Below are positions 1-64,000 of a DNA stretch of 64,000 nucleotides, piece by piece. This DNA comes from a bacterium (GTDB lineage Bacteria > SZUA-182 > DTGQ01), in NCBI GenBank assembly GCA_040755755.1, contig JBFLZW010000031.1, positions 64,561 to 128,560 on the forward strand, read 5' to 3'. Every line of letters starts with the position of its first letter. Position 1 is the first letter of the stretch. The position numbers and the translations under genes are program-made. The notes below the pieces were generated by a model. The model was not told the origin of the DNA. It saw only the letters and a program-made list of their open reading frames with translations, and did not search any database.

Positions 1-695
1 TTCTGCGCCGTTATGTTCCCGGATTTGAAAAGGCTCACATCGCCCAGAGCGGATCTACAATTGGCGTGCGGGAAACTCGCAGAATCATGGGAGAATATCA
101 ACTGACGATCGACGATATTCTGACAGCACGAAAGTTTGACGATGTCATTGCCCGGGGCTCCTACCCGATCGATATCCATAATCCGGACGGGGCTGGAACC
201 ACCTTGAAGCAGCTTCCCCCCGGCGAGGCATACGATATCCCGCTGCGCTGCCTTATTCCCCGGGGAACGGAAAACCTCCTGGTTGCCGGGCGATGTATCT
301 CCGGGACGCATGAGGCGCACTCCTCCTACCGGGTCATGCCCATTGCCATAGCCACCGGCCAGGCAGCCGGGGTGTGCGCTGCCATCGCCGCCCGTGCAGG
401 CAGGGCTGTACGGGACATCCCCACCTGGGTCGTGCAGGATGAGCTTATCCTCCAGGGAGCCAATCTGGGTGCTGGACTGGAGAGCGACGCTGTGGTGGGC
501 GATGTGATGATACATGAGGAGATTAATGAGAAGCCTCAGGTGAGAACCGGTGAAGAGAACGCTCTGGAGTCCGGGGGGAAAGAGATATGCCTGGTAGGCA
601 GCGAAAAAGAGATATACCCGCTCGACGGTGATATCAGAAAAGTTGAGGCAGATGATATTCTTGTTGAGCCAGACGTTGACGCAGATAAATGGTAA
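1..695 (+). CDS. FAD-dependent oxidoreductase, C-terminal part (5' end lies outside window)
   Basis: Frame open from nt 3 to the stop at 693-695. The tail (GSYPIDIHNPDGAG...LLVAGRCISGTHEAHSSYRVM...) resembles the FAD_oxidored/FixC-like flavoprotein family. Confidence 0.55.
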   Translation, partial: LRRYVPGFEKAHIAQSGSTIGVRETRRIMGEYQLTIDDILTARKFDDVIARGSYPIDIHNPDGAGTTLKQLPPGEAYDIPLRCLIPRGTENLLVAGRCISGTHEAHSSYRVMPIAIATGQAAGVCAAIAARAGRAVRDIPTWVVQDELILQGANLGAGLESDAVVGDVMIHEEINEKPQVRTGEENALESGGKEICLVGSEKEIYPLDGDIRKVEADDILVEPDVDADKW

Positions 696-1172
696 TAAGC
701 AATGGAGCCTCACATTCTCAGGATGGAAACTTTGTGGTTCAGATCGAAACAGATGGGCGCTCTGTCCCTGAATAGTTCCGAATGGGGGAGAAATGCCGGG
801 AGAGAGGGGTTAGGCTATTGTCCCTCTCCCGGCATCTCCCATCAGGGAGTATGGTGGCGCTCCCGGGAAATTGCAGCCTGACCCCCGATTATGAAACCGA
901 GGGGCCAAGCTGTGCTGGGGATGGAGAAGGCGAGACCACCGGCCCAAAGGGGTCCTGCCTGTTTCTTCTGAGCCGCTGTAAGTCAACAAGTTTCTTGATC
1001 CCCCCGGAAATCCTCGATGGTCCCGCACCTGGGAGTTGTGGCTTACTGCTTCCGGTGTCTGTTCTCATGCCTGTTGTTCCTCCCTATCGAGGAATTCCGA
1101 GGGGTTCCGATGGCATAACCTGGTATTTTCTATGTACTGAAGCTCAATTCTTCACTTTACTGTTTCTTATTA

Positions 1173-1535
1173 TTACCTGCCCTGCAATCTCCTGCACCTT
1201 CTCAGGCAGCCTGGCATAGCCATTGCCGGATTGGGTAGATTACCTGCAAGATAGGCCGAAATGACATCCTCGGCTTCGCCGGCGATGAACGGTATTATCC
1301 GGATGCCGTATGCTGCCAGTAAGTTGGACAGACATCGGGAAATGGCTCCGCAGAGCAGCGTTTCCACTTTCATGTCAGCCAATCTGCCTGCCCTTCGAAG
1401 CGGATCATTGTCATCCAGTACCTGCCTGTTTCTGGCGATAACGGTTCCATTCTCGATGTCCAAAATAAGGATCTGCCGGGATACATCGAAAACCGGCGAA
1501 ACCCTTCCATTCCAGATTGCCAGGGCTGTTCTCAT
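1173..1535 (-). CDS. NifX/NifB-like dinitrogenase FeMo-cofactor-binding family protein (DUF134-like)
   Basis: 120-aa ORF. The N-terminus MRTALAIWNGRVSPVFDVSRQILILDIENGTVI fits the NifX/NafY small-protein pattern (MKIA.P..G..vs.HFG.a..F.i.d.e.g). GGAGAG RBS 8 nt upstream. A sigma-54 promoter lies just upstream. Confidence 0.55.
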   Translation of the reverse strand: MRTALAIWNGRVSPVFDVSRQILILDIENGTVIARNRQVLDDNDPLRRAGRLADMKVETLLCGAISRCLSNLLAAYGIRIIPFIAGEAEDVISAYLAGNLPNPAMAMPGCLRRCRRLQGR

Positions 1536-1569
1536 GGTGCATTCTCTCCAGTATCACTTCCGAAGAGTA

Positions 1570-1585
1570 AGCATCTGATGTGCCA
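1570..1585 (-). promoter_or_regulatory. sigma-54 (-24/-12) promoter for the NifX-like gene
   Basis: Minus-strand sequence TGGCACATCAGATGCT matches TGGCAC-N5-TTGCW, with GG and GC at the canonical spacing. It sits ~35 nt upstream of the ATG at 1535 and directly downstream of a sigma-54 activator gene. Confidence 0.45.
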
Positions 1586-1735
1586 GCTTGAGGAGAATAC
1601 AAAACGAGGCAGGTAAGTAAAGCAATTACAAATGGTTCACAAGTTTTTTACTGACTGGTAAGGCATCATGCGCTGTCTTTTCAGTCGCAGGGATGCGACC
1701 CTATGCACGAATGAAGTTGCTTCTCTGCTACTGTG

Positions 1736-3133
1736 CTACTGCTCGAAGCGATGGCGTCCATCTTTTTCAGGAAGGATAATGCCGAGCGCCTTGATCTTGC
1801 GAAACAGGGTGCTCTTGTGCATACCCAGCTCACGCGCTGCCGCCAGACGGTTAAAGCGGTTTCGCTGGAGAGCTTCCCGGATTGCCTGGGCTTCGACCGT
1901 CCGGATAGCGGTAGTTATTTCGCCCGCACTGGAAGGCAGGGGATCGCGGGCGATGAATTCATCCGGGAGATGGCAGAGCTCGATCCGGTCCTGATCGCAG
2001 AGAACAAAGGCATATTCGATGATATTTTCCAGTTCGCGGATATTGCCGGGATAGTCGTGGGCCATAAGAAAGGCCATTACCTGCGGGCTGACGCCGGGGA
2101 TGGATTTACCCTGCGTGCGGTTGAATCGCGATACGAAATGCTCCACCAGAAGAGGGATATCCTCTTTGCGTTTTCGCAAGGGAGGAAGATCCATCCTGAC
2201 CACGTTGATCCGATAGTACAGATCCTGCCGGAAAGCACCTTTCTTGACCTGTGCGGCAAGGTTGCGGTTGGTGGCGGCGATCACCCGGACATTGGCTTTT
2301 ACGGATGCCGTACCACCGAGGGGTTCATAGACTCTTTCCTGCAATACCCGCAGCAGCCGGATCTGCAAAGCCTGACTCACCTCGGCGATTTCATCCAGAA
2401 AGAGCGTCCCCCCTTCGGCCAGGGCAAAACGGCCTGGTTTATCTTTATCCGCTCCGGTGAAAGCACCTGCCTTGTAGCCAAAGAGCTCCGATTCCAGAAG
2501 GGTATCGGGCAGCGCACCGCAATTGATGGCCACGAAGGGGTTATTGCGCCGGGGGCTGAGATTGTGCAGCGTGCGGGCCAGAAGCTCCTTGCCGGACCCT
2601 GTCTCTCCCTGAATGAGGACGGTACTGTCACTTGCCGACACCTGGGGCAGGACATCGAATATCCTGCGCATCGAGGTGCTGCGGCTCACCAGGTCACCCG
2701 CCTGGAAGCGGCCTTCCAGTTCTTTGCGAAGCTCCTCGACCAGGCTCAGGTCACGGAAGGTTTCCGCACCACCGATTACCTGCCCCCTTTCGTTTCGCAA
2801 AAGAGCCGTAGACAGACTGATGGGAATGCGCCTTCCTCCGGCATCAACGATAAAGGCGGACCTGTTGATGATCGGAATTCCCGTTTCCAGGGTGCATCGC
2901 AGGGCACAATCCACTTCGCACATGCTGGAGCGAAAGACCTCCGAGCACAGCCTGCCGATGGCTTCCTCGCGGTCAATCCCCATGATTTCCTCCGCGGCAC
3001 GGTTGAAGGAGGTAATCCGCCAGCTACTGTCCACGGTAAATACCCCGTCGGAAATACTCTCCAGGATGATTTCAGTCGGGTTGGAAGTACTCTGTTGTAT
3101 CGTTATTTTGCTCTTTTCATGCAGCTTTCTCAT
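1736..3133 (-). CDS. sigma-54-dependent transcriptional regulator with N-terminal PAS domain and Cys cluster (NifA/NtrC-like enhancer-binding protein)
   Basis: 465 aa. PAS-like N-terminus with a CX8CX3CX3C motif. AAA+ sigma-54 interaction motifs GETGSGKE, GAFTGA, ESELFGY. C-terminal Fis-type HTH (AAARELGMHKSTLFRKIK). Confidence 0.85.
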   Translation of the reverse strand: MRKLHEKSKITIQQSTSNPTEIILESISDGVFTVDSSWRITSFNRAAEEIMGIDREEAIGRLCSEVFRSSMCEVDCALRCTLETGIPIINRSAFIVDAGGRRIPISLSTALLRNERGQVIGGAETFRDLSLVEELRKELEGRFQAGDLVSRSTSMRRIFDVLPQVSASDSTVLIQGETGSGKELLARTLHNLSPRRNNPFVAINCGALPDTLLESELFGYKAGAFTGADKDKPGRFALAEGGTLFLDEIAEVSQALQIRLLRVLQERVYEPLGGTASVKANVRVIAATNRNLAAQVKKGAFRQDLYYRINVVRMDLPPLRKRKEDIPLLVEHFVSRFNRTQGKSIPGVSPQVMAFLMAHDYPGNIRELENIIEYAFVLCDQDRIELCHLPDEFIARDPLPSSAGEITTAIRTVEAQAIREALQRNRFNRLAAARELGMHKSTLFRKIKALGIILPEKDGRHRFEQ

Positions 3134-3151
3134 GGCATGTACTATCCTTCA

Positions 3152-4075
3152 TCAAGGGCTGAAAAGAAAAAGGCGGCGGATCCGCTTCCACAGCTTTTTT
3201 TTCCTGATCTCACGGATAGCCTGGCGGGCGGCCTTCTCTCCTTCCTGGATACATTCTCTGGCCCGGGAAAAATCAGCCCAGTTAAACTCTCCCACTCTTG
3301 GGCAGATCAGCACATCAGCCTCCCGCAGTTGGTTATTCCGCAGGGAAAACAGGGTGATATCATAGGAGCGCATGACCACGTCGAGCCCGCTCTTCAAAGA
3401 ATGCAGGGGCTTCAACCGGCTCTTGCCCACGTTGCAGGCTATGACCAGATCAGCTCCCAACTGGCGGGACGCATGGATGGGAACCAGACTGATGCAGCCC
3501 CCGTCAACCAGGGTTCTCCCGCCAATGCAGACCGGCGGCAGGATTGACGGTATGGCACAGGAGGCGGCGACAGCTTCCCGGATAAGCCCCTGACTTAAAA
3601 TGATTTCCGTGCCTGATTCGATATCCGTGGCTACCAGATAGAGGGGTATACGGCTCTCCTGAAACCTGGCCTCACCAAAAAGATACGAGCTGTTCTCCCG
3701 GACAACGTCGGGAGAAATAAACGACAGCCTGGTCAATGACCGGCTGAAGAAAATACCCTTTTCCAGTAAGCCGGTGGGGATGACAGGCAGCAGCCATTTC
3801 CTGGGCTTGTTCCCGCTCTCCTCTGCACCCTCCCTGATAAAAGAATCTATCCGGAGTTTTTTAAACGGCTCGCTCTCGAGATACTCCAAAACTCTCTTCT
3901 CAAGACTGTCAGCCCTCGGGTCCAGAGCATAGAGCCCGCCGATAATGGCACCGATGCTGGTACCGACAAGCAGGTCGAATTGGAACCTCTCCTCTTCCAG
4001 CACCTTGAGAACCCCGATATGGGCCAGCCCCCGTGCAGCTCCACCTCCCAGGGCCAATGCAATTTTCATAGCCAT
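3152..4075 (-). CDS. patatin-like phospholipase
   Basis: GGGAARGLAHIGVL (GGGxRG), GTSIGA (GxSxG) and LVDGG catalytic Asp motifs. Likely start at the internal MAMKIALALGGG. Confidence 0.8.
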   Translation of the reverse strand: MAMKIALALGGGAARGLAHIGVLKVLEEERFQFDLLVGTSIGAIIGGLYALDPRADSLEKRVLEYLESEPFKKLRIDSFIREGAEESGNKPRKWLLPVIPTGLLEKGIFFSRSLTRLSFISPDVVRENSSYLFGEARFQESRIPLYLVATDIESGTEIILSQGLIREAVAASCAIPSILPPVCIGGRTLVDGGCISLVPIHASRQLGADLVIACNVGKSRLKPLHSLKSGLDVVMRSYDITLFSLRNNQLREADVLICPRVGEFNWADFSRARECIQEGEKAARQAIREIRKKKLWKRIRRLFLFSP

Positions 4076-4106
4076 CGATCGCTTTTCGAGCCAGCGGTTT
4101 GCTTGT

Positions 4107-4469
4107 TTATTTCTGGTTTTTGAGCCGCTTTTCCCGGTCAATGCGGGCTACCTGCTCCCGCACTGCCTCTGGCGGCGACCAGGACAAAAACATTCGTAAG
4201 CCAAGGATCAGTACAATAATGTCATCAATCCCCCCGATCACGGGTATGAGAAAACCCGGTATCAAATCGATAGGGCTGATGATATACAGGAAAATCCCTG
4301 CCAGGAATAATTTCAGATACACAGGGACCCGGCTATCCAGAAACAGGCGGTAAAAGAGCTTGAGAAAATCCGGCAGATGCCAGAGAAGCCGGAAGAGGTG
4401 CAAGGGATTAAGCAGTTGTAAACCAAAGGGATTTTCCAGCAATTTTTGCTCCTCTCCCCATATGATCAC
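4107..4469 (-). CDS. DUF1232 (YkvA-like) small membrane protein
   Basis: Motif SPIDLIPGFLIPVIGGIDDIIV is typical of DUF1232. Two hydrophobic segments. 4-nt overlap with the upstream TPR gene. Confidence 0.55.
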   Translation of the reverse strand: MIIWGEEQKLLENPFGLQLLNPLHLFRLLWHLPDFLKLFYRLFLDSRVPVYLKLFLAGIFLYIISPIDLIPGFLIPVIGGIDDIIVLILGLRMFLSWSPPEAVREQVARIDREKRLKNQK

Positions 4470-5755
4470 TCCCCTGCTCCGGCAAGGTTACGGCCTATGT
4501 AACGCTGCATCTCCTCTTCTCCTTCAGTATGTATATGGCCTTTGAGATAAAGATTCCAGTGGAGAGCAGCCTGCTCTTTTTTGCCCTGCTTCTCATAGGC
4601 CATGGCCAAGGCAGCCCGGCATTCCGGGTAATCGGGATTGATGGCCAGCGCCTTTTCAAACTCTCCCACAGCATCCGGCATATTTCCCTTCTCGGCATAG
4701 AGAGTCCCCAGATAGTAATGAAGGTCCGGATAATGAGGCTGAGCAGCAATTGCCTTGAGTATCATACTGATACTCTGATCGATCTCTCCCGCTTTCAGGT
4801 AAGTCAGGGCCAGGCTGATCATCGCCTGGACATAGCCGGGATTGATCTTGAGAGATTTGAGAAAGGTTTCGATAGCCCGCTGATGGAGACCCTTTTTAGC
4901 GTAATACATCCCAAGCTGATAGTGAAGGTCTGCATAGTTTGGATTTACCAGTACGGCCTTTTCGTAAAACAGGATGGTATTGGAGATAATGTCGTCGCCT
5001 TCAGTCAGTTGAACCGACGGGCCAAGAAGAGGCCGAGAGACATCAATTGGTGGAGCGGCAAAAACCCTTGAAAATTCTTCGAGTAATTTCTGATTGCAGT
5101 CGGTCTTCCGAAGCTCGCCGCCCCGGTCAGACAGGGAGCATTCCTCGATAAGGGCCATTTTTATCCTGGCTTCCCGGTAATGAGGATTAACTTCGAGCGC
5201 CTTCTGGAATTCCTTCATGGCTGCATTGAACCGGTGGGCAAGACCATGAATCGAACCAAGCAGGTAGTAGAAATCAGCATAGCGGGGATTAATTTCCAGG
5301 GCTTTCCGGTAGCATTCCGCGGCCTCGTTCAGGCGGCGGAGCTTAACATAGGTAAATCCCAGAAGGGAAATAGCCGCCGTATAGCGGGGATTGATTTCCA
5401 GCGCCCTGCGAAGCTCCTGTTCCGCCCGGTCAAATTCCCCAAGAGAGCACAAGCACTGTCCCAGATGGTAGTGAATGTCCGCGTAGTTGCCGCTGATCCG
5501 CGCGGCAGCAGCCAAATGCTCCACTGCCTTGTCGTACATCCCCAGGTGCTCGTATGCAAACCCCAGGTGCAGATAGGATTCCTTCAGATAAAAGAGAGAA
5601 AAGGTATGGAAAATACCTGCTTTTTTAGGCTGGGAAATGATTCTGCTGAATCCCTCGATAGCCTGTTCGAAATTTCCCTGCTCATAATGCCCGAGGGCTT
5701 GAGAATAGATGCTATTCTGGCCAAGAAACGGGAACTTGCCAACGATCTGGTTCAT
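4466..5755 (-). CDS. tetratricopeptide (TPR) repeat protein
   Basis: 429 aa with at least 9 consecutive 34-aa TPR units (repeated A..Y..ALEINP..A motifs). Confidence 0.8.
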   Translation of the reverse strand: MNQIVGKFPFLGQNSIYSQALGHYEQGNFEQAIEGFSRIISQPKKAGIFHTFSLFYLKESYLHLGFAYEHLGMYDKAVEHLAAAARISGNYADIHYHLGQCLCSLGEFDRAEQELRRALEINPRYTAAISLLGFTYVKLRRLNEAAECYRKALEINPRYADFYYLLGSIHGLAHRFNAAMKEFQKALEVNPHYREARIKMALIEECSLSDRGGELRKTDCNQKLLEEFSRVFAAPPIDVSRPLLGPSVQLTEGDDIISNTILFYEKAVLVNPNYADLHYQLGMYYAKKGLHQRAIETFLKSLKINPGYVQAMISLALTYLKAGEIDQSISMILKAIAAQPHYPDLHYYLGTLYAEKGNMPDAVGEFEKALAINPDYPECRAALAMAYEKQGKKEQAALHWNLYLKGHIHTEGEEEMQRYIGRNLAGAGE

Positions 5756-5978
5756 AGGATGAACTATAGAGTATCACCGGAAAAAAGTCAAGAGGAGGAG
5801 TCGGGATCAGCAAAAAGTTCAATATTCACCCGTTCGTAGTATAAATATGTTGGCCATTATGTCAGCCACCGGATTCATTCTCTGTCATTCCCGCCTCCGC
5901 TGGAATGACGGGATTGGAGGCTTGTGAGAGGTATTGGGTGGGGCAAGAGCCTGGAAGTACCTAAGATATTTGGTAGAC

Positions 5979-6082
5979 ACAAGCCCCACCCTCCATTCTA
6001 CATTTAAGGTCAAGAAGAGCAATAGCTCAACACCTCTGGGTTTGTATCCCACCGAACACCTTGAATGGAGGGTGGGGCTTGT
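5979..6082. repeat. intergenic element with perfect 20-bp inverted termini (ACAAGCCCCACCCTCCATTC ... GAATGGAGGGTGGGGCTTGT) and a 64-nt spacer
   Basis: Found by reading the sequence directly. An additional hairpin (GTCATTCC-N10-GGAATGAC) lies at 5884-5909. Confidence 0.5.
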
Positions 6083-6383
6083 ACCTACCGGACCCCATAT
6101 CCTCCCATGCCCTGTAGCCCCACCGGATACCTGATAAATGAGAGCTCCAATTTGCGTTTGACCGAATAGTATCCATAGCGAACCTGCCGCTCTCTGTGTC
6201 TCTATGGTGTCCTTATGTCTTTGCCTTTGCCTCTGTCTTTGTCTTTCTTGAGTAATTGCTCATTGAAATAGTAATAATAGGGTTGATTTGGCCGAAGAGA
6301 TTTGGTAAGGTAATGTGTAAGCAATTTAAGCTGAAAATGAACATAATTATCATCTTTTTCCGCACTTAAATTGAGTAATTATT

Positions 6384-8375
6384 ATGCCTGATGAAGGAAG
6401 AAAAAGAGTCAGTATCGAGGGGGTCAAGCCGGAAATCGACGGCGGACGTTTTCCAATTAAAAGAGTTGCCGGAGAAAAGGTCATCGTGCAGGCGGATATC
6501 TTCGCCGATGGGCATGACTCGATTTCAGCCAATCTTTTATACCGCAAAGGAGCTGAAACCGACTGGCAGGAGACTCCCCTGCAATTCCTGGTCAATGACC
6601 GGTGGCAGGGAGAATTTGTGGTTGACGGTCCGGCTGTCTATTTCTACACGATCGAAGGCTGGATCGATCACTTCAAAACCTGGCAGAAAGACCTGAGAAA
6701 GAAATTCGAGGCCGGACAGGACTTACGGGTAGATATCCTCATCGGTATCGAACACCTTGAATCGGCCGCGAAGAGGGCTCCGGCGAGCGAAGCCGCAAGG
6801 CTCCTCGAATTTGCCGGTATTTTCAGAAACGCGACGGATGTTCAGACAGTGGTCTTGGCCGCTCTTGGCCGTGAGCTTGGCGAATTGATGGCCCAAAATC
6901 CCGACAAAAAATTGTCTACCCGCTACGGGCGGGAGCTCGAGGTTGTGGTCGATCGAAAGCGCGCTCTGTTCAGCTCCTGGTATGAGCGGTTTCCCCGCAG
7001 TTGTTCCCCGCAGCCTGATCGTCCGGGAACCTTGCGGGATTGTGAGCAGCTCATTCCGGAAATAGCCAAAATGGGCTTTGATGTTTTCTACCTTCCTCCC
7101 ATTCATCCGATATCCGAAACCAGCCGCAAAGGCAGAAACAATTCGCCGAACGCCAGTCCAGGTGATGTCGGCAGCCCCTGGGCTATCGGATCAAAGGAAG
7201 GGGGGCATCGGGCGATTCACCCTCAGCTTGGGACGATGGAGGATTTTGAACGGCTGCTCAGGAGGGCTGAAAGCTTTGGAATAGAGATCGCCATGGATCT
7301 GGCCTTCCAGTGCGGCTGCGACCATCCTTACGTTCAGGAGCACCCTGAGTGGTTCAGATGGCGGCCTGACGGCACGGTTCAGTATGCCGAGAATCCTCCC
7401 AAAAAGTATGAGGATATCCTCCCGCTCAATTTTGAAACAGCCTCCTGGCAGATGCTCTGGGAGGAGCTGAAGGGGGTGGTGCTGTTCTGGATCGGGAAGG
7501 GAGTGCGGATCTTCCGGGTCGATAATCCCCATACCAAACCCTTTCCCTTTTGGGAGTGGCTGATCAGGGAAATTAAAAGGGATTACCCCGATGTTATTTT
7601 CCTGGCCGAGGCTTTCACCCGGCCAAAGCTCATGCAGCGCCTGGCCAAGCTTGGATTTACGCAAAGCTACACCTATTTCACCTGGAGAAACAGCCGGCAT
7701 GAGTTGACCGCCTATCTCGAGGAACTGACTAAGACCGACATGGCCGAGTATTTCAGGCCGAACTTCTGGCCCAACACACCGGACATTCTCCCTGAGCACC
7801 TCCAGTATGGGGGAAGGCCGGCCTTTATCATCAGGCTTGTTCTGGCGGCAACCCTTTCTTCCAGCTATGGCGTCTACGGGCCTGCCTTTGAGCTGTGCGT
7901 GAGCGAGGGCCTGCCAGGCAGGGAAGAGTATGCGAACTCGGAAAAATACGAGATTAGATACTGGGGGGATTTGAGCCGGCAGGCGGGAAACCTGCGGGAT
8001 TATCTGCGCAAGATCAACAGTATCAGGAGGGATAACCCGGCTCTGCAGACTACCCGGAACCTGCAATTTTACGAAACGGAGAACGAGTATCTCATTGCCT
8101 ATGGGAAGGCCACCGATGACCTTTCCAATATCGTCCTGGTGGTGGTCAACCTCGACCCCTTCCATATCCAGTCCGGATGGGTAAAACTTCCCCTCTCCCA
8201 ATTCGGCATAGGCCCGGACCAGCCATACCTGGTTCACGATCTGATCAGCGAGATCAAATATATCTGGTATGGCGAGAGAAATTATATAGAGCTTAATCCC
8301 AATCTTCTTCCTGCACATATTTTGAGAATCAGGAAGAGGCTGAAAAGAGAAACCGACTTCGATTATTTCGTGTGA
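6384..8375 (+). CDS. glgE: alpha-1,4-glucan:maltose-1-phosphate maltosyltransferase
   Basis: 663 aa. N-terminus RFPIKRVAGEKVIVQADIFADGHD and GH13 core (FRVDNPHTKPFPFWEWLI) are typical of GlgE. Followed by treS and glgB. Confidence 0.9.
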   Translation: MPDEGRKRVSIEGVKPEIDGGRFPIKRVAGEKVIVQADIFADGHDSISANLLYRKGAETDWQETPLQFLVNDRWQGEFVVDGPAVYFYTIEGWIDHFKTWQKDLRKKFEAGQDLRVDILIGIEHLESAAKRAPASEAARLLEFAGIFRNATDVQTVVLAALGRELGELMAQNPDKKLSTRYGRELEVVVDRKRALFSSWYERFPRSCSPQPDRPGTLRDCEQLIPEIAKMGFDVFYLPPIHPISETSRKGRNNSPNASPGDVGSPWAIGSKEGGHRAIHPQLGTMEDFERLLRRAESFGIEIAMDLAFQCGCDHPYVQEHPEWFRWRPDGTVQYAENPPKKYEDILPLNFETASWQMLWEELKGVVLFWIGKGVRIFRVDNPHTKPFPFWEWLIREIKRDYPDVIFLAEAFTRPKLMQRLAKLGFTQSYTYFTWRNSRHELTAYLEELTKTDMAEYFRPNFWPNTPDILPEHLQYGGRPAFIIRLVLAATLSSSYGVYGPAFELCVSEGLPGREEYANSEKYEIRYWGDLSRQAGNLRDYLRKINSIRRDNPALQTTRNLQFYETENEYLIAYGKATDDLSNIVLVVVNLDPFHIQSGWVKLPLSQFGIGPDQPYLVHDLISEIKYIWYGERNYIELNPNLLPAHILRIRKRLKRETDFDYFV

Positions 8376-8384
8376 GGAAGGGAA

Positions 8385-11300
8385 TTGAAATCACGAAAAG
8401 CCGCTTACCTTGAAGAGGATCCCCTCTGGTATAAGGATGCGATCATTTATGAGCTCCATGTAAAGACCTTTTACGATAGCAATAATGACGGCATCGGAGA
8501 TTTTCAGGGACTTACCCAGAAACTCGACCATCTGGCAAACCTTGGAATTACGGCTGTCTGGCTTCTCCCCTTTTATCCATCTCCCCTGAAGGATGATGGC
8601 TATGATATAGCCAATTATTTTGAAGTCCATCCTGATTATGGCACGCTGCGGGACTTCAAGGAATTTCTCAAGGAAGCCCATCGGCGGGGAATACGGGTCA
8701 TTACCGAGCTTGTTTTAAACCACACTTCCGATCAGCATGACTGGTTTCAGAAGGCCCGAAGAGCAAAACCCGGCTCCAGATGGAGAAATTATTATGTCTG
8801 GGATTCACCGGAAAAGTATAAAGATGCCAGAATTATCTTTAAAGACTTCGAAACTTCCAACTGGGCCTGGGACCCTGTAGCCAAGGCTTACTACTGGCAT
8901 CGTTTTTACTCCCATCAGCCGGATCTGAATTACAATCATCCGCATGTCCAGAAAAGCATGCTGCGGGTCATCGACTACTGGTTGAATATGGGTGTGGACG
9001 GGATGCGCCTTGATGCCGTTCCCTACCTTTATGAACGGGAGGGAACCAATTGCGAAAATCTGCCGGAAACCTATGAGTATCTGAAGAAACTGAGGTCGCA
9101 TATCGACAGCAAGTTCAGAGGCAGGATGCTTCTGGCCGAGGCCAACCAGTGGCCGGAAGATGCGGTCAACTATTTCGGAAATGGTGACGAGTGTCATATG
9201 GCCTTTCATTTTCCGCTGATGCCCAGGATGTTCATGGCCATCCGGATGGAAAACCGGTATCCAATCATGGAAATCCTCAATCAGACCCCGGCGATCCCTG
9301 ATGTCTGTCAGTGGGCGCTCTTTTTGAGGAATCACGATGAGCTTACCCTCGAAATGGTGACCGACGAGGAGCGGGACTATATGTACAGGATCTACGCCAA
9401 AGACCGCACGGCACGGATTAACCTCGGCATTCGAAGGCGTCTGGCACCGCTCCTTGGCAATGACAGAAAAAAGATAGAATTGATGAATTTTCTGCTCCTT
9501 TCCCTGCCGGGGACCCCGGTTATCTATTACGGGGATGAAATCGGCATGGGAGACAACTACTATCTGGGAGACAGAAACGGCGTCAGGACCCCGATGCAGT
9601 GGAGTGGAGACAGAAATGCCGGTTTCTCGCGGGCCAATCCCCAGAAACTCTACCTGCCGGTGATCATTGATCCTGAATACCATTATGAAGCCGTCAATGT
9701 GGAAAACCAGGACAGAAGCCAGGCTTCCCTGCTATGGTGGATGAAGCATTTTATCGCCATGAGAAACAATTTCAAGGCCTTTGGCCGGGGAACGATCGAA
9801 TTCCTCTTTCCGGAGAATATGAAGGTTCTGGCCTTTATCCGGCAGTACCAGGATGAGAACATCCTGGTGGTCGTGAACCTGTCACGGCACCCGCAGCTCG
9901 TCGAGCTTGACCTGGCAAAGTATGCCGGGTATGTGCCGGTGGAGGCTTTCAGCAAGAATTCATTCATTGTTATTAAAAATCATCCCTACGCCCTGACCCT
10001 TGGATCGTATGGCTACTACCTGTTTCTGCTCCAGAGGCAGGAGGAGGGGGGGGCAGTCCGGACCCCGAGGATCCTGCCGGAAATCAAGGTAAGCTGGAAG
10101 TGGGAGATGGTTTTGGCCGGAAAAGCGGGGGAGGAGCTTGAGCGTGAAGTATTGCCGCTTTTCCTGAAAAGTGCCCGGTGGTTCGGAGGGAAGACCCGTC
10201 TGGTCCAGCAGGTCAAGATAGCCAGGGATATCCAGCTCGGCAAGGGCAGCCAGGTCACGCATCTTTTGTTCCTCGATGTTCAGTACACGGAAGGGGTGTC
10301 CGACCTCTATCTTCTTCCCCTCTCTTTTGCTCAGGCAGATCAGGCGCAAAAGATCCTGGAGGAGTCGCCTCAGGGGGTGGTGGCCAGGCTCGTGGTCGAT
10401 GAGACGAGGGGAATCATCTATGACGGCATCTATAACGAGAAATTCCGCCAGGATCTTCTGATGATGATTGTCAGACGGTATAAAATCCGGGATAAGGAAG
10501 GGGAGGTGGCTGCCTATCCGGGGAAGGACCTTCGGGGTTCCATCAGGGGAATGCAATTACCTTCCGAATCCCAGGTACTGCGGGGTGAGCAGAGCAACTC
10601 GTCGATTATCTACGGGAACAGGTTTTTTCTCAAGCTGTTCAGGCGTCTTGAGGAGGGAATGAACTCGGAGCTCGAAATGCTGTGGTTCCTGACTGAAAAG
10701 CTATCCTGTCCTCATGTGCCGCCGTTTGCAGGAGTGATCGAGTATCGAAAGCCGCATGCCGAATCGACCATTCTGGCCATTCTTCAAGGGCTTGTGCCCA
10801 ATGCAGGGGATGCCTGGAGCTATACTCTCGATGCTCTGGAGAGGTATTTTACCGGTGTCCTCTCGAAGTCAGGCGAGATTCAGGAGGTCCCGAAGGCTCC
10901 AGCTTCGCTCCTTGAGATAGCTTATCAGGAAATCCCTCCGCTCATGCAGGAGCTCATCTCGGGTTATCTTGAAATGATAAGCCTGCTGGGCACAAGAACC
11001 GGAGAGCTTCACCTTGCTCTGGCCTCGGACCCGGAAGATCCGTTTTTTGCGCTGGAACCCTATTCACTCCTTCACCAGAGGGCCATTTATCAGTCACTGC
11101 AAACCGGGGCTCAGCGGACTTTTCATCTTCTGGAAAAGAGCCTTGCACATCTGCCTGAGGATGAAAGGAACCTGGTGCAGGAGATCCTGAGCTTAAAGAA
11201 ACAGGTGGTCAGTCTGTTCAAAGCCATTCTCCAGAAGAAGATCTCCGGCGGGAAGATCAGGATCCACGGGGATTACCATCTGGGCCAGGTGCTCTACACG

Positions 11301-11714
11301 GGAAAGGACTTTGCGATCATCGATTTTGAAGGCGAGCCGGCCCGGTCGTTGAGCGAGCGGCGATTGAAAAGGTCCCCCCTGCGGGATATAGCCGGTATGC
11401 TCAGATCGCTCCACTATGCAGCCTATACCGCTCTCTTGAAAAAAGCGCTGATCAGGGCTGAAGACAGGGTACAGCTTGAGCCCTGGGCTGACCTGTGGTA
11501 CAAATATACGGGGGGTGCTTTCCTGAGATCGTATCTCGATACGGTCAAAGATGCACCCTTTATCCCCCGGGAAAAGAACGAGCTGCAGATCATGCTCAAT
11601 GCCTTTCTCCTCGATAAGGCAATTTACGAGGTCAGATATGAATTGAACAACCGGCCAGAATGGCTGGCCATTCCCTTGCGGGGGATAAAACACCTGCTGG
11701 AGGAAAACAAGTAG
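8385..11714 (+). CDS. treS: trehalose synthase fused to maltokinase (TreS-Pep2/Mak fusion)
   Basis: 1109 aa. The N-terminal ~590 aa are GH13 TreS (YKDAIIYELHVKTFYDSNNDGIGDF, GMRLDAVPYL, NHDELT). The C-terminal ~500 aa are a maltokinase-like phosphotransferase (IHGDYHLGQVLYTGKDFAIIDFEGEP). Confidence 0.9.
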   Translation: MKSRKAAYLEEDPLWYKDAIIYELHVKTFYDSNNDGIGDFQGLTQKLDHLANLGITAVWLLPFYPSPLKDDGYDIANYFEVHPDYGTLRDFKEFLKEAHRRGIRVITELVLNHTSDQHDWFQKARRAKPGSRWRNYYVWDSPEKYKDARIIFKDFETSNWAWDPVAKAYYWHRFYSHQPDLNYNHPHVQKSMLRVIDYWLNMGVDGMRLDAVPYLYEREGTNCENLPETYEYLKKLRSHIDSKFRGRMLLAEANQWPEDAVNYFGNGDECHMAFHFPLMPRMFMAIRMENRYPIMEILNQTPAIPDVCQWALFLRNHDELTLEMVTDEERDYMYRIYAKDRTARINLGIRRRLAPLLGNDRKKIELMNFLLLSLPGTPVIYYGDEIGMGDNYYLGDRNGVRTPMQWSGDRNAGFSRANPQKLYLPVIIDPEYHYEAVNVENQDRSQASLLWWMKHFIAMRNNFKAFGRGTIEFLFPENMKVLAFIRQYQDENILVVVNLSRHPQLVELDLAKYAGYVPVEAFSKNSFIVIKNHPYALTLGSYGYYLFLLQRQEEGGAVRTPRILPEIKVSWKWEMVLAGKAGEELEREVLPLFLKSARWFGGKTRLVQQVKIARDIQLGKGSQVTHLLFLDVQYTEGVSDLYLLPLSFAQADQAQKILEESPQGVVARLVVDETRGIIYDGIYNEKFRQDLLMMIVRRYKIRDKEGEVAAYPGKDLRGSIRGMQLPSESQVLRGEQSNSSIIYGNRFFLKLFRRLEEGMNSELEMLWFLTEKLSCPHVPPFAGVIEYRKPHAESTILAILQGLVPNAGDAWSYTLDALERYFTGVLSKSGEIQEVPKAPASLLEIAYQEIPPLMQELISGYLEMISLLGTRTGELHLALASDPEDPFFALEPYSLLHQRAIYQSLQTGAQRTFHLLEKSLAHLPEDERNLVQEILSLKKQVVSLFKAILQKKISGGKIRIHGDYHLGQVLYTGKDFAIIDFEGEPARSLSERRLKRSPLRDIAGMLRSLHYAAYTALLKKALIRAEDRVQLEPWADLWYKYTGGAFLRSYLDTVKDAPFIPREKNELQIMLNAFLLDKAIYEVRYELNNRPEWLAIPLRGIKHLLEENK

Positions 11715-11748
11715 CGGGGAGAAAAAATGAGAAAGGAGAGAGAGGGCG

Positions 11749-13671
11749 ATGGATATCGGGAGCCTTTTGACTGAGAATGATATTTACCTGTTCAGGGAAG
11801 GGAGCCACTTTCGGCTCTATGATAAGCTCGGCTCTCATCTGGTAACCGTTGACGGAGTCAGCGGAGCGTACTTTGCGGTCTGGGCTCCGAATGCCGAGGG
11901 GGTTACGGTGATGGGAAAATTTAATGGCTGGAACCCGGATTCCCATTCTCTGGCCTTGAGAATGGATGGCTCAGGGATCTGGGAGGGCTTTATTCCCGGT
12001 ATCGCTCATGGTGCTCCGTACAAGTATCATATCAGATCACGCTATCGGCATTACCGGGTCGATAAAGGAGACCCTTATGCCTTCCGCTGGGAGCCTGCGC
12101 CGGAAACAGCCTCGGTGGTCTGGGACCTCAAGTATGCATGGGGAGATGGCGAGTGGATGAAAAACCGCGCCGGGGCCAATGCCTTCAATGCACCCATGTC
12201 TATCTACGAGGTGCATCTTGGATCGTGGAGACGGGTTCCGGAAGAGGACGGGCGGTTTCTTACCTACCGGGAAATGGCTGAAAGCCTGGCTGATTACGTC
12301 GAGAAGATGGGTTTTACCCATGTCGAGTTTCTGCCGGTCATGGAGCATCCCTTCTATGGTTCCTGGGGATATCAGATCGTGGGCTTCTTTGCTCCGAGCA
12401 GCAGGTTCGGCACTCCGCAGGACTTCATGGCGATGGTCGATTACCTCCATCAGCGGGGGATAGGAGTTATCCTTGACTGGGTGCCTTCGCATTTTCCCGA
12501 TAATATCCAGGGGCTGGTCTTCTTTGACGGCACTCACCTGTACGAGCATGCAGACCCACGGAAAGGATTTCATCCCGAATGGAAGAGCTATATCTTTAAC
12601 TATGGCCGCCAGGAAGTCAGGGCATTCCTGATCAGTGCCGCACTCTTCTGGTTTGACAAGTATCATATCGACGGTCTCAGGGTGGATGCCGTAGCCTCCA
12701 TGCTCTACCTGGACTATGCGCGCAAATGGGGTGAATGGATCCCGAACGAATTCGGCGGCAAGGAGAATATCGAGGCCATCAGCTTCATCAAACGGCTGAA
12801 CGAGGCCATATACAGCGCATACCCCGATGTTCAGACCATTGCCGAAGAGTCGACCGCCTGGCCCATGGTTTCCCGTCCGACCTATATCGGCGGTCTGGGA
12901 TTTGGTCTGAAGTGGAATATGGGCTGGATGCACGATACCCTGTCCTACTTTTCCAAGGACGCCGTTTACCGCAAGTACCATCAGGGCCAGCTCACGTTCA
13001 GTATCTGGTACGCCTTCTGGGAAAATTTCGTGCTTCCTCTCTCCCACGATGAGGTGGTATACGGGAAAGGCTCGCTGATCGGGAAAATGCCGGGGGACGA
13101 CTGGCAGAAATTCGCCAACCTGCGGCTGTTATTCGGATATATGTATGGTCATCCGGGCAAGAAGCTTCTGTTCATGGGGGGAGAGTTTGCCCAGTGGCGG
13201 GAGTGGAACCACGATCTCAGCCTTGACTGGCACCTCCTCGAATATTTCCCTCATCAGGGAGTGCAAAAGTGGGTCGCGGACTTAAACCGCATGTATGCCA
13301 CTGAACCGGCCCTTCACGAGCTGGACTTTTCCAGTGAAGGATTCGAATGGGTGGATTTTCACGATGCCGAATCGAGCGTCATCAGCTTCATCAGAAAAGG
13401 GAAAACCACCGGCGACCTGATCATGGCAGTCTGCAATTTCACCCCCGTGCCCCGGGAAAACTACCGGCTGGGAGTGCCGTGGAGCGGCATCTGGAAAGAG
13501 ATCCTGAACAGCGATGCCAGGGTCTATGGCGGAAGCGGCCACGGAAACTTTGGCCAGGTTGAGGCCACACCGCTTCCTGCACACGGAAAAAGCTGCTCCC
13601 TATCCCTGCTCCTGCCTCCCCTGGGCATTATTTTCCTCAAGGGTGAGGAGAGTGAGAAATTTCAGTTGTAA
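11749..13671 (+). CDS. glgB: 1,4-alpha-glucan branching enzyme
   Basis: 640 aa. GH13_9 motifs ([39 protein letters not shown]). Confidence 0.9.
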
Positions 13672-13740
13672 AATGTAGGGGGGCTCTTCGCCCCACCAAA
13701 CGCCACGCCGTCTACAGTATAGATCAGAGAGGGTAGTAAA

Positions 13741-13899
13741 TTGAAAACCAGGGAATATATTGCCGAGGTCATGTTGGACGGCCATCTTTCTTTACCTGAA
13801 AAGGTAATTCAAGATCCAGGTCTTCAACCACATACCAAGGTCAGGGTAACCATTGAAAAAGCCGAATCAGAAGCACATGGAATATATTGCTTGATATAG
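13741..13899 (+). CDS. small AbrB/SpoVT-fold antitoxin-like ORF (possibly a remnant)
   Basis: ~50-aa ORF (..GHLSLPEKVIQDPGLQPHTKVRVTIEKAE..) resembling the swapped-hairpin antitoxin motif (KGQVTIPKEIREALGL..GD.V.I). Low-GC islet after glgB. Confidence 0.3.
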   Translation: MKTREYIAEVMLDGHLSLPEKVIQDPGLQPHTKVRVTIEKAESEAHGIYCLI

Positions 13900-14009
13900 A
13901 CCTTTCTCAAATTGTTTCTATTGATAAGCAATTGGAAGAGCAAGCCGTTGATCTCTTTTGGAAGTATCAGGATAAAAGGTGGGGAATCGTGGATTGCTCT
14001 TCAATTTAG
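13881..14009 (+). pseudogene. internally deleted PIN-domain (VapC-like) toxin remnant
   Basis: Frame NILLDIDLSQIVSID...WGIVDCSSI*. The PIN-like start (ILLD.D) is joined directly to a C-terminal VDC(S/T)S-like motif. Only 42 codons remain, with further stop-interrupted fragments up to ~14100. Confidence 0.3.
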
Positions 14010-14170
14010 TGATGGAGATGGCAAACTGTTCGCTCTCATTTGGCTATGACCATCATTATTGTAGAGGCCGCAAGGCAGTTTGGTTTTGCTTTACTCGACA
14101 GTTAATTTTGATTGTGGATTAAACTTTAACATCCCCTTTAAAGTCAGTTGGGATTTATGGTGATTTCCAG

Positions 14171-14872
14171 ATGTACTATCAGGATATTCACCCCTGGGAG
14201 GTCAGCTATCAGGAGGCACTGGAGATTCAGCGAAAGCTCAGCCGTATGGTTGAGACCGGGCCGCTCAGCCAGCCGGTGACCTTGGTCGCCGGGGCCGATA
14301 TCTCTTACTCGAAGATGGATGAGCGCCTGTTTGCCGCAGTTGTGGCCTTTACCTTTCCGGACCTTGAAATCGTGGAACAGGCCAAGGCCGAAGGGCGGGC
14401 CACCTTTCCCTATATTCCGGGATTGCTCAGCTTTCGCGAAGCACCGACACTGCTGACAGCTTTTGCCCGGCTCCGGCATGAGCCCGATGTCATTCTTGTT
14501 GACGGCCAGGGTATTGCTCACCCGCGACGGCTGGGTATTGCCTCTCACCTTGGGATACTCCTTGACCGCCCGACCATAGGCTGTGCCAAAACCCGGCTGA
14601 GCGGAAACTATGTCGAACCCGGAGAGCACAAAGGAGAGAAATCCCCCTTGCAGCATGGCAGGGAAACAATCGGCATGGTGCTCAGAACCCGCACCAGGAC
14701 CAGGCCTCTCTTCATCTCGGTTGGCCATAAAATCGATCTTGAGACAGCAGTGTCGATTGTTTTGGCCTGCACCCGCACCTTCCGGCTTCCTGAACCCACC
14801 CGGCAGGCCCACCTGCTTGCCAATCGTCTCCGAAGGGAATTTTCTCCTGCCCATCGATTACCCGGTGAATGA
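14171..14872 (+). CDS. nfi: endonuclease V (deoxyinosine 3' endonuclease)
   Basis: VAGADISY...AFTFPDLEIVE...ILVDGQGIAHPRRLGIASHLG is the conserved Nfi core. Confidence 0.85.
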   Translation: MYYQDIHPWEVSYQEALEIQRKLSRMVETGPLSQPVTLVAGADISYSKMDERLFAAVVAFTFPDLEIVEQAKAEGRATFPYIPGLLSFREAPTLLTAFARLRHEPDVILVDGQGIAHPRRLGIASHLGILLDRPTIGCAKTRLSGNYVEPGEHKGEKSPLQHGRETIGMVLRTRTRTRPLFISVGHKIDLETAVSIVLACTRTFRLPEPTRQAHLLANRLRREFSPAHRLPGE

Positions 14873-15065
14873 TATCTTTATCCTGATCAGGCAAAAGATA
14901 AATCCTTATTAGACCGTGCTGTATTGCCTGATCACTTCTCCTTGCAGCTAATCGCCGCTCCTTGCAGTTTATCTCTGCCTTTGAATATGATCAATTTTCG
15001 CCGGGTTGTACTGGCCATTCCCGAAAAATTCTCATGAGCTCCATCACTATTAGAGATATTATACC

Positions 15066-15094
15066 TTGACTTTTTAAGACCTTATCTATAAGAT
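15066..15094 (+). promoter_or_regulatory. candidate sigma-70 promoter for galU (TTGACT-17 nt-TAAGAT)
   Basis: -35/-10 hexamers with a 17-nt spacer, ~80 nt upstream of the galU ATG. By eye only. Confidence 0.3.
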
Positions 15095-15171
15095 AGCATA
15101 AATCAGGTAGTGGAGTGCCATCTTTCATTTCGTGATGTATTGTGAAACTCTGAGTAAAGGAGTGTTACCGA

Positions 15172-16107
15172 ATGAACGAGTGCTCAAATATCAAAAAGGC
15201 GATATTCCCCGCCGCAGGTCTTGGAACCAGGTTTCTTCCAGCCACCAAATCCTCTCCAAAAGAAATGCTGCCTCTGGTTGATAAGCCGATGATTCAATAC
15301 GTAGTTGAGGAGGCGGTTGCCTCCGGCATCGAGGATATTACTATTGTCACCGGTCGAGGGAAACGGGCGATCGAGGATTTTTTTGATATTTCCTTTGAGC
15401 TGGAATATGAGCTGCGCAAAAGGGGCAAGGCCGAAATTCTGGAACAGATGCAAATGATATCCCATATGGCAAAAATTTCCTATATCCGGCAGAAAGAGCC
15501 ACTCGGTCTTGGCCATGCCATCCTGGTGCCACGGGATCTTGTCGGAAATCAGGCATTCGCCGTCCTTCTCGGAGACGACATTATCGATGCCGATGTTCCC
15601 TGTCTCAAGCAATTGATCGAAGTTTATAACCGATACAAATGCTCGGTCATCGCCGTGCAAAGAGTACATGACGATATCTCACAGTATGGCGTTATCAAGC
15701 CGAGACATCTGGAAAACAACGTTTATCAGGTTTTAGACCTGGTTGAAAAGCCATCACCGAGTGAGGCCCCTTCCGATCTGGCTATCATTGGCCGATACAT
15801 TTTAACTCCCGAGATATTCGACGTTCTCGAAAGGATAGGAATGGATAAGACCGGCGAAATTCAACTGACCAACGGTTTGCGCGAATTAAGCAAACGCCAG
15901 GCCATCTATGCCTGTGAATTTCAAGGGAAGCGCTACGACGCCGGAAGCAAGCTTGGCTTTCTCCAGGCCACAGTTGAATTTGCCCTGAAATGCCCTGGTC
16001 TGGGCGAAGAGTTCGCTCAGTATCTGGCAAGCCGAAACCTGGCGGATTTACTCGCTGAAAAAAAGACCTCTCAGGTTCCTCACAAAGCGAGTGACCATAT
16101 CCAATGA
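15172..16107 (+). CDS. galU: UTP--glucose-1-phosphate uridylyltransferase
   Basis: AIFPAAGLGTRFLPATKSSPKEMLPLVDKPMIQYVVEEA is the GalU N-terminal signature. Confidence 0.9.
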   Translation: MNECSNIKKAIFPAAGLGTRFLPATKSSPKEMLPLVDKPMIQYVVEEAVASGIEDITIVTGRGKRAIEDFFDISFELEYELRKRGKAEILEQMQMISHMAKISYIRQKEPLGLGHAILVPRDLVGNQAFAVLLGDDIIDADVPCLKQLIEVYNRYKCSVIAVQRVHDDISQYGVIKPRHLENNVYQVLDLVEKPSPSEAPSDLAIIGRYILTPEIFDVLERIGMDKTGEIQLTNGLRELSKRQAIYACEFQGKRYDAGSKLGFLQATVEFALKCPGLGEEFAQYLASRNLADLLAEKKTSQVPHKASDHIQ

Positions 16108-16384
16108 TAAGTCTTGAGCGATCATCTGCCACGAGGCAGTAAAGCCAGATATGCCGGCTGCTTGCCGGTGTAATATTGGGGTAAACAGGATTGATACTCT
16201 GACATGGGGAGAAGGAATGGTTTTGCCGATAACACTTATGAGCACTGTTAAGCTCAATCGGAACCGTTCTTTCACCAACATCATCCAATTCCAATGTCGT
16301 CGGATAACTGTATGTTCAGCAGGCATTACTTCAGGGTGACCCGTTAATCGAAGGGATCGTGAAATCTAGTAAGGAGGATATGCT

Positions 16385-18757
16385 GTGGCCGAGGGTGATA
16401 CCAAAAAGAACGTGCTTTTGGATAATATACCATGCTGTTTGCCACTTTTGCCGGTTAGAGATATCGTTGTTTACCCCTATATGATTCTGCCTCTCTTCGT
16501 AGGGAGAGAAAAATCCATCAAAGCTGTCGAGCAGGCCGTTGCCGAGTACGATCGCAAAATCTTCCTTGTCGCTCAGAAAGACTCGAAAGTCGAAGACCCC
16601 AGTCCCGAGGAAATATTCCGGTTCGGAACGGTCGGCAACATCATGAAACTCCTGAAACTACCTGACGGCAGGCTGAAAATCCTGATTCACGGCCTGATAC
16701 GGGCTGAGCTGAAAAAGTACAAGGAAGACAAAAACTGCTTCATTGCCAAAATAAAGAAGATCATCGAGAAGGAGAATACCGAGCATACTCTCGAAGTTGA
16801 AGCCCTGATGCGGAATGTAAAATCGCAGATGGAAAAAAGCCTCTCGCTCGGAAAAGCTCTGCTGCCGGATGTCGTGGTTATCGCCAGCAACATCGATGAT
16901 CCCGGCAAGCTGGCTGACCTGATCGTATCCAACCTGGTTCTGAAGACCGATGAAACCCAGAGTGTTCTTGAGATCATCGATCCTGTCCAGCGGCTCAAAA
17001 GAGTCAATGAGCTTTTGTCGAAGGAGCTGGAAGTTCTGGCCATGCAAAAAAAGATCCAGTCCCAGGCCAAAGAGGAGATGGACAAGGATCACCGGGAGTA
17101 TTACCTTCGCCAGCAGTTGAAAGCCATCCAGCACGAGCTGGGCCAGGTGGATGAGCGCACCGAAGAAATCAATGACCTGAAATCCAAGATAGAGAAGGCC
17201 AACCTGCCGGATGAGGCCAGGAACGAGGCCGAGAAGCAATTGTCCCGCCTGGCCAAGATGCACCCTGAAGCCGCGGAATCCGGTATGGTCCGGTCCTATC
17301 TGGAATGGCTGGTCGAGCTTCCGTGGAGCATATCAACCGAGGATAATCTCGACATTGCCCAGGCTTCCAGGGTGCTTAACGAGGATCATTATGACCTGGA
17401 AAAGGTCAAGGAAAGAATCCTTGAATACCTGAGCGTCAGAAAGCTCAAGAAAAATAAAATGAAAGGGCCTATTCTCTGCTTTGTCGGCCCTCCGGGAGTT
17501 GGGAAAACCTCCCTGGGAAAATCCATTGCCCGCTCTCTGGGAAGAAAATTCGTGCGCATCTCCCTTGGCGGTGTCCGGGACGAAGCGGAAATCCGGGGCC
17601 ATCGCCGGACCTATATCGGCTCCCTGCCGGGCCGGATTATTCAGGGAATCAGACAGGCGGGCTCCAACAATCCGATTTTCATGATGGATGAAGTAGATAA
17701 AATCGGTGCTGATTTTCGCGGGGACCCTTCGGCAGCCCTGCTGGAGGTTCTGGACCCTGAGCAAAATTCAGCCTTCACCGACCATTACCTGGGGATACCC
17801 TTCGATTTGAGCAATGTCATGTTTATCGCTACCGCCAACCTCCTCGATCCAATTCTGCCGGCCTTCCGGGACCGGATGGAGATCATCCATCTGTCCGGCT
17901 ACACCGAGATAGAAAAAATGAAAATCGCCAGACGATACCTGATTCCCAAGCAGCTGGAGGAGAATGGAATTACCGATAAAGACCTCTCTATCTCGGATCA
18001 GGCCACCCTGAAAATTATTAATGAGTATACGCGGGAGGCGGGATTGCGAAATCTGGAGCGGGAAATCGCCACCATCTGCCGCAAATGTGCAAAACGCAAA
18101 GCCGAAGGATCAACTGGCAAGATGAGTGTCGTGCCGAGAAACGTCCACCATTTCCTCGGCATCCCCTCCTATCAGAGGGAGCTGGAGTATAAATCGGACG
18201 AAGTTGGTGTCGCTACCGGATTGGCATGGACCGAGTCCGGAGGAGATATTATTCATATCGAAGCTACCACCATGAGAGGCAAAGGAGCTTTGATCCTGAC
18301 CGGACATCTGGGAGATATCATGAAAGAATCCGCTCAGGCAGCCCTGAGCTTTGCACGTTCCGAAGCCGAGCACCTGGGTATTGACGGAAACTTCAATGCT
18401 GAAAAAGATATCCATATCCATATCCCGGCAGGTGCCATTCCCAAGGATGGCCCTTCGGCTGGAGTAACCATGGCTACCTCGCTGGTTTCGCTCTTCACTA
18501 ATAAACCGGTCCGCAAGGATGTGGCCATGACTGGCGAAATCACCCTGCGAGGTCATGTCCTGCCGGTTGGAGGGCTGAAGCAGAAGGTTCTGGCTGCCAA
18601 GCGAATGGGCATTAACAATATCATTGTCCCCGCACGGAATAAAAAAGATATCCAGGATATTCCGAAACAGGTACGTCAGAATATCCATTTTACCTTTGCG
18701 GAAAATATGGAAGATATTCTGAATGTTGCCCTGAAGAATACGAATGGAAATTCGTAA
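16385..18757 (+). CDS. lon: ATP-dependent Lon protease
   Basis: 790 aa. LON N-domain, Walker A GPPGVGKTS, and the protease domain with catalytic Ser in PKDGPSAGVTMATSLVS. Confidence 0.95.
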   Translation: MAEGDTKKNVLLDNIPCCLPLLPVRDIVVYPYMILPLFVGREKSIKAVEQAVAEYDRKIFLVAQKDSKVEDPSPEEIFRFGTVGNIMKLLKLPDGRLKILIHGLIRAELKKYKEDKNCFIAKIKKIIEKENTEHTLEVEALMRNVKSQMEKSLSLGKALLPDVVVIASNIDDPGKLADLIVSNLVLKTDETQSVLEIIDPVQRLKRVNELLSKELEVLAMQKKIQSQAKEEMDKDHREYYLRQQLKAIQHELGQVDERTEEINDLKSKIEKANLPDEARNEAEKQLSRLAKMHPEAAESGMVRSYLEWLVELPWSISTEDNLDIAQASRVLNEDHYDLEKVKERILEYLSVRKLKKNKMKGPILCFVGPPGVGKTSLGKSIARSLGRKFVRISLGGVRDEAEIRGHRRTYIGSLPGRIIQGIRQAGSNNPIFMMDEVDKIGADFRGDPSAALLEVLDPEQNSAFTDHYLGIPFDLSNVMFIATANLLDPILPAFRDRMEIIHLSGYTEIEKMKIARRYLIPKQLEENGITDKDLSISDQATLKIINEYTREAGLRNLEREIATICRKCAKRKAEGSTGKMSVVPRNVHHFLGIPSYQRELEYKSDEVGVATGLAWTESGGDIIHIEATTMRGKGALILTGHLGDIMKESAQAALSFARSEAEHLGIDGNFNAEKDIHIHIPAGAIPKDGPSAGVTMATSLVSLFTNKPVRKDVAMTGEITLRGHVLPVGGLKQKVLAAKRMGINNIIVPARNKKDIQDIPKQVRQNIHFTFAENMEDILNVALKNTNGNS

Positions 18758-18786
18758 TTGGTGACTTCTCACTCTAAGGAGAACAG

Positions 18787-19968
18787 GTGTTTCATATCGC
18801 CACTGAGGATGAGATCAAGGCCGGGGCGGTCACGGATGTTTATTTCCAGCGCACTGAAGAAATCCTGCGGCATGAAGGGATCAATCACCAGGTTGTAGCC
18901 GAGGTGACCATGAAGGATGCTTCCCCAGGATGGAATTGGGGGATTCTGGCCGGCACGGAAGAAGTCACCCGCCTGCTGGAGGGGCTGCCGGTCAATGTCT
19001 GGGCCATGTCCGAAGGGACCCTGTTTGGCCTGGAGCAGCCGGTTCTGGTCATCGAAGGGAAATACCTTGATTTTCTAAAGTATGAAACCTCCCTGCTCGG
19101 CCTCCTCTGCCAGGCTTCCGGAATCGCCACCAAATCCTCCCGCTGCCGCAAGGCAGCCGGAAACCGGATATTAGCCAGTTTCGGAGCACGCAGAATGCAC
19201 CCCGCCATTGCTCCCATGATCGAGCGCAGCGCCTTTATCGGCGGATGTGATGGCGTGGCGGTAATCAAGAGCGCCGAGCTCATTCATGAGCTGCCGGTCG
19301 GAACCATGCCCCATTCGCTGATTCTGATGCTTGGAGACACCGTCAGCGCCTGTCGTGCCTTTCACGAAACCATTGACCAGCAGATACGGCGGGTAGCCCT
19401 GATCGATACCTTCTGCGATGAAAAAGAGGAGGCCCTTCGGGTAGCCGGGCAGCTTGGTCAGAACCTGTTTGCCGTTCGTCTGGATACCCCTTCCTCCCGC
19501 CGGGGCAACATGCGGCAGATCCTTGAGGAAGTCCGGTGGGAATTGAATCTGCGGGGCTTCCAGCACGTTAAATTATTTGTCAGCGGAGGGATCGATGAGC
19601 GCAGGATCCTTGAGCTCAACCCGGTGGCTGACGCCTATGGCGTGGGGACCGCCATCAGCAACGCCCCGGTTTCGGATTTCGCCCTCGATATTGTAGAAGT
19701 CGCAGGCAAGCCGATAGCCAAACGAGGGAAAAAATCTGGCCGGAAAACGGTGCTGCGATGCCCTGACTGCTTTCAGACTCAAGTCCTGGCCGCAACCGCT
19801 GAAGGCCTCGGCATTGCTCAACAGGAAGTCATCTGCTCCTGCGGAACCCCTCTTGAACCCCTCCTCACCCCGCTCATCCACCAGGGAAACGTAGTCCGCC
19901 CCCTTCCCTCACCCCAGGAAATCCGCTCCTTCGTCCTCCGGCAACTTGAGCAGGTGACGTTAGTCTAG
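18787..19968 (+). CDS. nicotinate phosphoribosyltransferase, archaeal/short type, with C-terminal Cys4 zinc ribbon
   Basis: NAPRTase-family core (DVYFQRT, ASFGARRMH, LDTPSSRRG) and a C-terminal CPDCF...CSCG ribbon. The stop TAG at 19966-19968 lies in the CTAG target duplication of the downstream element. Confidence 0.75.
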   Translation: MFHIATEDEIKAGAVTDVYFQRTEEILRHEGINHQVVAEVTMKDASPGWNWGILAGTEEVTRLLEGLPVNVWAMSEGTLFGLEQPVLVIEGKYLDFLKYETSLLGLLCQASGIATKSSRCRKAAGNRILASFGARRMHPAIAPMIERSAFIGGCDGVAVIKSAELIHELPVGTMPHSLILMLGDTVSACRAFHETIDQQIRRVALIDTFCDEKEEALRVAGQLGQNLFAVRLDTPSSRRGNMRQILEEVRWELNLRGFQHVKLFVSGGIDERRILELNPVADAYGVGTAISNAPVSDFALDIVEVAGKPIAKRGKKSGRKTVLRCPDCFQTQVLAATAEGLGIAQQEVICSCGTPLEPLLTPLIHQGNVVRPLPSPQEIRSFVLRQLEQVTLV

Positions 19969-20581
19969 GTAGTGTATGCAAAGCCTGTAATTTATGTTAA
20001 GTCTTTGATATAATGAAAGTATGGAGAAGAACAACAGAGGAGAATTAACCGATGGACAATGGGAGAGGCTGAAGGCATTGCTTCCCCCACAAAAACCAAA
20101 GACAGGGAGACCTGTGGCGTAAGGCTGGTGTCTGGGACAAGATATTTTCTGTCCTCCAGGCACAGGGTGAGGCTCAAGGTGCTATAGAGTGGGAGGTGAA
20201 CTTTGTTGATAGCACCATCATCAGAGCCTACCAGCATGCGGCTGGGGCAAAAGGGGAGACCAATCCACAGAGGCTCTTGACTACAGCCAGGGGGGATTCA
20301 GCACCAAGGTACACCTCAGATGTGGTTATGAGTTTACCCCAGGAGGTATAAGGAATCTCCAGAGGTCGGAGTAAAGATTTTCCCACAAGCTGGTTCAGCA
20401 AGGAGAGAGGTCTATACTTTATCCCCTGCTGCTAAGGCCACCTCCCTTTCAGGGACTCACTTGTGTTCGCCGCCTTGACAGCGCTTTCGTTTCGCGTAAA
20501 GGGCTGCTCAAGTGGTGCAGAGAATTTTCTTTATCGGTGGCTATGGAAACCCGTTTACCACTGAGGCTTTGCATACACTGC
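19969..20581 (+). mobile_element. IS5-family-derived miniature, non-autonomous element with degraded transposase N-terminus
   Basis: 18-bp terminal inverted repeats (GTAGTGTATGCAAAGCCT / AGGCTTTGCATACACTGC, one mismatch) flanked by a direct CTAG duplication (19965-19968 and 20582-20585). Internal frames give MEKNNRGELTDGQWERLKALLPPQKPKTGRP (IS5/IS427-group N-terminus), then stops and frameshifts. Confidence 0.6.
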
Positions 20582-20681
20582 CTAGAAACAGTAGGAATAG
20601 GGAATAAAGAAAAGTTTATATGAAGTCATGTTCAAACATTCAACCATTGACTTACAAAAATTAGAAAAAGGAGGATTAAAA

Positions 20682-20897
20682 ATGGTTGATAGCATTGATG
20701 TCCATGATTTACCGGAAGAGGAAGTTAAATTTATTCAGGAATTCACAGAGTTTATAAGACAGAAAGTAAGGAGCAATAAAGTGCAAAAAGGAGAAGAAGG
20801 GATAGAAGAAGAGATAACAGAAGAAAAAGCCCTTACCGCCCATTCTTCAAATGTAATTGGTAAACTTACGAGAAGAGAAATCTATGACTACCTCTAA
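20682..20897 (+). CDS. putative antitoxin of a VapBC-like pair
   Basis: 71-aa acidic ORF with strong RBS (AAAGGAGGA). 14-nt overlap with the downstream PIN gene. Low-GC islet. Confidence 0.45.
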   Translation: MVDSIDVHDLPEEEVKFIQEFTEFIRQKVRSNKVQKGEEGIEEEITEEKALTAHSSNVIGKLTRREIYDYL

Positions 20898-21327
20898 TCT
20901 TGCACTCTTGGATAGTAACATTCTCATTTATAGACATCAGGCTCTTTCGGAGTTTCACACCAGGACAAGAGCACTGTTAAGGAAAGGATTTAAAGGTGAT
21001 TTGCTTCTTGGTATCTGTCCTCAGGTTCTCAATGAATTTTATGCGGTAATTACCAATCCCAGACGGGTGACCGATCCTATATCGCCAGCAGAGGCGGTTA
21101 GAGAAATTGAGACATACATTAAAGCTAAAAATATCATAAAAGTATATCCTAAAGAGGATATCTTTGATGTAACTATCCATCTCTTGAAAACCTATAAGAT
21201 CAACGATAGAGATATTTTTGACCTGCAATTAGTGGCTACGATGATCTCTAATGATATTACCTGCCTTTATCCATATAACCAAAATGATTTTTCCAGATTT
21301 AAAGAGATAGAAGTATTAACACCGTAG
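20884..21327 (+). CDS. vapC: PIN-domain toxin (VapC-like)
   Basis: LALLDSNILIYR at the N-terminus, a conserved acidic residue in DIFDLQLVATM, ~145 aa. Confidence 0.7.
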   Translation: MTTSNLALLDSNILIYRHQALSEFHTRTRALLRKGFKGDLLLGICPQVLNEFYAVITNPRRVTDPISPAEAVREIETYIKAKNIIKVYPKEDIFDVTIHLLKTYKINDRDIFDLQLVATMISNDITCLYPYNQNDFSRFKEIEVLTP

Positions 21328-21496
21328 ATTATAGACTTTCTCCCCGTTGGTTGCCTTAACCGTCCACAAGGAAAGCGGTATCGTGCTGCCGCAGTCCAAA
21401 GCGGCTGCCGCTGCTTTTTGCCTTGTTCGTTTGCAAAAAGATGAGGAACCTGTGCCTGGCAAGGAGGATTGAACCCTTACCTTACCCCATCCCCCT

Positions 21497-23281
21497 CTAA
21501 CAGCTCCACTGCCCGCGGTTTCTGATGGCCTGGAAGCGGTGCCAGATCTCAATGAGGAACCAGTTTTTCAGGATCCATCCGATATTCATCCGCAGCAGGC
21601 GGGTGGGCCATTCGAGCTCTTTTTTCTCACAGATGGTGTTTTCACTCAGCTTGCGGACCCTGGCTTTGAGCTTCTGCATTTGCCGGTCCCGCTCGGCATC
21701 GTCGGATATCAGCATGATGTCGTCGATCTCCTTCATGGCCTTGATGGCCAGTTGCATCCGCTTCTCCGTCCGCTCGGCCTTTTTCGGATTTATCAGGCCA
21801 TAGCGGGCCTTCAGGCGGTTGAGGATCATTCCGGCCTCATAGGAGCTGTCGACGATCTCGCTTCTGGTCATCCACCTGGTTTCGTAGCTCAAGACATATT
21901 TCCAACTGGGGCTTTCCATTGCCCGGCGATGCTCTTCCACCGTGCGGCAGAGGATTTTGTAGCCGAATTTTTCGGGATCCTCGTAGGCCTCGCTCCCCGG
22001 ATCGATAAAGGGGGCATAGGGAGAGATAAAGGGGATCAGCCGTCTGGTATGGCCAAATCGTTCCAGCAACAGGCGGCAGTAGTCAACGGTGTTCAGAACC
22101 GACTGATAGGTCTGCTTTGAAAGGCCGATCATGAAAAAAAGGTCGATGCGCCGGCAGCCAAGGCGCAGCGAGGTATCGATCATCCGCTCCAGTTCCTCGT
22201 TGCCGTAGGGGCGGCCAAAGGTCCTTCGGACCTCTTCATCGTGGGATTCAGGGGACATTTCGATATTGAAGTTTGGCACTGCATCGGCTATCATTTCGAG
22301 GATATCGTCGGCGGGCGGGACAAAGAACTCCACGGCTACGGGATTGCGGATTTTCTGTTTCTTCAGCTCCTTCAGCAGCCGCAGGGCATACTGACGGCCC
22401 GGCTGCATCATGTCGCCGATGATGATGATCGGGGCATTCAGGTTGTTGTCGATGGTCTTCATGTCCCTGGCCAGCAATTCAGGATCCCGGTAGGCGGGCT
22501 TGGGGCGGTTGCAGTTTTTCCGGAAGGCGTAAGCCGCTCCTCCGCAGGTCCGGCAGGTGTGGGTGCAGCCCCGGACATTGAAAACCGCCGTAGCAGGATA
22601 GTTCAGCCAGTTCTGGTAGGGAGTATATCCGTGGAGGTCACGGTATCGCATGACCTTTTTCATGATATGGGAATAATCGATTTTAATGTCGTCAAGATCG
22701 GCCGGTACATTGGTCAGGGGATTGACCTGCACCTTTCCCTGACTGTCCCGCCAGGTGAGGTTGGGAATATGGTCAACCTTGGGGGCAGTGTGGCCATCGG
22801 CTTCCTTGAGCGCCGAGATGAGCTGGCGCAGCGGCTCCTCGGTCGAGTCTCCCCGCATGACGTAGTCGATCTGGGGATAGCAGCGGATCAGTTCTTCATG
22901 GAAGTAGGTGGAAGAAAGCCCTCCGAAGATAACCGGTGTTGCGGGATGGTATTTTTTTACAATCTCAGCCAGAGCAAGACTCCCCTGGACATGGGGCATC
23001 CAGTGCAGGTCGATACCGAAGATGCGGGGATGGAGGTTTTTAATCTCCTCTTCCACATTGTATCGTTTGCTTCGCAGCATCTTCAGGGCGATGTTGATGA
23101 TCCGGACATGGAATCCGAACCGGCTGAGGTATTCGGAAATGCTGGTAAAGCCGATCGGATACATCTCAAAAACCGGTGTCGAAGGAACCAGATCGCTGAT
23201 GGGTCCAAAGAGAATGGCTTTTTCTCGAAAATCATAAACGGTTGGCGGATGAAGCAATATCAAATCTGCTTCCTGTCTCAT
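21497..23281 (-). CDS. cobalamin(B12)-binding radical SAM protein (class B rSAM), function unknown
   Basis: 594 aa. N-terminal B12-binding-like domain (ADLILLHPP...PIGFTSISEYL...IFGG). CTHTCRTCGG matches the CxxxCxxC radical SAM cluster motif. The ATG overlaps the selB stop (ATGA). Confidence 0.8.
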   Translation of the reverse strand: MRQEADLILLHPPTVYDFREKAILFGPISDLVPSTPVFEMYPIGFTSISEYLSRFGFHVRIINIALKMLRSKRYNVEEEIKNLHPRIFGIDLHWMPHVQGSLALAEIVKKYHPATPVIFGGLSSTYFHEELIRCYPQIDYVMRGDSTEEPLRQLISALKEADGHTAPKVDHIPNLTWRDSQGKVQVNPLTNVPADLDDIKIDYSHIMKKVMRYRDLHGYTPYQNWLNYPATAVFNVRGCTHTCRTCGGAAYAFRKNCNRPKPAYRDPELLARDMKTIDNNLNAPIIIIGDMMQPGRQYALRLLKELKKQKIRNPVAVEFFVPPADDILEMIADAVPNFNIEMSPESHDEEVRRTFGRPYGNEELERMIDTSLRLGCRRIDLFFMIGLSKQTYQSVLNTVDYCRLLLERFGHTRRLIPFISPYAPFIDPGSEAYEDPEKFGYKILCRTVEEHRRAMESPSWKYVLSYETRWMTRSEIVDSSYEAGMILNRLKARYGLINPKKAERTEKRMQLAIKAMKEIDDIMLISDDAERDRQMQKLKARVRKLSENTICEKKELEWPTRLLRMNIGWILKNWFLIEIWHRFQAIRNRGQWSC

Positions 23282-25209
23282 GGTGCTTCCCTTCTTTTTT
23301 TCAAAATTCTTTTATCCCCCAGTCTCATAGTCAAATTCGAAGTGTCGAAATATTCGAGCAGAGCAATAGCGTACTTTCTGGAAAATCCGAATAAATCCTT
23401 AAACTCGGCTACCGAGATATCAGTTTTGTGCTGAAGATAGCTCTGCAGCTTCTGCTGGATCTGCGACAGGGCCTGCTGATGAAATAACAGTCCTTCTTTC
23501 AGCTTGATCAATGTGCCTTCGTCGATCAGGTGCTGGATCAGTCTGGCAACATCGATGCCGGACGCATGGCAGGTCTGTGCCACTTCATCGAGGCCCGGAG
23601 GCTGATAGCCTGCCTGGCGGCACATGTCCAGGATTTTGGCTTTCTGTTTTTCCTCCTCCGGGGTCAATCTGATCTGGTGAGTAGACAGGCTCAGGGTTTT
23701 CTCCTGGACAATGATTTTCCCCTGCTCCAGCAGCGAGGAAATGATCCGGGCATACAGCCGGGAATCAAGGTCCGGATGCAGGCGGACTTTCAGCTCCTCC
23801 CTGGACATTCCCGATTTCAGGGCAAACCGCTGGTGAAAGCTGGTCAAGGTGTCAATTGCCGCACTCACCAGGCCGTGGAAGACCTCCTGATGAATGACCC
23901 ATTGGTCGAGCGGATCGATGACAACAATCCGCTGCTTTGCCTGCAAATGTCCAAGATGACCGGCTATTCTGTCCTGATCGAGATTGAGGCGGGTTGTCAG
24001 ACGGGCATTGTTGATTCCCTGGATTCCCGCCTGACGGACGATGAATTCAAGGCGCGTCAGATCATCTCCCTCTTCCAGAATACGGAGCCCAGAAAGGACC
24101 GCCGCATCAGACCGCCGGTGCCGGGATGGAAGGTTGTCGATGATGTTTCCGCCTCCGATGGTGATGACCGGAGAATAGGAGCGCACCACAAAGCGGTCTT
24201 TGGCCATCAGGGCCAGGGGGGATTCGAGCTGGAATTGAACCAGGGCCTCCTGACCGGGTGCAAGCTCCTCCTCCTTGTCGAGCAGGACCGCTCTGGCCAG
24301 CACCTCCGATGTTCCGGCATGAAACCGCAGGCGGGCCCGGTTCTTCAGCGGATGAGGAGCGGACGGGAGAAGGGAAATTCGCCCGTCGAGAAGATAGGAG
24401 GCCTGCAAATGGGAAGGCAGTGATACCACATCCCCGCGGGTCAGGTCTGCCTTTTCCACGCCATGCAGGTTAATGGCCACCCGCTGTCCGGCCAGGGCCT
24501 CTTCCACCGACTGGTTATAGACCTGAATTCCCCGGATCTTGGCCTGTTTCCCGCCGGGGAATATTTCAACGGTCAGGCCCTTTTTCAAAGTCCCCGATAA
24601 GAGCGTACCGGTAACTACCGTCCCGAATCCTTTCATGGTGAATATCCGGTCAACCGGCAGCCGGCAGATACCTCCCGGATTCCGGGGCGAAACGCTTTTG
24701 GCCAGTTCTTCAAGGCCCTTGAGCAGAGCCGGGATCCCCTGGCCGGTCGTGGCCGAGACCGGAAAGATGGGGGCGTTTTCCAGGAAGGATTCCCGGACAA
24801 AACTCCTGACATCATCAAGGACCAGCTCCAGCCACTCCGGATCAACCATGTCTGTCTTGGTGACCACCACGATCCCCTTCTGGACCTGGAGCAGACGGCA
24901 GATATCGAAGTGCTCGCTGGTCTGGGGCATGACCCCTTCATCAGCGGCGATAATCAGCATCACCGCATCGATGCCGGTCACTCCGGCCACCATATGCCGC
25001 ACAAACCGCTCATGACCCGGCACATCGACAATGCCAAGGCGCTCTCCATCCGGCAGGTCCAGATGGGCAAATCCCAGCTCGATCGTGATTCCCCGCTCTT
25101 TTTCCTCCTTCAGCCTGTCCGTGTCAATGCCGGTCAAGGCCCGAACCAGGGTCGTTTTCCCATGATCAATGTGCCCGGCGGTCCCCAGGATAATCCACTT
25201 AGAGTCCAT
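23278..25209 (-). CDS. selB: selenocysteine-specific translation elongation factor
   Basis: GTPase motifs [22 protein letters not shown]. Long C-terminal winged-helix extension (~640 aa total). Start taken at MDSKW. Adjacent to selA. Confidence 0.9.
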
Positions 25210-25307
25210 CCCAAAGCTCCATTCCAAATAAAGAAAAGACACCACACAGACACAGAGACACAGAGAAAAGCACAGGATGTCGCGGTGTCTTTATCTTTTT
25301 CAAGGTA

Positions 25308-26750
25308 TCACCTCGCATCGCTTCCCCACTGTTCGAGAATTTGTCTGCCTGCCTGGATAATCTCCGGCACATCCTCATCCTGAATGGTCCGCAGGCTCAA
25401 AAGAAACCGTCCATGATTGATGCGCCCCAGAACAGGAGGCTGATTCAGGCGAAACCGCTCCTCGAGCTGGTTGATTTCTTTTCCGGATGAGGAGATGGCC
25501 ACCGAAAGGGAAGGAATGTTGTGCAGGGGAAAGGAGCCGCCGCCCACCTGGGCATCGTCATCGACCATCTCGATACTGACAGTATCATCATCATGCCGGT
25601 CTGAGGCCAGACCTTCCAGTATCCGTCTCCCCCGCTCCTCAAGCTGCTGACGGGAGGCGGTGATCATGCGCAGGGTGGGAATTTTCTGCAGAACGTCCGG
25701 TTCCCGGTACAGCTTGAGCGTACTCTCAAGAGCGGCCAGGGTCATTTTGTCAGGCCGCACAGCCCTGGTCAGAGGATTTTTCCGCAGAAGTCCGGCATAT
25801 TTTCCCCTGCACAGGATAATCCCTGCCTGCGGCCCGCCCAGGAGCTTATCGCCGCTGAAGGTTACAATCTCTGCCCCCTGCTGAATGATCCGGGAAACAA
25901 GGGGCTCATCCAGCCCGTAAGGGGAAAGGTCGGCCAGCATGCCGCTTCCAAGGTCGCAGATGACGATCAGCCCCCGTTCCTTACCCAGGTGAACCAGTTC
26001 CGGAAGGCTTGTTTCTTCCGTGAAGCCCACAATCCGGAAATTACTGGGGTGTACTTTCAGAATGGCTGCACTGTCTGATGTAATCGCCTGCCGGTAATCC
26101 TCGATGCGGGTTTTATTGGTGGTGCCGACCTCCACCAGCCTGGCCCCTCCCTTTTTCATAACCTCCGGAACCCGGAAAGATCCGCCGATTTCTACCAGCT
26201 CTCCCCGGGAAACGATTACTTCCCGGGATTCGGCCAGGGTATTGAGAACCAGCAGAACCGCAGCCGCATTGTTATTTACCACCAGAGCATCTTCTGCGCC
26301 GGTCAGATGACAGAGCAGCCGGGTGATGGAATCCCCGCGCTTTCCCCTCTTTCCGGTCAGGAGGTCATACTCGAGGTTCGTGAAGCAACTGGCCGCCGTG
26401 GTAACCCTTTCCACCGCCTCACCGGCTAAAACAGCCCGTCCGAGATTGGTATGCAGAATAATCCCCGTAGCATTGATCACTCTTCCCAATTCAGCATACT
26501 GGGTTCTCTGAAAGTACAGGTCCACTTCTTCCAGGACAGAGCTTGCCGAAACCCGGAATTCTTCAAGCTCCTGCGGGCTGGTACAGGATAAAATCCACCC
26601 TCTTTTCCCATCAAGAACCTGCCTGATCCCCTCAACCAGAATCCACCTGGGATACCAGGAAAATCTTTCCCCCCTGGCTGCGGCATGGTGAAGGATTGAT
26701 TCCACCGAAGGTATCGATCTGAGGCAGGCAGTTTGCAATTCACTCAGCAT
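25308..26750 (-). CDS. selA: L-seryl-tRNA(Sec) selenium transferase
   Basis: 480 aa. PLP-fold core with GGSFRVPEV...GDKLLGGPQAGII, the SelA signature lysine region. Confidence 0.9.
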   Translation of the reverse strand: MLSELQTACLRSIPSVESILHHAAARGERFSWYPRWILVEGIRQVLDGKRGWILSCTSPQELEEFRVSASSVLEEVDLYFQRTQYAELGRVINATGIILHTNLGRAVLAGEAVERVTTAASCFTNLEYDLLTGKRGKRGDSITRLLCHLTGAEDALVVNNNAAAVLLVLNTLAESREVIVSRGELVEIGGSFRVPEVMKKGGARLVEVGTTNKTRIEDYRQAITSDSAAILKVHPSNFRIVGFTEETSLPELVHLGKERGLIVICDLGSGMLADLSPYGLDEPLVSRIIQQGAEIVTFSGDKLLGGPQAGIILCRGKYAGLLRKNPLTRAVRPDKMTLAALESTLKLYREPDVLQKIPTLRMITASRQQLEERGRRILEGLASDRHDDDTVSIEMVDDDAQVGGGSFPLHNIPSLSVAISSSGKEINQLEERFRLNQPPVLGRINHGRFLLSLRTIQDEDVPEIIQAGRQILEQWGSDAR

Positions 26751-26895
26751 ACAAGCCTGTAACAGTCAGATAATTAATTCATAAGGTGCCGGTAAATGTC
26801 AGTAATTACTTTTGGGACTATTCGTCTTATCTATAAAGGTATCACAGCCCGGCCAAAATCTCAAGGCTTGATTTGGAAGTCCCTGGAAAGTCTCA

Positions 26896-27963
26896 TCAGG
26901 CATCCGAGCGGCTTTCGCGCTCCGGCGGCATCAAAATATGATGCTTTTTCATGAAATATCCCAGGTTCCTTCGGTCAATTCCCAGCAGCTTGGCTGTTCT
27001 GCTTTTAACCCAATTGGCCCGGTCAAGGGCATTGAGGATTATGATTCTCTCGTACATCAATAACTGGTTTCGTAAATTAAGATCCTTGGCCAGCAGCTTC
27101 CTGTCCATCGGGATGCTTTCAGTCGGAGAGACCGCAGGCTGGTGATTCTCCCTGATATGGGCAGGAAGAATATCCGGATATATTTTATCCCTGCTTTCGA
27201 TAATCATGGCATTCTCGATAACATTTTTCAATTCCCGGATATTGCCCGGCCAGTCATACTTTACGAGCAGTTCCATAGCCTCGCTGGAAACTCCCTTCAC
27301 TTTAGTCTCCATTTCATTGCTGTTATGCTGAATGAAATGCTCCAGCAGGGAAGGGATATCCTCACGCCGATCTCTCAGGGGAGGAAGAAAAATAGTAATG
27401 ACGCTCAGCCGGTAATAGAGGTCTTCGCGGAAGGTTCCCTTTTGAGCGGCATCCTTGAGAATGACATTGGTCGTGGCGATAACCCGGACATCCACCTTAA
27501 TGGTTTTACTGCTTCCCACCGGCACGATCTCGTCTTCCTGGAGCACACGCAACAGCTTGGCCTGTCCGGCCAGCGGCATATTTCCAATTTCATCGAGCAG
27601 TATGGTCCCTTTATTGGCCAGCTCAAACCGGCCCTTTCGATCCGACAGGGCACCGGTATAGGATCCCTTCACATGACCGAACAGTTCACTTTCCAGCAAT
27701 GTCTCGCTTAAAGCCGCGCAGTTCACCTTGATAAAGGGCCGCCCATTCCGTAAACTGTGCTTATAAATCGCATTAGCCACCACTTCCTTGCCTGTTCCGC
27801 TCTCGCCCTGAACCAGTACTGTTGACTTTGTCTTGGCAATGATTCCAATCAGGCGGCAAATCTCTTTGATCTTCTCGCTCTTACCGATGATATCTGCTTG
27901 AACGTAATCCTGACCCATAATCAATACATCCCCCCGATCAATGTGAACAGGTTCCAGTTTCAT
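26896..27963 (-). CDS. sigma-54-dependent transcriptional activator lacking an N-terminal sensory domain (PspF-like architecture)
   Basis: 355 aa. AAA+ motifs GESGTGKE, GSYTGA, ESELFGH. C-terminal HTH (TAKLLGIDRRNLGYFMKKH). No receiver or PAS region. Confidence 0.85.
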   Translation of the reverse strand: MKLEPVHIDRGDVLIMGQDYVQADIIGKSEKIKEICRLIGIIAKTKSTVLVQGESGTGKEVVANAIYKHSLRNGRPFIKVNCAALSETLLESELFGHVKGSYTGALSDRKGRFELANKGTILLDEIGNMPLAGQAKLLRVLQEDEIVPVGSSKTIKVDVRVIATTNVILKDAAQKGTFREDLYYRLSVITIFLPPLRDRREDIPSLLEHFIQHNSNEMETKVKGVSSEAMELLVKYDWPGNIRELKNVIENAMIIESRDKIYPDILPAHIRENHQPAVSPTESIPMDRKLLAKDLNLRNQLLMYERIIILNALDRANWVKSRTAKLLGIDRRNLGYFMKKHHILMPPERESRSDA

Positions 27964-28304
27964 AAGGGATCTTTCTCGCGCACCTCCATAAGGTGAGCAA
28001 ATCCTATGCCAGCTTAAATTTTATCCCCCCCGCTCATTTTTATGCCCATAGGTGACTATAATTCTTCAGACAATCTATCCGACCTCATGAGGCTGCACGG
28101 CGCTCCAGACAACGGGAGAGAGCCGCCTGGCATGAAATAGATTTCATATATGAAAATATTTTCATACTAGTTCAGAAATAGTATATTTCCATTCATAGTG
28201 GCATTTTTACGAACTCACGGCTATCTTATCTGTTGATTTTCTGATCTCGATACGATAAACTAGAGTATTCTGATAGTATACTTTTTTCCCTTAACGCGAG
28301 GAGC

Positions 28305-28862
28305 ATGAAGTCGAGTATGGAAGAAATAATTCAACTTGATCCGATCATCCAGCCATCGCCAGACCAATGGTATGGCGTGCATACCCGATCTCGTCATGAG
28401 CAGGCGGTTTACGAGCGACTGACAAGTAAATCCATCCATACCTTTCTCCCCAAAATGGAGGTCTGGAGTGCGCGAAAGGACAGGCAAAAGCGGATTAGAG
28501 TGCCGATGTTTCGGGGGTACCTCTTTATCCGGGCCAACCTGGAAAACCGGCTCTGGCTTACTGTCCTGCAAACTCCGGGAGTCGCCCGGATCATCAGTAG
28601 CAACGGCAAGCCGGTACCTATCCCGGAAAACCAGATTTCCTCGATCCAGACCATTCTGGAAAACGATACGGTCGTCACTCCCTATCCTTATTTGAATATT
28701 GGCGAAAAGGTACGAATTGTGGCCGGCCCCCTTAAGGGGGTGGAAGGAATTCTTCAGCGATTTAAGTCGAATAAACAAAGACTTATTCTCTCGGTAGACC
28801 TTCTTCAGCAGTCAATCTGTGTTGAATTGAATACCATTGAAGTAGAGCCGATTAATTTCTAA
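28305..28862 (+). CDS. specialised NusG paralog (UpxY/LoaP-like transcription antiterminator)
   Basis: NGN domain (WYGVHTRSRHEQAVYERL...VPMFRGYLFIR) plus KOW motif (GEKVRIVAGPLKGVEGIL). ~180 aa, shorter and more divergent than housekeeping NusG. Confidence 0.7.
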   Translation: MKSSMEEIIQLDPIIQPSPDQWYGVHTRSRHEQAVYERLTSKSIHTFLPKMEVWSARKDRQKRIRVPMFRGYLFIRANLENRLWLTVLQTPGVARIISSNGKPVPIPENQISSIQTILENDTVVTPYPYLNIGEKVRIVAGPLKGVEGILQRFKSNKQRLILSVDLLQQSICVELNTIEVEPINF

Positions 28863-29911
28863 CTGCCGAGGGGAAGACTGCTTACCGCGTTCAGAGGAAA
28901 AATTTCTTTTCCCTCGATAAAATTCCCCGCCATTTTCCGAAAAAAACCCGCACTGGCAATCATGGCTGCATTATCGGTACACAGGAGCGGCGGGGGGTAA
29001 AAGAGCCGCAAGTTCAATTTTTGCGCACTGTGCTCCGCCCTGGTCCGGAGGCAGGAATTACAGGCCACGCCGCCGACCAGAACCAGTTGCTCTATCCCCT
29101 TGATCCGGCAGGCCCTGACGGCTTTGGTAACCAGGATATCCACCACCGCCTCCTGGAAGGAGGCGGCAATATTCCGCACCTCAGGAGAAACCTCGTCGTG
29201 CGGGGAGCCCGCTTCAGGAAGCACCAGGGAACCCTGCCGGGAGCGGACATGGTTTAAAACCGCCGTCTTTAATCCGCTGAAACTGAAATCGAAGCTGTCT
29301 TTTTCCAGGTATGCGCGAGGGAATTTAACCGCCGCCGGATTGGCGGTTTTGGCGAGCCGGTCAATTATCGGCCCTCCCGGATAGCCCAGTTGCAGGATCT
29401 TGGCAACCTTGTCAAAAGCCTCGCCTGCCGCATCGTCCCTGGTTCCGCCCAGGAATTCGTAATCCGTATGACTGTGAACGGCAAAAAGGCTGGTATGCCC
29501 GCCGGAAACCAAAAGAGCGATAAAGGGGAATTCCAGGGTGGGATAAGCCAGGAAGATCGCCTTGATGTGCCCTTCGATATGATTGACGGGAATAAGGGGC
29601 TTATGCTTCAGGTAAGCAAGCGCTTTGGCGACCGATACTCCCACCAGCAGTGAGCCGATCAGTCCTGGGCCAACGGTCACGGCAATGGCCTCGAGGTCAT
29701 CGAAATCCATCCGTGCTTCCTGAAACACCTGATCCAGGATCGGAATGATGGCTTCCATAGCCTTGCGGGCTGCAATTTCCGGCACTACCCCCCCGAATCT
29801 GTGATGGACTGCAATCTGGGAGGCTATCTCCTGGGCCACAATGTGCACTCCATCCCGGACAATGGCCACTGATGTTTCATCGCAGGAGGATTCTATGCCT
29901 AAGATGTTCAT
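28859..29911 (-). CDS. tsaD: tRNA N6-adenosine threonylcarbamoyltransferase
   Basis: MNILGIESSCDETSVAIV and HIEGH metal-binding motifs of the Kae1/TsaD family. Confidence 0.9.
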   Translation of the reverse strand: MNILGIESSCDETSVAIVRDGVHIVAQEIASQIAVHHRFGGVVPEIAARKAMEAIIPILDQVFQEARMDFDDLEAIAVTVGPGLIGSLLVGVSVAKALAYLKHKPLIPVNHIEGHIKAIFLAYPTLEFPFIALLVSGGHTSLFAVHSHTDYEFLGGTRDDAAGEAFDKVAKILQLGYPGGPIIDRLAKTANPAAVKFPRAYLEKDSFDFSFSGLKTAVLNHVRSRQGSLVLPEAGSPHDEVSPEVRNIAASFQEAVVDILVTKAVRACRIKGIEQLVLVGGVACNSCLRTRAEHSAQKLNLRLFYPPPLLCTDNAAMIASAGFFRKMAGNFIEGKEIFPLNAVSSLPLGS

Positions 29912-29971
29912 ACTAATACCCCCCCATGAACAAGCAATAACCCGCTATAACACTAACTGATTTAGTATTTC

Positions 29972-30098
29972 TCCCGCAGAGACGCAGAGGCGCAGAGGAT
30001 ATCATTTGCCAGTTGACATATGGCCATGACAAGATCAACACTATAGTTATCTCTATATCATTTTTGGTCATTCTCTGCGCCTCTGCGTCTCTGCGGGA
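29972..30098. repeat. intergenic element with 26-bp perfect terminal inverted repeats built from CGCAGAGR octamers, 75-nt spacer
   Basis: TCCCGCAGAGACGCAGAGGCGCAGAG at 29972-29997 is the exact reverse complement of 30073-30098. Lies between the yibQ stop and the tsaD start. Confidence 0.55.
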
Positions 30099-30135
30099 AA
30101 TCGTTTACATTTTGTATTTCTGGGCAACCCCTTAC

Positions 30136-31377
30136 TTATTTCACCAGCTCCGATACCCTGACCAGGGTGATACCCTTGTCCCGGAACTTCGAAGCCGACT
30201 CCCTCAATGCCTGAATGGTCGCCGGATGAAGATGCCCTATGCCCACGGCCTGGCCATCCTTCAATGCCGTGTCGATCAGGAGGTCAATCTGACGACGGAT
30301 AGAGCTGACACTCTTCTGGTTGTCTAAAAATACCTGCCGGCGGGCACTCGGAACCTCAAGGGCCTGGGCGATTTCATAGCCGACGCTTCCTGGCGTGGTC
30401 CTGCTGTCAAGAAAATATAATCCACGGCTTTTCAGCTCTTCGAGAATCACCTGCATGGATTTTCGGTCCTCCAGCATCAGGGAGCCCATGTGATTATTCA
30501 CTCCCCTGGCCCCCGGCACATCCCGCAGGCCGGAGTCAAGGATTTTGAGCATCTCCTCTTTACTCATGCCAACCTGTAAGGTGTTCTTTTCCCAATAGGC
30601 CAAAGCGCATTGGCGTGGCTGCATGGGAAGGTGGAGGATGATTTCCCATGAGCGGTCATGGGCCATCTGGGCGCACTGCCGGGAAAAAGGGTGATGGGGC
30701 AGAATGGATACATTCAGGATGAGGTTCAGGTCAAACAGTGCCCTGGCCAGCTGGCGGTTATACCCCAGGTCATCGATCACCAGGGCGACCCTGGCTCTCT
30801 GCTTTCGCCTGGCCGCAGGATGCCGCTCTTCGGAGAGAATCCTGCTCTGGAAGATCAGGATGTAGCTTGCGGTATTTGTGTCTTTACTCCCCAGGAAGAA
30901 AACCATCTGCCGGTGCGAAGGGGAAATCGTTTCTTCATGGCTGGTGAAGACTTTTCCGCCACGGGCTTGAACCAGATCAAGAACTGTCTTACGGATTTTC
31001 GTCCACAGGCCCCTGTCCCCAAGCTCGATTACCCGCTTCAGCGGCAGCGAAGAAGAATCCTCGCCGCCGCTGGCAGTAACACCTTCAAGCCCCAAATCAG
31101 ACAGGGCTGTTTGAAGAGCTGAATCGAATTCCTGTGCCCAAAAGAAGCGTTTTTCTTCTTCATTCAGAATATCCGGCGGTGGCGGGATAAGCGGGGAGCC
31201 CTTCCCCCGGCTGAAGAACAGGGACTTTGCATATTCAGCGCCCTGGTGGAATTTATCCGCAAGCCTGCTCGTGGTGATGGAGAGGAAGCCCAGGATCAGG
31301 AAGAAACCTGCCAGAGCCAGAATGATGCCGGCAGGTTTCCCTTTGTCGCTTCGCTTTCTTTTTTTCCTTCTTCCCAT
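30136..31377 (-). CDS. divergent polysaccharide deacetylase family protein (YibQ-like)
   Basis: N-terminal TM segment. C-terminal domain VALVIDDLGYN...HLPMQP...GVNNHMGS is typical of the YibQ/DUF610 family. Confidence 0.7.
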   Translation of the reverse strand: MGRRKKRKRSDKGKPAGIILALAGFFLILGFLSITTSRLADKFHQGAEYAKSLFFSRGKGSPLIPPPPDILNEEEKRFFWAQEFDSALQTALSDLGLEGVTASGGEDSSSLPLKRVIELGDRGLWTKIRKTVLDLVQARGGKVFTSHEETISPSHRQMVFFLGSKDTNTASYILIFQSRILSEERHPAARRKQRARVALVIDDLGYNRQLARALFDLNLILNVSILPHHPFSRQCAQMAHDRSWEIILHLPMQPRQCALAYWEKNTLQVGMSKEEMLKILDSGLRDVPGARGVNNHMGSLMLEDRKSMQVILEELKSRGLYFLDSRTTPGSVGYEIAQALEVPSARRQVFLDNQKSVSSIRRQIDLLIDTALKDGQAVGIGHLHPATIQALRESASKFRDKGITLVRVSELVK

Positions 31378-31395
31378 CTTCTTCTCTGGACAAGC

Positions 31396-32760
31396 TTACA
31401 GTTTTTTGCTTGCCTCGAGAATTTTGGAAGCTTTAATAATATCGATGGCACGCTGCAGCTGCAGGTCCTCGAAGTATTTGGCCTCATCACCCTCTTTGGT
31501 CTTCGGTGAGTTGGGATCAGGCTGCGGCTCTGGCGGGGGAGCCTCTTCTTCACCCTCCGGCTCCAGATTCTTTTTCCGGTTTTCCATATCGACCAGATCC
31601 TTTTCCCTGATGGCATGCTCCTCCGAAATGACCATTTTCTTATCTTCCAGGCGCATGTTCTCAACGACGATATCCGGTGTAATTCCCTTGGCATGGATGG
31701 AGGTGCCTTTTGGAGTATAATATTTGGCCGTGGTCAGGCGCAGGGCGGAACCATCCGATAAGGGGTAGATAGTCTGAACCGACCCCTTGCCGAAGGTTTT
31801 GGTTCCCACCAGTACCGCCCGGCCCCAGTCCTGCAAGGCCCCGGCCACGATCTCGGAAGCGCTGGCACTGCCTGCATTGACCAGGACAACCATGGGCATG
31901 CCCTTGGGGATGAGAGGATCATGGGTTGATTTGAAGGTAATGGTCTGCTCCTCCCCTCTCCCTCTGGTGGTGACAATCACCAGTCCTTTAGGCAAAAACT
32001 TGTCGGCCACATCTACCGCCACGCTCAGCAGTCCGCCGGCATTGAACCGCTCATCGAGAATAAGTCCGTCAAGTTCCTGAATCTTCATGCCCTTGAGCTC
32101 TTTCACCATGTCCGTGGCGGTATTTTCCTGAAACTGGCGCAGCCGGATGTAGCCGATTTTCTTGTCGATGACCTTTGAGCTGACACTGGCCAGTTTGATG
32201 ATTCCCCGGGTAACGGTGAAATCCTTGGGTTTTTCGAACTCCTTGCGCATTATGGTCAGGGTCACTTTGGTCCCTTTCGGTCCCTTGATTCTCTTGGCCG
32301 CTTCGGTCAACGACATGTCACGGGTCGAGACATCGTCGATTTTTAAAATCTGGTCTTCGGATTTCAGACCCATCTGAAAAGCAGGCGTACCTTCAATCGG
32401 AGAAACAATGATCAGCACCCCGTCACGGATGGAGATTTCGATTCCGATGCCCTCGAACTTGCCCTGAGTATCAACCTGCATCTCCTTATACATGTCCGGT
32501 GTCATGAAGGAGCTGTGAGGATCAAGGGTCTGGAGCATGCCTTTGATAGCGCCGTAGACCAGATCCTTGACCTGGAATTCATCCACGTAGTTGCCCTGCA
32601 CCTTGGAGAGCACCTCACTGAAGATCCTGAGATCCTCATAGGATTCCTTTCCGGATACTACGGCCCGGCTGCCCAGACTGAAGATTCCTCCCATGAATAA
32701 AGCCATAATGAGAAGAGCATAGAGAATAATTCTTTTCTTCCTGTGCACTGCTTTTTCCAT
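31396..32760 (-). CDS. ctpA: carboxyl-terminal processing protease (S41)
   Basis: PDZ domain and the S41 catalytic region GSASASEI..., ~454 aa, N-terminal signal/TM. Confidence 0.9.
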   Translation of the reverse strand: MEKAVHRKKRIILYALLIMALFMGGIFSLGSRAVVSGKESYEDLRIFSEVLSKVQGNYVDEFQVKDLVYGAIKGMLQTLDPHSSFMTPDMYKEMQVDTQGKFEGIGIEISIRDGVLIIVSPIEGTPAFQMGLKSEDQILKIDDVSTRDMSLTEAAKRIKGPKGTKVTLTIMRKEFEKPKDFTVTRGIIKLASVSSKVIDKKIGYIRLRQFQENTATDMVKELKGMKIQELDGLILDERFNAGGLLSVAVDVADKFLPKGLVIVTTRGRGEEQTITFKSTHDPLIPKGMPMVVLVNAGSASASEIVAGALQDWGRAVLVGTKTFGKGSVQTIYPLSDGSALRLTTAKYYTPKGTSIHAKGITPDIVVENMRLEDKKMVISEEHAIREKDLVDMENRKKNLEPEGEEEAPPPEPQPDPNSPKTKEGDEAKYFEDLQLQRAIDIIKASKILEASKKL

Positions 32761-32810
32761 TTGTATCTCCTTAAAGTTTTTATCTATAACTTTAGTTACC
32801 TGCCATTAGG

Positions 32811-34028
32811 TTACTGTAGCCATATTAAGGGGTCTACAGGATTTCCCCGGAAGCGGATCTCAAAATAGACCTGCGGACTGCTCACACCTCCGGTATCACC
32901 AATCCGGGCGATGGGTTGTTTCTCCTGGACGGAGTCCCCGGAATTTACCAGCAATTCCGAGGCATGGGCATAGACACTGCAATACCCTTCTCCGTGGTCC
33001 ACAATCAGCAATTTCCCATATCCAAGACACCAGTCCGCATAGGCCACTCTTCCTGGATAAATAGAGCAGATTTCCTTCCCAGCCGGGGCCTGAATAGTGA
33101 CTCCTTTTCTCCAGGTTGCATTCCCCGCTGTGCCGGTGGGTTGTTTGCCGAAAGGAGAAGAGGAAACGATCTTTCCCTGGACAGGCCAGGGGAGCTTGCC
33201 CCTTCTGGCTGCAAATCCGGACGCAGGAGAAGGTTTGATCTGCTGCAGGCGGCGCTTCTTTTCCAGATCGGTCAATAATGCCTGAAGATCGTTTAATCGG
33301 TTCGATAATCCCTGATGGGCAAGACGGTATTCATTTTCCCGGGCCCGAAGTGCCTTGAGGTGCTTTTCTTTCTCATTTTTCTTTTGGATCCACGCTCTTT
33401 CCTGTTCGGCTGCGCTTTTTTGAAGCTCCTCGATTTCCTGCTGATGAAGATACATCTTTTCTTTTTTAATCTTAAGCTCTTCTATTTGATGGGAAAACCG
33501 CTGGATCAATCGGGAATCCTCTTCGGCAATCAATTTCATGTAGCTCACCTTCCGCCAAAGTTCAGTCATGGACTCAGCTCCCAGAATCACCCGCCAGAAT
33601 CTCAAGGGTCCTGCCTGATATACTGATCGAAGGCGTAAGGCCAGGAGATTTTTCTGCCTGGCCACAGAGCCCTGCTCTCGGTTGATCTCAAGGCTCAATT
33701 CTTCCTGCTTCAGCTTAACACTATTTATTTTATCGTCCAGTATGGCGCGTTTATACTTGTACTTTTCCGCTAATTGATCGCAGAGTTCAATTTTGCGGAG
33801 AACTTCCTCCTCTCCGGCCCGGGTTTTTTTCAATCTGTTCTCACTCTCCCGGATTTGCTGCTCAATCGCCTTTACCTTTCCCTGCGCCTGATTGATTTGC
33901 TGCTGCAGCGAGTCCTTTTTATTTGCCGCATACCCTGGGGAACTGAAAAGAGCCGCCAGAAAAAGTACCACGGTTTTCAACAACAGGATATCATAGCTGT
34001 TTTCTCTCCAAAAAGCAATCATTTCCAA
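32811..34028 (-). CDS. envC: murein hydrolase activator EnvC-like protein (coiled coil + M23 peptidase domain)
   Basis: Long N-terminal coiled coil and C-terminal LytM/M23 domain (YGKLLIVDHGEGYCSVYAHASE). Directly downstream of ftsEX. Confidence 0.8.
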   Translation of the reverse strand: MEMIAFWRENSYDILLLKTVVLFLAALFSSPGYAANKKDSLQQQINQAQGKVKAIEQQIRESENRLKKTRAGEEEVLRKIELCDQLAEKYKYKRAILDDKINSVKLKQEELSLEINREQGSVARQKNLLALRLRSVYQAGPLRFWRVILGAESMTELWRKVSYMKLIAEEDSRLIQRFSHQIEELKIKKEKMYLHQQEIEELQKSAAEQERAWIQKKNEKEKHLKALRARENEYRLAHQGLSNRLNDLQALLTDLEKKRRLQQIKPSPASGFAARRGKLPWPVQGKIVSSSPFGKQPTGTAGNATWRKGVTIQAPAGKEICSIYPGRVAYADWCLGYGKLLIVDHGEGYCSVYAHASELLVNSGDSVQEKQPIARIGDTGGVSSPQVYFEIRFRGNPVDPLIWLQ

Positions 34029-34042
34029 GCATTATCCTATCT

Positions 34043-34945
34043 TTAGGCCGAGCGGAGGGATAATGAAACCACGGCCCCGAACCCCCCGATAACCGAACCC
34101 AGAACAAGGACCAGAATCACTTTTTCCAGTTCCAGAAAGGTGATGGCAGATGCCCCGAAAATCAGATTTACCAGGGGGCTCACTTTCCAGCAGAAGGCAT
34201 GGTATACTGCGGCTGAGATCGCAATCGCCAACCCCCCGCCGAGAAAGCCCTCAAACATCCCCTCAAAGAGAAAGGGAAGACGGATATACCACTCGCTTGC
34301 GCCTATGAGTCGCATGATCGAAATTTCCTCCCGCCGCCGGTCAATGGTCAGATGAATCGTGCTGGCAGTGATAAACAGGGAAATGATGGCCAGTATGGCC
34401 CCCAGGAGGGACAGAACCAGACGGCTGACCGATACCAGGCTGGATAACCTTTCCACCCATTCAACTCCCCCCTGGATACTTTCCACTTCGGGCTGTCTGG
34501 ACAGATACTTCATCAGGGACTTTAACCGGGCAGGCTCTTTCAGAGCGGGATCCAGGAATAATTCAAAAGAGGCAGGCAGCGGGTTGGTATCAAGGCCATC
34601 CAGAAGTCGTGCATCCCTGCCGAGCGAATTTCTGAATTCCTCCAAGGCCATAGCCTTGGAAACATAGCGGACTCTGGAGATTTCAGTTATGCTGGCGAGT
34701 ACCTGCTGCAGCCGCCCGGTTTGCTCGCGGGTAAGATTGTCCCGCAGGTACACAACAACCTGAAGATTGCTGGCTGAGTCAAGGGCTTTGGAAAGATTGG
34801 AAAGGGCCATGAAGTACAGGCACAGAAGAAGCATCGAGCAGGCGATGCTCATTACGGCGATACCGGCGGGTATTCCGGCAGATCGAAGATCCTGGAGCCC
34901 CTGGCGAAGGAGGTAGGACAGTTGGCGAACCTTAGCAGTGAACAA
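34043..34945 (-). CDS. ftsX: cell division permease FtsX
   Basis: Four TM segments and a periplasmic loop. Immediately follows ftsE with overlap. Confidence 0.85.
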   Translation of the reverse strand: MFTAKVRQLSYLLRQGLQDLRSAGIPAGIAVMSIACSMLLLCLYFMALSNLSKALDSASNLQVVVYLRDNLTREQTGRLQQVLASITEISRVRYVSKAMALEEFRNSLGRDARLLDGLDTNPLPASFELFLDPALKEPARLKSLMKYLSRQPEVESIQGGVEWVERLSSLVSVSRLVLSLLGAILAIISLFITASTIHLTIDRRREEISIMRLIGASEWYIRLPFLFEGMFEGFLGGGLAIAISAAVYHAFCWKVSPLVNLIFGASAITFLELEKVILVLVLGSVIGGFGAVVSLSLRSA

Positions 34946-35579
34946 TTTTACCTTCTCGCAGGTAAATGACCCGCTTTTTCATCTCCTCAATGATCCGCAG
35001 GTTATGCGTTGCCATCAGCACCGTTGTCCCCTGGATATTGATATCGGTAAAAATCCTCATCACGTCCCTGGCCGCGTCCATATCCAGGTTTCCCGTCGGC
35101 TCATCCGCCAGGAGTAAGACCGGATCATTGACCACGGCCCGGGCAATGGCTACCCGCTGCTGCTCGCCCCCCGACAGCCTCTTCGGATAGTAATCCATCT
35201 TGCGCTCGAGGCCAACCCGCCTGAGGCAATTCCATACCTTCCGCTCGATTTCGGGTTTTGGTTTGCCCAGGACCTGCAACAGGTAGGCGACGTTCTCAAA
35301 CACCGTTTTGGAGTGAATCAGTTTGAAATCCTGAAAGACTACCCCCATTTTCCGGCGCAGATGGCAGATCTGGCTGCTCTTGATCTTACCGATATTCCTG
35401 CCGTTAACGATGATTTGTCCGGAAGATGCCTGCTCCTCCCGGAGAATGAGCCGCATCAGGGTCGTCTTTCCGGCTCCGCTCGGCCCGGCCAGGAAAACCA
35501 TCTCTCCCGGATCGATTCGCAGATTGATGTCAGTCAGAGCACTGCAATGGCCATCGAATGTTTTATGGACATGAAACAT
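34932..35579 (-). CDS. ftsE: cell division ATP-binding protein FtsE
   Basis: Walker [13 protein letters not shown] signature [14 protein letters not shown], Walker B LLLADEPT. Start taken at MFHVHKTF. Confidence 0.9.
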
Positions 35580-35642
35580 TTGGACGATAGCCGATAAAGA
35601 GGCCGAGATCGGGGCCGAAAGCGGTTGCACGGGAGCTATCCT

Positions 35643-36590
35643 TTAATTCCTCTTCTTTCTGGCCACTATTTCCCTGACGGCTTTAACGACCGCCTCAGCG
35701 GTCAGGCCATAATGGGTCAGCAGTTTTTCTGCATCTCCGGAAACTCCGAAGCTATCATTCAGGCCGATTCTTTTCAGGGGAACCGGGCATTGTTCTGAAA
35801 TGACTTCAGCCACCGCGCTTCCCAGTCCTCCAATAATCGAATGCTCTTCAGCGGTCACGATACAGCCGGTCTCCCGGGCTGCGGCCAGGATAGCCTGCTG
35901 ATCGATGGGCTTCAGGGTGGACATATTCAGGACGCGGACAGAAATGCCCTCGCTTTTCAGTATCTCGCTGGCCTTCAGTGCCCGGCTGACCATGACCCCA
36001 ATGGCGATCACGGTGGCATCGCTGCCATCTTCAAGCAGAGCGGCCTTTCCCTTCTGGAAAGTGTAGTCGGAACCCAAAACCACCGGGAACTTGCATCTGC
36101 TCAGCCGCACATAGACAGGGCTTTTGTCATTGACCAGATATTCCAGCACCTTCTCCGTTTCAATTCCATCTGCGGGTACGATAATATTCATATTGGGCAG
36201 ACTCCGCATCAGGGCAATATCCTCATTGGCCTGGTGGGTAGCGCTGTCTTCTCCCACGGTCACGCCTGCATGGGTGGCTACGATCTTAACGTTCTGCATG
36301 GAATAACAAAGAGATTGCCGGATCTGGTCCCAGGCCCTTCCGGTAGCGAAAACGGCAAAGGTGCTGACGAACGGAATCTTCCCGAAGGCAGCCAGCCCGG
36401 CTGCCGTGGCAATCATATCCTGCTCGGCGATTCCGATATTAAAAAACCTGTCCGGAAAGGCCCTGGCAAATTTTTCGGTCCGGGTAGAACAGGAAAGGTC
36501 TGCGTCGAGCACGACAATGTCAGGATTCTGCTGTCCCAGTCTCACCAATACGTCTCCATAAACATCACGAGTACCTAAACTTTGACTCAT
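35643..36590 (-). CDS. transketolase, C-terminal (pyrimidine-binding) subunit
   Basis: FNIGIAEQDMI...VRLSR motifs of the split transketolase TktB. Confidence 0.9.
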   Translation of the reverse strand: MSQSLGTRDVYGDVLVRLGQQNPDIVVLDADLSCSTRTEKFARAFPDRFFNIGIAEQDMIATAAGLAAFGKIPFVSTFAVFATGRAWDQIRQSLCYSMQNVKIVATHAGVTVGEDSATHQANEDIALMRSLPNMNIIVPADGIETEKVLEYLVNDKSPVYVRLSRCKFPVVLGSDYTFQKGKAALLEDGSDATVIAIGVMVSRALKASEILKSEGISVRVLNMSTLKPIDQQAILAAARETGCIVTAEEHSIIGGLGSAVAEVISEQCPVPLKRIGLNDSFGVSGDAEKLLTHYGLTAEAVVKAVREIVARKKRN

Positions 36591-36593
36591 AGC

Positions 36594-37448
36594 TCACCTC
36601 AACTCCAGTAATGCTTTTTCCAATTCCGCCTCGGTCGGCGCAACCCCATGATAGTGCACTTTGCCTTCCATAAAGGAAACCCCCTTGCCTTTGACCGTGT
36701 GGGCAACGATCAGCGAGGGCTTGCCCTTGACCTGTTCACACCGCTCAAATGTCGAGAGGAGAGCCGACAGGTCATGGCCATCGACCTCAAAAACCTGCCA
36801 GCCGAAAGATTCCCATTTTGGGGCTATGGGCTCGATATTCTTTATTTGGGACAGTGAACCATCAATTTGCAGTTTATTGGCATCGATGATGCCGCAGACA
36901 TTATCGAGCTTATAATGGGCCGCGGTCATGGCCGCCTCCCATATCTGGCCCTCCTGAGTCTCTCCGTCCCCCATTAAAACATATATCCTGGCCTCGGATT
37001 TGTTCAGTCTGGCAGCCAGGGCCATTCCATTGGCTACGGATAATCCCTGCCCCAGGGAGCCGGTTGAAATTTCGACCCCCGGAGTGGTCAGATTAAAGGG
37101 ATGCCCTTGCAGCATCCCGCCGAGTTTGCGAAGGTTGTCGAGCTCTGCCTTGTCGAAGTAGCCGAGTCGGGCCAGAGTGGCATACAGGGCCGGCGCTCCG
37201 TGTCCTTTCGACAGGACGAACCGGTCGCGGCCGGGCCATCGGGGATTTTTCGGATCATGGCGTAACTTCACCATGTACAGTGCGACCAGAATCTCGATGA
37301 TGGATAAAGATCCCCCCGTATGTCCGGATCCGGCGCGGGTTAACATGCGCAAAACTTCGATGCGTAATTGACGGGCCGTCTCTTTCAATTCTATAATTTT
37401 GCTCTCCGGCAATGATGACATAAATTCTTCCTCTTTACTAGGGCTCAA
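36594..37448 (-). CDS. transketolase, N-terminal (TPP-binding) subunit
   Basis: GSGHTGGSLS...GDGETQEGQIWEAA TPP-binding motifs. 4-nt gap to the C-terminal subunit gene. Confidence 0.9.
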   Translation of the reverse strand: MSPSKEEEFMSSLPESKIIELKETARQLRIEVLRMLTRAGSGHTGGSLSIIEILVALYMVKLRHDPKNPRWPGRDRFVLSKGHGAPALYATLARLGYFDKAELDNLRKLGGMLQGHPFNLTTPGVEISTGSLGQGLSVANGMALAARLNKSEARIYVLMGDGETQEGQIWEAAMTAAHYKLDNVCGIIDANKLQIDGSLSQIKNIEPIAPKWESFGWQVFEVDGHDLSALLSTFERCEQVKGKPSLIVAHTVKGKGVSFMEGKVHYHGVAPTEAELEKALLELR

Positions 37449-37619
37449 TCAATCTGACAGTTCCAGCGCGAATAGGCTCAACCTGAATGCAAAGAAAAAT
37501 ACCCAACATATCTCACACATCGGTATTCTTCAAGGCAAAATACGAGGGACGAATTACTCCGTGGTAGAATGGAAAACACTTGCGTTGGCTGGACCTTACT
37601 GATAATAGGTTGAATAATA

Positions 37620-37853
37620 TTATTCTTCAATTAATTCCAACACGTATCTCATTTTTTCTTTCCCGCCGGCGCTGGCCAGCAGAGTTCGGATAGCCGATAT
37701 GGTACGGCCTTTTTTCCCGATTACCTTCCCAATATCATCTTTTGCTACCTTAAGTTCAATAATCGTCGTTCTGCCTCCATCGATCTCGCTGATATTCACA
37801 TCTTCCGGGCTGTCCACAATCGCTTTCACAATTTTTCTAATAATGTCTCTCAT
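37620..37853 (-). CDS. KH-domain RNA-binding protein (YlqC/UPF0109-like)
   Basis: Core IGKVIGKKGRTISAIRTLL is the KH GXXG loop. Start taken at the internal MRDIIRK. Confidence 0.55.
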   Translation of the reverse strand: MRDIIRKIVKAIVDSPEDVNISEIDGGRTTIIELKVAKDDIGKVIGKKGRTISAIRTLLASAGGKEKMRYVLELIEE

Positions 37854-38012
37854 ACAACCGTACCTCTTTCTACCTTGATCTTCCTTGCTCTTTTCTTCAT
37901 TTTCTTTTGATCTGTCTCGAAAAAATTTTCCTAGCATAATGGATTCATTTTATAACAATTGGCATCATATTTGTCAACAAAAATAGTGAATCGTGAAAAA
38001 TCCCGGTTTTCC

Positions 38013-38816
38013 TCACGCCATATCCTTTTTTGCCTCTTCCCACAGCTCATCCATCTCCTGAAGAGACATTTCCTGAAGAACCTTTCCCCTCTCCCTGGCC
38101 TTTTTTTCAATGAGCTGAAAGCGGCATATGAACCGGGTGATAGACCGGCTTAACGCCCTGTCTGGATCGACCTTGATGAACCGGGCCATATTTACTAAGG
38201 CGAATAATATATCTCCTAACTCATCTTCCATCTCCTGGGTGTTTTTCCGAAAAAAAGCATCTTCAAATTCCGATATCTCCTCCCGGACCTTGTCAAGGAC
38301 CTGGTCCGCGTGCTCCCAATCGAATCCTGCTCTGGCTGCCTTCTCCTGAAGCCTGTGCGCCCGCAGAAGAGCCGGCAACTGCCGGGGGACTCCATCCAGT
38401 ACCGATTCTCTTGGTTTTTTCCCCTCAGACTGCTTGATCTGCTCCCATCTGGTCAGTACTTCCCGGCTGCTGGTCGCTGTTTCTTTACCGAATACATGAG
38501 GATGCCTGCGGATGAGTTTGGCACAGATAGTTTCAATTACCTCGACAATGGTAAACCTGTCCTCTTCGGCAGAAAGTTGAGCGAGGAAAATTATCTGAAA
38601 CAGCAAATCCCCCAATTCTTCCTTGAGATGATTACCATCATCCTCGTCAATCGCCTCCAGAACTTCGTAGCTTTCCTCGAGAAGGAGGGGTTTTACCGAA
38701 GCGAAGGTTTGCTCTTTATCCCAGACACAGCCATGCTCTCCCCGGAGTGTGGCCGCGATCTGAACCAGGCGGGTAAAAGCTTCGCCGACAGTATGCCGAT
38801 TCTTATCCTCGTGCAC
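38013..38816 (-). CDS. mazG: nucleoside triphosphate pyrophosphohydrolase MazG
   Basis: Tandem MazG domains with EELGDLLFQI and ELGDILFALVN motifs. Confidence 0.85.
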   Translation of the reverse strand: MHEDKNRHTVGEAFTRLVQIAATLRGEHGCVWDKEQTFASVKPLLLEESYEVLEAIDEDDGNHLKEELGDLLFQIIFLAQLSAEEDRFTIVEVIETICAKLIRRHPHVFGKETATSSREVLTRWEQIKQSEGKKPRESVLDGVPRQLPALLRAHRLQEKAARAGFDWEHADQVLDKVREEISEFEDAFFRKNTQEMEDELGDILFALVNMARFIKVDPDRALSRSITRFICRFQLIEKKARERGKVLQEMSLQEMDELWEEAKKDMA

Positions 38817-38963
38817 CGTGCTGATGTGGTCTCCTTTACGATCTTTTTATTATGAGGGCAGTTGTCTGATTATTCTGTAATGGACGGTACCACCTAAATT
38901 ATATATCGATGCTCATTGGATTTTCAAATTAAATATGTCTCATTCTGCATTATTTTTTACCTC

Positions 38964-38992
38964 TTGACATTAAAAATGAATCTTGTTATTTT
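38964..38992 (+). promoter_or_regulatory. candidate sigma-70 promoter of the hrcA operon (TTGACA-17 nt-TATTTT)
   Basis: Consensus -35 with a 17-nt spacer, 10 nt upstream of the CIRCE operator. Confidence 0.4.
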
Positions 38993-39002
38993 TATTCTGA
39001 TG

Positions 39003-39029
39003 TTAGCACTCTATTTAATAGAGTGCTAA
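39003..39029 (+). promoter_or_regulatory. CIRCE operator (HrcA binding site)
   Basis: TTAGCACTC-N9-GAGTGCTAA is a perfect match to the CIRCE consensus, directly upstream of hrcA. Confidence 0.9.
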
Positions 39030-39052
39030 TTTGCTATCATGGAGACATCGAC

Positions 39053-40078
39053 GTGATTGAGGAACTTACTGAACGAGAAAAATTTATCCTTGAAGCAATT
39101 ATCAGGCAATATATCGGTATGGCTGAACCGATCGGTTCCCGGACCATTTCCAAAAAAATCAACCTGCCGCTCTCCCCGGCCACCATCCGTAATATTATGG
39201 CTGATCTGGAAGAGAAGGGATACCTTCAACACCCTCATACCTCTGCCGGGAGGATCCCGACGGATCAGGGCTATCGATATTATGTTGACAACCTTCTCAA
39301 ATCAAGTAGCCGGAAAAAGTCCAGAAAGACAGGGCTTGAGCCCCTGTCAAAAATTCATGAGCGGGAGGAGCTCATGGAAGGAGCCTGCCGGCTCTTATCC
39401 CTGCTGTCCAAATATGTCGGTATCGTCATTCCACCCAAGATCACTGACCTGCGGATGAAGCGCATGGATTTTATCCCCTTGAGCTCACACCGGATACTGG
39501 CGGTATTTGTATCTGAGACCGGCCTGGTGTACAACAAGATTATCGAGGCCAGGGAACCGTACACCGAGCGAGAGCTGAATATGATGAACCAGTTCATCAA
39601 TGAACGGTATCAGCATATGAATATCGTGCAAATCAGGGATAAACTCATGGAAGTAGTGTCCGAAGAGGGGAGACTGTACAAGAACCTGTTTGACAATATC
39701 AACCTCCTCAGTGAGGAAATCTCCAGAAGTCAGACAGACAGCCTCTATCTGCAGGGGCAGTCGAATATTCTGAAGCATCCAGAGTTTGCCGATGTCCAGA
39801 AGATCAGGGCGCTGTTCGATGCCTTCGAGGAAAAGATCAAGCTCATCCGGCTGCTGGATAAATGCATCGATTACGAGGGAGTAAGGGTTATCATCGGAGC
39901 GGAAAACGATAACCCTGATATTCAGGATTGCAGCATTGTCGCGGCACGCTACCAGATGGGAACCCTAGCCAGCGGCGTTATCGGCGTTATCGGGCCTACC
40001 AGGATGCGGTATCAGGAAGTTATCGAGCTGGTAGGCAGTGCAGCGAAAATCATCGATACGCTTTTCTCCGAAGAATAA
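39053..40078 (+). CDS. hrcA: heat-inducible transcription repressor HrcA
   Basis: LTEREKFILEAIIRQYIGMAEPIGSRTISKK winged-helix N-terminus. ~340 aa. Start placed at the GTG after CIRCE; the tracked ORF starts inside CIRCE. Confidence 0.9.
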   Translation: MIEELTEREKFILEAIIRQYIGMAEPIGSRTISKKINLPLSPATIRNIMADLEEKGYLQHPHTSAGRIPTDQGYRYYVDNLLKSSSRKKSRKTGLEPLSKIHEREELMEGACRLLSLLSKYVGIVIPPKITDLRMKRMDFIPLSSHRILAVFVSETGLVYNKIIEAREPYTERELNMMNQFINERYQHMNIVQIRDKLMEVVSEEGRLYKNLFDNINLLSEEISRSQTDSLYLQGQSNILKHPEFADVQKIRALFDAFEEKIKLIRLLDKCIDYEGVRVIIGAENDNPDIQDCSIVAARYQMGTLASGVIGVIGPTRMRYQEVIELVGSAAKIIDTLFSEE

Positions 40079-40137
40079 CAGATTATCAATCCATATGAAT
40101 TCAAAAGAACATCAGTAATAACAGGAGGAATTATCTT

Positions 40138-40695
40138 TTGGCTGAACCAGAAATACAATCAGCCCAGGCCGATGATCAGCAGGAAGCGCTGAGTGCACTT
40201 CATCAGGAACTCAATAACCTGAAGCGGCAGCTCGAACACTGTCAAAGTGCGCTCCAGAAGGAAAAGGAAATAAATAGAGAGCTTTCCGATAAGTCGTTGC
40301 GCCTTCAGGCGGAGTTTGAGAATTTTCGCCAGCGGATGCAGAAAGAAAAATCTGATTTCATGCGGTATGCACTCGAAAACCTCTTCAAAAATCTCCTGCC
40401 CCTGATCGATAACTTCGAGTTGGCCCTGGAATCGGCTGAAAAATCCTCGTGCTTCGAGGGGCTTTCCGAAGGAGTGAAACTTATTCACAGCCAGTTCCTG
40501 GATACTCTCCAGAAAGAGGGCCTGACCCGCTTTTCCTCTCTCGGCGAGCTCTTTGATCCCCGAAAGCATGAGGCTGTTATCCAGGTAGACTCTGACGGTC
40601 ATGGTGAAAATACCGTCGTAGAAGAATTCAAGAAGGGATATTGCCTCCATGACCGGCTTTTACGGCCCGCTCTGGTGGCCGTTGTTAAGGGCTGA
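40138..40695 (+). CDS. grpE: nucleotide exchange factor GrpE
   Basis: Coiled-coil N-terminus and the GrpE core (FENFRQRMQKEK...KGY). Confidence 0.9.
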   Translation: MAEPEIQSAQADDQQEALSALHQELNNLKRQLEHCQSALQKEKEINRELSDKSLRLQAEFENFRQRMQKEKSDFMRYALENLFKNLLPLIDNFELALESAEKSSCFEGLSEGVKLIHSQFLDTLQKEGLTRFSSLGELFDPRKHEAVIQVDSDGHGENTVVEEFKKGYCLHDRLLRPALVAVVKG

Positions 40696-40714
40696 CCCCT
40701 TAACCCATGAAAAA

Positions 40715-41503
40715 ATGCCCAAATTTTTTATACTCCCGAAGGATATTTCCTCCGATCAGGCAATTATCAGAGGTGGTGACGCCCATCACATCCGCCGTGT
40801 TCTCCGCTTGAAGGCGAACGATGAGATAACGATCAATTGTCAGGGCAGAGACCTCCTGGCCCGGATTGAAACCATCTCTCCCTCCGAGGTCCGGCTTCGG
40901 ATCATGGAGCATCTTCCCTCCCCCTTCCAGAACAAAAATTCCCTCGTCCTGGTCCAGGGGATTCCCAAGCACTCGACCATGGACCTGATCCTCCAGAAAT
41001 CCACCGAGCTCGGAGTTGAGGAAATCATGCCCCTGGCCTCAAGCCGCAGCTTCGTCAATGAACAAAGGACAGTATCTGAAGGAAGGTGGCAGCGATGGCA
41101 AAAAATCTGCCAGGAGGCTGCCAAGCAATGCGGCCGAAGCACGGTTCCCAAGCTCCATCATCCGCTCGACCTTCCCGCCGTGTGCAGCCAGGTGGTCAAA
41201 GAGAACCGCATTCTTCCCCTGCTCCTGTGGGAGAAAGCCCAGCAGAGCCCCCTGAAATCCATCCTGGCTGGGAGGAGAAGAGTACACGGCAGAGAAGAAG
41301 AGGAAGATAGAGAATCAGGGACCAGAGAAGGAAATAAAATCTTTATCCTGGTTGGACCGGAAGGGAGCTTTTCCGGGGATGAAATTCAAATGGCCATACA
41401 GGCCGGGTTCATCCCCGTATCCTGTGCTCCCTGGATACTTCGGGCCGAGACTGCTGCCCTCTATGCACTATCCATTATTCAGTACGAGTTCAATTTCCCA
41501 TAG
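40715..41503 (+). CDS. rsmE: 16S rRNA (uracil1498-N3)-methyltransferase
   Basis: MPKFFILP...GDAHHIRRVLRLK...LVQGIPK...ILVGPEGSFS motifs of RsmE. Confidence 0.85.
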   Translation: MPKFFILPKDISSDQAIIRGGDAHHIRRVLRLKANDEITINCQGRDLLARIETISPSEVRLRIMEHLPSPFQNKNSLVLVQGIPKHSTMDLILQKSTELGVEEIMPLASSRSFVNEQRTVSEGRWQRWQKICQEAAKQCGRSTVPKLHHPLDLPAVCSQVVKENRILPLLLWEKAQQSPLKSILAGRRRVHGREEEEDRESGTREGNKIFILVGPEGSFSGDEIQMAIQAGFIPVSCAPWILRAETAALYALSIIQYEFNFP

Positions 41504-41739
41504 GCACCCCGGGATGAGCCGGATATGCAGGGTATGCAGAGCGCGCTGAAGCCGCCTTCTTTCTCCCTCGCCCCTTCGGGGAGAGGGCCGGGGTGAGGGG
41601 CTTTCTCGGTACGTAGCCTAAAGCTATTGACATTGCCCACTGGGGCTCCCTGCAGGCTGCCCACACAAGGGGCAAGGGCAGGCACATGAATGCCTGCCCT
41701 TCCAGGTGATAAAAATCATTACCCCCACATTGGCGCAGA

Positions 41740-42165
41740 TTAGATTCCAAGTGCCAGCAGGGTAGTGGTAGATGTGCTTCCTCCCAGGAGAAGAGCAGTA
41801 GCTATACCGATACTGGTAGAACTGGTGGTGTAGGTTGGATAGGAGTAAGTAGGTGTTGGAGTGGGCGTAGAATAGGTAGTATAGGGAGTATAGCTCGTAT
41901 AGGGAGTAGTGCTGTAAAGAGTGGTGGAGGAAGTGGGAAGTACGCCTAACAGGGCAAGTGTGGTCAATAGTGCCTGAGCACCCCGGTAAGGAATAAGCTC
42001 TGGAGGAACGGGAACATAGGGAGAATACCCAAAGGGGCTGTAAACATAGGTATAATAGGGACCGGAAGCACTGTAGTAGGCATCGGCAGTGGATACAAAA
42101 GCCGGGGAGGATATTAACACTACCATAAAAAGCCACAAAGCTGCTTTTCCAATTTTTGCTCTCAT
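41740..42165 (-). CDS. secreted Tyr/Thr/Ser/Pro-rich low-complexity protein
   Basis: Good RBS (AAGGGA). Signal peptide MRAKIGKAALWLFMVVLISSPAFVSTADA. Mature part is dominated by Y/T/S/P repeats (YTSYTPYTTYSTPTPTPTYSYPTYTT) with a hydrophobic C-terminal tail. Preceded by a 585-bp AT-rich region. Confidence 0.5.
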   Translation of the reverse strand: MRAKIGKAALWLFMVVLISSPAFVSTADAYYSASGPYYTYVYSPFGYSPYVPVPPELIPYRGAQALLTTLALLGVLPTSSTTLYSTTPYTSYTPYTTYSTPTPTPTYSYPTYTTSSTSIGIATALLLGGSTSTTTLLALGI

Positions 42166-42750
42166 TGCGTTTCCCTTTCATAATCTTGAAGCTTTCCGAT
42201 TTGTTTTCTCATAAACCCTGACCTGCTTACCACGGGCAAAGCATAATAGCCATCTCTCACCCCCTTTGTGAACTCAGTGCGAACACTCTTCTCGCCGGAA
42301 AAATGAGAAAAACAGATGCATGAAAATAGCTGGAGAAGAAGTCGCTTAATTAAAGAGATTGTTAAAAAAGGCTGGGGAACTGGGGAGAAATAATTATTGT
42401 ATCGTATGAGCCGTTGAATGAATGAAAATATGTGTCTATTATATTGAGACGAATTTTTTTCGATTTCGTTATGGAACGGCCTTTGTTTAATTGAGAGGCT
42501 ATCTGAAAATCTCCCTCCAGATGAAGAACTGTACCTGCCGTCATCGAGAAGCTGGAGAAAAAGGTTAAAAACATCCGGCCTCAATGTCCTTTTTCCATTT
42601 CATCCAGTAAAATAACGCTGTAGGACCTAACAGTTTTAACTTATACTGAAATATGTTAAGGATTAATCTATTAATATATAATTAATCGTGGGCACATCTC
42701 CTTCCAGAATCAAATTGACATTTATGCATAAATGATGCATACTTGTGCAT

Positions 42751-42948
42751 ATGAGGACGACATTAAACATTGATGACAAAATTTTAGAGAAGGCTTCACT
42801 GTTAACAGGTGTAAAGGAAAAGACAGCCTTAGTGCGTCTTGGATTAGAGGCCCTTATAGCTCGTGAAAGCAGTAAGCGACTCGCAAGGCTGGGTGGCTCT
42901 GAAAAGAATCTTCGGCCTATTCCAAGACGAAGGTTTAAAGAATCATAA
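42751..42948 (+). CDS. vapB: VapB-type antitoxin
   Basis: MRTTLNIDDKILEKA...ALVRLGLEAL matches ribbon-helix-helix-type VapB antitoxins. Ends 2 nt before the PIN gene. Confidence 0.55.
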   Translation: MRTTLNIDDKILEKASLLTGVKEKTALVRLGLEALIARESSKRLARLGGSEKNLRPIPRRRFKES

Positions 42949-42950
42949 TC

Positions 42951-43328
42951 ATGGTTATCGTCGATACTTCTCTTTGGGTTACCCACCTGAGAGAAGGCAA
43001 CAACCACCTTGAAGAATTGCTGCTGAATGGAGAAGTACTCTGTCATCCCTTCATCGTCGGTGAATTGGCGTGTGGGAACATCAAAAACAGAGTTGAATTA
43101 CTGACGCTTCTTCAATCACTTGAGATGGCTCCAACTGTCACCTTGGATGAACTATTGTATTTTATTGAGCGAAATAGATTAATGGGCAAAGGGGTCGGTT
43201 TTGTTGATGCACACCTATTAGCCTCAGCCCAATTAGCGGAAGTGCCCTTATGGACTTCTGATAAGAGATTGAAATCATCGGCAATTGACCTTAAAGTCGC
43301 CTATAAAGACGGGGCTGTTATATTCTGA
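42951..43328 (+). CDS. vapC: PIN-domain toxin VapC
   Basis: MVIVDTSLWV...VDAHLLASA...WTSDKRL are the conserved PIN acidic positions. 125 aa. Confidence 0.8.
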   Translation: MVIVDTSLWVTHLREGNNHLEELLLNGEVLCHPFIVGELACGNIKNRVELLTLLQSLEMAPTVTLDELLYFIERNRLMGKGVGFVDAHLLASAQLAEVPLWTSDKRLKSSAIDLKVAYKDGAVIF

Positions 43329-43368
43329 AGGGCGAAATGTAACCCTGTCCCCCTTACCCCCTTCAGCC

Positions 43369-44334
43369 TTAATGTTTCCAGAGCTTCTTCAAAATGGAAA
43401 GCGGGCCTTTGGTGTCTTTATTCTCAGGGGCATCCTTGTGCTGGTGTCCTTCCCCTTTTTGATCGGAGGAAGGGGAACCCGGACGCTCATTGGAGGAGGG
43501 CTTTGGTATTTCAGCCAGGCGGCCGCTGCCCAGAAAGCGAAACAGGGGCCCCAAGGGGCCGAGGGACAGCTCATCGCCGGGATTGAGCGGTGACTGAAGG
43601 TCGATGGGCTGCCGGTTGACCATAATCAATCGTTGTCCCGTGAGGTCCTTGACCCAGTAGCGATCCTGACTGTAGAAGACCTGGACATGCTGACCCTGGA
43701 TACCAGGATGGTCAAGCTGAAAATCGCAGCTTGCCTCTTTTCCCATGGTAACCGGCACCGCTTTGTATGAGCGCAGCGTAGGGCCATACTGGATAATGAG
43801 GGGGACTCTCACGTTGTGCACCACGACTTTGCCTGCTGCCTCGACAGGCTCAGGATGAAGGGGTGGGGGTTCGGGCTGGAGGAAGGGGTGCTCAGGCTCC
43901 AGCCGGGAAGATGAATCCGGTTCACTCTCCGGGGGATGATGCGGCGGTGAAGGCAGGGGGCCGCTTTGCTGCGGAGCCGGGAGAACGCTTTCTTTCCCGG
44001 CTTGGTTTTCCTGAATCTGGGTCAGGAAGCTGACCTTTGGCCCGCCTTCGGCAAAAGACAACACGTCTCCGTTCTTCAGGTACGCCTCTTCAACCACTCT
44101 CTTGCCGTTGACAAAGGTGCCATTGGTGCTGTGGTCTACCAATTTAAAGCGATTTCCGTCTCGGACTATTTCGGCATGGTTGCGGGAAATTATGGTCAGA
44201 TCCGCCGGGAACTTCAAATGACATGACTGGTGGCGGCCAATGGCAATCCTGGCTTCGGAAAACTCCTGAATTTCGCCCTTGAGAGGCCCTTGAATATGAA
44301 CGAGTTGAACGGTAATAACCGGCTGTTGCTTCAT
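43369..44334 (-). CDS. tandem FHA-domain protein with Pro-rich linker
   Basis: Two FHA cores (IGRHQSCHLKF...SRNHAEI...GSTNGTFVNG and MGKEASCDFQL...GQHVQVF...GQRLIMVN) separated by a PPHHPPESEPD linker. Confidence 0.8.
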   Translation of the reverse strand: MKQQPVITVQLVHIQGPLKGEIQEFSEARIAIGRHQSCHLKFPADLTIISRNHAEIVRDGNRFKLVDHSTNGTFVNGKRVVEEAYLKNGDVLSFAEGGPKVSFLTQIQENQAGKESVLPAPQQSGPLPSPPHHPPESEPDSSSRLEPEHPFLQPEPPPLHPEPVEAAGKVVVHNVRVPLIIQYGPTLRSYKAVPVTMGKEASCDFQLDHPGIQGQHVQVFYSQDRYWVKDLTGQRLIMVNRQPIDLQSPLNPGDELSLGPLGPLFRFLGSGRLAEIPKPSSNERPGSPSSDQKGEGHQHKDAPENKDTKGPLSILKKLWKH

Positions 44335-44521
44335 TGGGAATAAAAATTATCTGATGGTAAATGGTTTATCATCCTGTTTGCAGTCCAGAACTCAATTATA
44401 GCCTGAATCTCGCATTTCTTGCAAGAAAATAATTATTTACAACCTGCCATAAGTTTACTAAAATAGGATTGACTTTTAACCTTTCTCATGAGAGGATCTA
44501 TAACCACCAAATTGAAAGGCG

Positions 44522-45250
44522 ATGCCTATGACAGTCTCATTTGGACAATCAGATCCTGGCCTCAGACGCTCGAATAATGAAGATGCTTTCATCATCATAT
44601 CCGAAGCGGACCTTCTGGCAGTGGCCGATGGAATGGGCGGGGCAGCGGCTGGTGAGGTGGCCAGCCGGATATTTATTGAATCCGCCTCGGCACTTTCCGG
44701 CGGTGCGAAGTGTCAATCCGAGCAGGAAGCCCTTGTCAGGGTCCAGGATATCTTCAGATCAGCCAATGAAAAAATTATTAACCATGCCAGGCAGAACCCT
44801 CAGTGCCGGGGAATGGGGTGTACCGCCGAAGTCATTGTCTTCACCAGCCAGGGTTATGTTCTTGGCCATGTAGGAGACAGCCGCACCTATCTGCTGCGAG
44901 CGGGACAACTGAAACGATTGACGCATGATCACTCTGTGGTCCAGGAGCAGATCGACCAGGGCCTCATCACGCCAGAGGATGCCAGAAAACATCCCCTCAA
45001 AAGTGTTATCCTCAGAGCTGTAGGTGTCAACGAACAGTTGGCCCTTGACCTGATACGGGATAAAACCGTTCCCGGCGACCTTTTTCTCCTCTGCTCCGAC
45101 GGTCTGACAGATATGATTGACGATTCCTTCATCAAGGATATCCTTTCCCGTCCCCTGACTCTTTCTCAAAAGGGAACCCAGTTAATCGAGGCTGCCAAAT
45201 CAGCCGGGGGGTATGACAACGTAACGGTAGTTCTCGGTGAAGTAAAGTGA
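44522..45250 (+). CDS. PP2C-family Ser/Thr protein phosphatase
   Basis: RRSNNEDAF...VADGMGGAAAGE...GDSR...CSDGL motifs of PPM phosphatases. Confidence 0.85.
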   Translation: MPMTVSFGQSDPGLRRSNNEDAFIIISEADLLAVADGMGGAAAGEVASRIFIESASALSGGAKCQSEQEALVRVQDIFRSANEKIINHARQNPQCRGMGCTAEVIVFTSQGYVLGHVGDSRTYLLRAGQLKRLTHDHSVVQEQIDQGLITPEDARKHPLKSVILRAVGVNEQLALDLIRDKTVPGDLFLLCSDGLTDMIDDSFIKDILSRPLTLSQKGTQLIEAAKSAGGYDNVTVVLGEVK

Positions 45251-46204
45251 TTGACCATGAGCAAGTTCACTCGGGCGTGGATGGTCCTGGCCGTTGCCGC
45301 TGTCACGGTTTTTCTGCTGTTTGCGTTTGCCGGGGCTGGAAGCGCGGACGTGGAGTTCAGATCGTATCCTTTTCCTCTGCCGGAGGTGGAGGATGTCATT
45401 TCACGATGGCTGCACAGCAACGGCTTTGAGATCGTCCGTGCTTGCCGGGAAGGGGGCCAGGTCCACCTGGGAGCGATGAAAGAAGGCGAGCGCTGGCAGA
45501 TCATGCTCAAGCCCCGCTCTCCCCTGGCCTCGGAGGTCCAGGCCGAATACTTCCGGCAGGGGCAGCCCGATCAGGCGCTCCAGAAAGAACTATGGGCCCA
45601 TCTGCAAAGATATGCCCGGAATCCTGCTGCCGAACAAGAGGATTACGGTGTCCCCTCCCCGGTTTTGGCCCACAGTGAATCGGTGGTCTGCATCAAAGCC
45701 GAGCGGGGAGGAAAACCGATTCAGTTCTCCGGTTTCATTATTGACCGGGAGGGGTTAATATTAGGAACAGCCCATGACCTTGAAGGGATCCAGGAGGTCA
45801 GGGTTATTCTCGATAACGGCCATGAGCTGAACGGACAACTATGCAGGGCCGATCATGACCGGGATTTGGCTCTTATTGCCGTCAAGACCAGGTTCGATGC
45901 CTGCATTTCTCTTTCCCGGGGACGAAACCTCCTGAGCATGGGTGAAAAGGTGTTTTCGATCGGATGTCCCGTCAATCTGCAGGGAACGGTCCATGCCGGT
46001 TTCATCGACGGCCCTCCGAGGAAGGTGAATACTCTGCTCCTGTGGCAGGTGAATATGGAAGTCCTGCCGGGAAGCAGCGGCAGCCCGGTGTTTGATACCC
46101 AGGGAAACGTGGTGGCTGTTGTCAAGGGCAGATACCGCGGCACGGATTCAGTGGGCTTTCTGATCCCAATGGAGACGATCAGAGAATTTATGGGACAAAA
46201 ATAG
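45251..46204 (+). CDS. membrane-anchored trypsin-like (S1) serine protease with N-terminal domain of unknown function
   Basis: N-terminal TM/signal. C-terminal chymotrypsin fold with GTAHDL (His), DLALI (Asp) and GSSGSPVFD (Ser). No PDZ. Starts 1 nt after the PP2C stop. Confidence 0.75.
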   Translation: MTMSKFTRAWMVLAVAAVTVFLLFAFAGAGSADVEFRSYPFPLPEVEDVISRWLHSNGFEIVRACREGGQVHLGAMKEGERWQIMLKPRSPLASEVQAEYFRQGQPDQALQKELWAHLQRYARNPAAEQEDYGVPSPVLAHSESVVCIKAERGGKPIQFSGFIIDREGLILGTAHDLEGIQEVRVILDNGHELNGQLCRADHDRDLALIAVKTRFDACISLSRGRNLLSMGEKVFSIGCPVNLQGTVHAGFIDGPPRKVNTLLLWQVNMEVLPGSSGSPVFDTQGNVVAVVKGRYRGTDSVGFLIPMETIREFMGQK

Positions 46205-46217
46205 GACGGAAGTTAGC

Positions 46218-47450
46218 ATGTTATTACAGTATGGACGGTATCAGATCGAAAATGAGCTTGGCAAGGGAGCTATGGGGGTGGTCTACCGGGCCCATGATCC
46301 CCGGATTGACCGGTCAGTCGCTTTGAAGGTCCTGCGTCCGGACCGGGTCACCAACGAGGATTTCGTCCAGCGGTTCCTCAAGGAGGCTAAAGCGATTGGC
46401 AGGCTTTCGCATCCCAATATCGTTACTGTCTATGACGTCGGGCAGGATCAGGACACGATCTTTATTGCCATGGAATTTCTCGATGGCAAACCTCTTCATA
46501 CGATCTTGCAGGAAGCAAAACCGGATATTGGCACCATCGTCGATCTTGGCATCCAGGTAGCCTGTGCCCTCGATTATGCCCACCAGAAGGGAATCGTTCA
46601 CCGGGATATCAAGCCCGGCAATATTATTGTCCAGCCCGATGGCCGGGTGAAAATAACCGACTTCGGAATTGCCCATATCGAAGATTCCTCGGCCACGCAG
46701 CAGACCAGGGCGGGAGAGATTCTCGGCAGCCCGGCTTATATGTCCCCCGAACAGGTGATGGGCCAGCCGGTGGACGGACGCTCAGATCTGTATTCGCTGG
46801 GCGTTGTCCTCTACGAGCTGTGCGCCGGGAAGCGGCCCTTCCAGGAAGATAACCTGGCCGCTCTTTTCAGGGCCATTACTCAGGATAATCCCCCTGAACT
46901 GTCAGCTCTCGACCCGGCAATCCCCCCCCTGCTTTCGCAGACAATCGTAAAGTGCCTGAGCAAGCAGCCGGAGAAACGCTTTCAGACCGGCCTTGCCCTG
47001 GCCGATGCCCTGAAGACCTGCCTGAAGAAGACAAAAGCCGCCCCGACCGGACAGGATCGGCCAAAGGGCAGGTTCCTGGTGCTCCTGATCGCGGTTTTCC
47101 TGATCAGTATCACGGCGGGGATTTTGGTCTATTTCTTCGGCTCAGCCAGGGATGATCGTCTTCCTCCTCCTTCTCCTCCTCCGTCGGTTACGGAGCAGCA
47201 ACCGCCGCCGACTGGAGAAGCGCCTCCGGTGATTGCTTTTCTCAAGGTCGAAAGTACGCCCGTCGGTGCCCAGATTTTCGTGGATGGAACCCTGCACGGG
47301 AAAACGCCTGCCCGGCTTGAGCTTGCGCCCGGAAAACATGAGGTCCGGCTGACTTTGCCCGCTTATTTTGACTGGGAAGCCCAGGTTCAGTTACCCGAAA
47401 AGGTCGAGACCCCTCTCCTGGTCCGGCTGATGCCGACCGAGGAGGAGTAG
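46218..47450 (+). CDS. Hanks-type Ser/Thr protein kinase with TM segment and extracytoplasmic PEGA domain
   Basis: Kinase motifs GKGAMGVVY, HRDIKPGN, DFG, SPE. TM segment FLVLLIAVFLISITAGILVYFF. C-terminal ESTPVGAQIFVDGTLHGKTPARLELAPGKHEVRL is a PEGA domain. Confidence 0.9.
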   Translation: MLLQYGRYQIENELGKGAMGVVYRAHDPRIDRSVALKVLRPDRVTNEDFVQRFLKEAKAIGRLSHPNIVTVYDVGQDQDTIFIAMEFLDGKPLHTILQEAKPDIGTIVDLGIQVACALDYAHQKGIVHRDIKPGNIIVQPDGRVKITDFGIAHIEDSSATQQTRAGEILGSPAYMSPEQVMGQPVDGRSDLYSLGVVLYELCAGKRPFQEDNLAALFRAITQDNPPELSALDPAIPPLLSQTIVKCLSKQPEKRFQTGLALADALKTCLKKTKAAPTGQDRPKGRFLVLLIAVFLISITAGILVYFFGSARDDRLPPPSPPPSVTEQQPPPTGEAPPVIAFLKVESTPVGAQIFVDGTLHGKTPARLELAPGKHEVRLTLPAYFDWEAQVQLPEKVETPLLVRLMPTEEE

Positions 47451-47483
47451 TGGTCAGTGGTCAGTGATCAGTGGTTAGTGGCT
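47449..47483. repeat. five tandem AGTGGTC-type heptamers (AGTGGTC AGTGGTC AGTGATC AGTGGTT AGTGGCT)
   Basis: Read directly. The first unit overlaps the kinase stop codon. A second array of the same heptamer is at 59121-59176. Confidence 0.6.
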
Positions 47484-47488
47484 GGAAT

Positions 47489-47535
47489 CCAGAAGTCAGG
47501 AGAAAAACAGCCCTTATTCTGACTCCTGACTCCTG
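47489..47535. repeat. GTCAG-repeat hairpin element (CCAGAAGTCAGGAG...CTGACTCCTGACTCCTG)
   Basis: Imperfect 13-bp stem with a 16-20-nt loop. Related copy at 57107-57173. Confidence 0.5.
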
Positions 47536-47561
47536 AATTCTTTAAAAAAAAGGAGTGTCAG

Positions 47562-49556
47562 ATGAAGATTACCCGAAAATGCCGTGCCGTCAGTTTGATC
47601 CTCACCCTTGGTTTTTTCCTCTCGGGAATGGGCGTAAGCTATGGCCAGATCGCACCCGGCCAGTCCGCTCCGCTCTTTTCCCTGAAGGATATCGCCGGAA
47701 AATCCCATGACCTGGCCCAGATGAAAAATCAGCCCATGATTATTCTCTACTTCTTCGATGCAGAATCGAGGCCGAGCCAGGAAGGAATCGTAAGCCTGAA
47801 TCAATTGGCCAGACAATACAAGGGCTATGACCTGACCACCCTGGCCATTACCCTCTCTCCGCGGGCCAAGATCGATCAGTTCAGGAAGCAGACCGACCTA
47901 GGGTTTCCCATCATCCAGGACCAGTCCGGGATCAGCGACCGGTATCAGGCCCGGCAGATACTGCCCACGGTCTGCATTATCGGGCCGGGTCTTCGCGTTC
48001 TCGACCATTTTCAGGGCGGAGGCAAAACCACCGAAGTGATGCTGGTCAGGCTGGCCGAGAGGGAATTACAGAGAAAACAGACCACGCTGGCTAAAGCCAT
48101 CAGCGCCGAGGTGGTAAAAAAGAACCCTCACAATACCAGGGCCAAAACAGTGGCTGGTTATGCAGCCCTCAGGGAGGGGAACCTCAAGCAGGCGCAGGAG
48201 GTTTTCCAGAACCTGGCCAAAGACAGCGGACAGGCAGAGGTACTTGGCAAAGAAGGGCTGGCCGCCGTTCATGTCCAGAAGGGAGAGGCGGCCAGAGCCC
48301 TTGAGCTGGCCAGAGAGATAGAGCACAAAGCTCCTGAAAGATCCTATGTCCATGTCATCAAGGGAGATATTCTCGCCAGTCAGGATAAAAAGCAGGAGGC
48401 CGAGGCGGAATATCAGAAAGCGATAGCCAAGAAGGATGCCGAGCCGTACCAGGAAGCGGTCAGGCATAACCAGCTTGGCCGGTTGTATGCAAGCAGCGGA
48501 CAGTATCAAAAGGCGCGTGAGCTTTACGACCAGGCGGTGGCCATCGATCCTTATTACATCGAGGGGACGACCAACAAGGGGATAACCTACCAGAAAGAAG
48601 GCAATTGGGATAAAGCCCTGGAATCCTTTCAGCAGGCCGTCACCCTTGACAAGGGCGATACCTTTGCGGTTGTCCTGGCCAAAAAAGCCCAGGAGATGCT
48701 GGAGTTCCAGAAAGACAACGAGCGTAAAAAACGGGTTGACCAACTGGTGAAAGACCTGGCCGAGCGGTACCGCAGTCAGGAGAAGTCCAGGCCAAAGGAT
48801 GAAGATACCTGGACCTCCCGGCCCATGATTATCTCCTTTGTCGATTTTCAGGAAAAAGGCGGCCTGGCCGAGCGGGATGGCTTCTCGACCGTGATGACCA
48901 GCCAGTTAAGCGATTCCCTGACCGCCTCGAACCGGGTCCAGGTGGTGGAGCGGGTGCTGATCGAGCGTCTCATGGAGGAGTTGAACCTTGGTTCTTCGGA
49001 TCTGGCTGATCAGGAAACTGCGCTCAAGCTTGGCCGGGTACTGGCCGCCAAACTGATCGGCACCGGATCCCTCTTTTACCTGCCCAACGGGACGCTCCTG
49101 AATCTCAGGCTCATCGACAGCGAAACCTCAGCCATCCCTTTGGTGATCACCCGGCAAATCAGCCCCCAGGCATCTCTGGAAAAAGAGCTTTACGCCCTCA
49201 ACCGGCAGATATTAAGGACAGTCATGGAAAAGTATCCCCTGCACGGGTATCTGGTTGAAGTCACAGGAGATCAGGCCCTGGTTAACCTCGGCTCCCGCCA
49301 GGGAGTGGTTCAGGGGACACGGTTTGAAGTGCTGGAAGAAGGCAAGCCGATCACCTACAAGGGGAAGACGCTCCAGAGCTCACCAAAAATCATCGCCCAG
49401 GCCGAGGTTGTCCGGGTTGAGCCTGACCTGTGCCATATCCGGATCATCAGCCAGGAAAGACCCCTGAAAACCGATGACAAGGTCCAGGAGAGAATCGCGG
49501 AAGCGGTCCTGGGAGAAGGCAGCGAAGAAGGTAGTGGAAGCAGGGATCATGAATAG
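47562..49556 (+). CDS. secreted multidomain protein: Cys-less peroxiredoxin/thioredoxin-like fold + TPR repeats + C-terminal CsgG/LpoB-like domain
   Basis: Signal peptide. AhpC/TSA-like N-terminus (PLFSLKDIAGKSHDLAQMKNQPMIILYFFDAESRPSQEG ... FPIIQD) lacks the catalytic Cys. Central TPR units. The C-terminal region matches the CsgG/LpoB/TolB-N-like pattern (ISFVDFQEKGG...RVQVVERVLIERLMEELNLGSSDLADQETALKLGRVLAAKLIGTGSL). Confidence 0.6.
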   Translation: MKITRKCRAVSLILTLGFFLSGMGVSYGQIAPGQSAPLFSLKDIAGKSHDLAQMKNQPMIILYFFDAESRPSQEGIVSLNQLARQYKGYDLTTLAITLSPRAKIDQFRKQTDLGFPIIQDQSGISDRYQARQILPTVCIIGPGLRVLDHFQGGGKTTEVMLVRLAERELQRKQTTLAKAISAEVVKKNPHNTRAKTVAGYAALREGNLKQAQEVFQNLAKDSGQAEVLGKEGLAAVHVQKGEAARALELAREIEHKAPERSYVHVIKGDILASQDKKQEAEAEYQKAIAKKDAEPYQEAVRHNQLGRLYASSGQYQKARELYDQAVAIDPYYIEGTTNKGITYQKEGNWDKALESFQQAVTLDKGDTFAVVLAKKAQEMLEFQKDNERKKRVDQLVKDLAERYRSQEKSRPKDEDTWTSRPMIISFVDFQEKGGLAERDGFSTVMTSQLSDSLTASNRVQVVERVLIERLMEELNLGSSDLADQETALKLGRVLAAKLIGTGSLFYLPNGTLLNLRLIDSETSAIPLVITRQISPQASLEKELYALNRQILRTVMEKYPLHGYLVEVTGDQALVNLGSRQGVVQGTRFEVLEEGKPITYKGKTLQSSPKIIAQAEVVRVEPDLCHIRIISQERPLKTDDKVQERIAEAVLGEGSEEGSGSRDHE

Positions 49557-50082
49557 AAGAGCATGGCTGACAGGTCTTATCCTGGTTGGATTTTTTTGCG
49601 CCTCCTGCACGTTGCGTCAATCCCTGCCCCTTGGGCAGGGCACAGCGATGGAAAAGGATACTGCAATTGAAAAGGGTGCTGCGGTAGCTGTCTGGGATTT
49701 CGATAACTTGAGCCCATCTGCCGAAGGCCAGCCGCCTTCACTGGGAGAGCTTCTCTCCGCTCAGGTTATGGAATCGCTCCAGTCTCGCGGGGATGTAACG
49801 GTCATCGAGCGGCAGCGGCTGCACCTGGCCCTTGAGGAGCTTAAATTGGGATCGACCTCACTGGCGGATGAGGCCACACGGTTAAAGCTCGGCCATCTGG
49901 TGGGAGCCCGGCTGATGGTTTTTGGAGCCTACCAGGCGATCGCCGGCACCATGCGCCTCGACCTGCGGCTGGTCGAAGTGGAAACCGGCAAGGTGCGTAA
50001 TGCTGTCAAAGGAACGGCTTCGAGCGGGGATATGGCCGAATGGCTGAAGACCGCCAGGGAAGCCGCGGCAGGGCTGCTGTAG
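49549..50082 (+). CDS. CsgG/LpoB-like lipoprotein (paralog of the C-terminal domain of the preceding gene)
   Basis: Lipobox ILVGFFCASC. AVWDFDNLS...DVTVIERQRLHLALEELKLGSTSLADEATRLKLGHLVGARLMVFGAY parallels the upstream domain. The ATG overlaps the upstream gene by 8 nt. Confidence 0.6.
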   Translation: MNRRAWLTGLILVGFFCASCTLRQSLPLGQGTAMEKDTAIEKGAAVAVWDFDNLSPSAEGQPPSLGELLSAQVMESLQSRGDVTVIERQRLHLALEELKLGSTSLADEATRLKLGHLVGARLMVFGAYQAIAGTMRLDLRLVEVETGKVRNAVKGTASSGDMAEWLKTAREAAAGLL

Positions 50083-50107
50083 GGCACACATTCTCCGAAA
50101 ATTCTAT

Positions 50108-50401
50108 TCAGGGATGAGAAGTTATTGCAATGATGGTAATTTGACCTGCATCAGGACCATAATACCAAAAGACCCTATATGCCGCAGGAGTGGATTGTTC
50201 AGCATAAGCTTCAAAGACTTTTTCTTTTTCGGGTCCTTTTAAGCTGGTGAATTCATGGGTTTCAAGACTTTTATGTCTTGGATTTTCAGCTAATAAATGG
50301 ACAGTCCTGGTTACTGCCTTGTACCTTTTTTCGAGTCCCTTGTCAGTTTTAAGCCTCTCTAATTGCTTTTTTGCCTGATCAGTAAGGAAGATTTCAAACA
50401 A
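50108..50401 (-). CDS. RelE/ParE-superfamily type II toxin (YoeB/Txe-like)
   Basis: 97 aa. The C-terminus YRVFWYYGPDAGQITIIAITSHP is typical of RelE-fold toxins. Low GC. 11-nt gap to the upstream small ORF. Confidence 0.55.
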   Translation of the reverse strand: MFEIFLTDQAKKQLERLKTDKGLEKRYKAVTRTVHLLAENPRHKSLETHEFTSLKGPEKEKVFEAYAEQSTPAAYRVFWYYGPDAGQITIIAITSHP

Positions 50402-50412
50402 AACTGGCTATC

Positions 50413-50694
50413 CTAAAATTCATCAAGATTAAGTTTCGATATCTTGCCCTCGGATGCATCCTTTAAGCCGTCCATAACACTTTCAAGGGCTTCTTTATTT
50501 TGAAAAAGCCAAACCTCTGAAGCTGGAATTTCTGCTATAGGTTGTAAGAGAATCTCTCCCCGGTTATTTTTATATAGTCTGACTCTTTTATAACCCTTCA
50601 AAAGATCACCCAGAGTAATTCGTGTTCTGTCGTCAATTGTTTTAGTATCAACCTCTTGAAATTCATCATTAATCTGCAGGGTATTATTTTTCAT
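50413..50694 (-). CDS. putative cognate antitoxin
   Basis: 93-aa ORF immediately upstream of the toxin on the same strand. Start taken at MKNNTLQIN. No confident fold assignment. Confidence 0.4.
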   Translation of the reverse strand: MKNNTLQINDEFQEVDTKTIDDRTRITLGDLLKGYKRVRLYKNNRGEILLQPIAEIPASEVWLFQNKEALESVMDGLKDASEGKISKLNLDEF

Positions 50695-50851
50695 AGTATC
50701 ACCTCCTGAACAGAATATACTATAATTCCCATATTGGGTCAATGGGCAATTCTATTCCTCCAGCAATTCTAATTATGAACTTTTATGGACAATTTAACCT
50801 CACATCTTTCGGGATTGGATAGAGGTTTATAGCGGTTCCCGGTTGAGTGGA

Positions 50852-51223
50852 CTACCTGATAGTAGTATAACCAGATAGAATAGAATGGCACTGAGAAGCT
50901 GTCTGAAAAATACCAAGGCTTGATTGTCTGATTTTATTCACTACCGGAGAGAAGAAGGTCTCAATCCGAAATCGTTTCCTGTACCAGTTGCAGGCATCTT
51001 GTGTCGATTCAACATTGGTGACCAGAGAGATGGGCTCTTTGTAGTCCTTCTCCCACCAGAGGATAGCATGAACAGGACCATAGGCTTGGTTGGTGAAAAA
51101 GACACCTGGCAGACTCACAGGCTTTTGTCCCTGGGGGACAAAGATCTTGCCCAGAGGAGAGCTTTTTGTCTCCCTTAAAGAGCACACTGCTTTTGCCCGG
51201 GCGACAGGCATACTGCCAGCCAT
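50852..51223 (-). pseudogene. C-terminal fragment of an IS4-like DDE transposase
   Basis: Contains the YRKRFRIETFFSPVVNK region, which matches the IS4-family Y-x2-R-x2-IE-x2-F..K C-terminal motif. No N-terminal or DD regions. Its last ~35 bp are repeated at 53818-53852. Confidence 0.5.
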
Positions 51224-51282
51224 AGCTTTGTAAGAAATTATTTTACGTTATTCTGGTTTATTTCAGAGACGAGGCTTCACCT

Positions 51283-51690
51283 TTAAGGAACTAAATAAGG
51301 GGACTCAGGTCGTGGCCTGAGTTTTCCTTCCTTGCAGTCAACGATCAGGTCGAGTTCCTCCAAAATGGTCTGGCCGAGCAGACCTTCGCTCCCCGGAGGA
51401 CCGACCACACAATTAACCGGCGTGATTCTGTTTTCAACCCTGACCATAGCCACTCCAGCCACTTCTCTTTCCTCTTTCCGTTCATCCGCGTAGGTGACGA
51501 TGACCTTATCCAGCCTTTTCAGGCCGAGTTGCTCCACCAGGTCCTGGGGCAGGACGAGCATTGTTGAGCCGCTATCGACCAGCACCCTGACCCTTTCCCT
51601 GCGGATCTCCTCTATTTTCCTGAGATTGTGCTCATATAATACCCTATCGTCGTAATTCTCAATCTCAAGCTCAACGATGACTTCACCCAT
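51283..51690 (-). CDS. retropepsin-like (clan AA) aspartic protease, bacterial single-domain type
   Basis: 135 aa with RVLVDSGSTMLVLP (D-S/T-G catalytic triad in the retropepsin context) and a downstream GLLGQTILEEL flap-like region. Confidence 0.55.
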   Translation of the reverse strand: MGEVIVELEIENYDDRVLYEHNLRKIEEIRRERVRVLVDSGSTMLVLPQDLVEQLGLKRLDKVIVTYADERKEEREVAGVAMVRVENRITPVNCVVGPPGSEGLLGQTILEELDLIVDCKEGKLRPRPESPYLVP

Positions 51691-51853
51691 GTTCTATCCA
51701 CTCCTTTCAGTATCCGGTTTTGCTGCCCCCTGAGAGCAAATATAGCGAATAACCATGAGTATTGTCAATGAATTATAATGTTTTTCACGACAAGGGATCA
51801 GGCAGAAATTTATCGTAACAATGCATCCAATCAAGGAAAGAGCAAAAAAGAGC

Positions 51854-52612
51854 ATGCTGGCTATCGAAAACCTGAGTGTTCGGCTTTTTAGCCGAACTAT
51901 CCTGAAAGATGTTAATCTTCATATTCCTCCGGGCGAAGTTCATGCCCTGTTCGGCCCCAATGGATCAGGGAAAACAACGCTCCTGATGACTATCATGGGC
52001 TTTCCTGAGTATGAGGTGATTTCGGGCCGGATTATTCTCAAGGGAGAGGATATTACGAACCTTCCAGTTTATGAAAGGGCTCAGGCAGGAATCGGCATCT
52101 CGTTTCAGCGGCCTCCAACCATCAAGGGAATAAAGACGCAGCAGATGCTCAAGATCTGCAATCGCAGCCAGCAGGACTTTAGCCCCTTTATCGAGGAGCT
52201 GAATTTTCAGGATCTTCTGGCCCGTGATGTCAATCAGGGATTTTCAGGGGGAGAAATCAAAAAATCCGAGATGCTGCAGCTCCTGGTCCAGCGCCCCCTG
52301 ATGGCCCTTCTGGATGAGCCGGAATCGGGGGTGGACCTTGAAAACATCGCTCTCATCGGTGGGGCTATCAATCAGTTGCTTCACCGGAACTGGCCGGGGG
52401 AAGAAACAACCGAATGCCGGCGCAAAGTGCGCGAAGAGCGCCGTATTGCCGGGCTGATCATTACCCATACCGGCTACATTCTCGACTATGTGGAAGCGGA
52501 CCGGGGGCATGTGATGATGGACGGCACGATTGCCTGCCACGGAAATCCCCGGGAAATACTGCGCTGCATCAAAGAGGTAGGATATGAGGAGTGCGTGCGA
52601 TGCCTGATCTGA
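51854..52612 (+). CDS. sufC: Fe-S cluster assembly ATPase SufC
   Basis: Walker A GPNGSGKTT, signature FSGGEIKKSE, D-loop LDEPESGVD. An alternative start at 51821 is possible. Confidence 0.85.
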   Translation: MLAIENLSVRLFSRTILKDVNLHIPPGEVHALFGPNGSGKTTLLMTIMGFPEYEVISGRIILKGEDITNLPVYERAQAGIGISFQRPPTIKGIKTQQMLKICNRSQQDFSPFIEELNFQDLLARDVNQGFSGGEIKKSEMLQLLVQRPLMALLDEPESGVDLENIALIGGAINQLLHRNWPGEETTECRRKVREERRIAGLIITHTGYILDYVEADRGHVMMDGTIACHGNPREILRCIKEVGYEECVRCLI

Positions 52613-53817
52613 GAAAAGAGAGGGCGCAGGCTGCCCTGCACAAACAGGCCCTGTACGGCCCGGATATCGACTTGAGGCAGTTTTCCCTGACAGCTCCTGA
52701 AGAGCCGTATCAGAAAGACCTTCGGCAGCTCCCGAAGGAGTTTTCCCGGCAGGTTCTGTCCGCGGGCATTGAAACCGGGGAAAAGGGCCGGTCAGGGACG
52801 TATCTCCAGAAAAACCACTCGGTGCTCCACTGCCAGATCCATCAGGAAGGGGTCGAGATTCTGAACATCGACGATGCCCTGGCAAGATATGACTGGCTTG
52901 GAGACTACTGGTGGAAGATGGTGCCCGTGGACCAGGATAAATATACCGCCTGGGCGTATCTTCACCCGCATCACGGATACTTCATCCGGGCACTGCCGGA
53001 AGCCAAAACCACCTTCCCGCTTCAGGCCTGCCTGTATATCGAGCAGGACAACCTGGTGCAGAACGTACACAATATCATCATTGCTGAAGAGGGGTCGGAA
53101 CTGGATATCATTACCGGCTGTGCCGCCCATTCAGGAATGAAACGGGGGCTGCATGTGGGAGTATCGGAGTTTTACGTCAAAAAAGGAGCCAGGCTTACCT
53201 TTACCATGATCCACAACTGGGCCGAGCAGATGGATGTCAGGCCCCGATCAGCCGCAGCCGTCGGGCCTTCGGGTATTTTTATCTCCAACTACGTTTCCAT
53301 GAAGCCGATCCGGTCGTTGCAGATGTATCCGGCCACCTGGCTGCAGGGGAAAGATGCCCTGGCCCGGTATCATAACATCCTGGTGGCTACCCCTGGCTCT
53401 GAGCTGGATGTGGGCTCCACTGTTACCCTGGAGGCACCAGGCACCCGGGCTGAAGTGGTGAGCCGGGCTATTTCAGCCGGAGGGAAAATATGGGCCAGGG
53501 GACGACTGGTCGGGAAAGCGGAAGATATCAAAGCCCATCTCGAATGCCGCGGCCTGATTCTGGAAGAGGGAGGAACGATTCAGGCCATTCCGGAGCTGGA
53601 AGGCCATCTGCCGGGAATAGACCTTTCTCACGAGGCTGCCGTAGGGAAAATCGCCCAGGAAGAGATCAATTACCTGATGGCCAGGGGGCTTCCCGAATCG
53701 GAAGCCATTGCCGCCATTGTCCGGGGCTTCCTGACCGTGGATATTGCGGGCCTGCCAGGTGAGCTGCAAACGGAATTGAACCGGGTGATAGAGGAGAGCG
53801 AGAAGACGCTTCTGTGA
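52591..53817 (+). CDS. sufB: Fe-S cluster assembly scaffold SufB/SufD-family protein (minimal SufBC system)
   Basis: 408 aa with beta-helix SufB/D core. 22-nt overlap with sufC. Confidence 0.8.
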   Translation: MRAMPDLRKERAQAALHKQALYGPDIDLRQFSLTAPEEPYQKDLRQLPKEFSRQVLSAGIETGEKGRSGTYLQKNHSVLHCQIHQEGVEILNIDDALARYDWLGDYWWKMVPVDQDKYTAWAYLHPHHGYFIRALPEAKTTFPLQACLYIEQDNLVQNVHNIIIAEEGSELDIITGCAAHSGMKRGLHVGVSEFYVKKGARLTFTMIHNWAEQMDVRPRSAAAVGPSGIFISNYVSMKPIRSLQMYPATWLQGKDALARYHNILVATPGSELDVGSTVTLEAPGTRAEVVSRAISAGGKIWARGRLVGKAEDIKAHLECRGLILEEGGTIQAIPELEGHLPGIDLSHEAAVGKIAQEEINYLMARGLPESEAIAAIVRGFLTVDIAGLPGELQTELNRVIEESEKTLL

Positions 53818-53897
53818 GAGGCTGTCTGAAAAATACCAGGGCTTGATGATTGTGATAATCTAAAATTCCCCCATTTTAGGGGTTTGTGACAACGCAA
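53818..53897 (-). pseudogene. second short remnant of the same IS4-like transposase C-terminus
   Basis: GAGAGGCTGTCTGAAAAATACCAGGGCTTGATGATTG duplicates 50895-50926 (2 mismatches plus a 3-bp indel). Both encode ...GIFQTAS... Confidence 0.4.
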
Positions 53898-54049
53898 AAT
53901 TCCCCCACCCCTGACTGAAGTTTCCGGTATTTATATGGGCAGAAAAAAACTAAAGACCATGATACCGGAGGCAGGAAGATGATAGGGATGAATAAGTATG
54001 AATACATATTCCCCGTGTTAACAGCTTTGAGGAGTTAAACGAGTATCTA

Positions 54050-54388
54050 TTGGGGCAATGTCTGTCTCATGATGACCATAAAGTGGAGGGGAAGGAAGGA
54101 TGTGTTGAGGAGCTTTTTGAGAAGGAGAAATCCCAAAACATTACCATGTTATACAATGATATTTCCTTAACTGGAGATATGCTCGTAAGATCTGTTAATT
54201 GGAAAAATTACCCTTTTCCGGTTCCGGTAAAAATCATAATTCAAATAATGCCATCAGAGCATCGTGATCTTTTACAATTAGCAGATAGGCTTGGAATACC
54301 AAAACGTGATTTTCACAAAGTGATTAATCAATGGAGTACGGAGCCTCTATATCAATTCATCAGCCCAGTAGGCCAGTTTAATTTTTAA
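54050..54388 (+). CDS. hypothetical protein (low-GC orphan)
   Basis: 112-aa ORF, N-terminus MGQCLSHDD..., possible HTH (DLLQLADRLGIPKRDFHKVINQW). Followed by an intrinsic terminator. No family recognised. Confidence 0.3.
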   Translation: MGQCLSHDDHKVEGKEGCVEELFEKEKSQNITMLYNDISLTGDMLVRSVNWKNYPFPVPVKIIIQIMPSEHRDLLQLADRLGIPKRDFHKVINQWSTEPLYQFISPVGQFNF

Positions 54389-54396
54389 TGATAAGC

Positions 54397-54427
54397 GTCA
54401 CCAATTTTAAATTTTTGGTGACTTTTT
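54397..54427 (+). terminator. rho-independent terminator (GTCACCAA-N10-TTGGTGAC + TTTTT)
   Basis: Perfect 8-bp stem with a T-run, 9 nt after the stop of the 54050-54388 ORF. Confidence 0.5.
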
Positions 54428-54485
54428 GGTGACTTAAACACAAAAGGGTTACCGACTCTAATCAGTAACCCCTTGAGTTTACTGA

Positions 54486-54557
54486 AGCCGGCGATGGGAT
54501 TCGAACCCGCGGCCTGCTGATTACGAATCAGCTGCTCTACCCCTGAGCTACGCCGGC
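54486..54557 (-). tRNA. tRNA-Thr (anticodon CGU)
   Basis: Cloverleaf folded by hand: GCCGGCG acceptor stem, GCTC/GAGC D-stem, GCTGA/TCAGC anticodon stem, loop TTCGTAA (anticodon CGT), TTCGAAT T-loop. One C-A mismatch in the T-stem. No encoded CCA. Confidence 0.75.
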
Positions 54558-54658
54558 GATTACCTGCACATTCAACATCGATGAAGTGGCGAATGATTAT
54601 CCTTCAACCCTGAACGCTATTATACTCAAGCATCAGGATCTAAGGCAAGAGAAAAAAC

Positions 54659-55246
54659 TCAGTCAGCCCGGCGAAGATGGTACTGGTTCATGATTTCCTG
54701 TTTGCTCAACAGCGCCTCTACCGGGACACCTGCCTCCCGGATTCGCTCCAGCCCGTTTTCTTCCTGCCGGTCGATTAAAACGATTGCTTTTTCGACCAGG
54801 AGGCCATTGGCCCTGGCCCGTTCAATGGCCGTGATGGTCGATTGTCCGGTGGTAACTACGTCATCAACCACCACCACCCGGTCTGCGGGATGCAGGTCTC
54901 CCTCGATTTCCCGCTGCAAACCGTGATCTTTTTTCAATTTGCGGACGATGAAAGCTTTAATATTCTGTTGATGTTGATACGCGACACTCATGACTGCATA
55001 GGCGATGGGGTCTGCTCCAAGAGTCAGTCCGCCAATGCCCTGGATGTTAAGATCCCGTATCATGGCAAAAATCAGATGGCCGATACAATCCATTCCCTCC
55101 GGAATCAAGGTTACTTTCCGGCAGTCAAGATAATAATTGCTTGTCTTCCCGGAGGACAGCATGAAGGGCTTGTCTTCGCTGTAGTTGAAGGCCCGATCCA
55201 AAACCAGATTCAATAATCTTTCCTTCATCTCTTTCACGGTTTTCAT
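54659..55246 (-). CDS. pyrE: orotate phosphoribosyltransferase
   Basis: PRPP-binding motif VVVVDDVVTTGQS in a type I PRTase fold. ~195 aa. Confidence 0.9.
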   Translation of the reverse strand: MKTVKEMKERLLNLVLDRAFNYSEDKPFMLSSGKTSNYYLDCRKVTLIPEGMDCIGHLIFAMIRDLNIQGIGGLTLGADPIAYAVMSVAYQHQQNIKAFIVRKLKKDHGLQREIEGDLHPADRVVVVDDVVTTGQSTITAIERARANGLLVEKAIVLIDRQEENGLERIREAGVPVEALLSKQEIMNQYHLRRAD

Positions 55247-55317
55247 GAACCTTTCTTCTTGTTTTTCAGGAACATTCTTTCTTATAACATTCTTTCTTAT
55301 GAGGAGGAAAGAGCACG

Positions 55318-57054
55318 TTAGAAAAATTCCGGGAATTTAGAGCTCATTTCTCTCAAGACAAATTCCTCGATTTCTTTGGCCGTCGAGAAAGACATGGCCT
55401 TGTAGGCAAGCTCCGTAGCCTGCTCCAGCCGGACGGAACGGACAATCTGCTTGATGATCGGGATCGAAGCCGTGTTCATGCTGAACTCATCCAGCTCCAA
55501 CCCTAACAGAATCAAAGTCGATAGCGGATCCCCTGCCATTTCTCCGCACATCCCTACCGGGATGCCCTCGGAGTGCCCTGCCTCCACCGTGCGCTTGATC
55601 AATCGAAGAACAGCCGGGTGCAGCGGCTCATACAGGTAGGCCACATGCTCGTTTCCCCGGTCGATGGCGATGGAATACTGGATCAGATCGTTGGTGCCGA
55701 TGCTGAAAAAATCTGCCTCCTTGGCCAGCAGGTCAGCGGTAATTGAAGCCGAGGGGATTTCGATCATTACGCCGACCGGGATGTCCTCGTCAAAATAAAT
55801 TCCCTCCGACGACAACTCGTCCTTGACTTCGGCCAGAATGAGATTGGCCTGCTGGAGTTCCTCGATACCGGAGATCATGGGGTACATGATGCGCAGTTTT
55901 CCATAGGCACTGGCCCGCAGAATTGCCCGCAACTGGAGGCGGAACAGGTCGGAGTGCTTCAGGGAGAACCGGATGGCGCGAAGGCCCAACACAGGGTTCG
56001 GCTCATCCATGACGTGCAGCTTGGATTCGATCTTGTCACCTCCAAGATCCAGGGTGCGGATAGTTGCCTGTCGGGGACTCACCTGCTCAGCCAGCCGCTT
56101 GTAGACACGGAAATGGTCTTCCTCCGTGGGTAATTTGGGGCTGTTCATATAGAAAAACTCGGTCCGGTACAATCCGATCCCTTCCGCTCCCCGGCTCAGT
56201 ACATGGGGAATATCATCCAGGAATTCGATATTGGCCATGATTTCTATTTTATATCCATCCAGGGTTTCGGCCGGCTGGTCAGTATATTTCAAAAGCTCCT
56301 GAATGACATATTTGAATCTGCGCTGCTTTTCCAGATAATCGCGAAACTCTTCCGGGGTCGGTTTGACGATAACCACCCCATCGGTCCCATCGATGATGAT
56401 CGGATCTCCGGTCTTGACAAAGGTGCAGATGTTCTCCAGACCTACCACTGCCGGGATTTCCAGCGAACGGGCCATAATGGCCGTATGTGAAGTCCGGGCC
56501 CCAAGGTCCGTGGCGAAGCCGATTACCCTCCCCCGGTGCATCTGAGCGGTATCGGCTGGTGACAAATCGTGGGCAACAACGATAACATCCTCCTCAAACC
56601 CGTCGAGGCTCCTCATTTTTTCCCCTACCAGGTTATGCAGGATCCTTTGCCCTACGTGTTCGATGTCACTTTTGCGCTCCTTCATGTACGGATCTTCGAT
56701 CTGGTCAAAAATATTGGCGAACCGGGTCAATACCTTTCGTAATGCCCACTCGGCATTGACCCGTTCTTCCCTGACGATATTTATGGCTTCATTAACCAGC
56801 ATCTCATCTTCGAGAATAAGAATGTGGACATCCACGATATGAGCATGCCCCTGGTCACCAAGGTCGTGGGTGAGTTTCTCCTTTACCTGCAAGAGCTGCT
56901 CGCGGGATTTTTGCAGGGCATCCATGAATCGGGCGACTTCTTCCTCGACCATGTCACCAGCGATGGTAAATTTTTCAACCTTGATTTTTCTTCTATCCAG
57001 TAAAAAAGCTTTACCGATGCTGATGCCTGGTGATACCCCTACTCCTTTCAGCAT
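55318..57054 (-). CDS. ptsI: phosphoenolpyruvate-protein phosphotransferase (PTS enzyme I)
   Basis: 578 aa. Phospho-His region GGRTSHTAIMARSLEIPAVVG and the PEP-utilising C-terminal domain. Confidence 0.95.
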   Translation of the reverse strand: MLKGVGVSPGISIGKAFLLDRRKIKVEKFTIAGDMVEEEVARFMDALQKSREQLLQVKEKLTHDLGDQGHAHIVDVHILILEDEMLVNEAINIVREERVNAEWALRKVLTRFANIFDQIEDPYMKERKSDIEHVGQRILHNLVGEKMRSLDGFEEDVIVVAHDLSPADTAQMHRGRVIGFATDLGARTSHTAIMARSLEIPAVVGLENICTFVKTGDPIIIDGTDGVVIVKPTPEEFRDYLEKQRRFKYVIQELLKYTDQPAETLDGYKIEIMANIEFLDDIPHVLSRGAEGIGLYRTEFFYMNSPKLPTEEDHFRVYKRLAEQVSPRQATIRTLDLGGDKIESKLHVMDEPNPVLGLRAIRFSLKHSDLFRLQLRAILRASAYGKLRIMYPMISGIEELQQANLILAEVKDELSSEGIYFDEDIPVGVMIEIPSASITADLLAKEADFFSIGTNDLIQYSIAIDRGNEHVAYLYEPLHPAVLRLIKRTVEAGHSEGIPVGMCGEMAGDPLSTLILLGLELDEFSMNTASIPIIKQIVRSVRLEQATELAYKAMSFSTAKEIEEFVLREMSSKFPEFF

Positions 57055-57106
57055 TAAAAATCAGCCTCCCTGCTTTGACCTCAATCTTGAGGTAAGAATC
57101 CAGAAT

Positions 57107-57173
57107 CCAGGAGTCAGAAGTCAGAAGTCAGAATAAATACTCTTTTCTCCTGGCTCCTGACTCCTGACTCCTG
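57107..57173. repeat. GTCAG-repeat hairpin element between ptsH and ptsI (CCAGGAGTCAGAAGTCAGAAGTCAG...CTGGCTCCTGACTCCTGACTCCTG)
   Basis: 24-bp imperfect inverted repeat with a ~18-nt loop. Same GTCAG/CTGAC unit as 47489-47535. Confidence 0.5.
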
Positions 57174-57179
57174 TCTTTT

Positions 57180-57449
57180 TTAATTTTTTTCCCCGAATTT
57201 ATCTTCAATCAGTTCTATCAGCTTTGTCAGAAGCTCCTGCGCATCGGAACCATTCACATCGACCAACAGCTCACTGCCCAGTGGAGCATCCAGGGTCAAT
57301 ATTCCGAGGAGGCTTTTCCCATTGGCCGTAACGTCCCCTTTCTGAATGGTTATTTCTGAAGTATACTTATTGGCCAGATTGACAATCTGACTGGCAGCTC
57401 GTGCATGTAAGCCCAACTTATTTTTAATAAATACTGTCTGCTTTGGCAT
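57180..57449 (-). CDS. ptsH: phosphocarrier protein HPr
   Basis: His15 region GLHARAAS and Ser46 region GKSLLGILTL. 89 aa. Confidence 0.9.
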   Translation of the reverse strand: MPKQTVFIKNKLGLHARAASQIVNLANKYTSEITIQKGDVTANGKSLLGILTLDAPLGSELLVDVNGSDAQELLTKLIELIEDKFGEKN

Positions 57450-57512
57450 ATCTTCCCCCGGCAGATTGACGAGCGGATGAGAACCACAAAGAGAGAATGT
57501 TATACTTTATAC

Positions 57513-58298
57513 CTATATGATATTCAATAATCCTAACAAGATACAAGTGCTGCTGGTAATAAGCAATACTTTAATCAAGGTAATCTTTCGACGAAAAAGC
57601 TCTGAAATTACGAGAACTCCGAACAGTAATCCCAGCTTGTCCAGTGCACTGCGCCATGGCCACACTGGTTTACAATCCCATTTTATCACAACTGGGATCA
57701 TCGCTCCAAGAACAATCATCAGAAAAGATTTCAGATAAGCGCTGTATCGGAATAAATCGTACTTTCGAATCCTTTCCACAATTCTCCTCTCAAGAACATA
57801 ACCCTGCCAAAAGCCGAAAAATTTTACGTAGAAGTGAGGGATATTGTAGATGAGAAGGAAGGCAAGGGGAGCATATTCCCAGCCGGCCAGGGCCAGAGCG
57901 GCAGCCAGGACGCCAAGGAACGGCCGCCAGGAAGCCCAGAAAAAAGAATCCCCCAAAGCGCCCATCGGCCCCATCATTGCCTTTTTAAACGTCAGGATGT
58001 CTTCTGTCCGGATACCTTCGCCCTGAGCATGTTTTTCCTCCATTTTAATAATAGCCCCCAGAACAAAAGAGGCCATATAGGGGTGGGAATTGTAGAACTC
58101 AAGATGCCGCAGCAGGGCTGCCTCCCGTTCTTTCCGGTCCGGGTAAATTCTCCGGAGGGCAGGAAGAGCGGAAAAGGTAAAACCGAGATTTTGCATTTTC
58201 CTGAAATTCCAGCTCCCCTGGAAGATAAACGAACGAAAAACAACCCGGAGTAAATCGACCTTCCGCAGGCAGACAGCGCTTTGTGTACGTGATTTCAC
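57513..58298 (-). CDS. PTS mannose/fructose/sorbose-family EIID component
   Basis: FQGSWNFRKMQNLGF...HLEFYNSHPYMASFVLG motifs of EIID(Man). Confidence 0.85.
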   Translation of the reverse strand: MKSRTQSAVCLRKVDLLRVVFRSFIFQGSWNFRKMQNLGFTFSALPALRRIYPDRKEREAALLRHLEFYNSHPYMASFVLGAIIKMEEKHAQGEGIRTEDILTFKKAMMGPMGALGDSFFWASWRPFLGVLAAALALAGWEYAPLAFLLIYNIPHFYVKFFGFWQGYVLERRIVERIRKYDLFRYSAYLKSFLMIVLGAMIPVVIKWDCKPVWPWRSALDKLGLLFGVLVISELFRRKITLIKVLLITSSTCILLGLLNII

Positions 58299-58299
58299 A

Positions 58300-59085
58300 T
58301 TACCCCCTGCTCCACTTTCCCTTTATGGATTCCTTCAATCCATACAGCACACTCAGAAGGAGGGACGGGACCCCAAAGGCCATCCAGCACGGAAGAGGCC
58401 AGAGAGAGGAAAGCAGTGTGGCCAACAGAAAGCTCAAGGCAAACAGCCAGTACATATCTTTACTGCGAAAGGCATCGAAGAGCAGGGCGATGCCAATCAT
58501 CGGATAGGCAAAATACAAAAGCTTTAATCCACGATATAATCCCGGGGGAAATAAGGGGGCAATCCGCTGGAGAAGCGGGACGGTAATGAGCAGACTTATC
58601 AGGCACAGGCTGAATGAGCGAAGATAGAACAACCCGATCCCGCTGAAGTGGAGAAGATCGATTTTCCTTGATGTTTTTCCCGTGACCGCTGCCTGGACCT
58701 GATCGCAGATCCTGCCATTGGCCTTTCTGACCAGGATGCTCACCCGCTGGGCAAGGATCGAGAAGGGGATCGCCAATAAAATGGCCAGGCTGATCAGGGA
58801 CTCGCGGGAGCCTGGAAAAAATGGCCCGGCCAAAAGGCAGATTCCGGCAGCAATAACTGCTGCCATCGATCCGTCCAGGGGGACTGAACATCCGATCGGC
58901 AAAAGGTAAACCATCATAAGCTCAAGGAATGCCCCTATCACCAGTCCGGCATGCAAATCTCCAAACATCCATCCAAGCAGAGGAGCAGCCACAACCGGCT
59001 GCGAAATCATTATTTGAGTCAGCGAAACATCATCTAAATTTATCAGCCCGCCGATGAGACTGATTTCAAGGATTTGCTGAATCAC
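58300..59085 (-). CDS. PTS mannose-family EIIC component
   Basis: Polytopic membrane protein with the EIIC(Man) N-terminal pattern (MISQPVVAAPLLGWMFGD). 1-nt spacing to the EIID gene. Confidence 0.8.
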   Translation of the reverse strand: MIQQILEISLIGGLINLDDVSLTQIMISQPVVAAPLLGWMFGDLHAGLVIGAFLELMMVYLLPIGCSVPLDGSMAAVIAAGICLLAGPFFPGSRESLISLAILLAIPFSILAQRVSILVRKANGRICDQVQAAVTGKTSRKIDLLHFSGIGLFYLRSFSLCLISLLITVPLLQRIAPLFPPGLYRGLKLLYFAYPMIGIALLFDAFRSKDMYWLFALSFLLATLLSSLWPLPCWMAFGVPSLLLSVLYGLKESIKGKWSRG

Positions 59086-59120
59086 CCTAACCTCTTAATC
59101 CTGAGCCTTGCATTGATTTA

Positions 59121-59176
59121 AGTGGTCAGTGGCCAGTAATTAGTGACCAGTGGTCAGTAAAAAACTGATAACTGAT
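59121..59176. repeat. eight tandem heptamers of the AGTGGTC family (AGTGGTC AGTGGCC AGTAATT AGTGACC AGTGGTC AGTAAAA AACTGAT AACTGAT)
   Basis: Read directly. Lies between the GH57 stop and the EIIC start. Same unit as 47449-47483. Confidence 0.55.
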
Positions 59177-59189
59177 ACTTCTCTCTTGC

Positions 59190-61367
59190 CTAGTTATGGC
59201 TGTAATTGGAAACCTGCATCCGGAAGCGGCAGGTCCATCCCTCCCCTGCGGCTAAGTTGATATCCCAGTAGGGAAGGATAACCGAGCTCTGATAAACTCT
59301 TTCAAACCCTGATTCAGAATTTGAGGCGGTTTCGATCGGGAATCTCCAGATGCCGGGGTAGTCAGCAAAATCGAAAGAGACAATCAGACCAAGGGCTTCA
59401 TCCACCAGTTGAATCTGCTCGACCTGCTCCAGGGTTCCCCAACTGGCCAGTTGCCGATCCTTGAGGGCAATGCCGGGTACTTGATAATACCTGTCCGCAC
59501 TTCGTCCGGCCAGAAGGTTCACATTGAATTCTACTCCGAATCGGCATCGAACGGTCGATTTCCCTAAATTGACCAGTTGATACTCGAAAGCTAATTCCGA
59601 TTTATCTGCCTGAACCCTCACCGCTTTTTCAACGCGGAATGGGATATGCTCTCCATCGATCAGCAGGGAACCATCCCGGGAAAGAATAAGGTGGAGCATG
59701 TCCTGAGTCGATTGAAGTTGCTGTTTCTGGTAATTTCCGGTAATAAAATCCCCATATTCCTGATGTTGTAACCGGCTGAACTCCTTGAGTGTGGTGACAG
59801 GAGGGAAGAAATGATCGAGCAGGCAGTTGCGGGCATATTGATCATAATAAAGCAGCTCAGCCAGATCCTTTTCCTTGCTGACCGTAATCTCATGGATGCT
59901 CTTTACCCCATAGCTGTCATCCTGATCCACTCCTATGTGTGCTCCCTGCTGCAGTTTCTGGTGATACGTTTCCCGTCTGCGCATGAGAGAGTTGATCAGG
60001 TTAAAGGCTTTTGGCCGGTAGTCCAGTTCGTTGATCGTGCCCCCTGCGTCCATGTCAAGCCAGAACATCAGACTGGATGTTTTGACCAGGATTTCCTCTC
60101 TTCCGTCGCCATCCATGTCCACTGGCAGGCAATCGATCCAGCTCTCCGTCGGATGAAGCCGCTCATCGATGATGTTCTCTGCCTTGATCAGGTGATTATA
60201 GACTCCATCCCGCAAATGCGGGAGGTAGAGCCCGCCAAAAAGGCCGTGCCAGTAAGCATCATTGCATTGGCCTTTCCAGAGCTCATCCCGTGCCCGATCC
60301 AGCCATTGCTGAGAAGAATCCGCGGATGCCCCTTTACTCTGATACTGTTCGATCTGCTTACTCACCCAGAGCATTTTCTGATAGAGGTTGTTGCTCTCCG
60401 AATACTTGCTCAAAAAGTTGCGCCAGAAACCTCCCTTGACAAAGGGTTTGGCTCTCTGAGGGAACTCTTTGGTATTACTGATCATTCTTTCCAGAGCAAT
60501 AAATTCCTCCGCCGTCTGGATCGGCAGTGCCCACTCCTCCATCTCCGAATACGAGGCGGTCGGCAAATAAACTTTTCCCAGCGGAGGAAACTTGTCCACA
60601 TATTCGCCGTAAGTTATTGTTTCAAGAACATCCTGATTTTCTTCAACCAGGCTGAAGAACTGATCCAGCCAGCCCTGATTATAAACCAGATCATAGGTAC
60701 CCGGCCAGACACCGAATTTTTCTCCGTCATCGGCCATAACCCGCAGATTCCCCCTCCCCCGGTTTTCATGCAGCAGATAATCGATCGTCATCCGGGGGGA
60801 TTTAAATGGAATCGTATATCGCAGATACTTGCTGCCGGGGAAGACTTTCAGCAGGTTTCCCTGCTCCTCGGTAAGGTAATAACCCCACAGTTCCTCTTCA
60901 CGAATGCCGGCGGATCGAAAATGCAGGTCATCTACCGCCAGATACTCAATTTCAGCCTCTCGAATGTAGCGCACCAGATGCGGCTCCCACACCCGCTCGG
61001 CCAGCCACATGCCCCTCGGTGTGGTATGAAAGCGTTCTTTGAGAAACCGGTTCAATTTTTTAATCTGGCCAACCTTATCCACATCCGGGAGAATCGGTAA
61101 AATCGGTTCATAATAGCCGCCGCTCAATAATTCTACCTGTCCCCGCTCGATCATGTCAGCCACGATATCCAAAAGAGGAGAGGATTTTTCCAAAAACCAG
61201 TTCCAGAGTGTTCCTGAATAGTGGAGACTTATCTTGATTCCGGGATGTCTTTTCAACACCTCCCAAAAGGGAAAATATGCTTTCTGGTAACATCCTTCGA
61301 AAACAAAATCAAAGTTTCCTATCGGCTGGTGATTATGAATTCCCAAAATAAGGTATTGTTTTTCCAA
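59190..61367 (-). CDS. glycoside hydrolase family 57 protein (alpha-amylase/4-alpha-glucanotransferase-like)
   Basis: 725 aa. N-terminus LILGIHNHQPIGNFDFVFE...YEPILPIL and the WLAERVWEP/EY region are characteristic of GH57 catalytic domains. Confidence 0.85.
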   Translation of the reverse strand: MEKQYLILGIHNHQPIGNFDFVFEGCYQKAYFPFWEVLKRHPGIKISLHYSGTLWNWFLEKSSPLLDIVADMIERGQVELLSGGYYEPILPILPDVDKVGQIKKLNRFLKERFHTTPRGMWLAERVWEPHLVRYIREAEIEYLAVDDLHFRSAGIREEELWGYYLTEEQGNLLKVFPGSKYLRYTIPFKSPRMTIDYLLHENRGRGNLRVMADDGEKFGVWPGTYDLVYNQGWLDQFFSLVEENQDVLETITYGEYVDKFPPLGKVYLPTASYSEMEEWALPIQTAEEFIALERMISNTKEFPQRAKPFVKGGFWRNFLSKYSESNNLYQKMLWVSKQIEQYQSKGASADSSQQWLDRARDELWKGQCNDAYWHGLFGGLYLPHLRDGVYNHLIKAENIIDERLHPTESWIDCLPVDMDGDGREEILVKTSSLMFWLDMDAGGTINELDYRPKAFNLINSLMRRRETYHQKLQQGAHIGVDQDDSYGVKSIHEITVSKEKDLAELLYYDQYARNCLLDHFFPPVTTLKEFSRLQHQEYGDFITGNYQKQQLQSTQDMLHLILSRDGSLLIDGEHIPFRVEKAVRVQADKSELAFEYQLVNLGKSTVRCRFGVEFNVNLLAGRSADRYYQVPGIALKDRQLASWGTLEQVEQIQLVDEALGLIVSFDFADYPGIWRFPIETASNSESGFERVYQSSVILPYWDINLAAGEGWTCRFRMQVSNYSHN

Positions 61368-61426
61368 AATCTATCTCCATCAAAAGTATGAGATACCGTC
61401 AATCTGGCTTTGGCCAGGCTTTGATT

Positions 61427-61921
61427 TTACTTGCGCCCGATTAACTTCTGGTACAGGGGAATGTCCTGCAAATCGATCTGCTTATCCTGAGGGAGAGCAC
61501 GCAAATCCAAATGAACCCCGCTTTTCTGAATGTCCACCAGGTAGGAAGCCTCCTCTGCCTTAATTGCTATGTTGCTCTGAATCTCTATCTCTCCGGAATG
61601 AACACACCCCAGGTTCACTTCCCGGATTGGAAAACCCAGATCCAGGGACCTTTTGAAGTCCTTCAATTTGGAAAACAGGACGATAACATTTTTGTCCGGC
61701 AAATCGTGGCTGAGACATTTTTCTACGGTCAGGGCAATACTGTAAGCTTCTACCTTGATATTTTCCGGTACGGCAAGTTTCATGACTTCCAACCGAAGCT
61801 CATCTTTTTCAACTTCATCATCAGCAACAATAATCATGCTTGCCTTCAGGAATTTCGCCCATCCGACAATCACTTGGCCGTGAATTAATCTTTCATCGAT
61901 CCGTACTAAAACTATCGGCAT
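61427..61921 (-). CDS. PTS mannose-family EIIB component
   Basis: MPIVLVRIDERLIHGQVIVGW contains the EIIB(Man) phospho-His. Confidence 0.85.
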   Translation of the reverse strand: MPIVLVRIDERLIHGQVIVGWAKFLKASMIIVADDEVEKDELRLEVMKLAVPENIKVEAYSIALTVEKCLSHDLPDKNVIVLFSKLKDFKRSLDLGFPIREVNLGCVHSGEIEIQSNIAIKAEEASYLVDIQKSGVHLDLRALPQDKQIDLQDIPLYQKLIGRK

Positions 61922-62003
61922 AAATGTATCTACACTTTGTTAAAAAATGAACTAACCGGGGAAAGGGGGTTCTGGACTCAAAGCTTACTGCCAGTACCTG
62001 CCC

Positions 62004-62427
62004 CTATAATTTAACTTTTTTCTCTTCGAGTTTCTTGTTTAAGAGGTCACTGGCGATAATAATCTTTTCCCGACCGTAGATAAAGACGGTCTCTTTGATT
62101 TCCTCCAGGCAGTGCCCTTCACGATACGTAGCCAGCTTTAACAGCATGGGAAGGTTCACGCCCGTAACAACCTCGATACGCTTCGTGGACAAAAAGGATA
62201 AGCTCAGGTTTGAGGGACTTCCTCCGAACATATCCGTTAAAATCAAAACTCCCGAACCGGAATCCACCGCTTCGATGGCTTTCTGTATATCGTGCATCGC
62301 CTGCTCTACCCCGTTTCTCGAATCTACTGAAACGGCCTTCATTTTCGGAAGCGAACCGACAATAAGCTCAGAGCTTTTCAGCAGCTCTTCCGCCAGGTTC
62401 CCGTGAGCGACGATAACTACTCCCACC
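62004..62427 (-). CDS. PTS mannose-family EIIA component
   Basis: MVGVVIVAHGNLAEELL...LILTDMFGGSP is the EIIA(Man) fold with His10. Confidence 0.85.
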
Positions 62428-62466
62428 ATGTTATTTTCCATTTTGTCCTCACTTAAGTAGTAAAGC

Positions 62467-63426
62467 TCAAATAAGTTTGGCCTTGGATTTTTTGCTCAGT
62501 ATATCGATCACCTTCTGATCAAAGTCACGGGCTGAGTAATAACCGCTTTCCTTTAAGAGCTGATTTCGGGCTGCAACCTCAATAATAATGGCCATGTTTC
62601 TCCCCGGAGCTACCGGCATTTTAATTAACGGCACCTCAACTCCCAGGATATTCACCGTACTTTCCTTCAGCCCCAGTCGATCATACTCATACTCTTTTTT
62701 CCACTCTTCCATCACTACCGCAAGCTCTATCTTTTTTCGGTAACGGACAGCAGCCACTCCAAAGAGGTCTTTAATGTTGATGATTCCAAGGCCCCGCAGC
62801 TCCATATGATAGCGGATCATCTCCGGGCCGCTGCCAATCAGCACGTCAGGGGGCAGCAGTTTGATGTTGACCATGTCATCCGAAATCAACCGATGTCCTC
62901 GAACAATAAGGTCCAGCGCGCATTCACTCTTACCGATGCTGCTCTTGCCAAGCAGGAGAACTCCCCGTCCGTAGATGTCCATCAGAACACCATGAATGCT
63001 CGTTTCCAGGGCTAACTTCTCTTCCATGTAAGTTGAAATCTGACGGATAAAAATCGAACTTTGGAGACTGGATTGCAATATGGGGATTTTATACTTGTTT
63101 CCTACCGAAATCAGCTCCGGCGGCGGCAGCATGCTCTTGGTGAGAATAAAGCAGGAAATAGGTATTTGGCAAATAGCCTCTAAGACTTCCTGACGACGCT
63201 CACTGGAGAGGGTGTCCATAAAGGACACTTCGGTACTTCCTAAGACCTGGACCCGTTCTGCCCGTATCTGGGCAAAATACCCTGCCAGCGCCAGCCCCGG
63301 TTTTTGAATGCGAGGGGAGGTAATCTTGCGGTCGAGCCCTTCGTCCCCATTCAGGACTTTCAATTGCAGCCGTTCCGCCTGCTCGTTTACGAGCTCCCGG
63401 ATGGTTAAGCATTTCTGGACGAGCAT
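62467..63426 (-). CDS. hprK: HPr kinase/phosphorylase
   Basis: P-loop GKSSIGKSECALDL and the HprK signature region LEMRGLGIINI. 319 aa. Confidence 0.95.
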   Translation of the reverse strand: MLVQKCLTIRELVNEQAERLQLKVLNGDEGLDRKITSPRIQKPGLALAGYFAQIRAERVQVLGSTEVSFMDTLSSERRQEVLEAICQIPISCFILTKSMLPPPELISVGNKYKIPILQSSLQSSIFIRQISTYMEEKLALETSIHGVLMDIYGRGVLLLGKSSIGKSECALDLIVRGHRLISDDMVNIKLLPPDVLIGSGPEMIRYHMELRGLGIINIKDLFGVAAVRYRKKIELAVVMEEWKKEYEYDRLGLKESTVNILGVEVPLIKMPVAPGRNMAIIIEVAARNQLLKESGYYSARDFDQKVIDILSKKSKAKLI

Positions 63427-63436
63427 TCTTGCGTGT

Positions 63437-63904
63437 TTATCCTATAACGTCTTTTTCTTCATCGGCAATGGCCTGGTAAATGTCTCTGCCACTTTTAGCC
63501 TGCATTAATGCCTCTCGGAAGGTTGTTTTTTTCAGGAGCCGGGAAATTCTGGCCAGTATCTTCAGATGCAAAGGCGCCGAATTCTCCGGTGCCAGAAACA
63601 GAAAGAAGAGGTGAGCGGGCTTATTATCCAGAGATTCGAAATTGATTCCCTTTCGTGACCGTCCGAAAGCGGCCACCAGCGTTTTTATGTCACTGAATTT
63701 GGCATGGGGAATGGCCACGCCGTCCCCTATCCCGGTACTGCCCAGCTTTTCTCTCTCCAGTAAAACCTCCAGAGCCTTATCAGCATTCCGTACCTGGTTG
63801 TTATTAACCAGAAGTTGAACTAATTCCCTGAGCACCCCCATCTTGGTTTCAGCTTTGAGATCTGCTTCAATAACCTCCTCCGGCAAATAATCCAAGACCC
63901 TCAT
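63437..63904 (-). CDS. ptsN: PTS IIA-like nitrogen regulatory protein PtsN (EIIA-Ntr)
   Basis: Fructose/mannitol-type EIIA fold with the GDGVAIPHAK active His. Sits upstream of hprK, as in rpoN-hpf-ptsN-hprK loci. Confidence 0.9.
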   Translation of the reverse strand: MRVLDYLPEEVIEADLKAETKMGVLRELVQLLVNNNQVRNADKALEVLLEREKLGSTGIGDGVAIPHAKFSDIKTLVAAFGRSRKGINFESLDNKPAHLFFLFLAPENSAPLHLKILARISRLLKKTTFREALMQAKSGRDIYQAIADEEKDVIG

Positions 63905-63939
63905 AAAATTCCCTCCATTACGCGGACCATATCACTCTC

Positions 63940-64000
63940 TCACTGGAGCTCAGGCTCAATCAGTACCACTTTATCATCTTTAGACCGGTAAATTACACTG
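63940..64000 (-). CDS. hpf: 3' end of an upstream gene, possibly ribosome hibernation promoting factor (window edge)
   Basis: C-terminal ...SVIYRSKDDKVVLIEPELQ* resembles the long-HPF C-terminal domain ending (VIYRR.DG..GLIEPE). Only 20 codons are visible. Confidence 0.35.
   Translation of the reverse strand, partial: SVIYRSKDDKVVLIEPELQ

What the first reader, a model, noticed from the sequence alone, without database searches (positions are those of the whole stretch)
47449..47483. Heptamer tandem array (AGTGGTC x5) starting inside the kinase stop codon
Five head-to-tail 7-bp units follow the kinase gene, directly upstream of a GTCAG hairpin and the next gene's start. A second array of the same heptamer is at 59121-59176. 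Repeats of a 7-bp unit in an intercistronic or promoter-proximal position are classic slipped-strand variable tracts. Copy-number change would alter spacing between the upstream gene end and the downstream start region.
Basis: seen in the sequence. Interest (0 to 1): 0.5.

Follow-up and report, generated by a model that had tools for sequence, protein, structure and literature searches.

The report
Intergenic heptamer-repeat hairpin element
The five AGTGGTC repeats are real, but they are the worn, unpaired outer arm of a hairpin-forming 7-base repeat element of a kind found between genes in many bacteria and phages, and nothing found here shows them acting as a fast copy-number switch.

Summary
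Positions 47449-47483 are five head-to-tail heptamers (two perfect, three variant) that start in the TAG stop of a Ser/Thr kinase gene. These are the only such loci in the window.

The phase-variation reading is not supported. The tract is degenerate. It lies in an intra-operon spacer with no promoter-like site. Related arrays showed no 7-nt copy-number change where near-identical sequences could be compared.

The tract is the outer 5' arm of a composite element, 5'-(NNNTCAG)n-loop-(CTGANNN)n-3', that fills the spacer. In most relatives the same junction is only 21-31 nt, so the element is a lineage-specific insertion or expansion.

The paired part matches the MTYCTGA paired sites described in Geobacter metallireducens. 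Related known cases are cyanobacterial STRR and TAACTGA repeats.

Exact (AGTGGTC)x3 occurs in about ten phylum-level groups and in phage contigs. Opposed arrays always have the TCAG-type arm first (148 to 0).

Best reading: a REP/STRR-like palindromic repeat element, largely selfish or neutral here. Its RNA would form an intercistronic stem-loop. That RNA role is inferred, not shown.

The parts
46218..47450 (+). Upstream gene: Ser/Thr protein kinase with a C-terminal PEGA domain. Its TAG stop (47448-47450) overlaps the first repeat unit.
   Evidence: ORF list; Pfam Pkinase 1.5e-54 and PEGA 2.1e-14; sequence.
47449..47483 (+). The finding: five tandem heptamers, AGTGGTC x2 then AGTGATC, AGTGGTT, AGTGGCT. 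This is the outer part of the 5' (F, TCAG-type) arm and has no complementary partner on the 3' side.
   Evidence: No inverted GACCACT array is nearby. In other genomes, arrays in this orientation also abut the upstream stop codon.
47484..47502 (+). Inner part of the 5' arm: GGAATCC AGAAGTC AGGAG. It pairs with the 3' arm.
   Evidence: Fold; sequence. The same GAATCCAGRAGTC motif recurs at 57096-57115.
47503..47518 (+). A/T-rich loop: AAAAACAGCCCTTATT.
   Evidence: Fold.
47519..47541 (+). 3' (R, CTGA-type) arm: CTGACTC CTGACTC CTGAATTCT. It matches the MTYCTGA consensus of the Geobacter metallireducens class 3 sites.
   Evidence: supplement S9 of PMC2700814.
47550..47564 (+). Retained ribosome-binding site AAGGAG and the ATG of the downstream gene (47562-49556; AhpC/TSA + TPR + CsgG-like, 664 aa).
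   Evidence: The alignment with orthologous junctions shows this segment is the conserved ancestral part.
57095..57174 (-). Second element of the same family, between the HPr gene (57180-57449, -) and the PtsI gene (55318-57054, -). The 5' arm is AGAATCC x2, AGGAGTC, AGAAGTC x2. The 3' arm is CTCCTGG, CTCCTGA x2, CTCCTGT (read on the + strand).
   Evidence: Sense-strand MFE -42.9 kcal/mol, z -5.9. The Logan contig ends inside it.
59121..59177 (+). Third element, between the GH57 glucanotransferase gene (59190-61367, -) and the PTS EIIC gene (58300-59085, -). Six AGTGGTC-type units are followed by AACTGAT x2 (TAACTGA family), with the core TCAGT-AAAAA-ACTGA.

Best explanation
**What it is.** The AGTGGTC tract is not an independent switch. 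It is the decayed, unpaired outer part of the 5' arm of a composite palindromic heptamer-repeat element (47449-47541). The element has the form 5'-(NNNTCAG)n - A/T-rich loop - (CTGANNN)n-3'.

**How it got there.** It was inserted or expanded in an ancestrally about 25-nt stop-SD-start junction of a kinase/AhpC-TPR operon. Tandem units grow and decay by replication slippage and point mutation over evolutionary time. The two arms stay complementary as a unit.

**Family.** It belongs to the same general kind as cyanobacterial STRR, TAACTGA repeats and the Geobacter metallireducens 'class 3' MTYCTGA paired sites.

**Likely role.** In this genome it is most likely a selfish or neutral REP/REPIN-like intergenic element. 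Its transcript forms an intercistronic stem-loop that may modestly affect mRNA processing, stability or translational coupling.

**Shown:** anatomy, family membership, insertion polarity, lineage-specific presence, and lack of observed heptamer-step variation.

**Inferred:** slippage as the growth mechanism, any RNA-level effect, and neutrality.
For: - **Anatomy.** Five F-type units are followed by a paired F/R stem. The fold gives -21.4 kcal/mol on + and -31.7 on -, with z of -4.5 or lower.
- **Two more elements of the same build** lie within 12 kb, and none in the other 47 kb.
- **Lineage-specific presence.** The orthologous junction is 21-31 nt in nine relatives, including an 81%-identical ortholog, and about 60 nt in two more. 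It is expanded only in the window (112 nt), L004 (98 nt) and L003 (124 nt).
- **Shared ends, different arms.** The window and L004 share TAGTGGT at the stop and the SD segment. The arms differ in concert on both sides: GAGTCAG/CTGACTC versus TTATCAG/CTGATAA.
- **Match to a described family.** The R arm matches the G. metallireducens class 3 sites, including the GGATTCTT ends.
- **Family-wide features:**
  - About 82% of AGTGGTC arrays lie outside long ORFs, and there is no orientation bias relative to transcription (24 versus 34).
  - Opposed arrays are always F then R (148 to 0). This includes 9 elements between convergent genes.
  - Unit order in the two arms is mirrored (51 of 71, p = 7e-6).
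  - F-type arrays abut upstream stop codons.
- **Stability of copy number**.
- **Other checks.** No Rfam family matches. Published view of STRR hairpins between hupS and hupL: possible transcript stability or translational coupling.
Against: - No expression, 3'-end or read-level data exist for this uncultured organism, so neither an RNA effect nor neutrality is shown.
- The density of such elements in phage genomes, at nearly every intergenic region, argues that they can be useful, not merely tolerated.
- The identical heptamer in many phyla and the strict arm polarity are not explained by slippage alone.
- At this locus and at L004 the antisense strand folds better than the mRNA strand. That is not what a sense-RNA function predicts.
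- Gene calls used for the family-wide statistics were crude long-ORF calls.
Confidence: 0.6

Rival explanations
1. Contingency locus. The heptamer tract gains and loses units at high frequency by slipped-strand mispairing. The changed spacing alters expression of the downstream AhpC-TPR gene.
For: It is a tandem 7-bp array next to a gene start. Arrays of this family differ widely in copy number between loci. Cyanothece sister strains differ by 7-nt indels in related arrays.
Against: - There are only two perfect units, and three of the five are mutated.
- The tract is outside any ORF, and the scan found no promoter-like site in the spacer.
- The genes are 21-31 nt apart in most relatives examined, so they form an operon.
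- The sequence is identical in the only other assembly.
- There are no heptamer-step differences in 26 array regions of a phage sampled many times, nor between 2.4%-diverged contigs.
Confidence: 0.07
2. DNA-level protein binding sites. The paired heptamer arrays are bound by a nucleoid or global regulator protein (IHF/HU-like or unknown), as proposed for the Geobacter metallireducens class 3 sites. This would affect local DNA architecture or transcription.
For: - The published interpretation of the same MTYCTGA pairs.
- There is no orientation bias relative to transcription.
- Folding shows no sense-strand advantage.
- Deleting heptamer repeats changed NtcA/LexA-dependent recO promoter activity in reporter assays in E. 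coli (preprint).
Against: - No binding protein is known.
- The variable 3 nt of the unit differ freely between elements while arm complementarity is kept. This fits a hairpin or palindrome better than a fixed recognition sequence.
- The element is absent from most orthologous junctions.
Confidence: 0.13
3. RNA-level regulator. The arms are binding sites for an RNA-binding protein (S1, Csp or CsrA-like), or the stem-loop is an RNase III site or mRNA stabiliser. Either would set the relative expression of the two cistrons.
For: - MacGregor's proposal for TAACTGA repeats just upstream of start codons.
- R-type arms abut downstream ORF starts and F-type arms abut stops.
- The stems are long: 20+5 bp at 57.1 kb.
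- Phage genomes carry these elements between almost all genes.
- STRR hairpins between hupS and hupL are discussed in the same way.
Against: - The AGTGGTC units occur in either orientation relative to the mRNA.
- The sense strand does not fold better than the antisense strand.
- There are no flanking U-tracts.
- The element is not conserved at the orthologous site.
Confidence: 0.15
4. Chance or assembly artefact.
For: None beyond the fact that the source is a metagenome assembly.
Against: 0 of 100 shuffles reach the observed count. An independent Logan assembly has the same sequence. The same architecture is found in hundreds of loci.
Confidence: 0.01

Closest known systems
Geobacter metallireducens 'class 3 predicted global regulator binding sites' (Aklujkar et al. 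2009, PMC2700814, Additional file 9)
   Same: Both have about five tandem heptamers with consensus MTYCTGA, in pairs on opposite strands 70-115 bp apart. Both lie between genes, including inside an operon (proB-proA). Units CTCCTGA, ATTCTGA and CTTCTGA and the GGATTCTT ends are the same as at window 47519-47541 and 57095-57174.
   Different: The AGTGGTC units of the finding itself are not part of that consensus. The published function (regulator binding) is a prediction. The source here is a different, uncultured Desulfobacterota lineage.
Cyanobacterial STRR (short tandemly repeated repetitive) heptamers. Mazel et al. 1990 is recalled from memory; STRR hairpins between hupS and hupL are described in PMC2670836.
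   Same: Both are 7-bp tandem units, dispersed, intergenic and able to form hairpins, with unknown function. AGTGGTC rotates to GTGGTCA, which is 6/7 identical to STRR2 TTGGTCA (STRR sequence recalled from memory). Exact (AGTGGTC)x3 is present in Nostoc, Calothrix, Microcoleus and Argonema.
   Different: STRR was defined in heterocystous cyanobacteria with three specific units. This case is a deltaproteobacterial-type MAG, and the same heptamer occurs in about ten phylum-level groups and in phages.
TAACTGA direct repeats of Beggiatoaceae, Cyanobacteria and Bacteroidetes (MacGregor 2015, PMC4679880)
   Same: Both are intergenic heptamers with the CTGA core. Close relatives lack them and have shorter spacers. 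Contigs end inside them. TAACTGA units occur at window 59163-59177 and in the orthologous L004 junction.
   Different: In BOGUAY (the orange Guaymas 'Maribeggiatoa' genome) they are mostly direct repeats just upstream of start codons. Here the arrays are arms of inverted pairs, and the finding's tract follows a stop codon.
REP / REPIN elements mobilised by RAYT transposases (Bertels and Rainey 2011, PMC3116915)
   Same: Both are inverted doublets that form hairpins in extragenic space. The doublet, not the single arm, behaves as the unit. Single arms look like decayed remnants.
   Different: The arms here are tandem heptamers of variable number, not a fixed 20-35-nt REP. The single IS200-type Y1 query found no homolog in the window or in the array-selected loci, about 1.7 Mb of the 1.9 Mb searched. 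No transposition intermediate is known.
Phase-variable simple sequence repeats of host-adapted pathogens
   Same: Both are tandem short units near a gene boundary.
   Different: See the membership test. The tract is imperfect, no reading frame or promoter spacing depends on it, and no polymorphism was seen.

Membership tests
Phase-variable SSR (contingency locus) | A long tract of identical units that favours slippage. | tested here: not met
   Two perfect units (18 nt perfectly periodic), then three units with substitutions. TRF reports 88% matches.
Phase-variable SSR (contingency locus) | The tract lies inside an ORF or between promoter elements, so that unit changes shift a reading frame or promoter spacing. 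| tested here: not met
   The tract starts in the stop codon and lies in the spacer. No sigma-70-like site was found in 47450-47562. Most orthologous junctions examined are 21-31 nt, which leaves no room for a promoter.
Phase-variable SSR (contingency locus) | Copy number is polymorphic between strains or within populations. | tested here: inconclusive
   The only other assembly (Logan SRR25621602, a contig seen in 4 samples) is identical, and no other strain is on record. Family-level proxies showed no heptamer-step change. Reads were not available.
STRR / heptamer long simple sequence repeats | Tandem 7-bp units, dispersed at several intergenic loci of one genome. | tested here: met
   Three intergenic loci in 64 kb.
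STRR / heptamer long simple sequence repeats | One of the defined units STRR1-3 (CCCCAGT, TTGGTCA, CAACAGT; recalled from memory) in a heterocystous cyanobacterium. | tested here: not met
   The unit is AGTGGTC (6/7 to STRR2 after rotation). The organism is a Desulfobacterota-type MAG, judged from the homologs' source names.
G. metallireducens class 3 paired heptamer sites | Heptamer consensus MTYCTGA in about five tandem copies. | tested here: met
   Positions 47516-47541 read ATTCTGA CTCCTGA CTCCTGA ATTCT. Positions 57147-57174 read CTCCTGG CTCCTGA CTCCTGA CTCCTGT, and the opposite strand has ATTCTGA CTTCTGA CTTCTGA CTCCTGG ATTCTGG ATTCTT. This is not met by the AGTGGTC units themselves.
G. 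metallireducens class 3 paired heptamer sites | Two sites on opposite strands a short distance apart, between genes. | tested here: met
   Both window elements are inverted pairs, with loops of 16 and about 12 nt, in intercistronic spacers.
TAACTGA direct repeats | Unit TAACTGA as direct repeats, in forward orientation, within a few nt upstream of a start codon. | tested here: not met
   There are only two AACTGAT units at 59163-59176. They read in reverse relative to the - strand genes and lie about 80 nt from the EIIC start.
REPIN / REP-RAYT | An inverted doublet that forms a hairpin and is the unit of the family. | tested here: met
   F-then-R order 148 to 0. Mirrored unit order. Folds.
REPIN / REP-RAYT | A cognate RAYT (Y1 transposase) gene flanked by the repeats. 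| tested here: inconclusive
   tblastn with the Y1_Tnp protein of L004 found no homolog in the window or in the array-selected loci, about 1.7 Mb of the 1.9 Mb searched. Whole genomes could not be searched, and the query is an IS200-type enzyme, not a proven RAYT.
Intrinsic (Rho-independent) terminator | A G+C-rich stem with a short loop, followed directly by a U-tract. | tested here: not met
   The scan does not call one at 47484-47548. The loop is 16-20 nt. Family-wide, only 2 of 94 and 7 of 94 elements have a flanking T- or A-run. The 57.1 kb element has a T-run only on the antisense strand.
Any Rfam RNA family | A score at or above the family's gathering threshold. | tested here: not met
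   Only sub-threshold plant and animal miRNA hairpin matches at 57.1 kb, and nothing at 47.4 or 59.1 kb.

The most novel reading that the evidence does not exclude
STRR, TAACTGA repeats, the Geobacter class 3 sites and these AGTGGTC arrays may all be local names for one cross-phylum family of strictly polar palindromic heptamer elements, always 5'-(NNNTCAG)n-loop-(CTGANNN)n-3' on either strand. Under this reading the family is carried and perhaps spread by phages. It would be generated or recognised by a dedicated single-strand-specific machinery (REPIN/RAYT-like, or an RNA- or ssDNA-binding factor) that has not been identified.
Probability: 0.25. Interest if true: 0.7.

Novelty: new member of a known kind. 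Interest (0 to 1): 0.35.

Why it matters
For this window the result is mainly a correction. The tract is an ordinary, decaying piece of an intergenic repeat element inside an operon. No evidence for a phase-variation switch was found, so it should not be annotated as one.

The wider pattern met on the way may matter more. The function of bacterial heptamer repeats has been open since they were described in cyanobacteria. Four observations constrain any mechanism:
- The same 7-mer occurs in about ten phylum-level groups and in phages.
- The order of the arms is strict (148 to 0).
- F-type arrays sit at stop codons, and R-type arrays appear to sit at the next ORF's start (crude ORF starts).
- The order of units is mirrored between the two arms.

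These could be followed up in cultured carriers such as Geobacter metallireducens GS-15 or Nostoc.

Tried and rejected
- **Other strains of this organism.** Exact-protein look-ups gave only one Logan contig per gene, identical to the window. One look-up failed because the ORF start I chose was not the called one. One relative had no DNA held.
- **Known RNA family.** None found.
- **Intrinsic terminator.** Not called at this locus. T-runs are absent family-wide.
- **Sense-strand G-U advantage as a sign of RNA-level selection.** There is no bias in the genome loci. The trend is opposite in one phage and at this locus, so it was left as unexplained.
- **A universal TCAG core for all heptamer arrays.** Enrichment among unrelated arrays in the fetched loci was only about 2-fold, 12.6% against 5.7%. 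The core is therefore claimed only for this group of families.
- **Y1/RAYT transposase association.** No homolog of the one query used was found in the window or in the array-selected loci.
- **Literature on AGTGGTC arrays.** No paper in the searchable library contains the sequence in this context.
- **Selection at start codons as the sole cause of arm polarity.** This is unlikely, because 9 F-then-R and 0 R-then-F elements lie between convergent genes. The gene calls behind that count were crude.

Full report
**1. The observation**

Positions 47449-47483 read AGTGGTC AGTGGTC AGTGATC AGTGGTT AGTGGCT. Tandem Repeats Finder reports period 7, 4.7 copies, 88% matches.

The upstream ORF 46218-47450 is a Ser/Thr kinase with a PEGA domain. 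It ends in TAG at 47448-47450, so the first unit begins on the last two bases of the stop codon.

The 14-mer with up to 2 mismatches occurs 5 times in the window. The shuffle mean is 0.27, and no shuffle of 100 reaches 5.

Period-7 scans and degenerate period-7 patterns find only three loci in 64 kb: 47449-47541, 57095-57174 and 59121-59177. The third locus was missed.

**2. Anatomy**

After the five AGTGGTC units come GGAATCC AGAAGTC AGGAG. An A/T-rich loop follows, then CTGACTC CTGACTC CTGAATTCT. Next are A8, the AAGGAG ribosome-binding site and the ATG at 47562 of a 664-aa AhpC/TSA-TPR-CsgG-like protein.

- **47484-47541.** This stretch folds into a stem-loop of -21.4 kcal/mol on the mRNA strand and -31.7 on the other strand. 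Both are far beyond shuffles. The AGTGGTC units have no complementary partner.
- **57.1 kb locus (between HPr and PtsI).** It has the same build with longer arms. The sense strand folds at -42.9 kcal/mol, z -5.9.
- **59.1 kb locus (between a GH57 enzyme and PTS EIIC).** It pairs AGTGGTC-type units with AACTGAT units around TCAGT-AAAAA-ACTGA.

All three lie between co-directional genes. No Rfam family matches. No promoter-like or terminator-like site is called in the 47.45-47.56 kb spacer.

**3. The same junction in relatives**

The organism is an uncultured Desulfobacterota-type MAG, judged from the source names of homologs. The only other assembly of it is identical across the element. One of its contigs ends inside the 57.1 kb hairpin.

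Orthologous kinase / AhpC-TPR junctions were recovered from 16 other contigs:

| Junction | Where |
|---|---|
| 21-31 nt (stop, SD, start) | nine relatives, including an ortholog 81% identical in protein |
| about 60 nt | two relatives |
| no usable kinase end | two relatives |
| expanded, 112 nt | the window |
| expanded, 98 nt | L004 |
| expanded, 124 nt | L003 |

- The window and L004 share TAGTGGT at the stop and the SD segment. Between these, L004 has TATCAGC CATCAGT TATCAGT - loop - ACTGATA ACTGATA ACTGAAA. The phase and the CTGA core are the same, but the three variable bases are changed on both arms.
- L003 has A/G-rich repeats of about 10 nt instead.

The element is therefore a lineage-specific insertion or expansion into a tight operon junction. 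It is not a conserved regulatory site.

**4. Known relatives**

- **Geobacter metallireducens.** The genome paper lists eight pairs of 'class 3 global regulator binding sites'. Each is about five tandem heptamers, MTYCTGA, on opposite strands, and one pair lies between proB and proA. The supplement shows the same units and the same GGATTCTT ends as the window's paired arms.
- **TAACTGA repeats.** MacGregor described these in Beggiatoaceae, Cyanobacteria and Bacteroidetes. She noted that close relatives have shorter spacers without them, that contigs break in them, and that Cyanothece 8801 and 8802 differ by 7-nt indels.
- **STRR hairpins.** Hairpins between hupS and hupL are discussed as possible stabilisers or coupling elements.
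- **AGTGGTC arrays.** I found no paper that contains them.

**5. Distribution**

My own estimate of the chance expectation is about 0.3. By record title, the hits include:
- Acidobacteriota, Planctomycetota, Chloroflexota, Verrucomicrobiota and Bacteroidota
- Cyanobacteria (Nostoc, Calothrix, Microcoleus, Argonema)
- Deltaproteobacteria, Nitrospinota and Kiritimatiellae
- a Chromatiaceae MAG, an Oscillospiraceae MAG and Actinomycetota

Isolates and closed chromosomes are among them.

It also occurs in 66 stretches of viral contigs, and (CTCCTGA)x3 occurs in 28. One carrier is a true phage with portal and Mu F-like genes, and another is Mu-like. In these, nearly every intergenic region holds arrays.

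**6. Family rules**

- **Position and copy number.** Of 147 AGTGGTC-family arrays in the genome loci, about 120 lie outside long ORFs. Copies range from 3 to about 38.
- **No transcription bias.** Orientation relative to co-directional flanking genes is unbiased, 24 versus 34.
- **Inverted pairs.** A very common form is an inverted pair that fills the spacer from stop to next start.
- **Strict arm order.** Across 214 loci, neighbouring arrays of opposite orientation are always TCAG-type first and CTGA-type second: 148 against 0. Because this order is its own reverse complement, either strand reads the same. Nine such elements lie between convergent genes, so selection at start codons alone is unlikely to explain it.
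- **Unpaired arrays follow the same rule.** F-type on the sense strand abuts the upstream stop (8 of 9 within 11 nt). R-type lies about 55 nt from the stop and next to the following ORF (p = 0.008).
- **Mirrored unit order.** Variant units in the two arms are mirrored more often than permuted orders (51 of 71, p = 7e-6).
- **No flanking T-runs.** Only 2 and 7 of 94 elements have one.
- **No sense-strand folding advantage**.

The window's three loci and L004 obey all of these rules. The ORF calls behind these counts are crude and are a caveat.

**7. Is copy number labile?**

- One phage was sampled in about ten metagenomes at 99.9% identity or more. In it, 24 of 26 array regions have the same length in every contig. 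The two exceptions are a 50-nt higher-order unit and a 2-nt indel.
- Two viral contigs 2.4% diverged over 3.3 kb have no indel, including in their (CAGTGGT) array.
- Consensus assemblies hide minority variants, so this limits but does not exclude slippage.
- The window's tract has only two perfect units.

**8. Verdict**

The tract is real and non-random. It is best read as the decayed, unpaired outer 5' arm of a REP/STRR-like palindromic heptamer element inserted in an operon spacer. No evidence for a contingency locus was found.

How such elements spread, why the arm order is strict, and whether the transcript stem-loop does anything here remain inferred or open. A trans-acting Y1 transposase was looked for with a single IS200-type query and not found in the window or the array-selected loci. 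The analogy to REPINs is to how they behave, not a claim of membership.

Noticed in passing
window 57095-57174: A very stable heptamer hairpin lies between the HPr and PtsI genes. The arms are AGAATCC/AGGAGTC/AGAAGTC against CTCCTGA. The sense strand folds at -42.9 kcal/mol, z -5.9. A strong T-run follows it only on the antisense strand. The Logan contig of the same organism ends inside it.
   Followed up: partly
loci L005-L124 and L151-L244 (genome and IMG/VR contigs): Strict arm order. Neighbouring opposite-orientation arrays with a TCAG/CAGT core are always 5'-TCAG-type then CTGA-type-3' (148 to 0). F-type arms abut upstream stop codons, and R-type arms abut downstream ORF starts.
   Followed up: partly
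L161, L208, L154, L165, L221 (IMG/VR contigs): Phage genomes (portal plus Mu F-like; Mu transposase) carry heptamer arrays or hairpins in nearly every intergenic region. In L161 and L208 the strand antisense to the genes folds better in about 10 of 15 regions.
   Followed up: partly
L170 6400-6654 versus L191: The only length polymorphism of note in the multiply sampled phage is one extra copy of a 50-nt higher-order unit made of heptamers plus AAAGGC repeats. It is not a single heptamer step.
   Followed up: no
L013 6886-6990 and L022 5490-5595 (same Chloroflexia MAG): There are two copies of one composite element: (GGTCAGT)3, (GTGCTGA)2, about 35 nt of similar unique sequence, then (CAAAACT)3. 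This suggests copy-and-paste of whole elements within a genome.
   Followed up: no
L003 9878-10000: The orthologous junction in an 83%-identical relative is expanded by A/G-rich repeats of about 10 nt. They look like duplications of the local GAAATGAGGAA sequence rather than heptamers.
   Followed up: no
window 43369-50082: The gene cluster is FHA protein (-), PP2C phosphatase, trypsin-like protease, Ser/Thr kinase-PEGA, AhpC-TPR-CsgG-like protein, CsgG-like protein. In relatives (L003, L150) it sits beside type VI secretion genes (VasE, SciN, VipA/B), so it resembles a T6SS threonine-phosphorylation regulatory module.
   Followed up: no
window 55240-55300: Direct repeats of 15 and 23 nt (AACATTCTTTCTTAT x2, perfect) lie just downstream of the ptsI stop.
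   Followed up: no
window 54412-54557: A tRNA gene lies at 54486-54557 (-). Just downstream of it on the same strand are a 14-bp terminator-like hairpin (54474-54443) and an 11-nt direct repeat, TTTTTGGTGAC x2.2 (54412-54435).
   Followed up: no
L129 58-79 and L140 835-869: Other heptamer arrays (GGAATTT/ATTTGGG, CAAATCT) lie upstream and downstream of the orthologous gene in a more distant relative. This gene neighbourhood therefore attracts different heptamer families in different lineages.
   Followed up: no

Follow-up and report, generated by a model that had tools for sequence, protein, structure and literature searches.

Remnants of two insertion sequence families and a short direct repeat around sufCB beside a tRNA-Thr gene

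How did a retropepsin-like protease gene and the sufCB genes come to lie between two look-alike sequences, next to a tRNA gene? A preliminary description of the window (the whole 64-kb stretch of DNA analysed) had seen on both sides same-orientation remnants of one IS4-like element. Close to the tRNA-Thr gene, this was taken as a sign of repeated insertion and deletion or of a decayed composite element, the sufCB genes being either captured or simply flanked. The analysis outlined below indicates that the segment is probably a patchwork of independent insertions and deletions rather than a composite element, and that what is seen at its edges is ordinary IS decay in a decayed junk zone beside a tRNA gene.

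Two remnants from different insertion sequence families

The left remnant is a real piece of an IS4-family transposase gene. It lies on the minus strand within 50948-51245, contains the motif YRKRFRIETFF and is recognized by the family HMM (E = 5e-25), scoring E = 1.8e-4 against NF033591, for which its relatives reach 3e-32. Of the 382 HMM positions, 232-292 are represented in the main fragment (50948-51130, minus strand; ...QAYGPV...YRKRFRIETFFS) and 195-225 in a second, frameshifted one (51153-51245, minus strand; GWQYACR; E = 0.0024). Transposase homology stops at 50948 (...IETFFS), where a ~270-nt internal deletion has joined the gene straight to a stub of the right terminal inverted repeat (IR) at 50936-50948 on the minus strand, which reads ATTCACTACCGGA on the plus strand from outside to inside and has its tip at ~50936. 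In 80 full-length relatives the element terminates in the IR TTCACTACCGGACAC, with a family consensus (A/T)TTCACTACCGGACACTTTT derived from about 60 full-length relatives, and the stub, which is unique in the window, matches this consensus at 13 of 13 positions (0.01 matches expected by chance). Everything N-terminal of the second fragment is deleted, as is the left IR, for which there is no second match in the window. Intact relatives (Chlorohelix) display 7-bp target-site duplications, whereas here the left end is gone. Of the YREK signature, Y-(2)-R-(3)-E-(6)-K, the first three residues are present (YRKRFRIE), while the K and everything downstream have been deleted. Frameshifted and devoid of this K, of its N-terminal half and of its left IR, the remnant is dead.

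The transposase C-terminal fragment originally placed at 50852-51223 (an ORF on the minus strand, described as ~370 bp) is genuine, but IS-derived over only ~300 nt (50936-51245, frameshifted). The deposited 'hypothetical protein' AB1611_10795 (MEW6380077.1) is, on sequence evidence, a chimeric pseudo-ORF in which an IS4 fragment is combined with flanking DNA, and the main value of the present analysis lies in such annotation correction.

The right remnant belongs to another family. The sequence at 53818-53897 had been taken for a second IS4 fragment, which could not be upheld: with filters off, no other IS4 HMM match was found in the window at E < 10-100, and an IS21 left end begins at 53848. 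This left end (53848-54008, plus strand) consists of a tip, (T)GATTGTGATAATC, two terminal repeats, L1 (53850-53873) and L2 (53884-53907), a GGAGG Shine-Dalgarno sequence and an istA start codon (ATG at 53979), with the first 10 istA codons kept (MIGMNKYEYI). Such an L1/L2 organization of IS21 terminal repeats has been described (PMC10122671). Three IS21 elements from metagenomes have left ends that align with this region (blastn E = 7e-14 for L116 and 9e-12 for L115), and in the alignment of the four left ends homology begins at 53848, with unrelated left flanks that have nothing in common beyond the tip. The tip falls at 53847/8, with a TG at 53847-8; since L115 has a C rather than a T at the expected position of the 5'-TG, its placement here is good to +/-1-3 nt. 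The tip sequence of the IS21-like element is TGATTGTGATAATCTAAAATTCCCCCA.

After a ~740-nt deletion, an internal istA fragment follows (54008-54136, plus strand), which corresponds to IstA residues ~245-290. Its phmmer matches among 1.84e9 proteins (E = 1e-5 to 6e-4) fit the IS21 transposase model NF033546, and 54008-54133 matches the istA interiors of L115 and L116 at about 1e-5. Both istB and the right terminal inverted repeat (TIR) are absent: the DNA after 54136 is a fragment of an M78-family gene, and the window contains no further motif of the L1/L2 type. A blastn search of the remnant region against plasmids returned noise only.

A short direct repeat next to both tips

The resemblance of the two sides is nonetheless real. 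What had been noticed as a near-identical stretch of ~35 bp in the same orientation is a 33-nt direct repeat, U, whose two copies, U1 (50892-50924, plus strand; TGAGAAGCTGTCTGAAAAATACCAAGGCTTGAT) and U2 (53815-53847, plus strand), are identical at 31 of 33 positions, with a longest exact common run of 18 nt and a blastn E-value of 2e-9 within the window. These are the only two full copies in the 64 kb, and none was found in 100 dinucleotide shuffles. U1 may run on to 50935, up to the IS4 tip, while the last base(s) of U2 adjoin the IS21 tip. As stated in the preliminary description, the second copy lies at the sufB stop, whose TGA (53815-53817) makes up its first three bases. A third, partial copy (42492-42509, plus strand; TGAGAGGCTATCTGAAAA) is identical to nt 1-18 of U2 at 17 of 18 positions (E = 0.007; no match in 30 shuffles); it has the same left boundary as U1 and U2 and adjoins on its right a ClpB-like pseudogene fragment beside vapBC. 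There are thus at least three copies of U on one strand in 64 kb, with a common left boundary (TGAGAR...) and right ends after 18, 33 and 44 nt at three different junctions (the ClpB pseudogene, the IS21 tip and the IS4 tip, respectively). The left flanks of U1 and U2 show no significant similarity to each other, nor do their right flanks. The copies begin with 5'-TG, and two TGTCTGAWWWWAT motifs occur in them at a distance of 25 nt. The start sequence of U is TGAGARGCTRTCTGAAAA...

The shared stretch had been regarded as IS4 sequence. It is flanking DNA: U is outside the IS4 remnant because the terminal IR of the element separates the transposase piece from the repeat. One half of what the preliminary description had itself named as speaking against its reading was found: the ~35-bp repeat belongs to another repeat family, which is neither IS4 nor IS21. 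No significant similarity was seen between U and IS4 loci, and its alignment with IS21 terminal repeats was no better than those of shuffled sequences. Two ways of making U part of one of the elements were considered and rejected. An IS4 terminal IR had been suggested by an ungapped 13/24 match to the Chlorohelix IR, but the relatives' consensus puts the IR at 50936-50948, and a third, outermost IS21 terminal repeat is ruled out by an alignment at shuffle level and by four left ends that differ beyond the tip.

Elsewhere, exact-pattern scans of GTDB genomes, JGI metagenomes and IMG/VR gave no match in any of the three, and no Rfam family was found. U forms no palindrome or stem-loop (its folding energy is -0.6 to -0.9 kcal/mol, and most shuffled sequences fold better), and the attC core sites GTTRRRY and RYYYAAC are absent from both strands of this sequence without secondary structure. 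U appears to be neither IS4 nor IS21 DNA but a dispersed sequence, short and without a palindrome. Most likely it represents what is left of the end of an unrecognized repeat or mobile element, lying in neutral DNA where ISs accumulate. At 18-44 nt, it is a small loose end and not a discovery.

sufCB, the tRNA-Thr island and the history of the segment

The retropepsin-like gene, sufC, sufB and tRNA-Thr(CGT) are as originally described. The protease gene (clan AA aspartic protease; 51283-51690, minus strand) appears intact and has native-like GC. The sufCB module (51738-53817, plus strand) comprises an upstream region conserved from 51738, sufC (51821-52612) and sufB (52591-53817), in the arrangement of a SufBC-type minimal Fe-S assembly operon, i.e. 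a sufC ABC ATPase gene adjacent to a gene with the sufB/D fold. SufC matches TIGR01978 (E = 5e-56), and SufB matches TIGR01980 (4e-53), NF052511 SmsB (8e-50) and SUFBD_core (8e-39), all the NCBIfam scores being below equivalog cut-offs.

The module is the only block common to the window and its relatives L001 (JBFMGO01) and L002 (JAILZY01), and its neighbours differ in each of these three closest genomes, which supports the earlier suggestion that native-looking sufCB genes were simply flanked. The C-terminus of SufB and the position of its stop are conserved, the common block extends to a point at most ~9 nt from the stop codon, and no direct repeats were found around sufCB in L001 or L002. 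By this comparison, sufCB is an intact resident operon, and only in this lineage does it stand beside the tRNA-Thr island. DNA outside both repeats is low in GC, while GC between them is native.

To the left of U1 lies a low-GC two-gene cassette (50108-50742, minus strand), which had been called a RelE-type toxin-antitoxin pair. The cassette is there, with a putative antitoxin gene next to that of a ParE/RelE-like protein, but there is little strength in the toxin call, as the ParE_toxin match (E = 0.007) does not reach the curated cut-off. To the right of the IS21 remnant, the last 83 codons of an M78-family gene (54137-54388, plus strand; phmmer E = 6e-19 against P0008), whose full-length relatives have an N-terminal Peptidase_M78 (ImmA/IrrE) domain, precede tRNA-Thr(CGT) (54486-54557, minus strand), the 3' end of which faces the decayed island. 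The 112-aa 'orphan' ORF in this region is a chimeric pseudo-ORF, an IS21 istA fragment fused to the tail of the M78-family gene. A decayed IstA C-terminus over its whole length is ruled out, since phmmer places residues 46-128 in the M78-family gene; a word-indexed search and a Pfam scan with the 128-aa chimera returned nothing.

In the metagenomic loci L118 and L119 (Ga0566185_0003009 and Ga0566184_0000087), collinearity with the window extends from 54133 across tRNA-Thr, pyrE, ptsI and EIID (75-83% nt identity). A longer M78 fragment lies there directly beside tRNA-Thr-pyrE-ptsI, and the 2.5 kb to the left contain neither IS21 nor U nor sufCB. The notion of a plasticity zone at tRNA-Thr, with repeated insertion and deletion, is strengthened by this decayed remnant of an integrative element, which sits at the same tRNA gene without IS21 or sufCB. 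No integrase is present within the window, although L118 has recombinase fragments at the equivalent locus, and no direct repeat of the tRNA-Thr 3' end (22 nt) was found.

Two independent insertions left the remnants in this patchwork. An element of the IS4 family, whose transposase gene runs on the minus strand, inserted 11 nt to the right of U1 and later lost its left two-thirds and ~270 nt between codon ~292 and the right tip, leaving 50936-51245. The other element, of the IS21 family and on the plus strand, has a left tip that coincides with the end of U2. It lost ~740 nt within istA and, in a second deletion, all of the sequence beyond istA codon ~290, istB and the right end included; this second deletion reached into the M78-peptidase-family gene of an old integrated element by tRNA-Thr. 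If the patchwork reading is right, an intact IS21-like left end would not begin with TGAGARGCTGTCTG... A rearrangement would also have brought sufCB next to the island, and the most likely origin of the operon's present placement is a recombination or deletion associated with IS21. An essential Fe-S operon sitting in a rearrangement-prone junkyard, with a position that varies among close relatives, is of modest interest for genome plasticity in this uncultured lineage.

Other histories can be written for the same features. U might be the left end of an unrecognized transposon, M, two direct copies of which bracketed protease-sufCB as a composite or cargo and carried the Fe-S genes to the island at tRNA-Thr, before IS4 and IS21 hit M and most of it was lost. 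The three copies of U with an identical left boundary but unrelated left flanks, their 5'-TG start, the two TGTCTGAWWWWAT motifs, and a sufCB block that ends at most ~9 nt from the stop and has varying neighbours in three related genomes all fit this idea. It is nevertheless unlikely: no body, transposase or right end of M was found, no repeats flank sufCB in L001 or L002, the GC of protease-sufCB is native, the third U copy is unconnected with sufCB, and M would have had to insert exactly before a native stop codon.

Conversely, U might be native DNA lying just 3' of sufB, U1 having been left by a duplication or by a Campbell-type recombination that moved the IS4 remnant, protease and sufCB into a U-bearing site in the island. 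In accord with this scenario, the first 9 nt of U2 (TGAGAGGCT) resemble the native sequence right after the sufB stop of L001 (TGAGAGACT), and given this likeness the start of U2 could be sufB flank rather than repeat. Such recombination would be expected to leave direct repeats on both sides of the segment it inserts, GC is low on both outer sides and native between the repeats, and excision of 50925-53847 would join the toxin-antitoxin cassette, U and the IS21 and M78 remnants into one low-GC island. Difficult to reconcile with it are the third copy at 42492, far from sufB with the same left edge, the dissimilarity of U past these 9 nt to the DNA downstream of sufB in L001 and L002 (p > 0.3), the island of L118, which has no U, and the left edge of U1, which would coincide with the stop codon only by chance. 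This history, too, seems improbable.

A bolder proposal is that a small mobile element, as yet undescribed, has U as its terminus or recombination site and carries the essential two-gene sufCB operon from place to place as a cassette of its own. If true, it would explain three contexts in three close genomes and a conserved block that ends at the stop codon, but we regard it as distinctly improbable.

The reading with which the locus was first presented, in which a single IS4-like element gave rise to both pieces, orientated alike, the 33 nt belong to IS4, and the whole is a decayed composite or the result of repeated IS4 insertion at one site, is very hard to maintain. A genuine IS4 transposase fragment does adjoin U1, and one frame of the 33-mer reads ...GIFQTAS..., which by eye is loosely like DQKSRGFHLHKSH. 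However, a terminal IR stands between this fragment and the repeat, the HMM does not find the C-terminal 90 residues at either U copy (filters off, E < 100) or C-terminal transposase homology elsewhere in the window, and the DNA to the right of U2 is an IS21 left end. With an IS4-family remnant on the minus strand, an IS21-family remnant on the plus strand and the 33 nt outside both, two remnants of one element in a decayed composite are refuted. When the tips of two ISs have a flank in common, they can pass for a duplicated IS, and it is the terminal repeats of relatives that resolve such cases. Finally, chance similarity or an assembly artefact can practically be dismissed, with no match in 100 shuffles, a blastn E-value of 2e-9 and a longest exact run below usual assembler k-mers, a collapsed or chimeric join being unlikely because the copies differ at two positions.

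Comparison with known systems

The segment resembles a composite transposon in that protease-sufCB has an IS-derived sequence and a copy of a direct repeat on either side. It differs in that the remnants are not two copies of one IS but come from different families (IS4 on the left, IS21 on the right), and in that the right tip of IS4 and the left tip of IS21, which are non-equivalent ends, both point away from the block, with the repeat outside both.

Taken singly, each remnant can be compared with its family. The left one shares with IS4 elements of the NCBIfam transpos_IS4_2 type the DDE transposase core ...QAYGPV...YxYRKRFRIETFFS and a family-type IR (TTCACTACCGG...), which in relatives lies ~0-30 nt from the transposase stop, and the database proteins nearest to its transposase share ~50-65% identity with it. 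An intact relative from Candidatus Chlorohelix allophototropha plasmids measures 1218 bp, whereas here ~300 of ~1200-1300 nt remain. The left-end architecture of the right one matches that of Geobacillus/Metabacillus elements. IS5376 of Geobacillus (L1/L2, R1/R2, istA, istB) likewise has two direct repeats ~34 nt apart and a 5'-TG tip, the repeat core being AAAATTCCCCCA here and AAAATGAGCCAC in Geobacillus. A Shine-Dalgarno sequence and istA start ~130 nt from the tip, an IstA N-terminus of the form MI.M..YEYI and an IstA piece equivalent to ~247-287 of NF033546 complete the likeness to IS21, but istB and the right TIR are missing and istA has suffered two deletions.

The DNA beyond the IS21 remnant recalls tRNA-adjacent integrative elements that combine Xre, ImmA (M78) and serine recombinases, with the M78 fragment adjoining the 3' side of tRNA-Thr here as well. 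In L118, serine-recombinase fragments lie next to the M78 fragment, and in L120, an intact relative, Xre, M78 and a large serine recombinase end at tRNA-Asn. The window differs by keeping only the last 83 M78 codons, with neither a recombinase nor a repeat of the tRNA 3' end.

As for U, the nearest parallel may be found in REP elements, which serve as landing sites for ISs (PMC1525189). U differs from these by not being palindromic, by having only three copies in 64 kb and by the lack of any RAYT or REP family found with it. Like them, it is short and intergenic, one copy comes right after a stop codon, and the tips of ISs of two families lie in it or at most 11 nt away. Rather than a claim of membership, the analogy is offered as a lead.

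Two insertion sequence families beside sufCB

The sufCB genes are flanked by remnants of two different insertion sequence (IS) families whose tips can be located, and a short direct repeat, U, lies outside both. On the left, the ORF at 50852-51223 (-), deposited with the MAG as 'hypothetical protein AB1611_10795' (MEW6380077.1), does contain the IS4-family transposase piece reported in the preliminary description, since the closest proteins in the databases have PF01609 and score E = 3e-32 against NF033591 (transpos_IS4_2). A homologue-built HMM covers only residues ~31-92 of this ORF, ending ...RFRIETFFS (nt 50948), and also matches a frameshifted upstream piece (GWQYACR). A full-length HMM of 382 positions, built from 78 relatives, gave the same outcome, with (-) fragments at 50948-51130 (positions 232-292, E = 5e-25) and, frameshifted, at 51153-51245 (positions 195-225, E = 0.0024); the last ~90 transposase residues, at the C-terminus, match nowhere in the window, even with all HMM filters off. 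The comparison set for the ends comprised three intact Candidatus Chlorohelix plasmid copies (1218 bp, 7-bp target duplications, right end 18 nt past the transposase stop) and 80 full-length metagenomic relatives, in which the inverted repeat (IR) consensus is (A/T)TTCACTACCGGACACTTTT and the right IR lies 0-30 nt past the stop codon. The sole match to this consensus in 64 kb (0.01 expected by chance), at 50936-50948, reads ATTCACTACCGGA on the + strand and is joined directly to the reverse complement of ...IETFFS. Judging from this junction and the HMM coverage, the remnant consists of a right tip at 50936 with its IR stub, an internal deletion of ~270 nt and transposase codons ~195-292, the remainder being deleted. 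The left copy of the repeat, U1 (50892-50924), ends 11 nt outside this tip and is thus flanking DNA rather than IS4 DNA, contrary to its earlier inclusion in the transposase fragment. The IETFFSDQKSRGF motif marks an abundant IS4 subgroup, with relatives encoded in more than 540 metagenome stretches and very little variation in its terminal repeat, TTCACTACCGGACAC.

On the right, what had been taken for a second IS4-like fragment (53818-53897) is the second copy, U2 (53815-53847), followed by the left end of an IS21-family element with two 24-nt direct repeats (TTGTGAYAAYNYAAAATTCCCCCA). The left ends of metagenomic IS21 elements (L115-L117) and of Geobacillus and Metabacillus plasmid elements share one architecture: tip, L1, short spacer, L2, Shine-Dalgarno and istA start (M-I-x-M-x-x-Y-E-Y-I). 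Positions 53848-54008 align to L116 1-161 (E = 7e-14) and L115 2135-2296 (E = 9e-12), and 54008-54133 to the istA interiors of both, ~740 nt further in. In the alignment of left ends, homology starts at 53848 (±1), leftward of which the four sequences are unrelated. This starting point and the architecture, which agrees with the organisation described for IS21 (L1/L2 and R1/R2 repeats, terminal CA; PMC10122671), place the end of U2 exactly at the left tip of the IS21 wreck; U2 is therefore flanking DNA as well. A composite of two like IS4 remnants is thus refuted.

The 'low-GC orphan' reading frame at 54002-54385 is not one gene either. In an exhaustive phmmer search against 1.84e9 proteins, residues 2-45 matched short IstA fragments (E = 1e-5 to 6e-4), which in turn match the IS21 family transposase model NF033546 (E = 1e-10 to 2e-4), in agreement with weak direct matches and a profile search. 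The remainder, residues 46-128, corresponds to the C-terminal ends of P0008 (E = 6e-19), P0010, P0015 and P0016, a group whose full-length members have an N-terminal Peptidase_M78 (ImmA/IrrE) domain. The frame is a chimera of an IstA piece and the tail of an M78-family gene.

Copies of the repeat and the low-GC islets

The near-identical, same-orientation stretch noticed earlier is a 33-nt direct repeat (31/33 identical), and U2 indeed opens with the TGA stop of sufB. The 27-nt core of U occurs at only two window sites at up to three mismatches (0 expected; 100 shuffles). The similarity of the flanks of U1 and U2, left and right, does not rise above shuffled controls. A third, partial copy on the same strand (42492-42509; TGAGAGGCTATCTGAAAA) is 17/18 identical to U2 nt 1-18 (E = 0.007); its pattern is found at three window sites only within three mismatches and in none of 30 shuffles. 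To its right lies a frameshifted, minus-strand ClpB-like pseudogene fragment (~42510-42640; AAA_2 E = 0.008), reading VILLDEMEKGH, a frameshift, then PDVFNLFLQLLDDGR...GGR, whose homology appears by eye to end at the U junction. All three copies share their left boundary, and they are truncated on the right at 18 nt (third copy, at the ClpB-like fragment), 33 nt (U2, at the IS21 tip) and 44 nt (U1, at the IS4 tip); the left edge of U is thus fixed, and its right end is cut at a different point each time. A possible fourth copy (right half) at 26856-26874 (AAAATCTCAAGGCTTGATT; 17/19 identical to U1 nt 15-33), intergenic between two minus-strand genes, is borderline, with a roughly estimated chance expectation of ~0.02.

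The third copy stands at the left edge of a second low-GC islet (42200-43330), which holds the ClpB-like fragment and vapBC: an intact-looking vapB (42745-42948; E = 5e-16) followed by vapC (PIN; 42951-43328). The stretch between the two islets (43369-50082) is of native GC and holds a cluster of signalling and envelope genes, which encode an FHA-domain protein, a PP2C phosphatase, a trypsin-like protease, a Ser/Thr kinase with a PEGA domain, an AhpC/TSA-TPR lipoprotein and a CsgG-like lipoprotein. In the toxin-antitoxin (TA) cassette left of U1, the toxin of the supposed RelE-type pair is a weak call (ParE_toxin E = 0.007; RelE_StbE E = 0.13). The best sigma-70-like promoter of the cassette (TTGACC-17-TATATT; 50714-50742) falls within the 109-aa ORF listed as the antitoxin, and the real antitoxin start is probably a downstream ATG (MKNNTLQ...).

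sufCB and the tRNA-Thr side in related genomes

The remaining gene calls were correct, namely the retropepsin-like protease (Asp_protease_2, E = 5e-11), sufC, the SufB/D-fold gene and tRNA-Thr(CGT). The two closest GTDB genomes, L001 and L002 (sufB 83-84% aa and ~79% nt identity), share with the window only the block ~51738-53823, within which sufB keeps its C-terminus and the position of its stop; the operon is therefore intact. Each of the three genomes has its own flanking genes: a retropepsin-like gene (-) on the left and the IS21 wreck on the right in the window, RtcA (-) and treS-mak, glgB in L002, and a MEDS-PAS histidine kinase (-) and unknown genes in L001. Distant Desulfobacterota-type sufCB loci have no flanking genes in common with the window. 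The arrangement is thus lineage-specific, which supports the reading of a tRNA-associated plasticity zone. The window GlgE-pathway cluster at 6384-13671 (glgE, treS-maltokinase fusion, glgB) is 85-87% identical (aa) to the L002 copies; in L002 (6888-12406), sufCB lies directly upstream of treS, at the place of the window glgE, which means that one genome or the other has been rearranged there. Upstream of sufC, the motif TTTTTCACGACAAGGRAT is invariant (window 51775-51795, L002 ~4420-4440, L001 ~7000-7020) amid diverged intergenic DNA; it may be an operator or promoter element of sufCB.

Two metagenome contigs identical to each other, L118 and L119, keep the order of the window from 54133 onward (75-83% nt identity): M78-family tail, tRNA-Thr(CGT), phosphoribosyltransferase (pyrE-like), ptsI, HPr and EIID. 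Ahead of their M78-family fragment, which has 208 codons, stand serine-recombinase fragments and a DUF4747 gene. Over the 2.5 kb to the left, L118/L119 have neither IS21 nor U, nor do they carry the TA cassette or sufCB. In a further locus, L120, an intact module (3579-6606) comprises Xre (HTH_3), Peptidase_M78 and a large serine recombinase whose gene ends at, and overlaps, a tRNA-Asn(GTT) gene; it is a likely model of what decayed at the window tRNA-Thr. On these comparisons, the right-hand low-GC stretch would be all that survives of an old integrative element beside tRNA-Thr, and the join at ~54135 a putative deletion from inside istA into that element.

L118 and L119 are JGI contigs from different samples, 100% identical across 6.8 kb. 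Both stop ~2.2 kb to the left of the M78-family fragment, at points no more than 14 nt apart, which suggests a repeat boundary there; in their first 2800 nt (1-2800), the serine-recombinase (Resolvase) fragments and DUF4747 gene lie beside tRNA-Thr. The L120 module has a primase (Toprim/DUF3987) and an HTH_17 gene on its upstream side. In the window, two hairpins at 54397-54474 separate the chimeric ORF from tRNA-Thr; one of them, GTCACCAA...TTGGTGAC with a T-run, is terminator-like on the + strand, and a 14-bp stem with a T-run on the minus strand, directly past tRNA-Thr, is likely the tRNA terminator.

Assembly of the locus and nature of the repeat

IS4 and IS21 probably inserted in independent events, each adjoining a copy of U, with several deletions following, and sufCB was most likely brought beside the tRNA-Thr island by IS21-linked recombination or deletion. 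The most economical reading takes U for a short dispersed repeat, probably a stub left from the end of an unrecognised element, situated in neutral DNA into which other ISs have inserted. It matches no Rfam family, resembles neither IS21 terminal repeats nor any of the IS4 loci, shares with L001/L002 DNA only a 9-nt positional resemblance directly after the L001 sufB stop, and has no copies found in public collections. That U, present on either side of sufCB, is the end of a transposon that carried these genes is improbable; sufCB has no flanking repeats in L001 or L002. An origin of U1 as by-product of a duplication or Campbell-type event has a similarly low probability.

The elements are all of known kinds, and the finding is an ordinary one apart from this small repeat. 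Although a palindrome was looked for in U and none was found, so that its likeness to REPs is one of analogy only, short extragenic repeats serving as IS landing sites are documented for REPs (PMC1525189).
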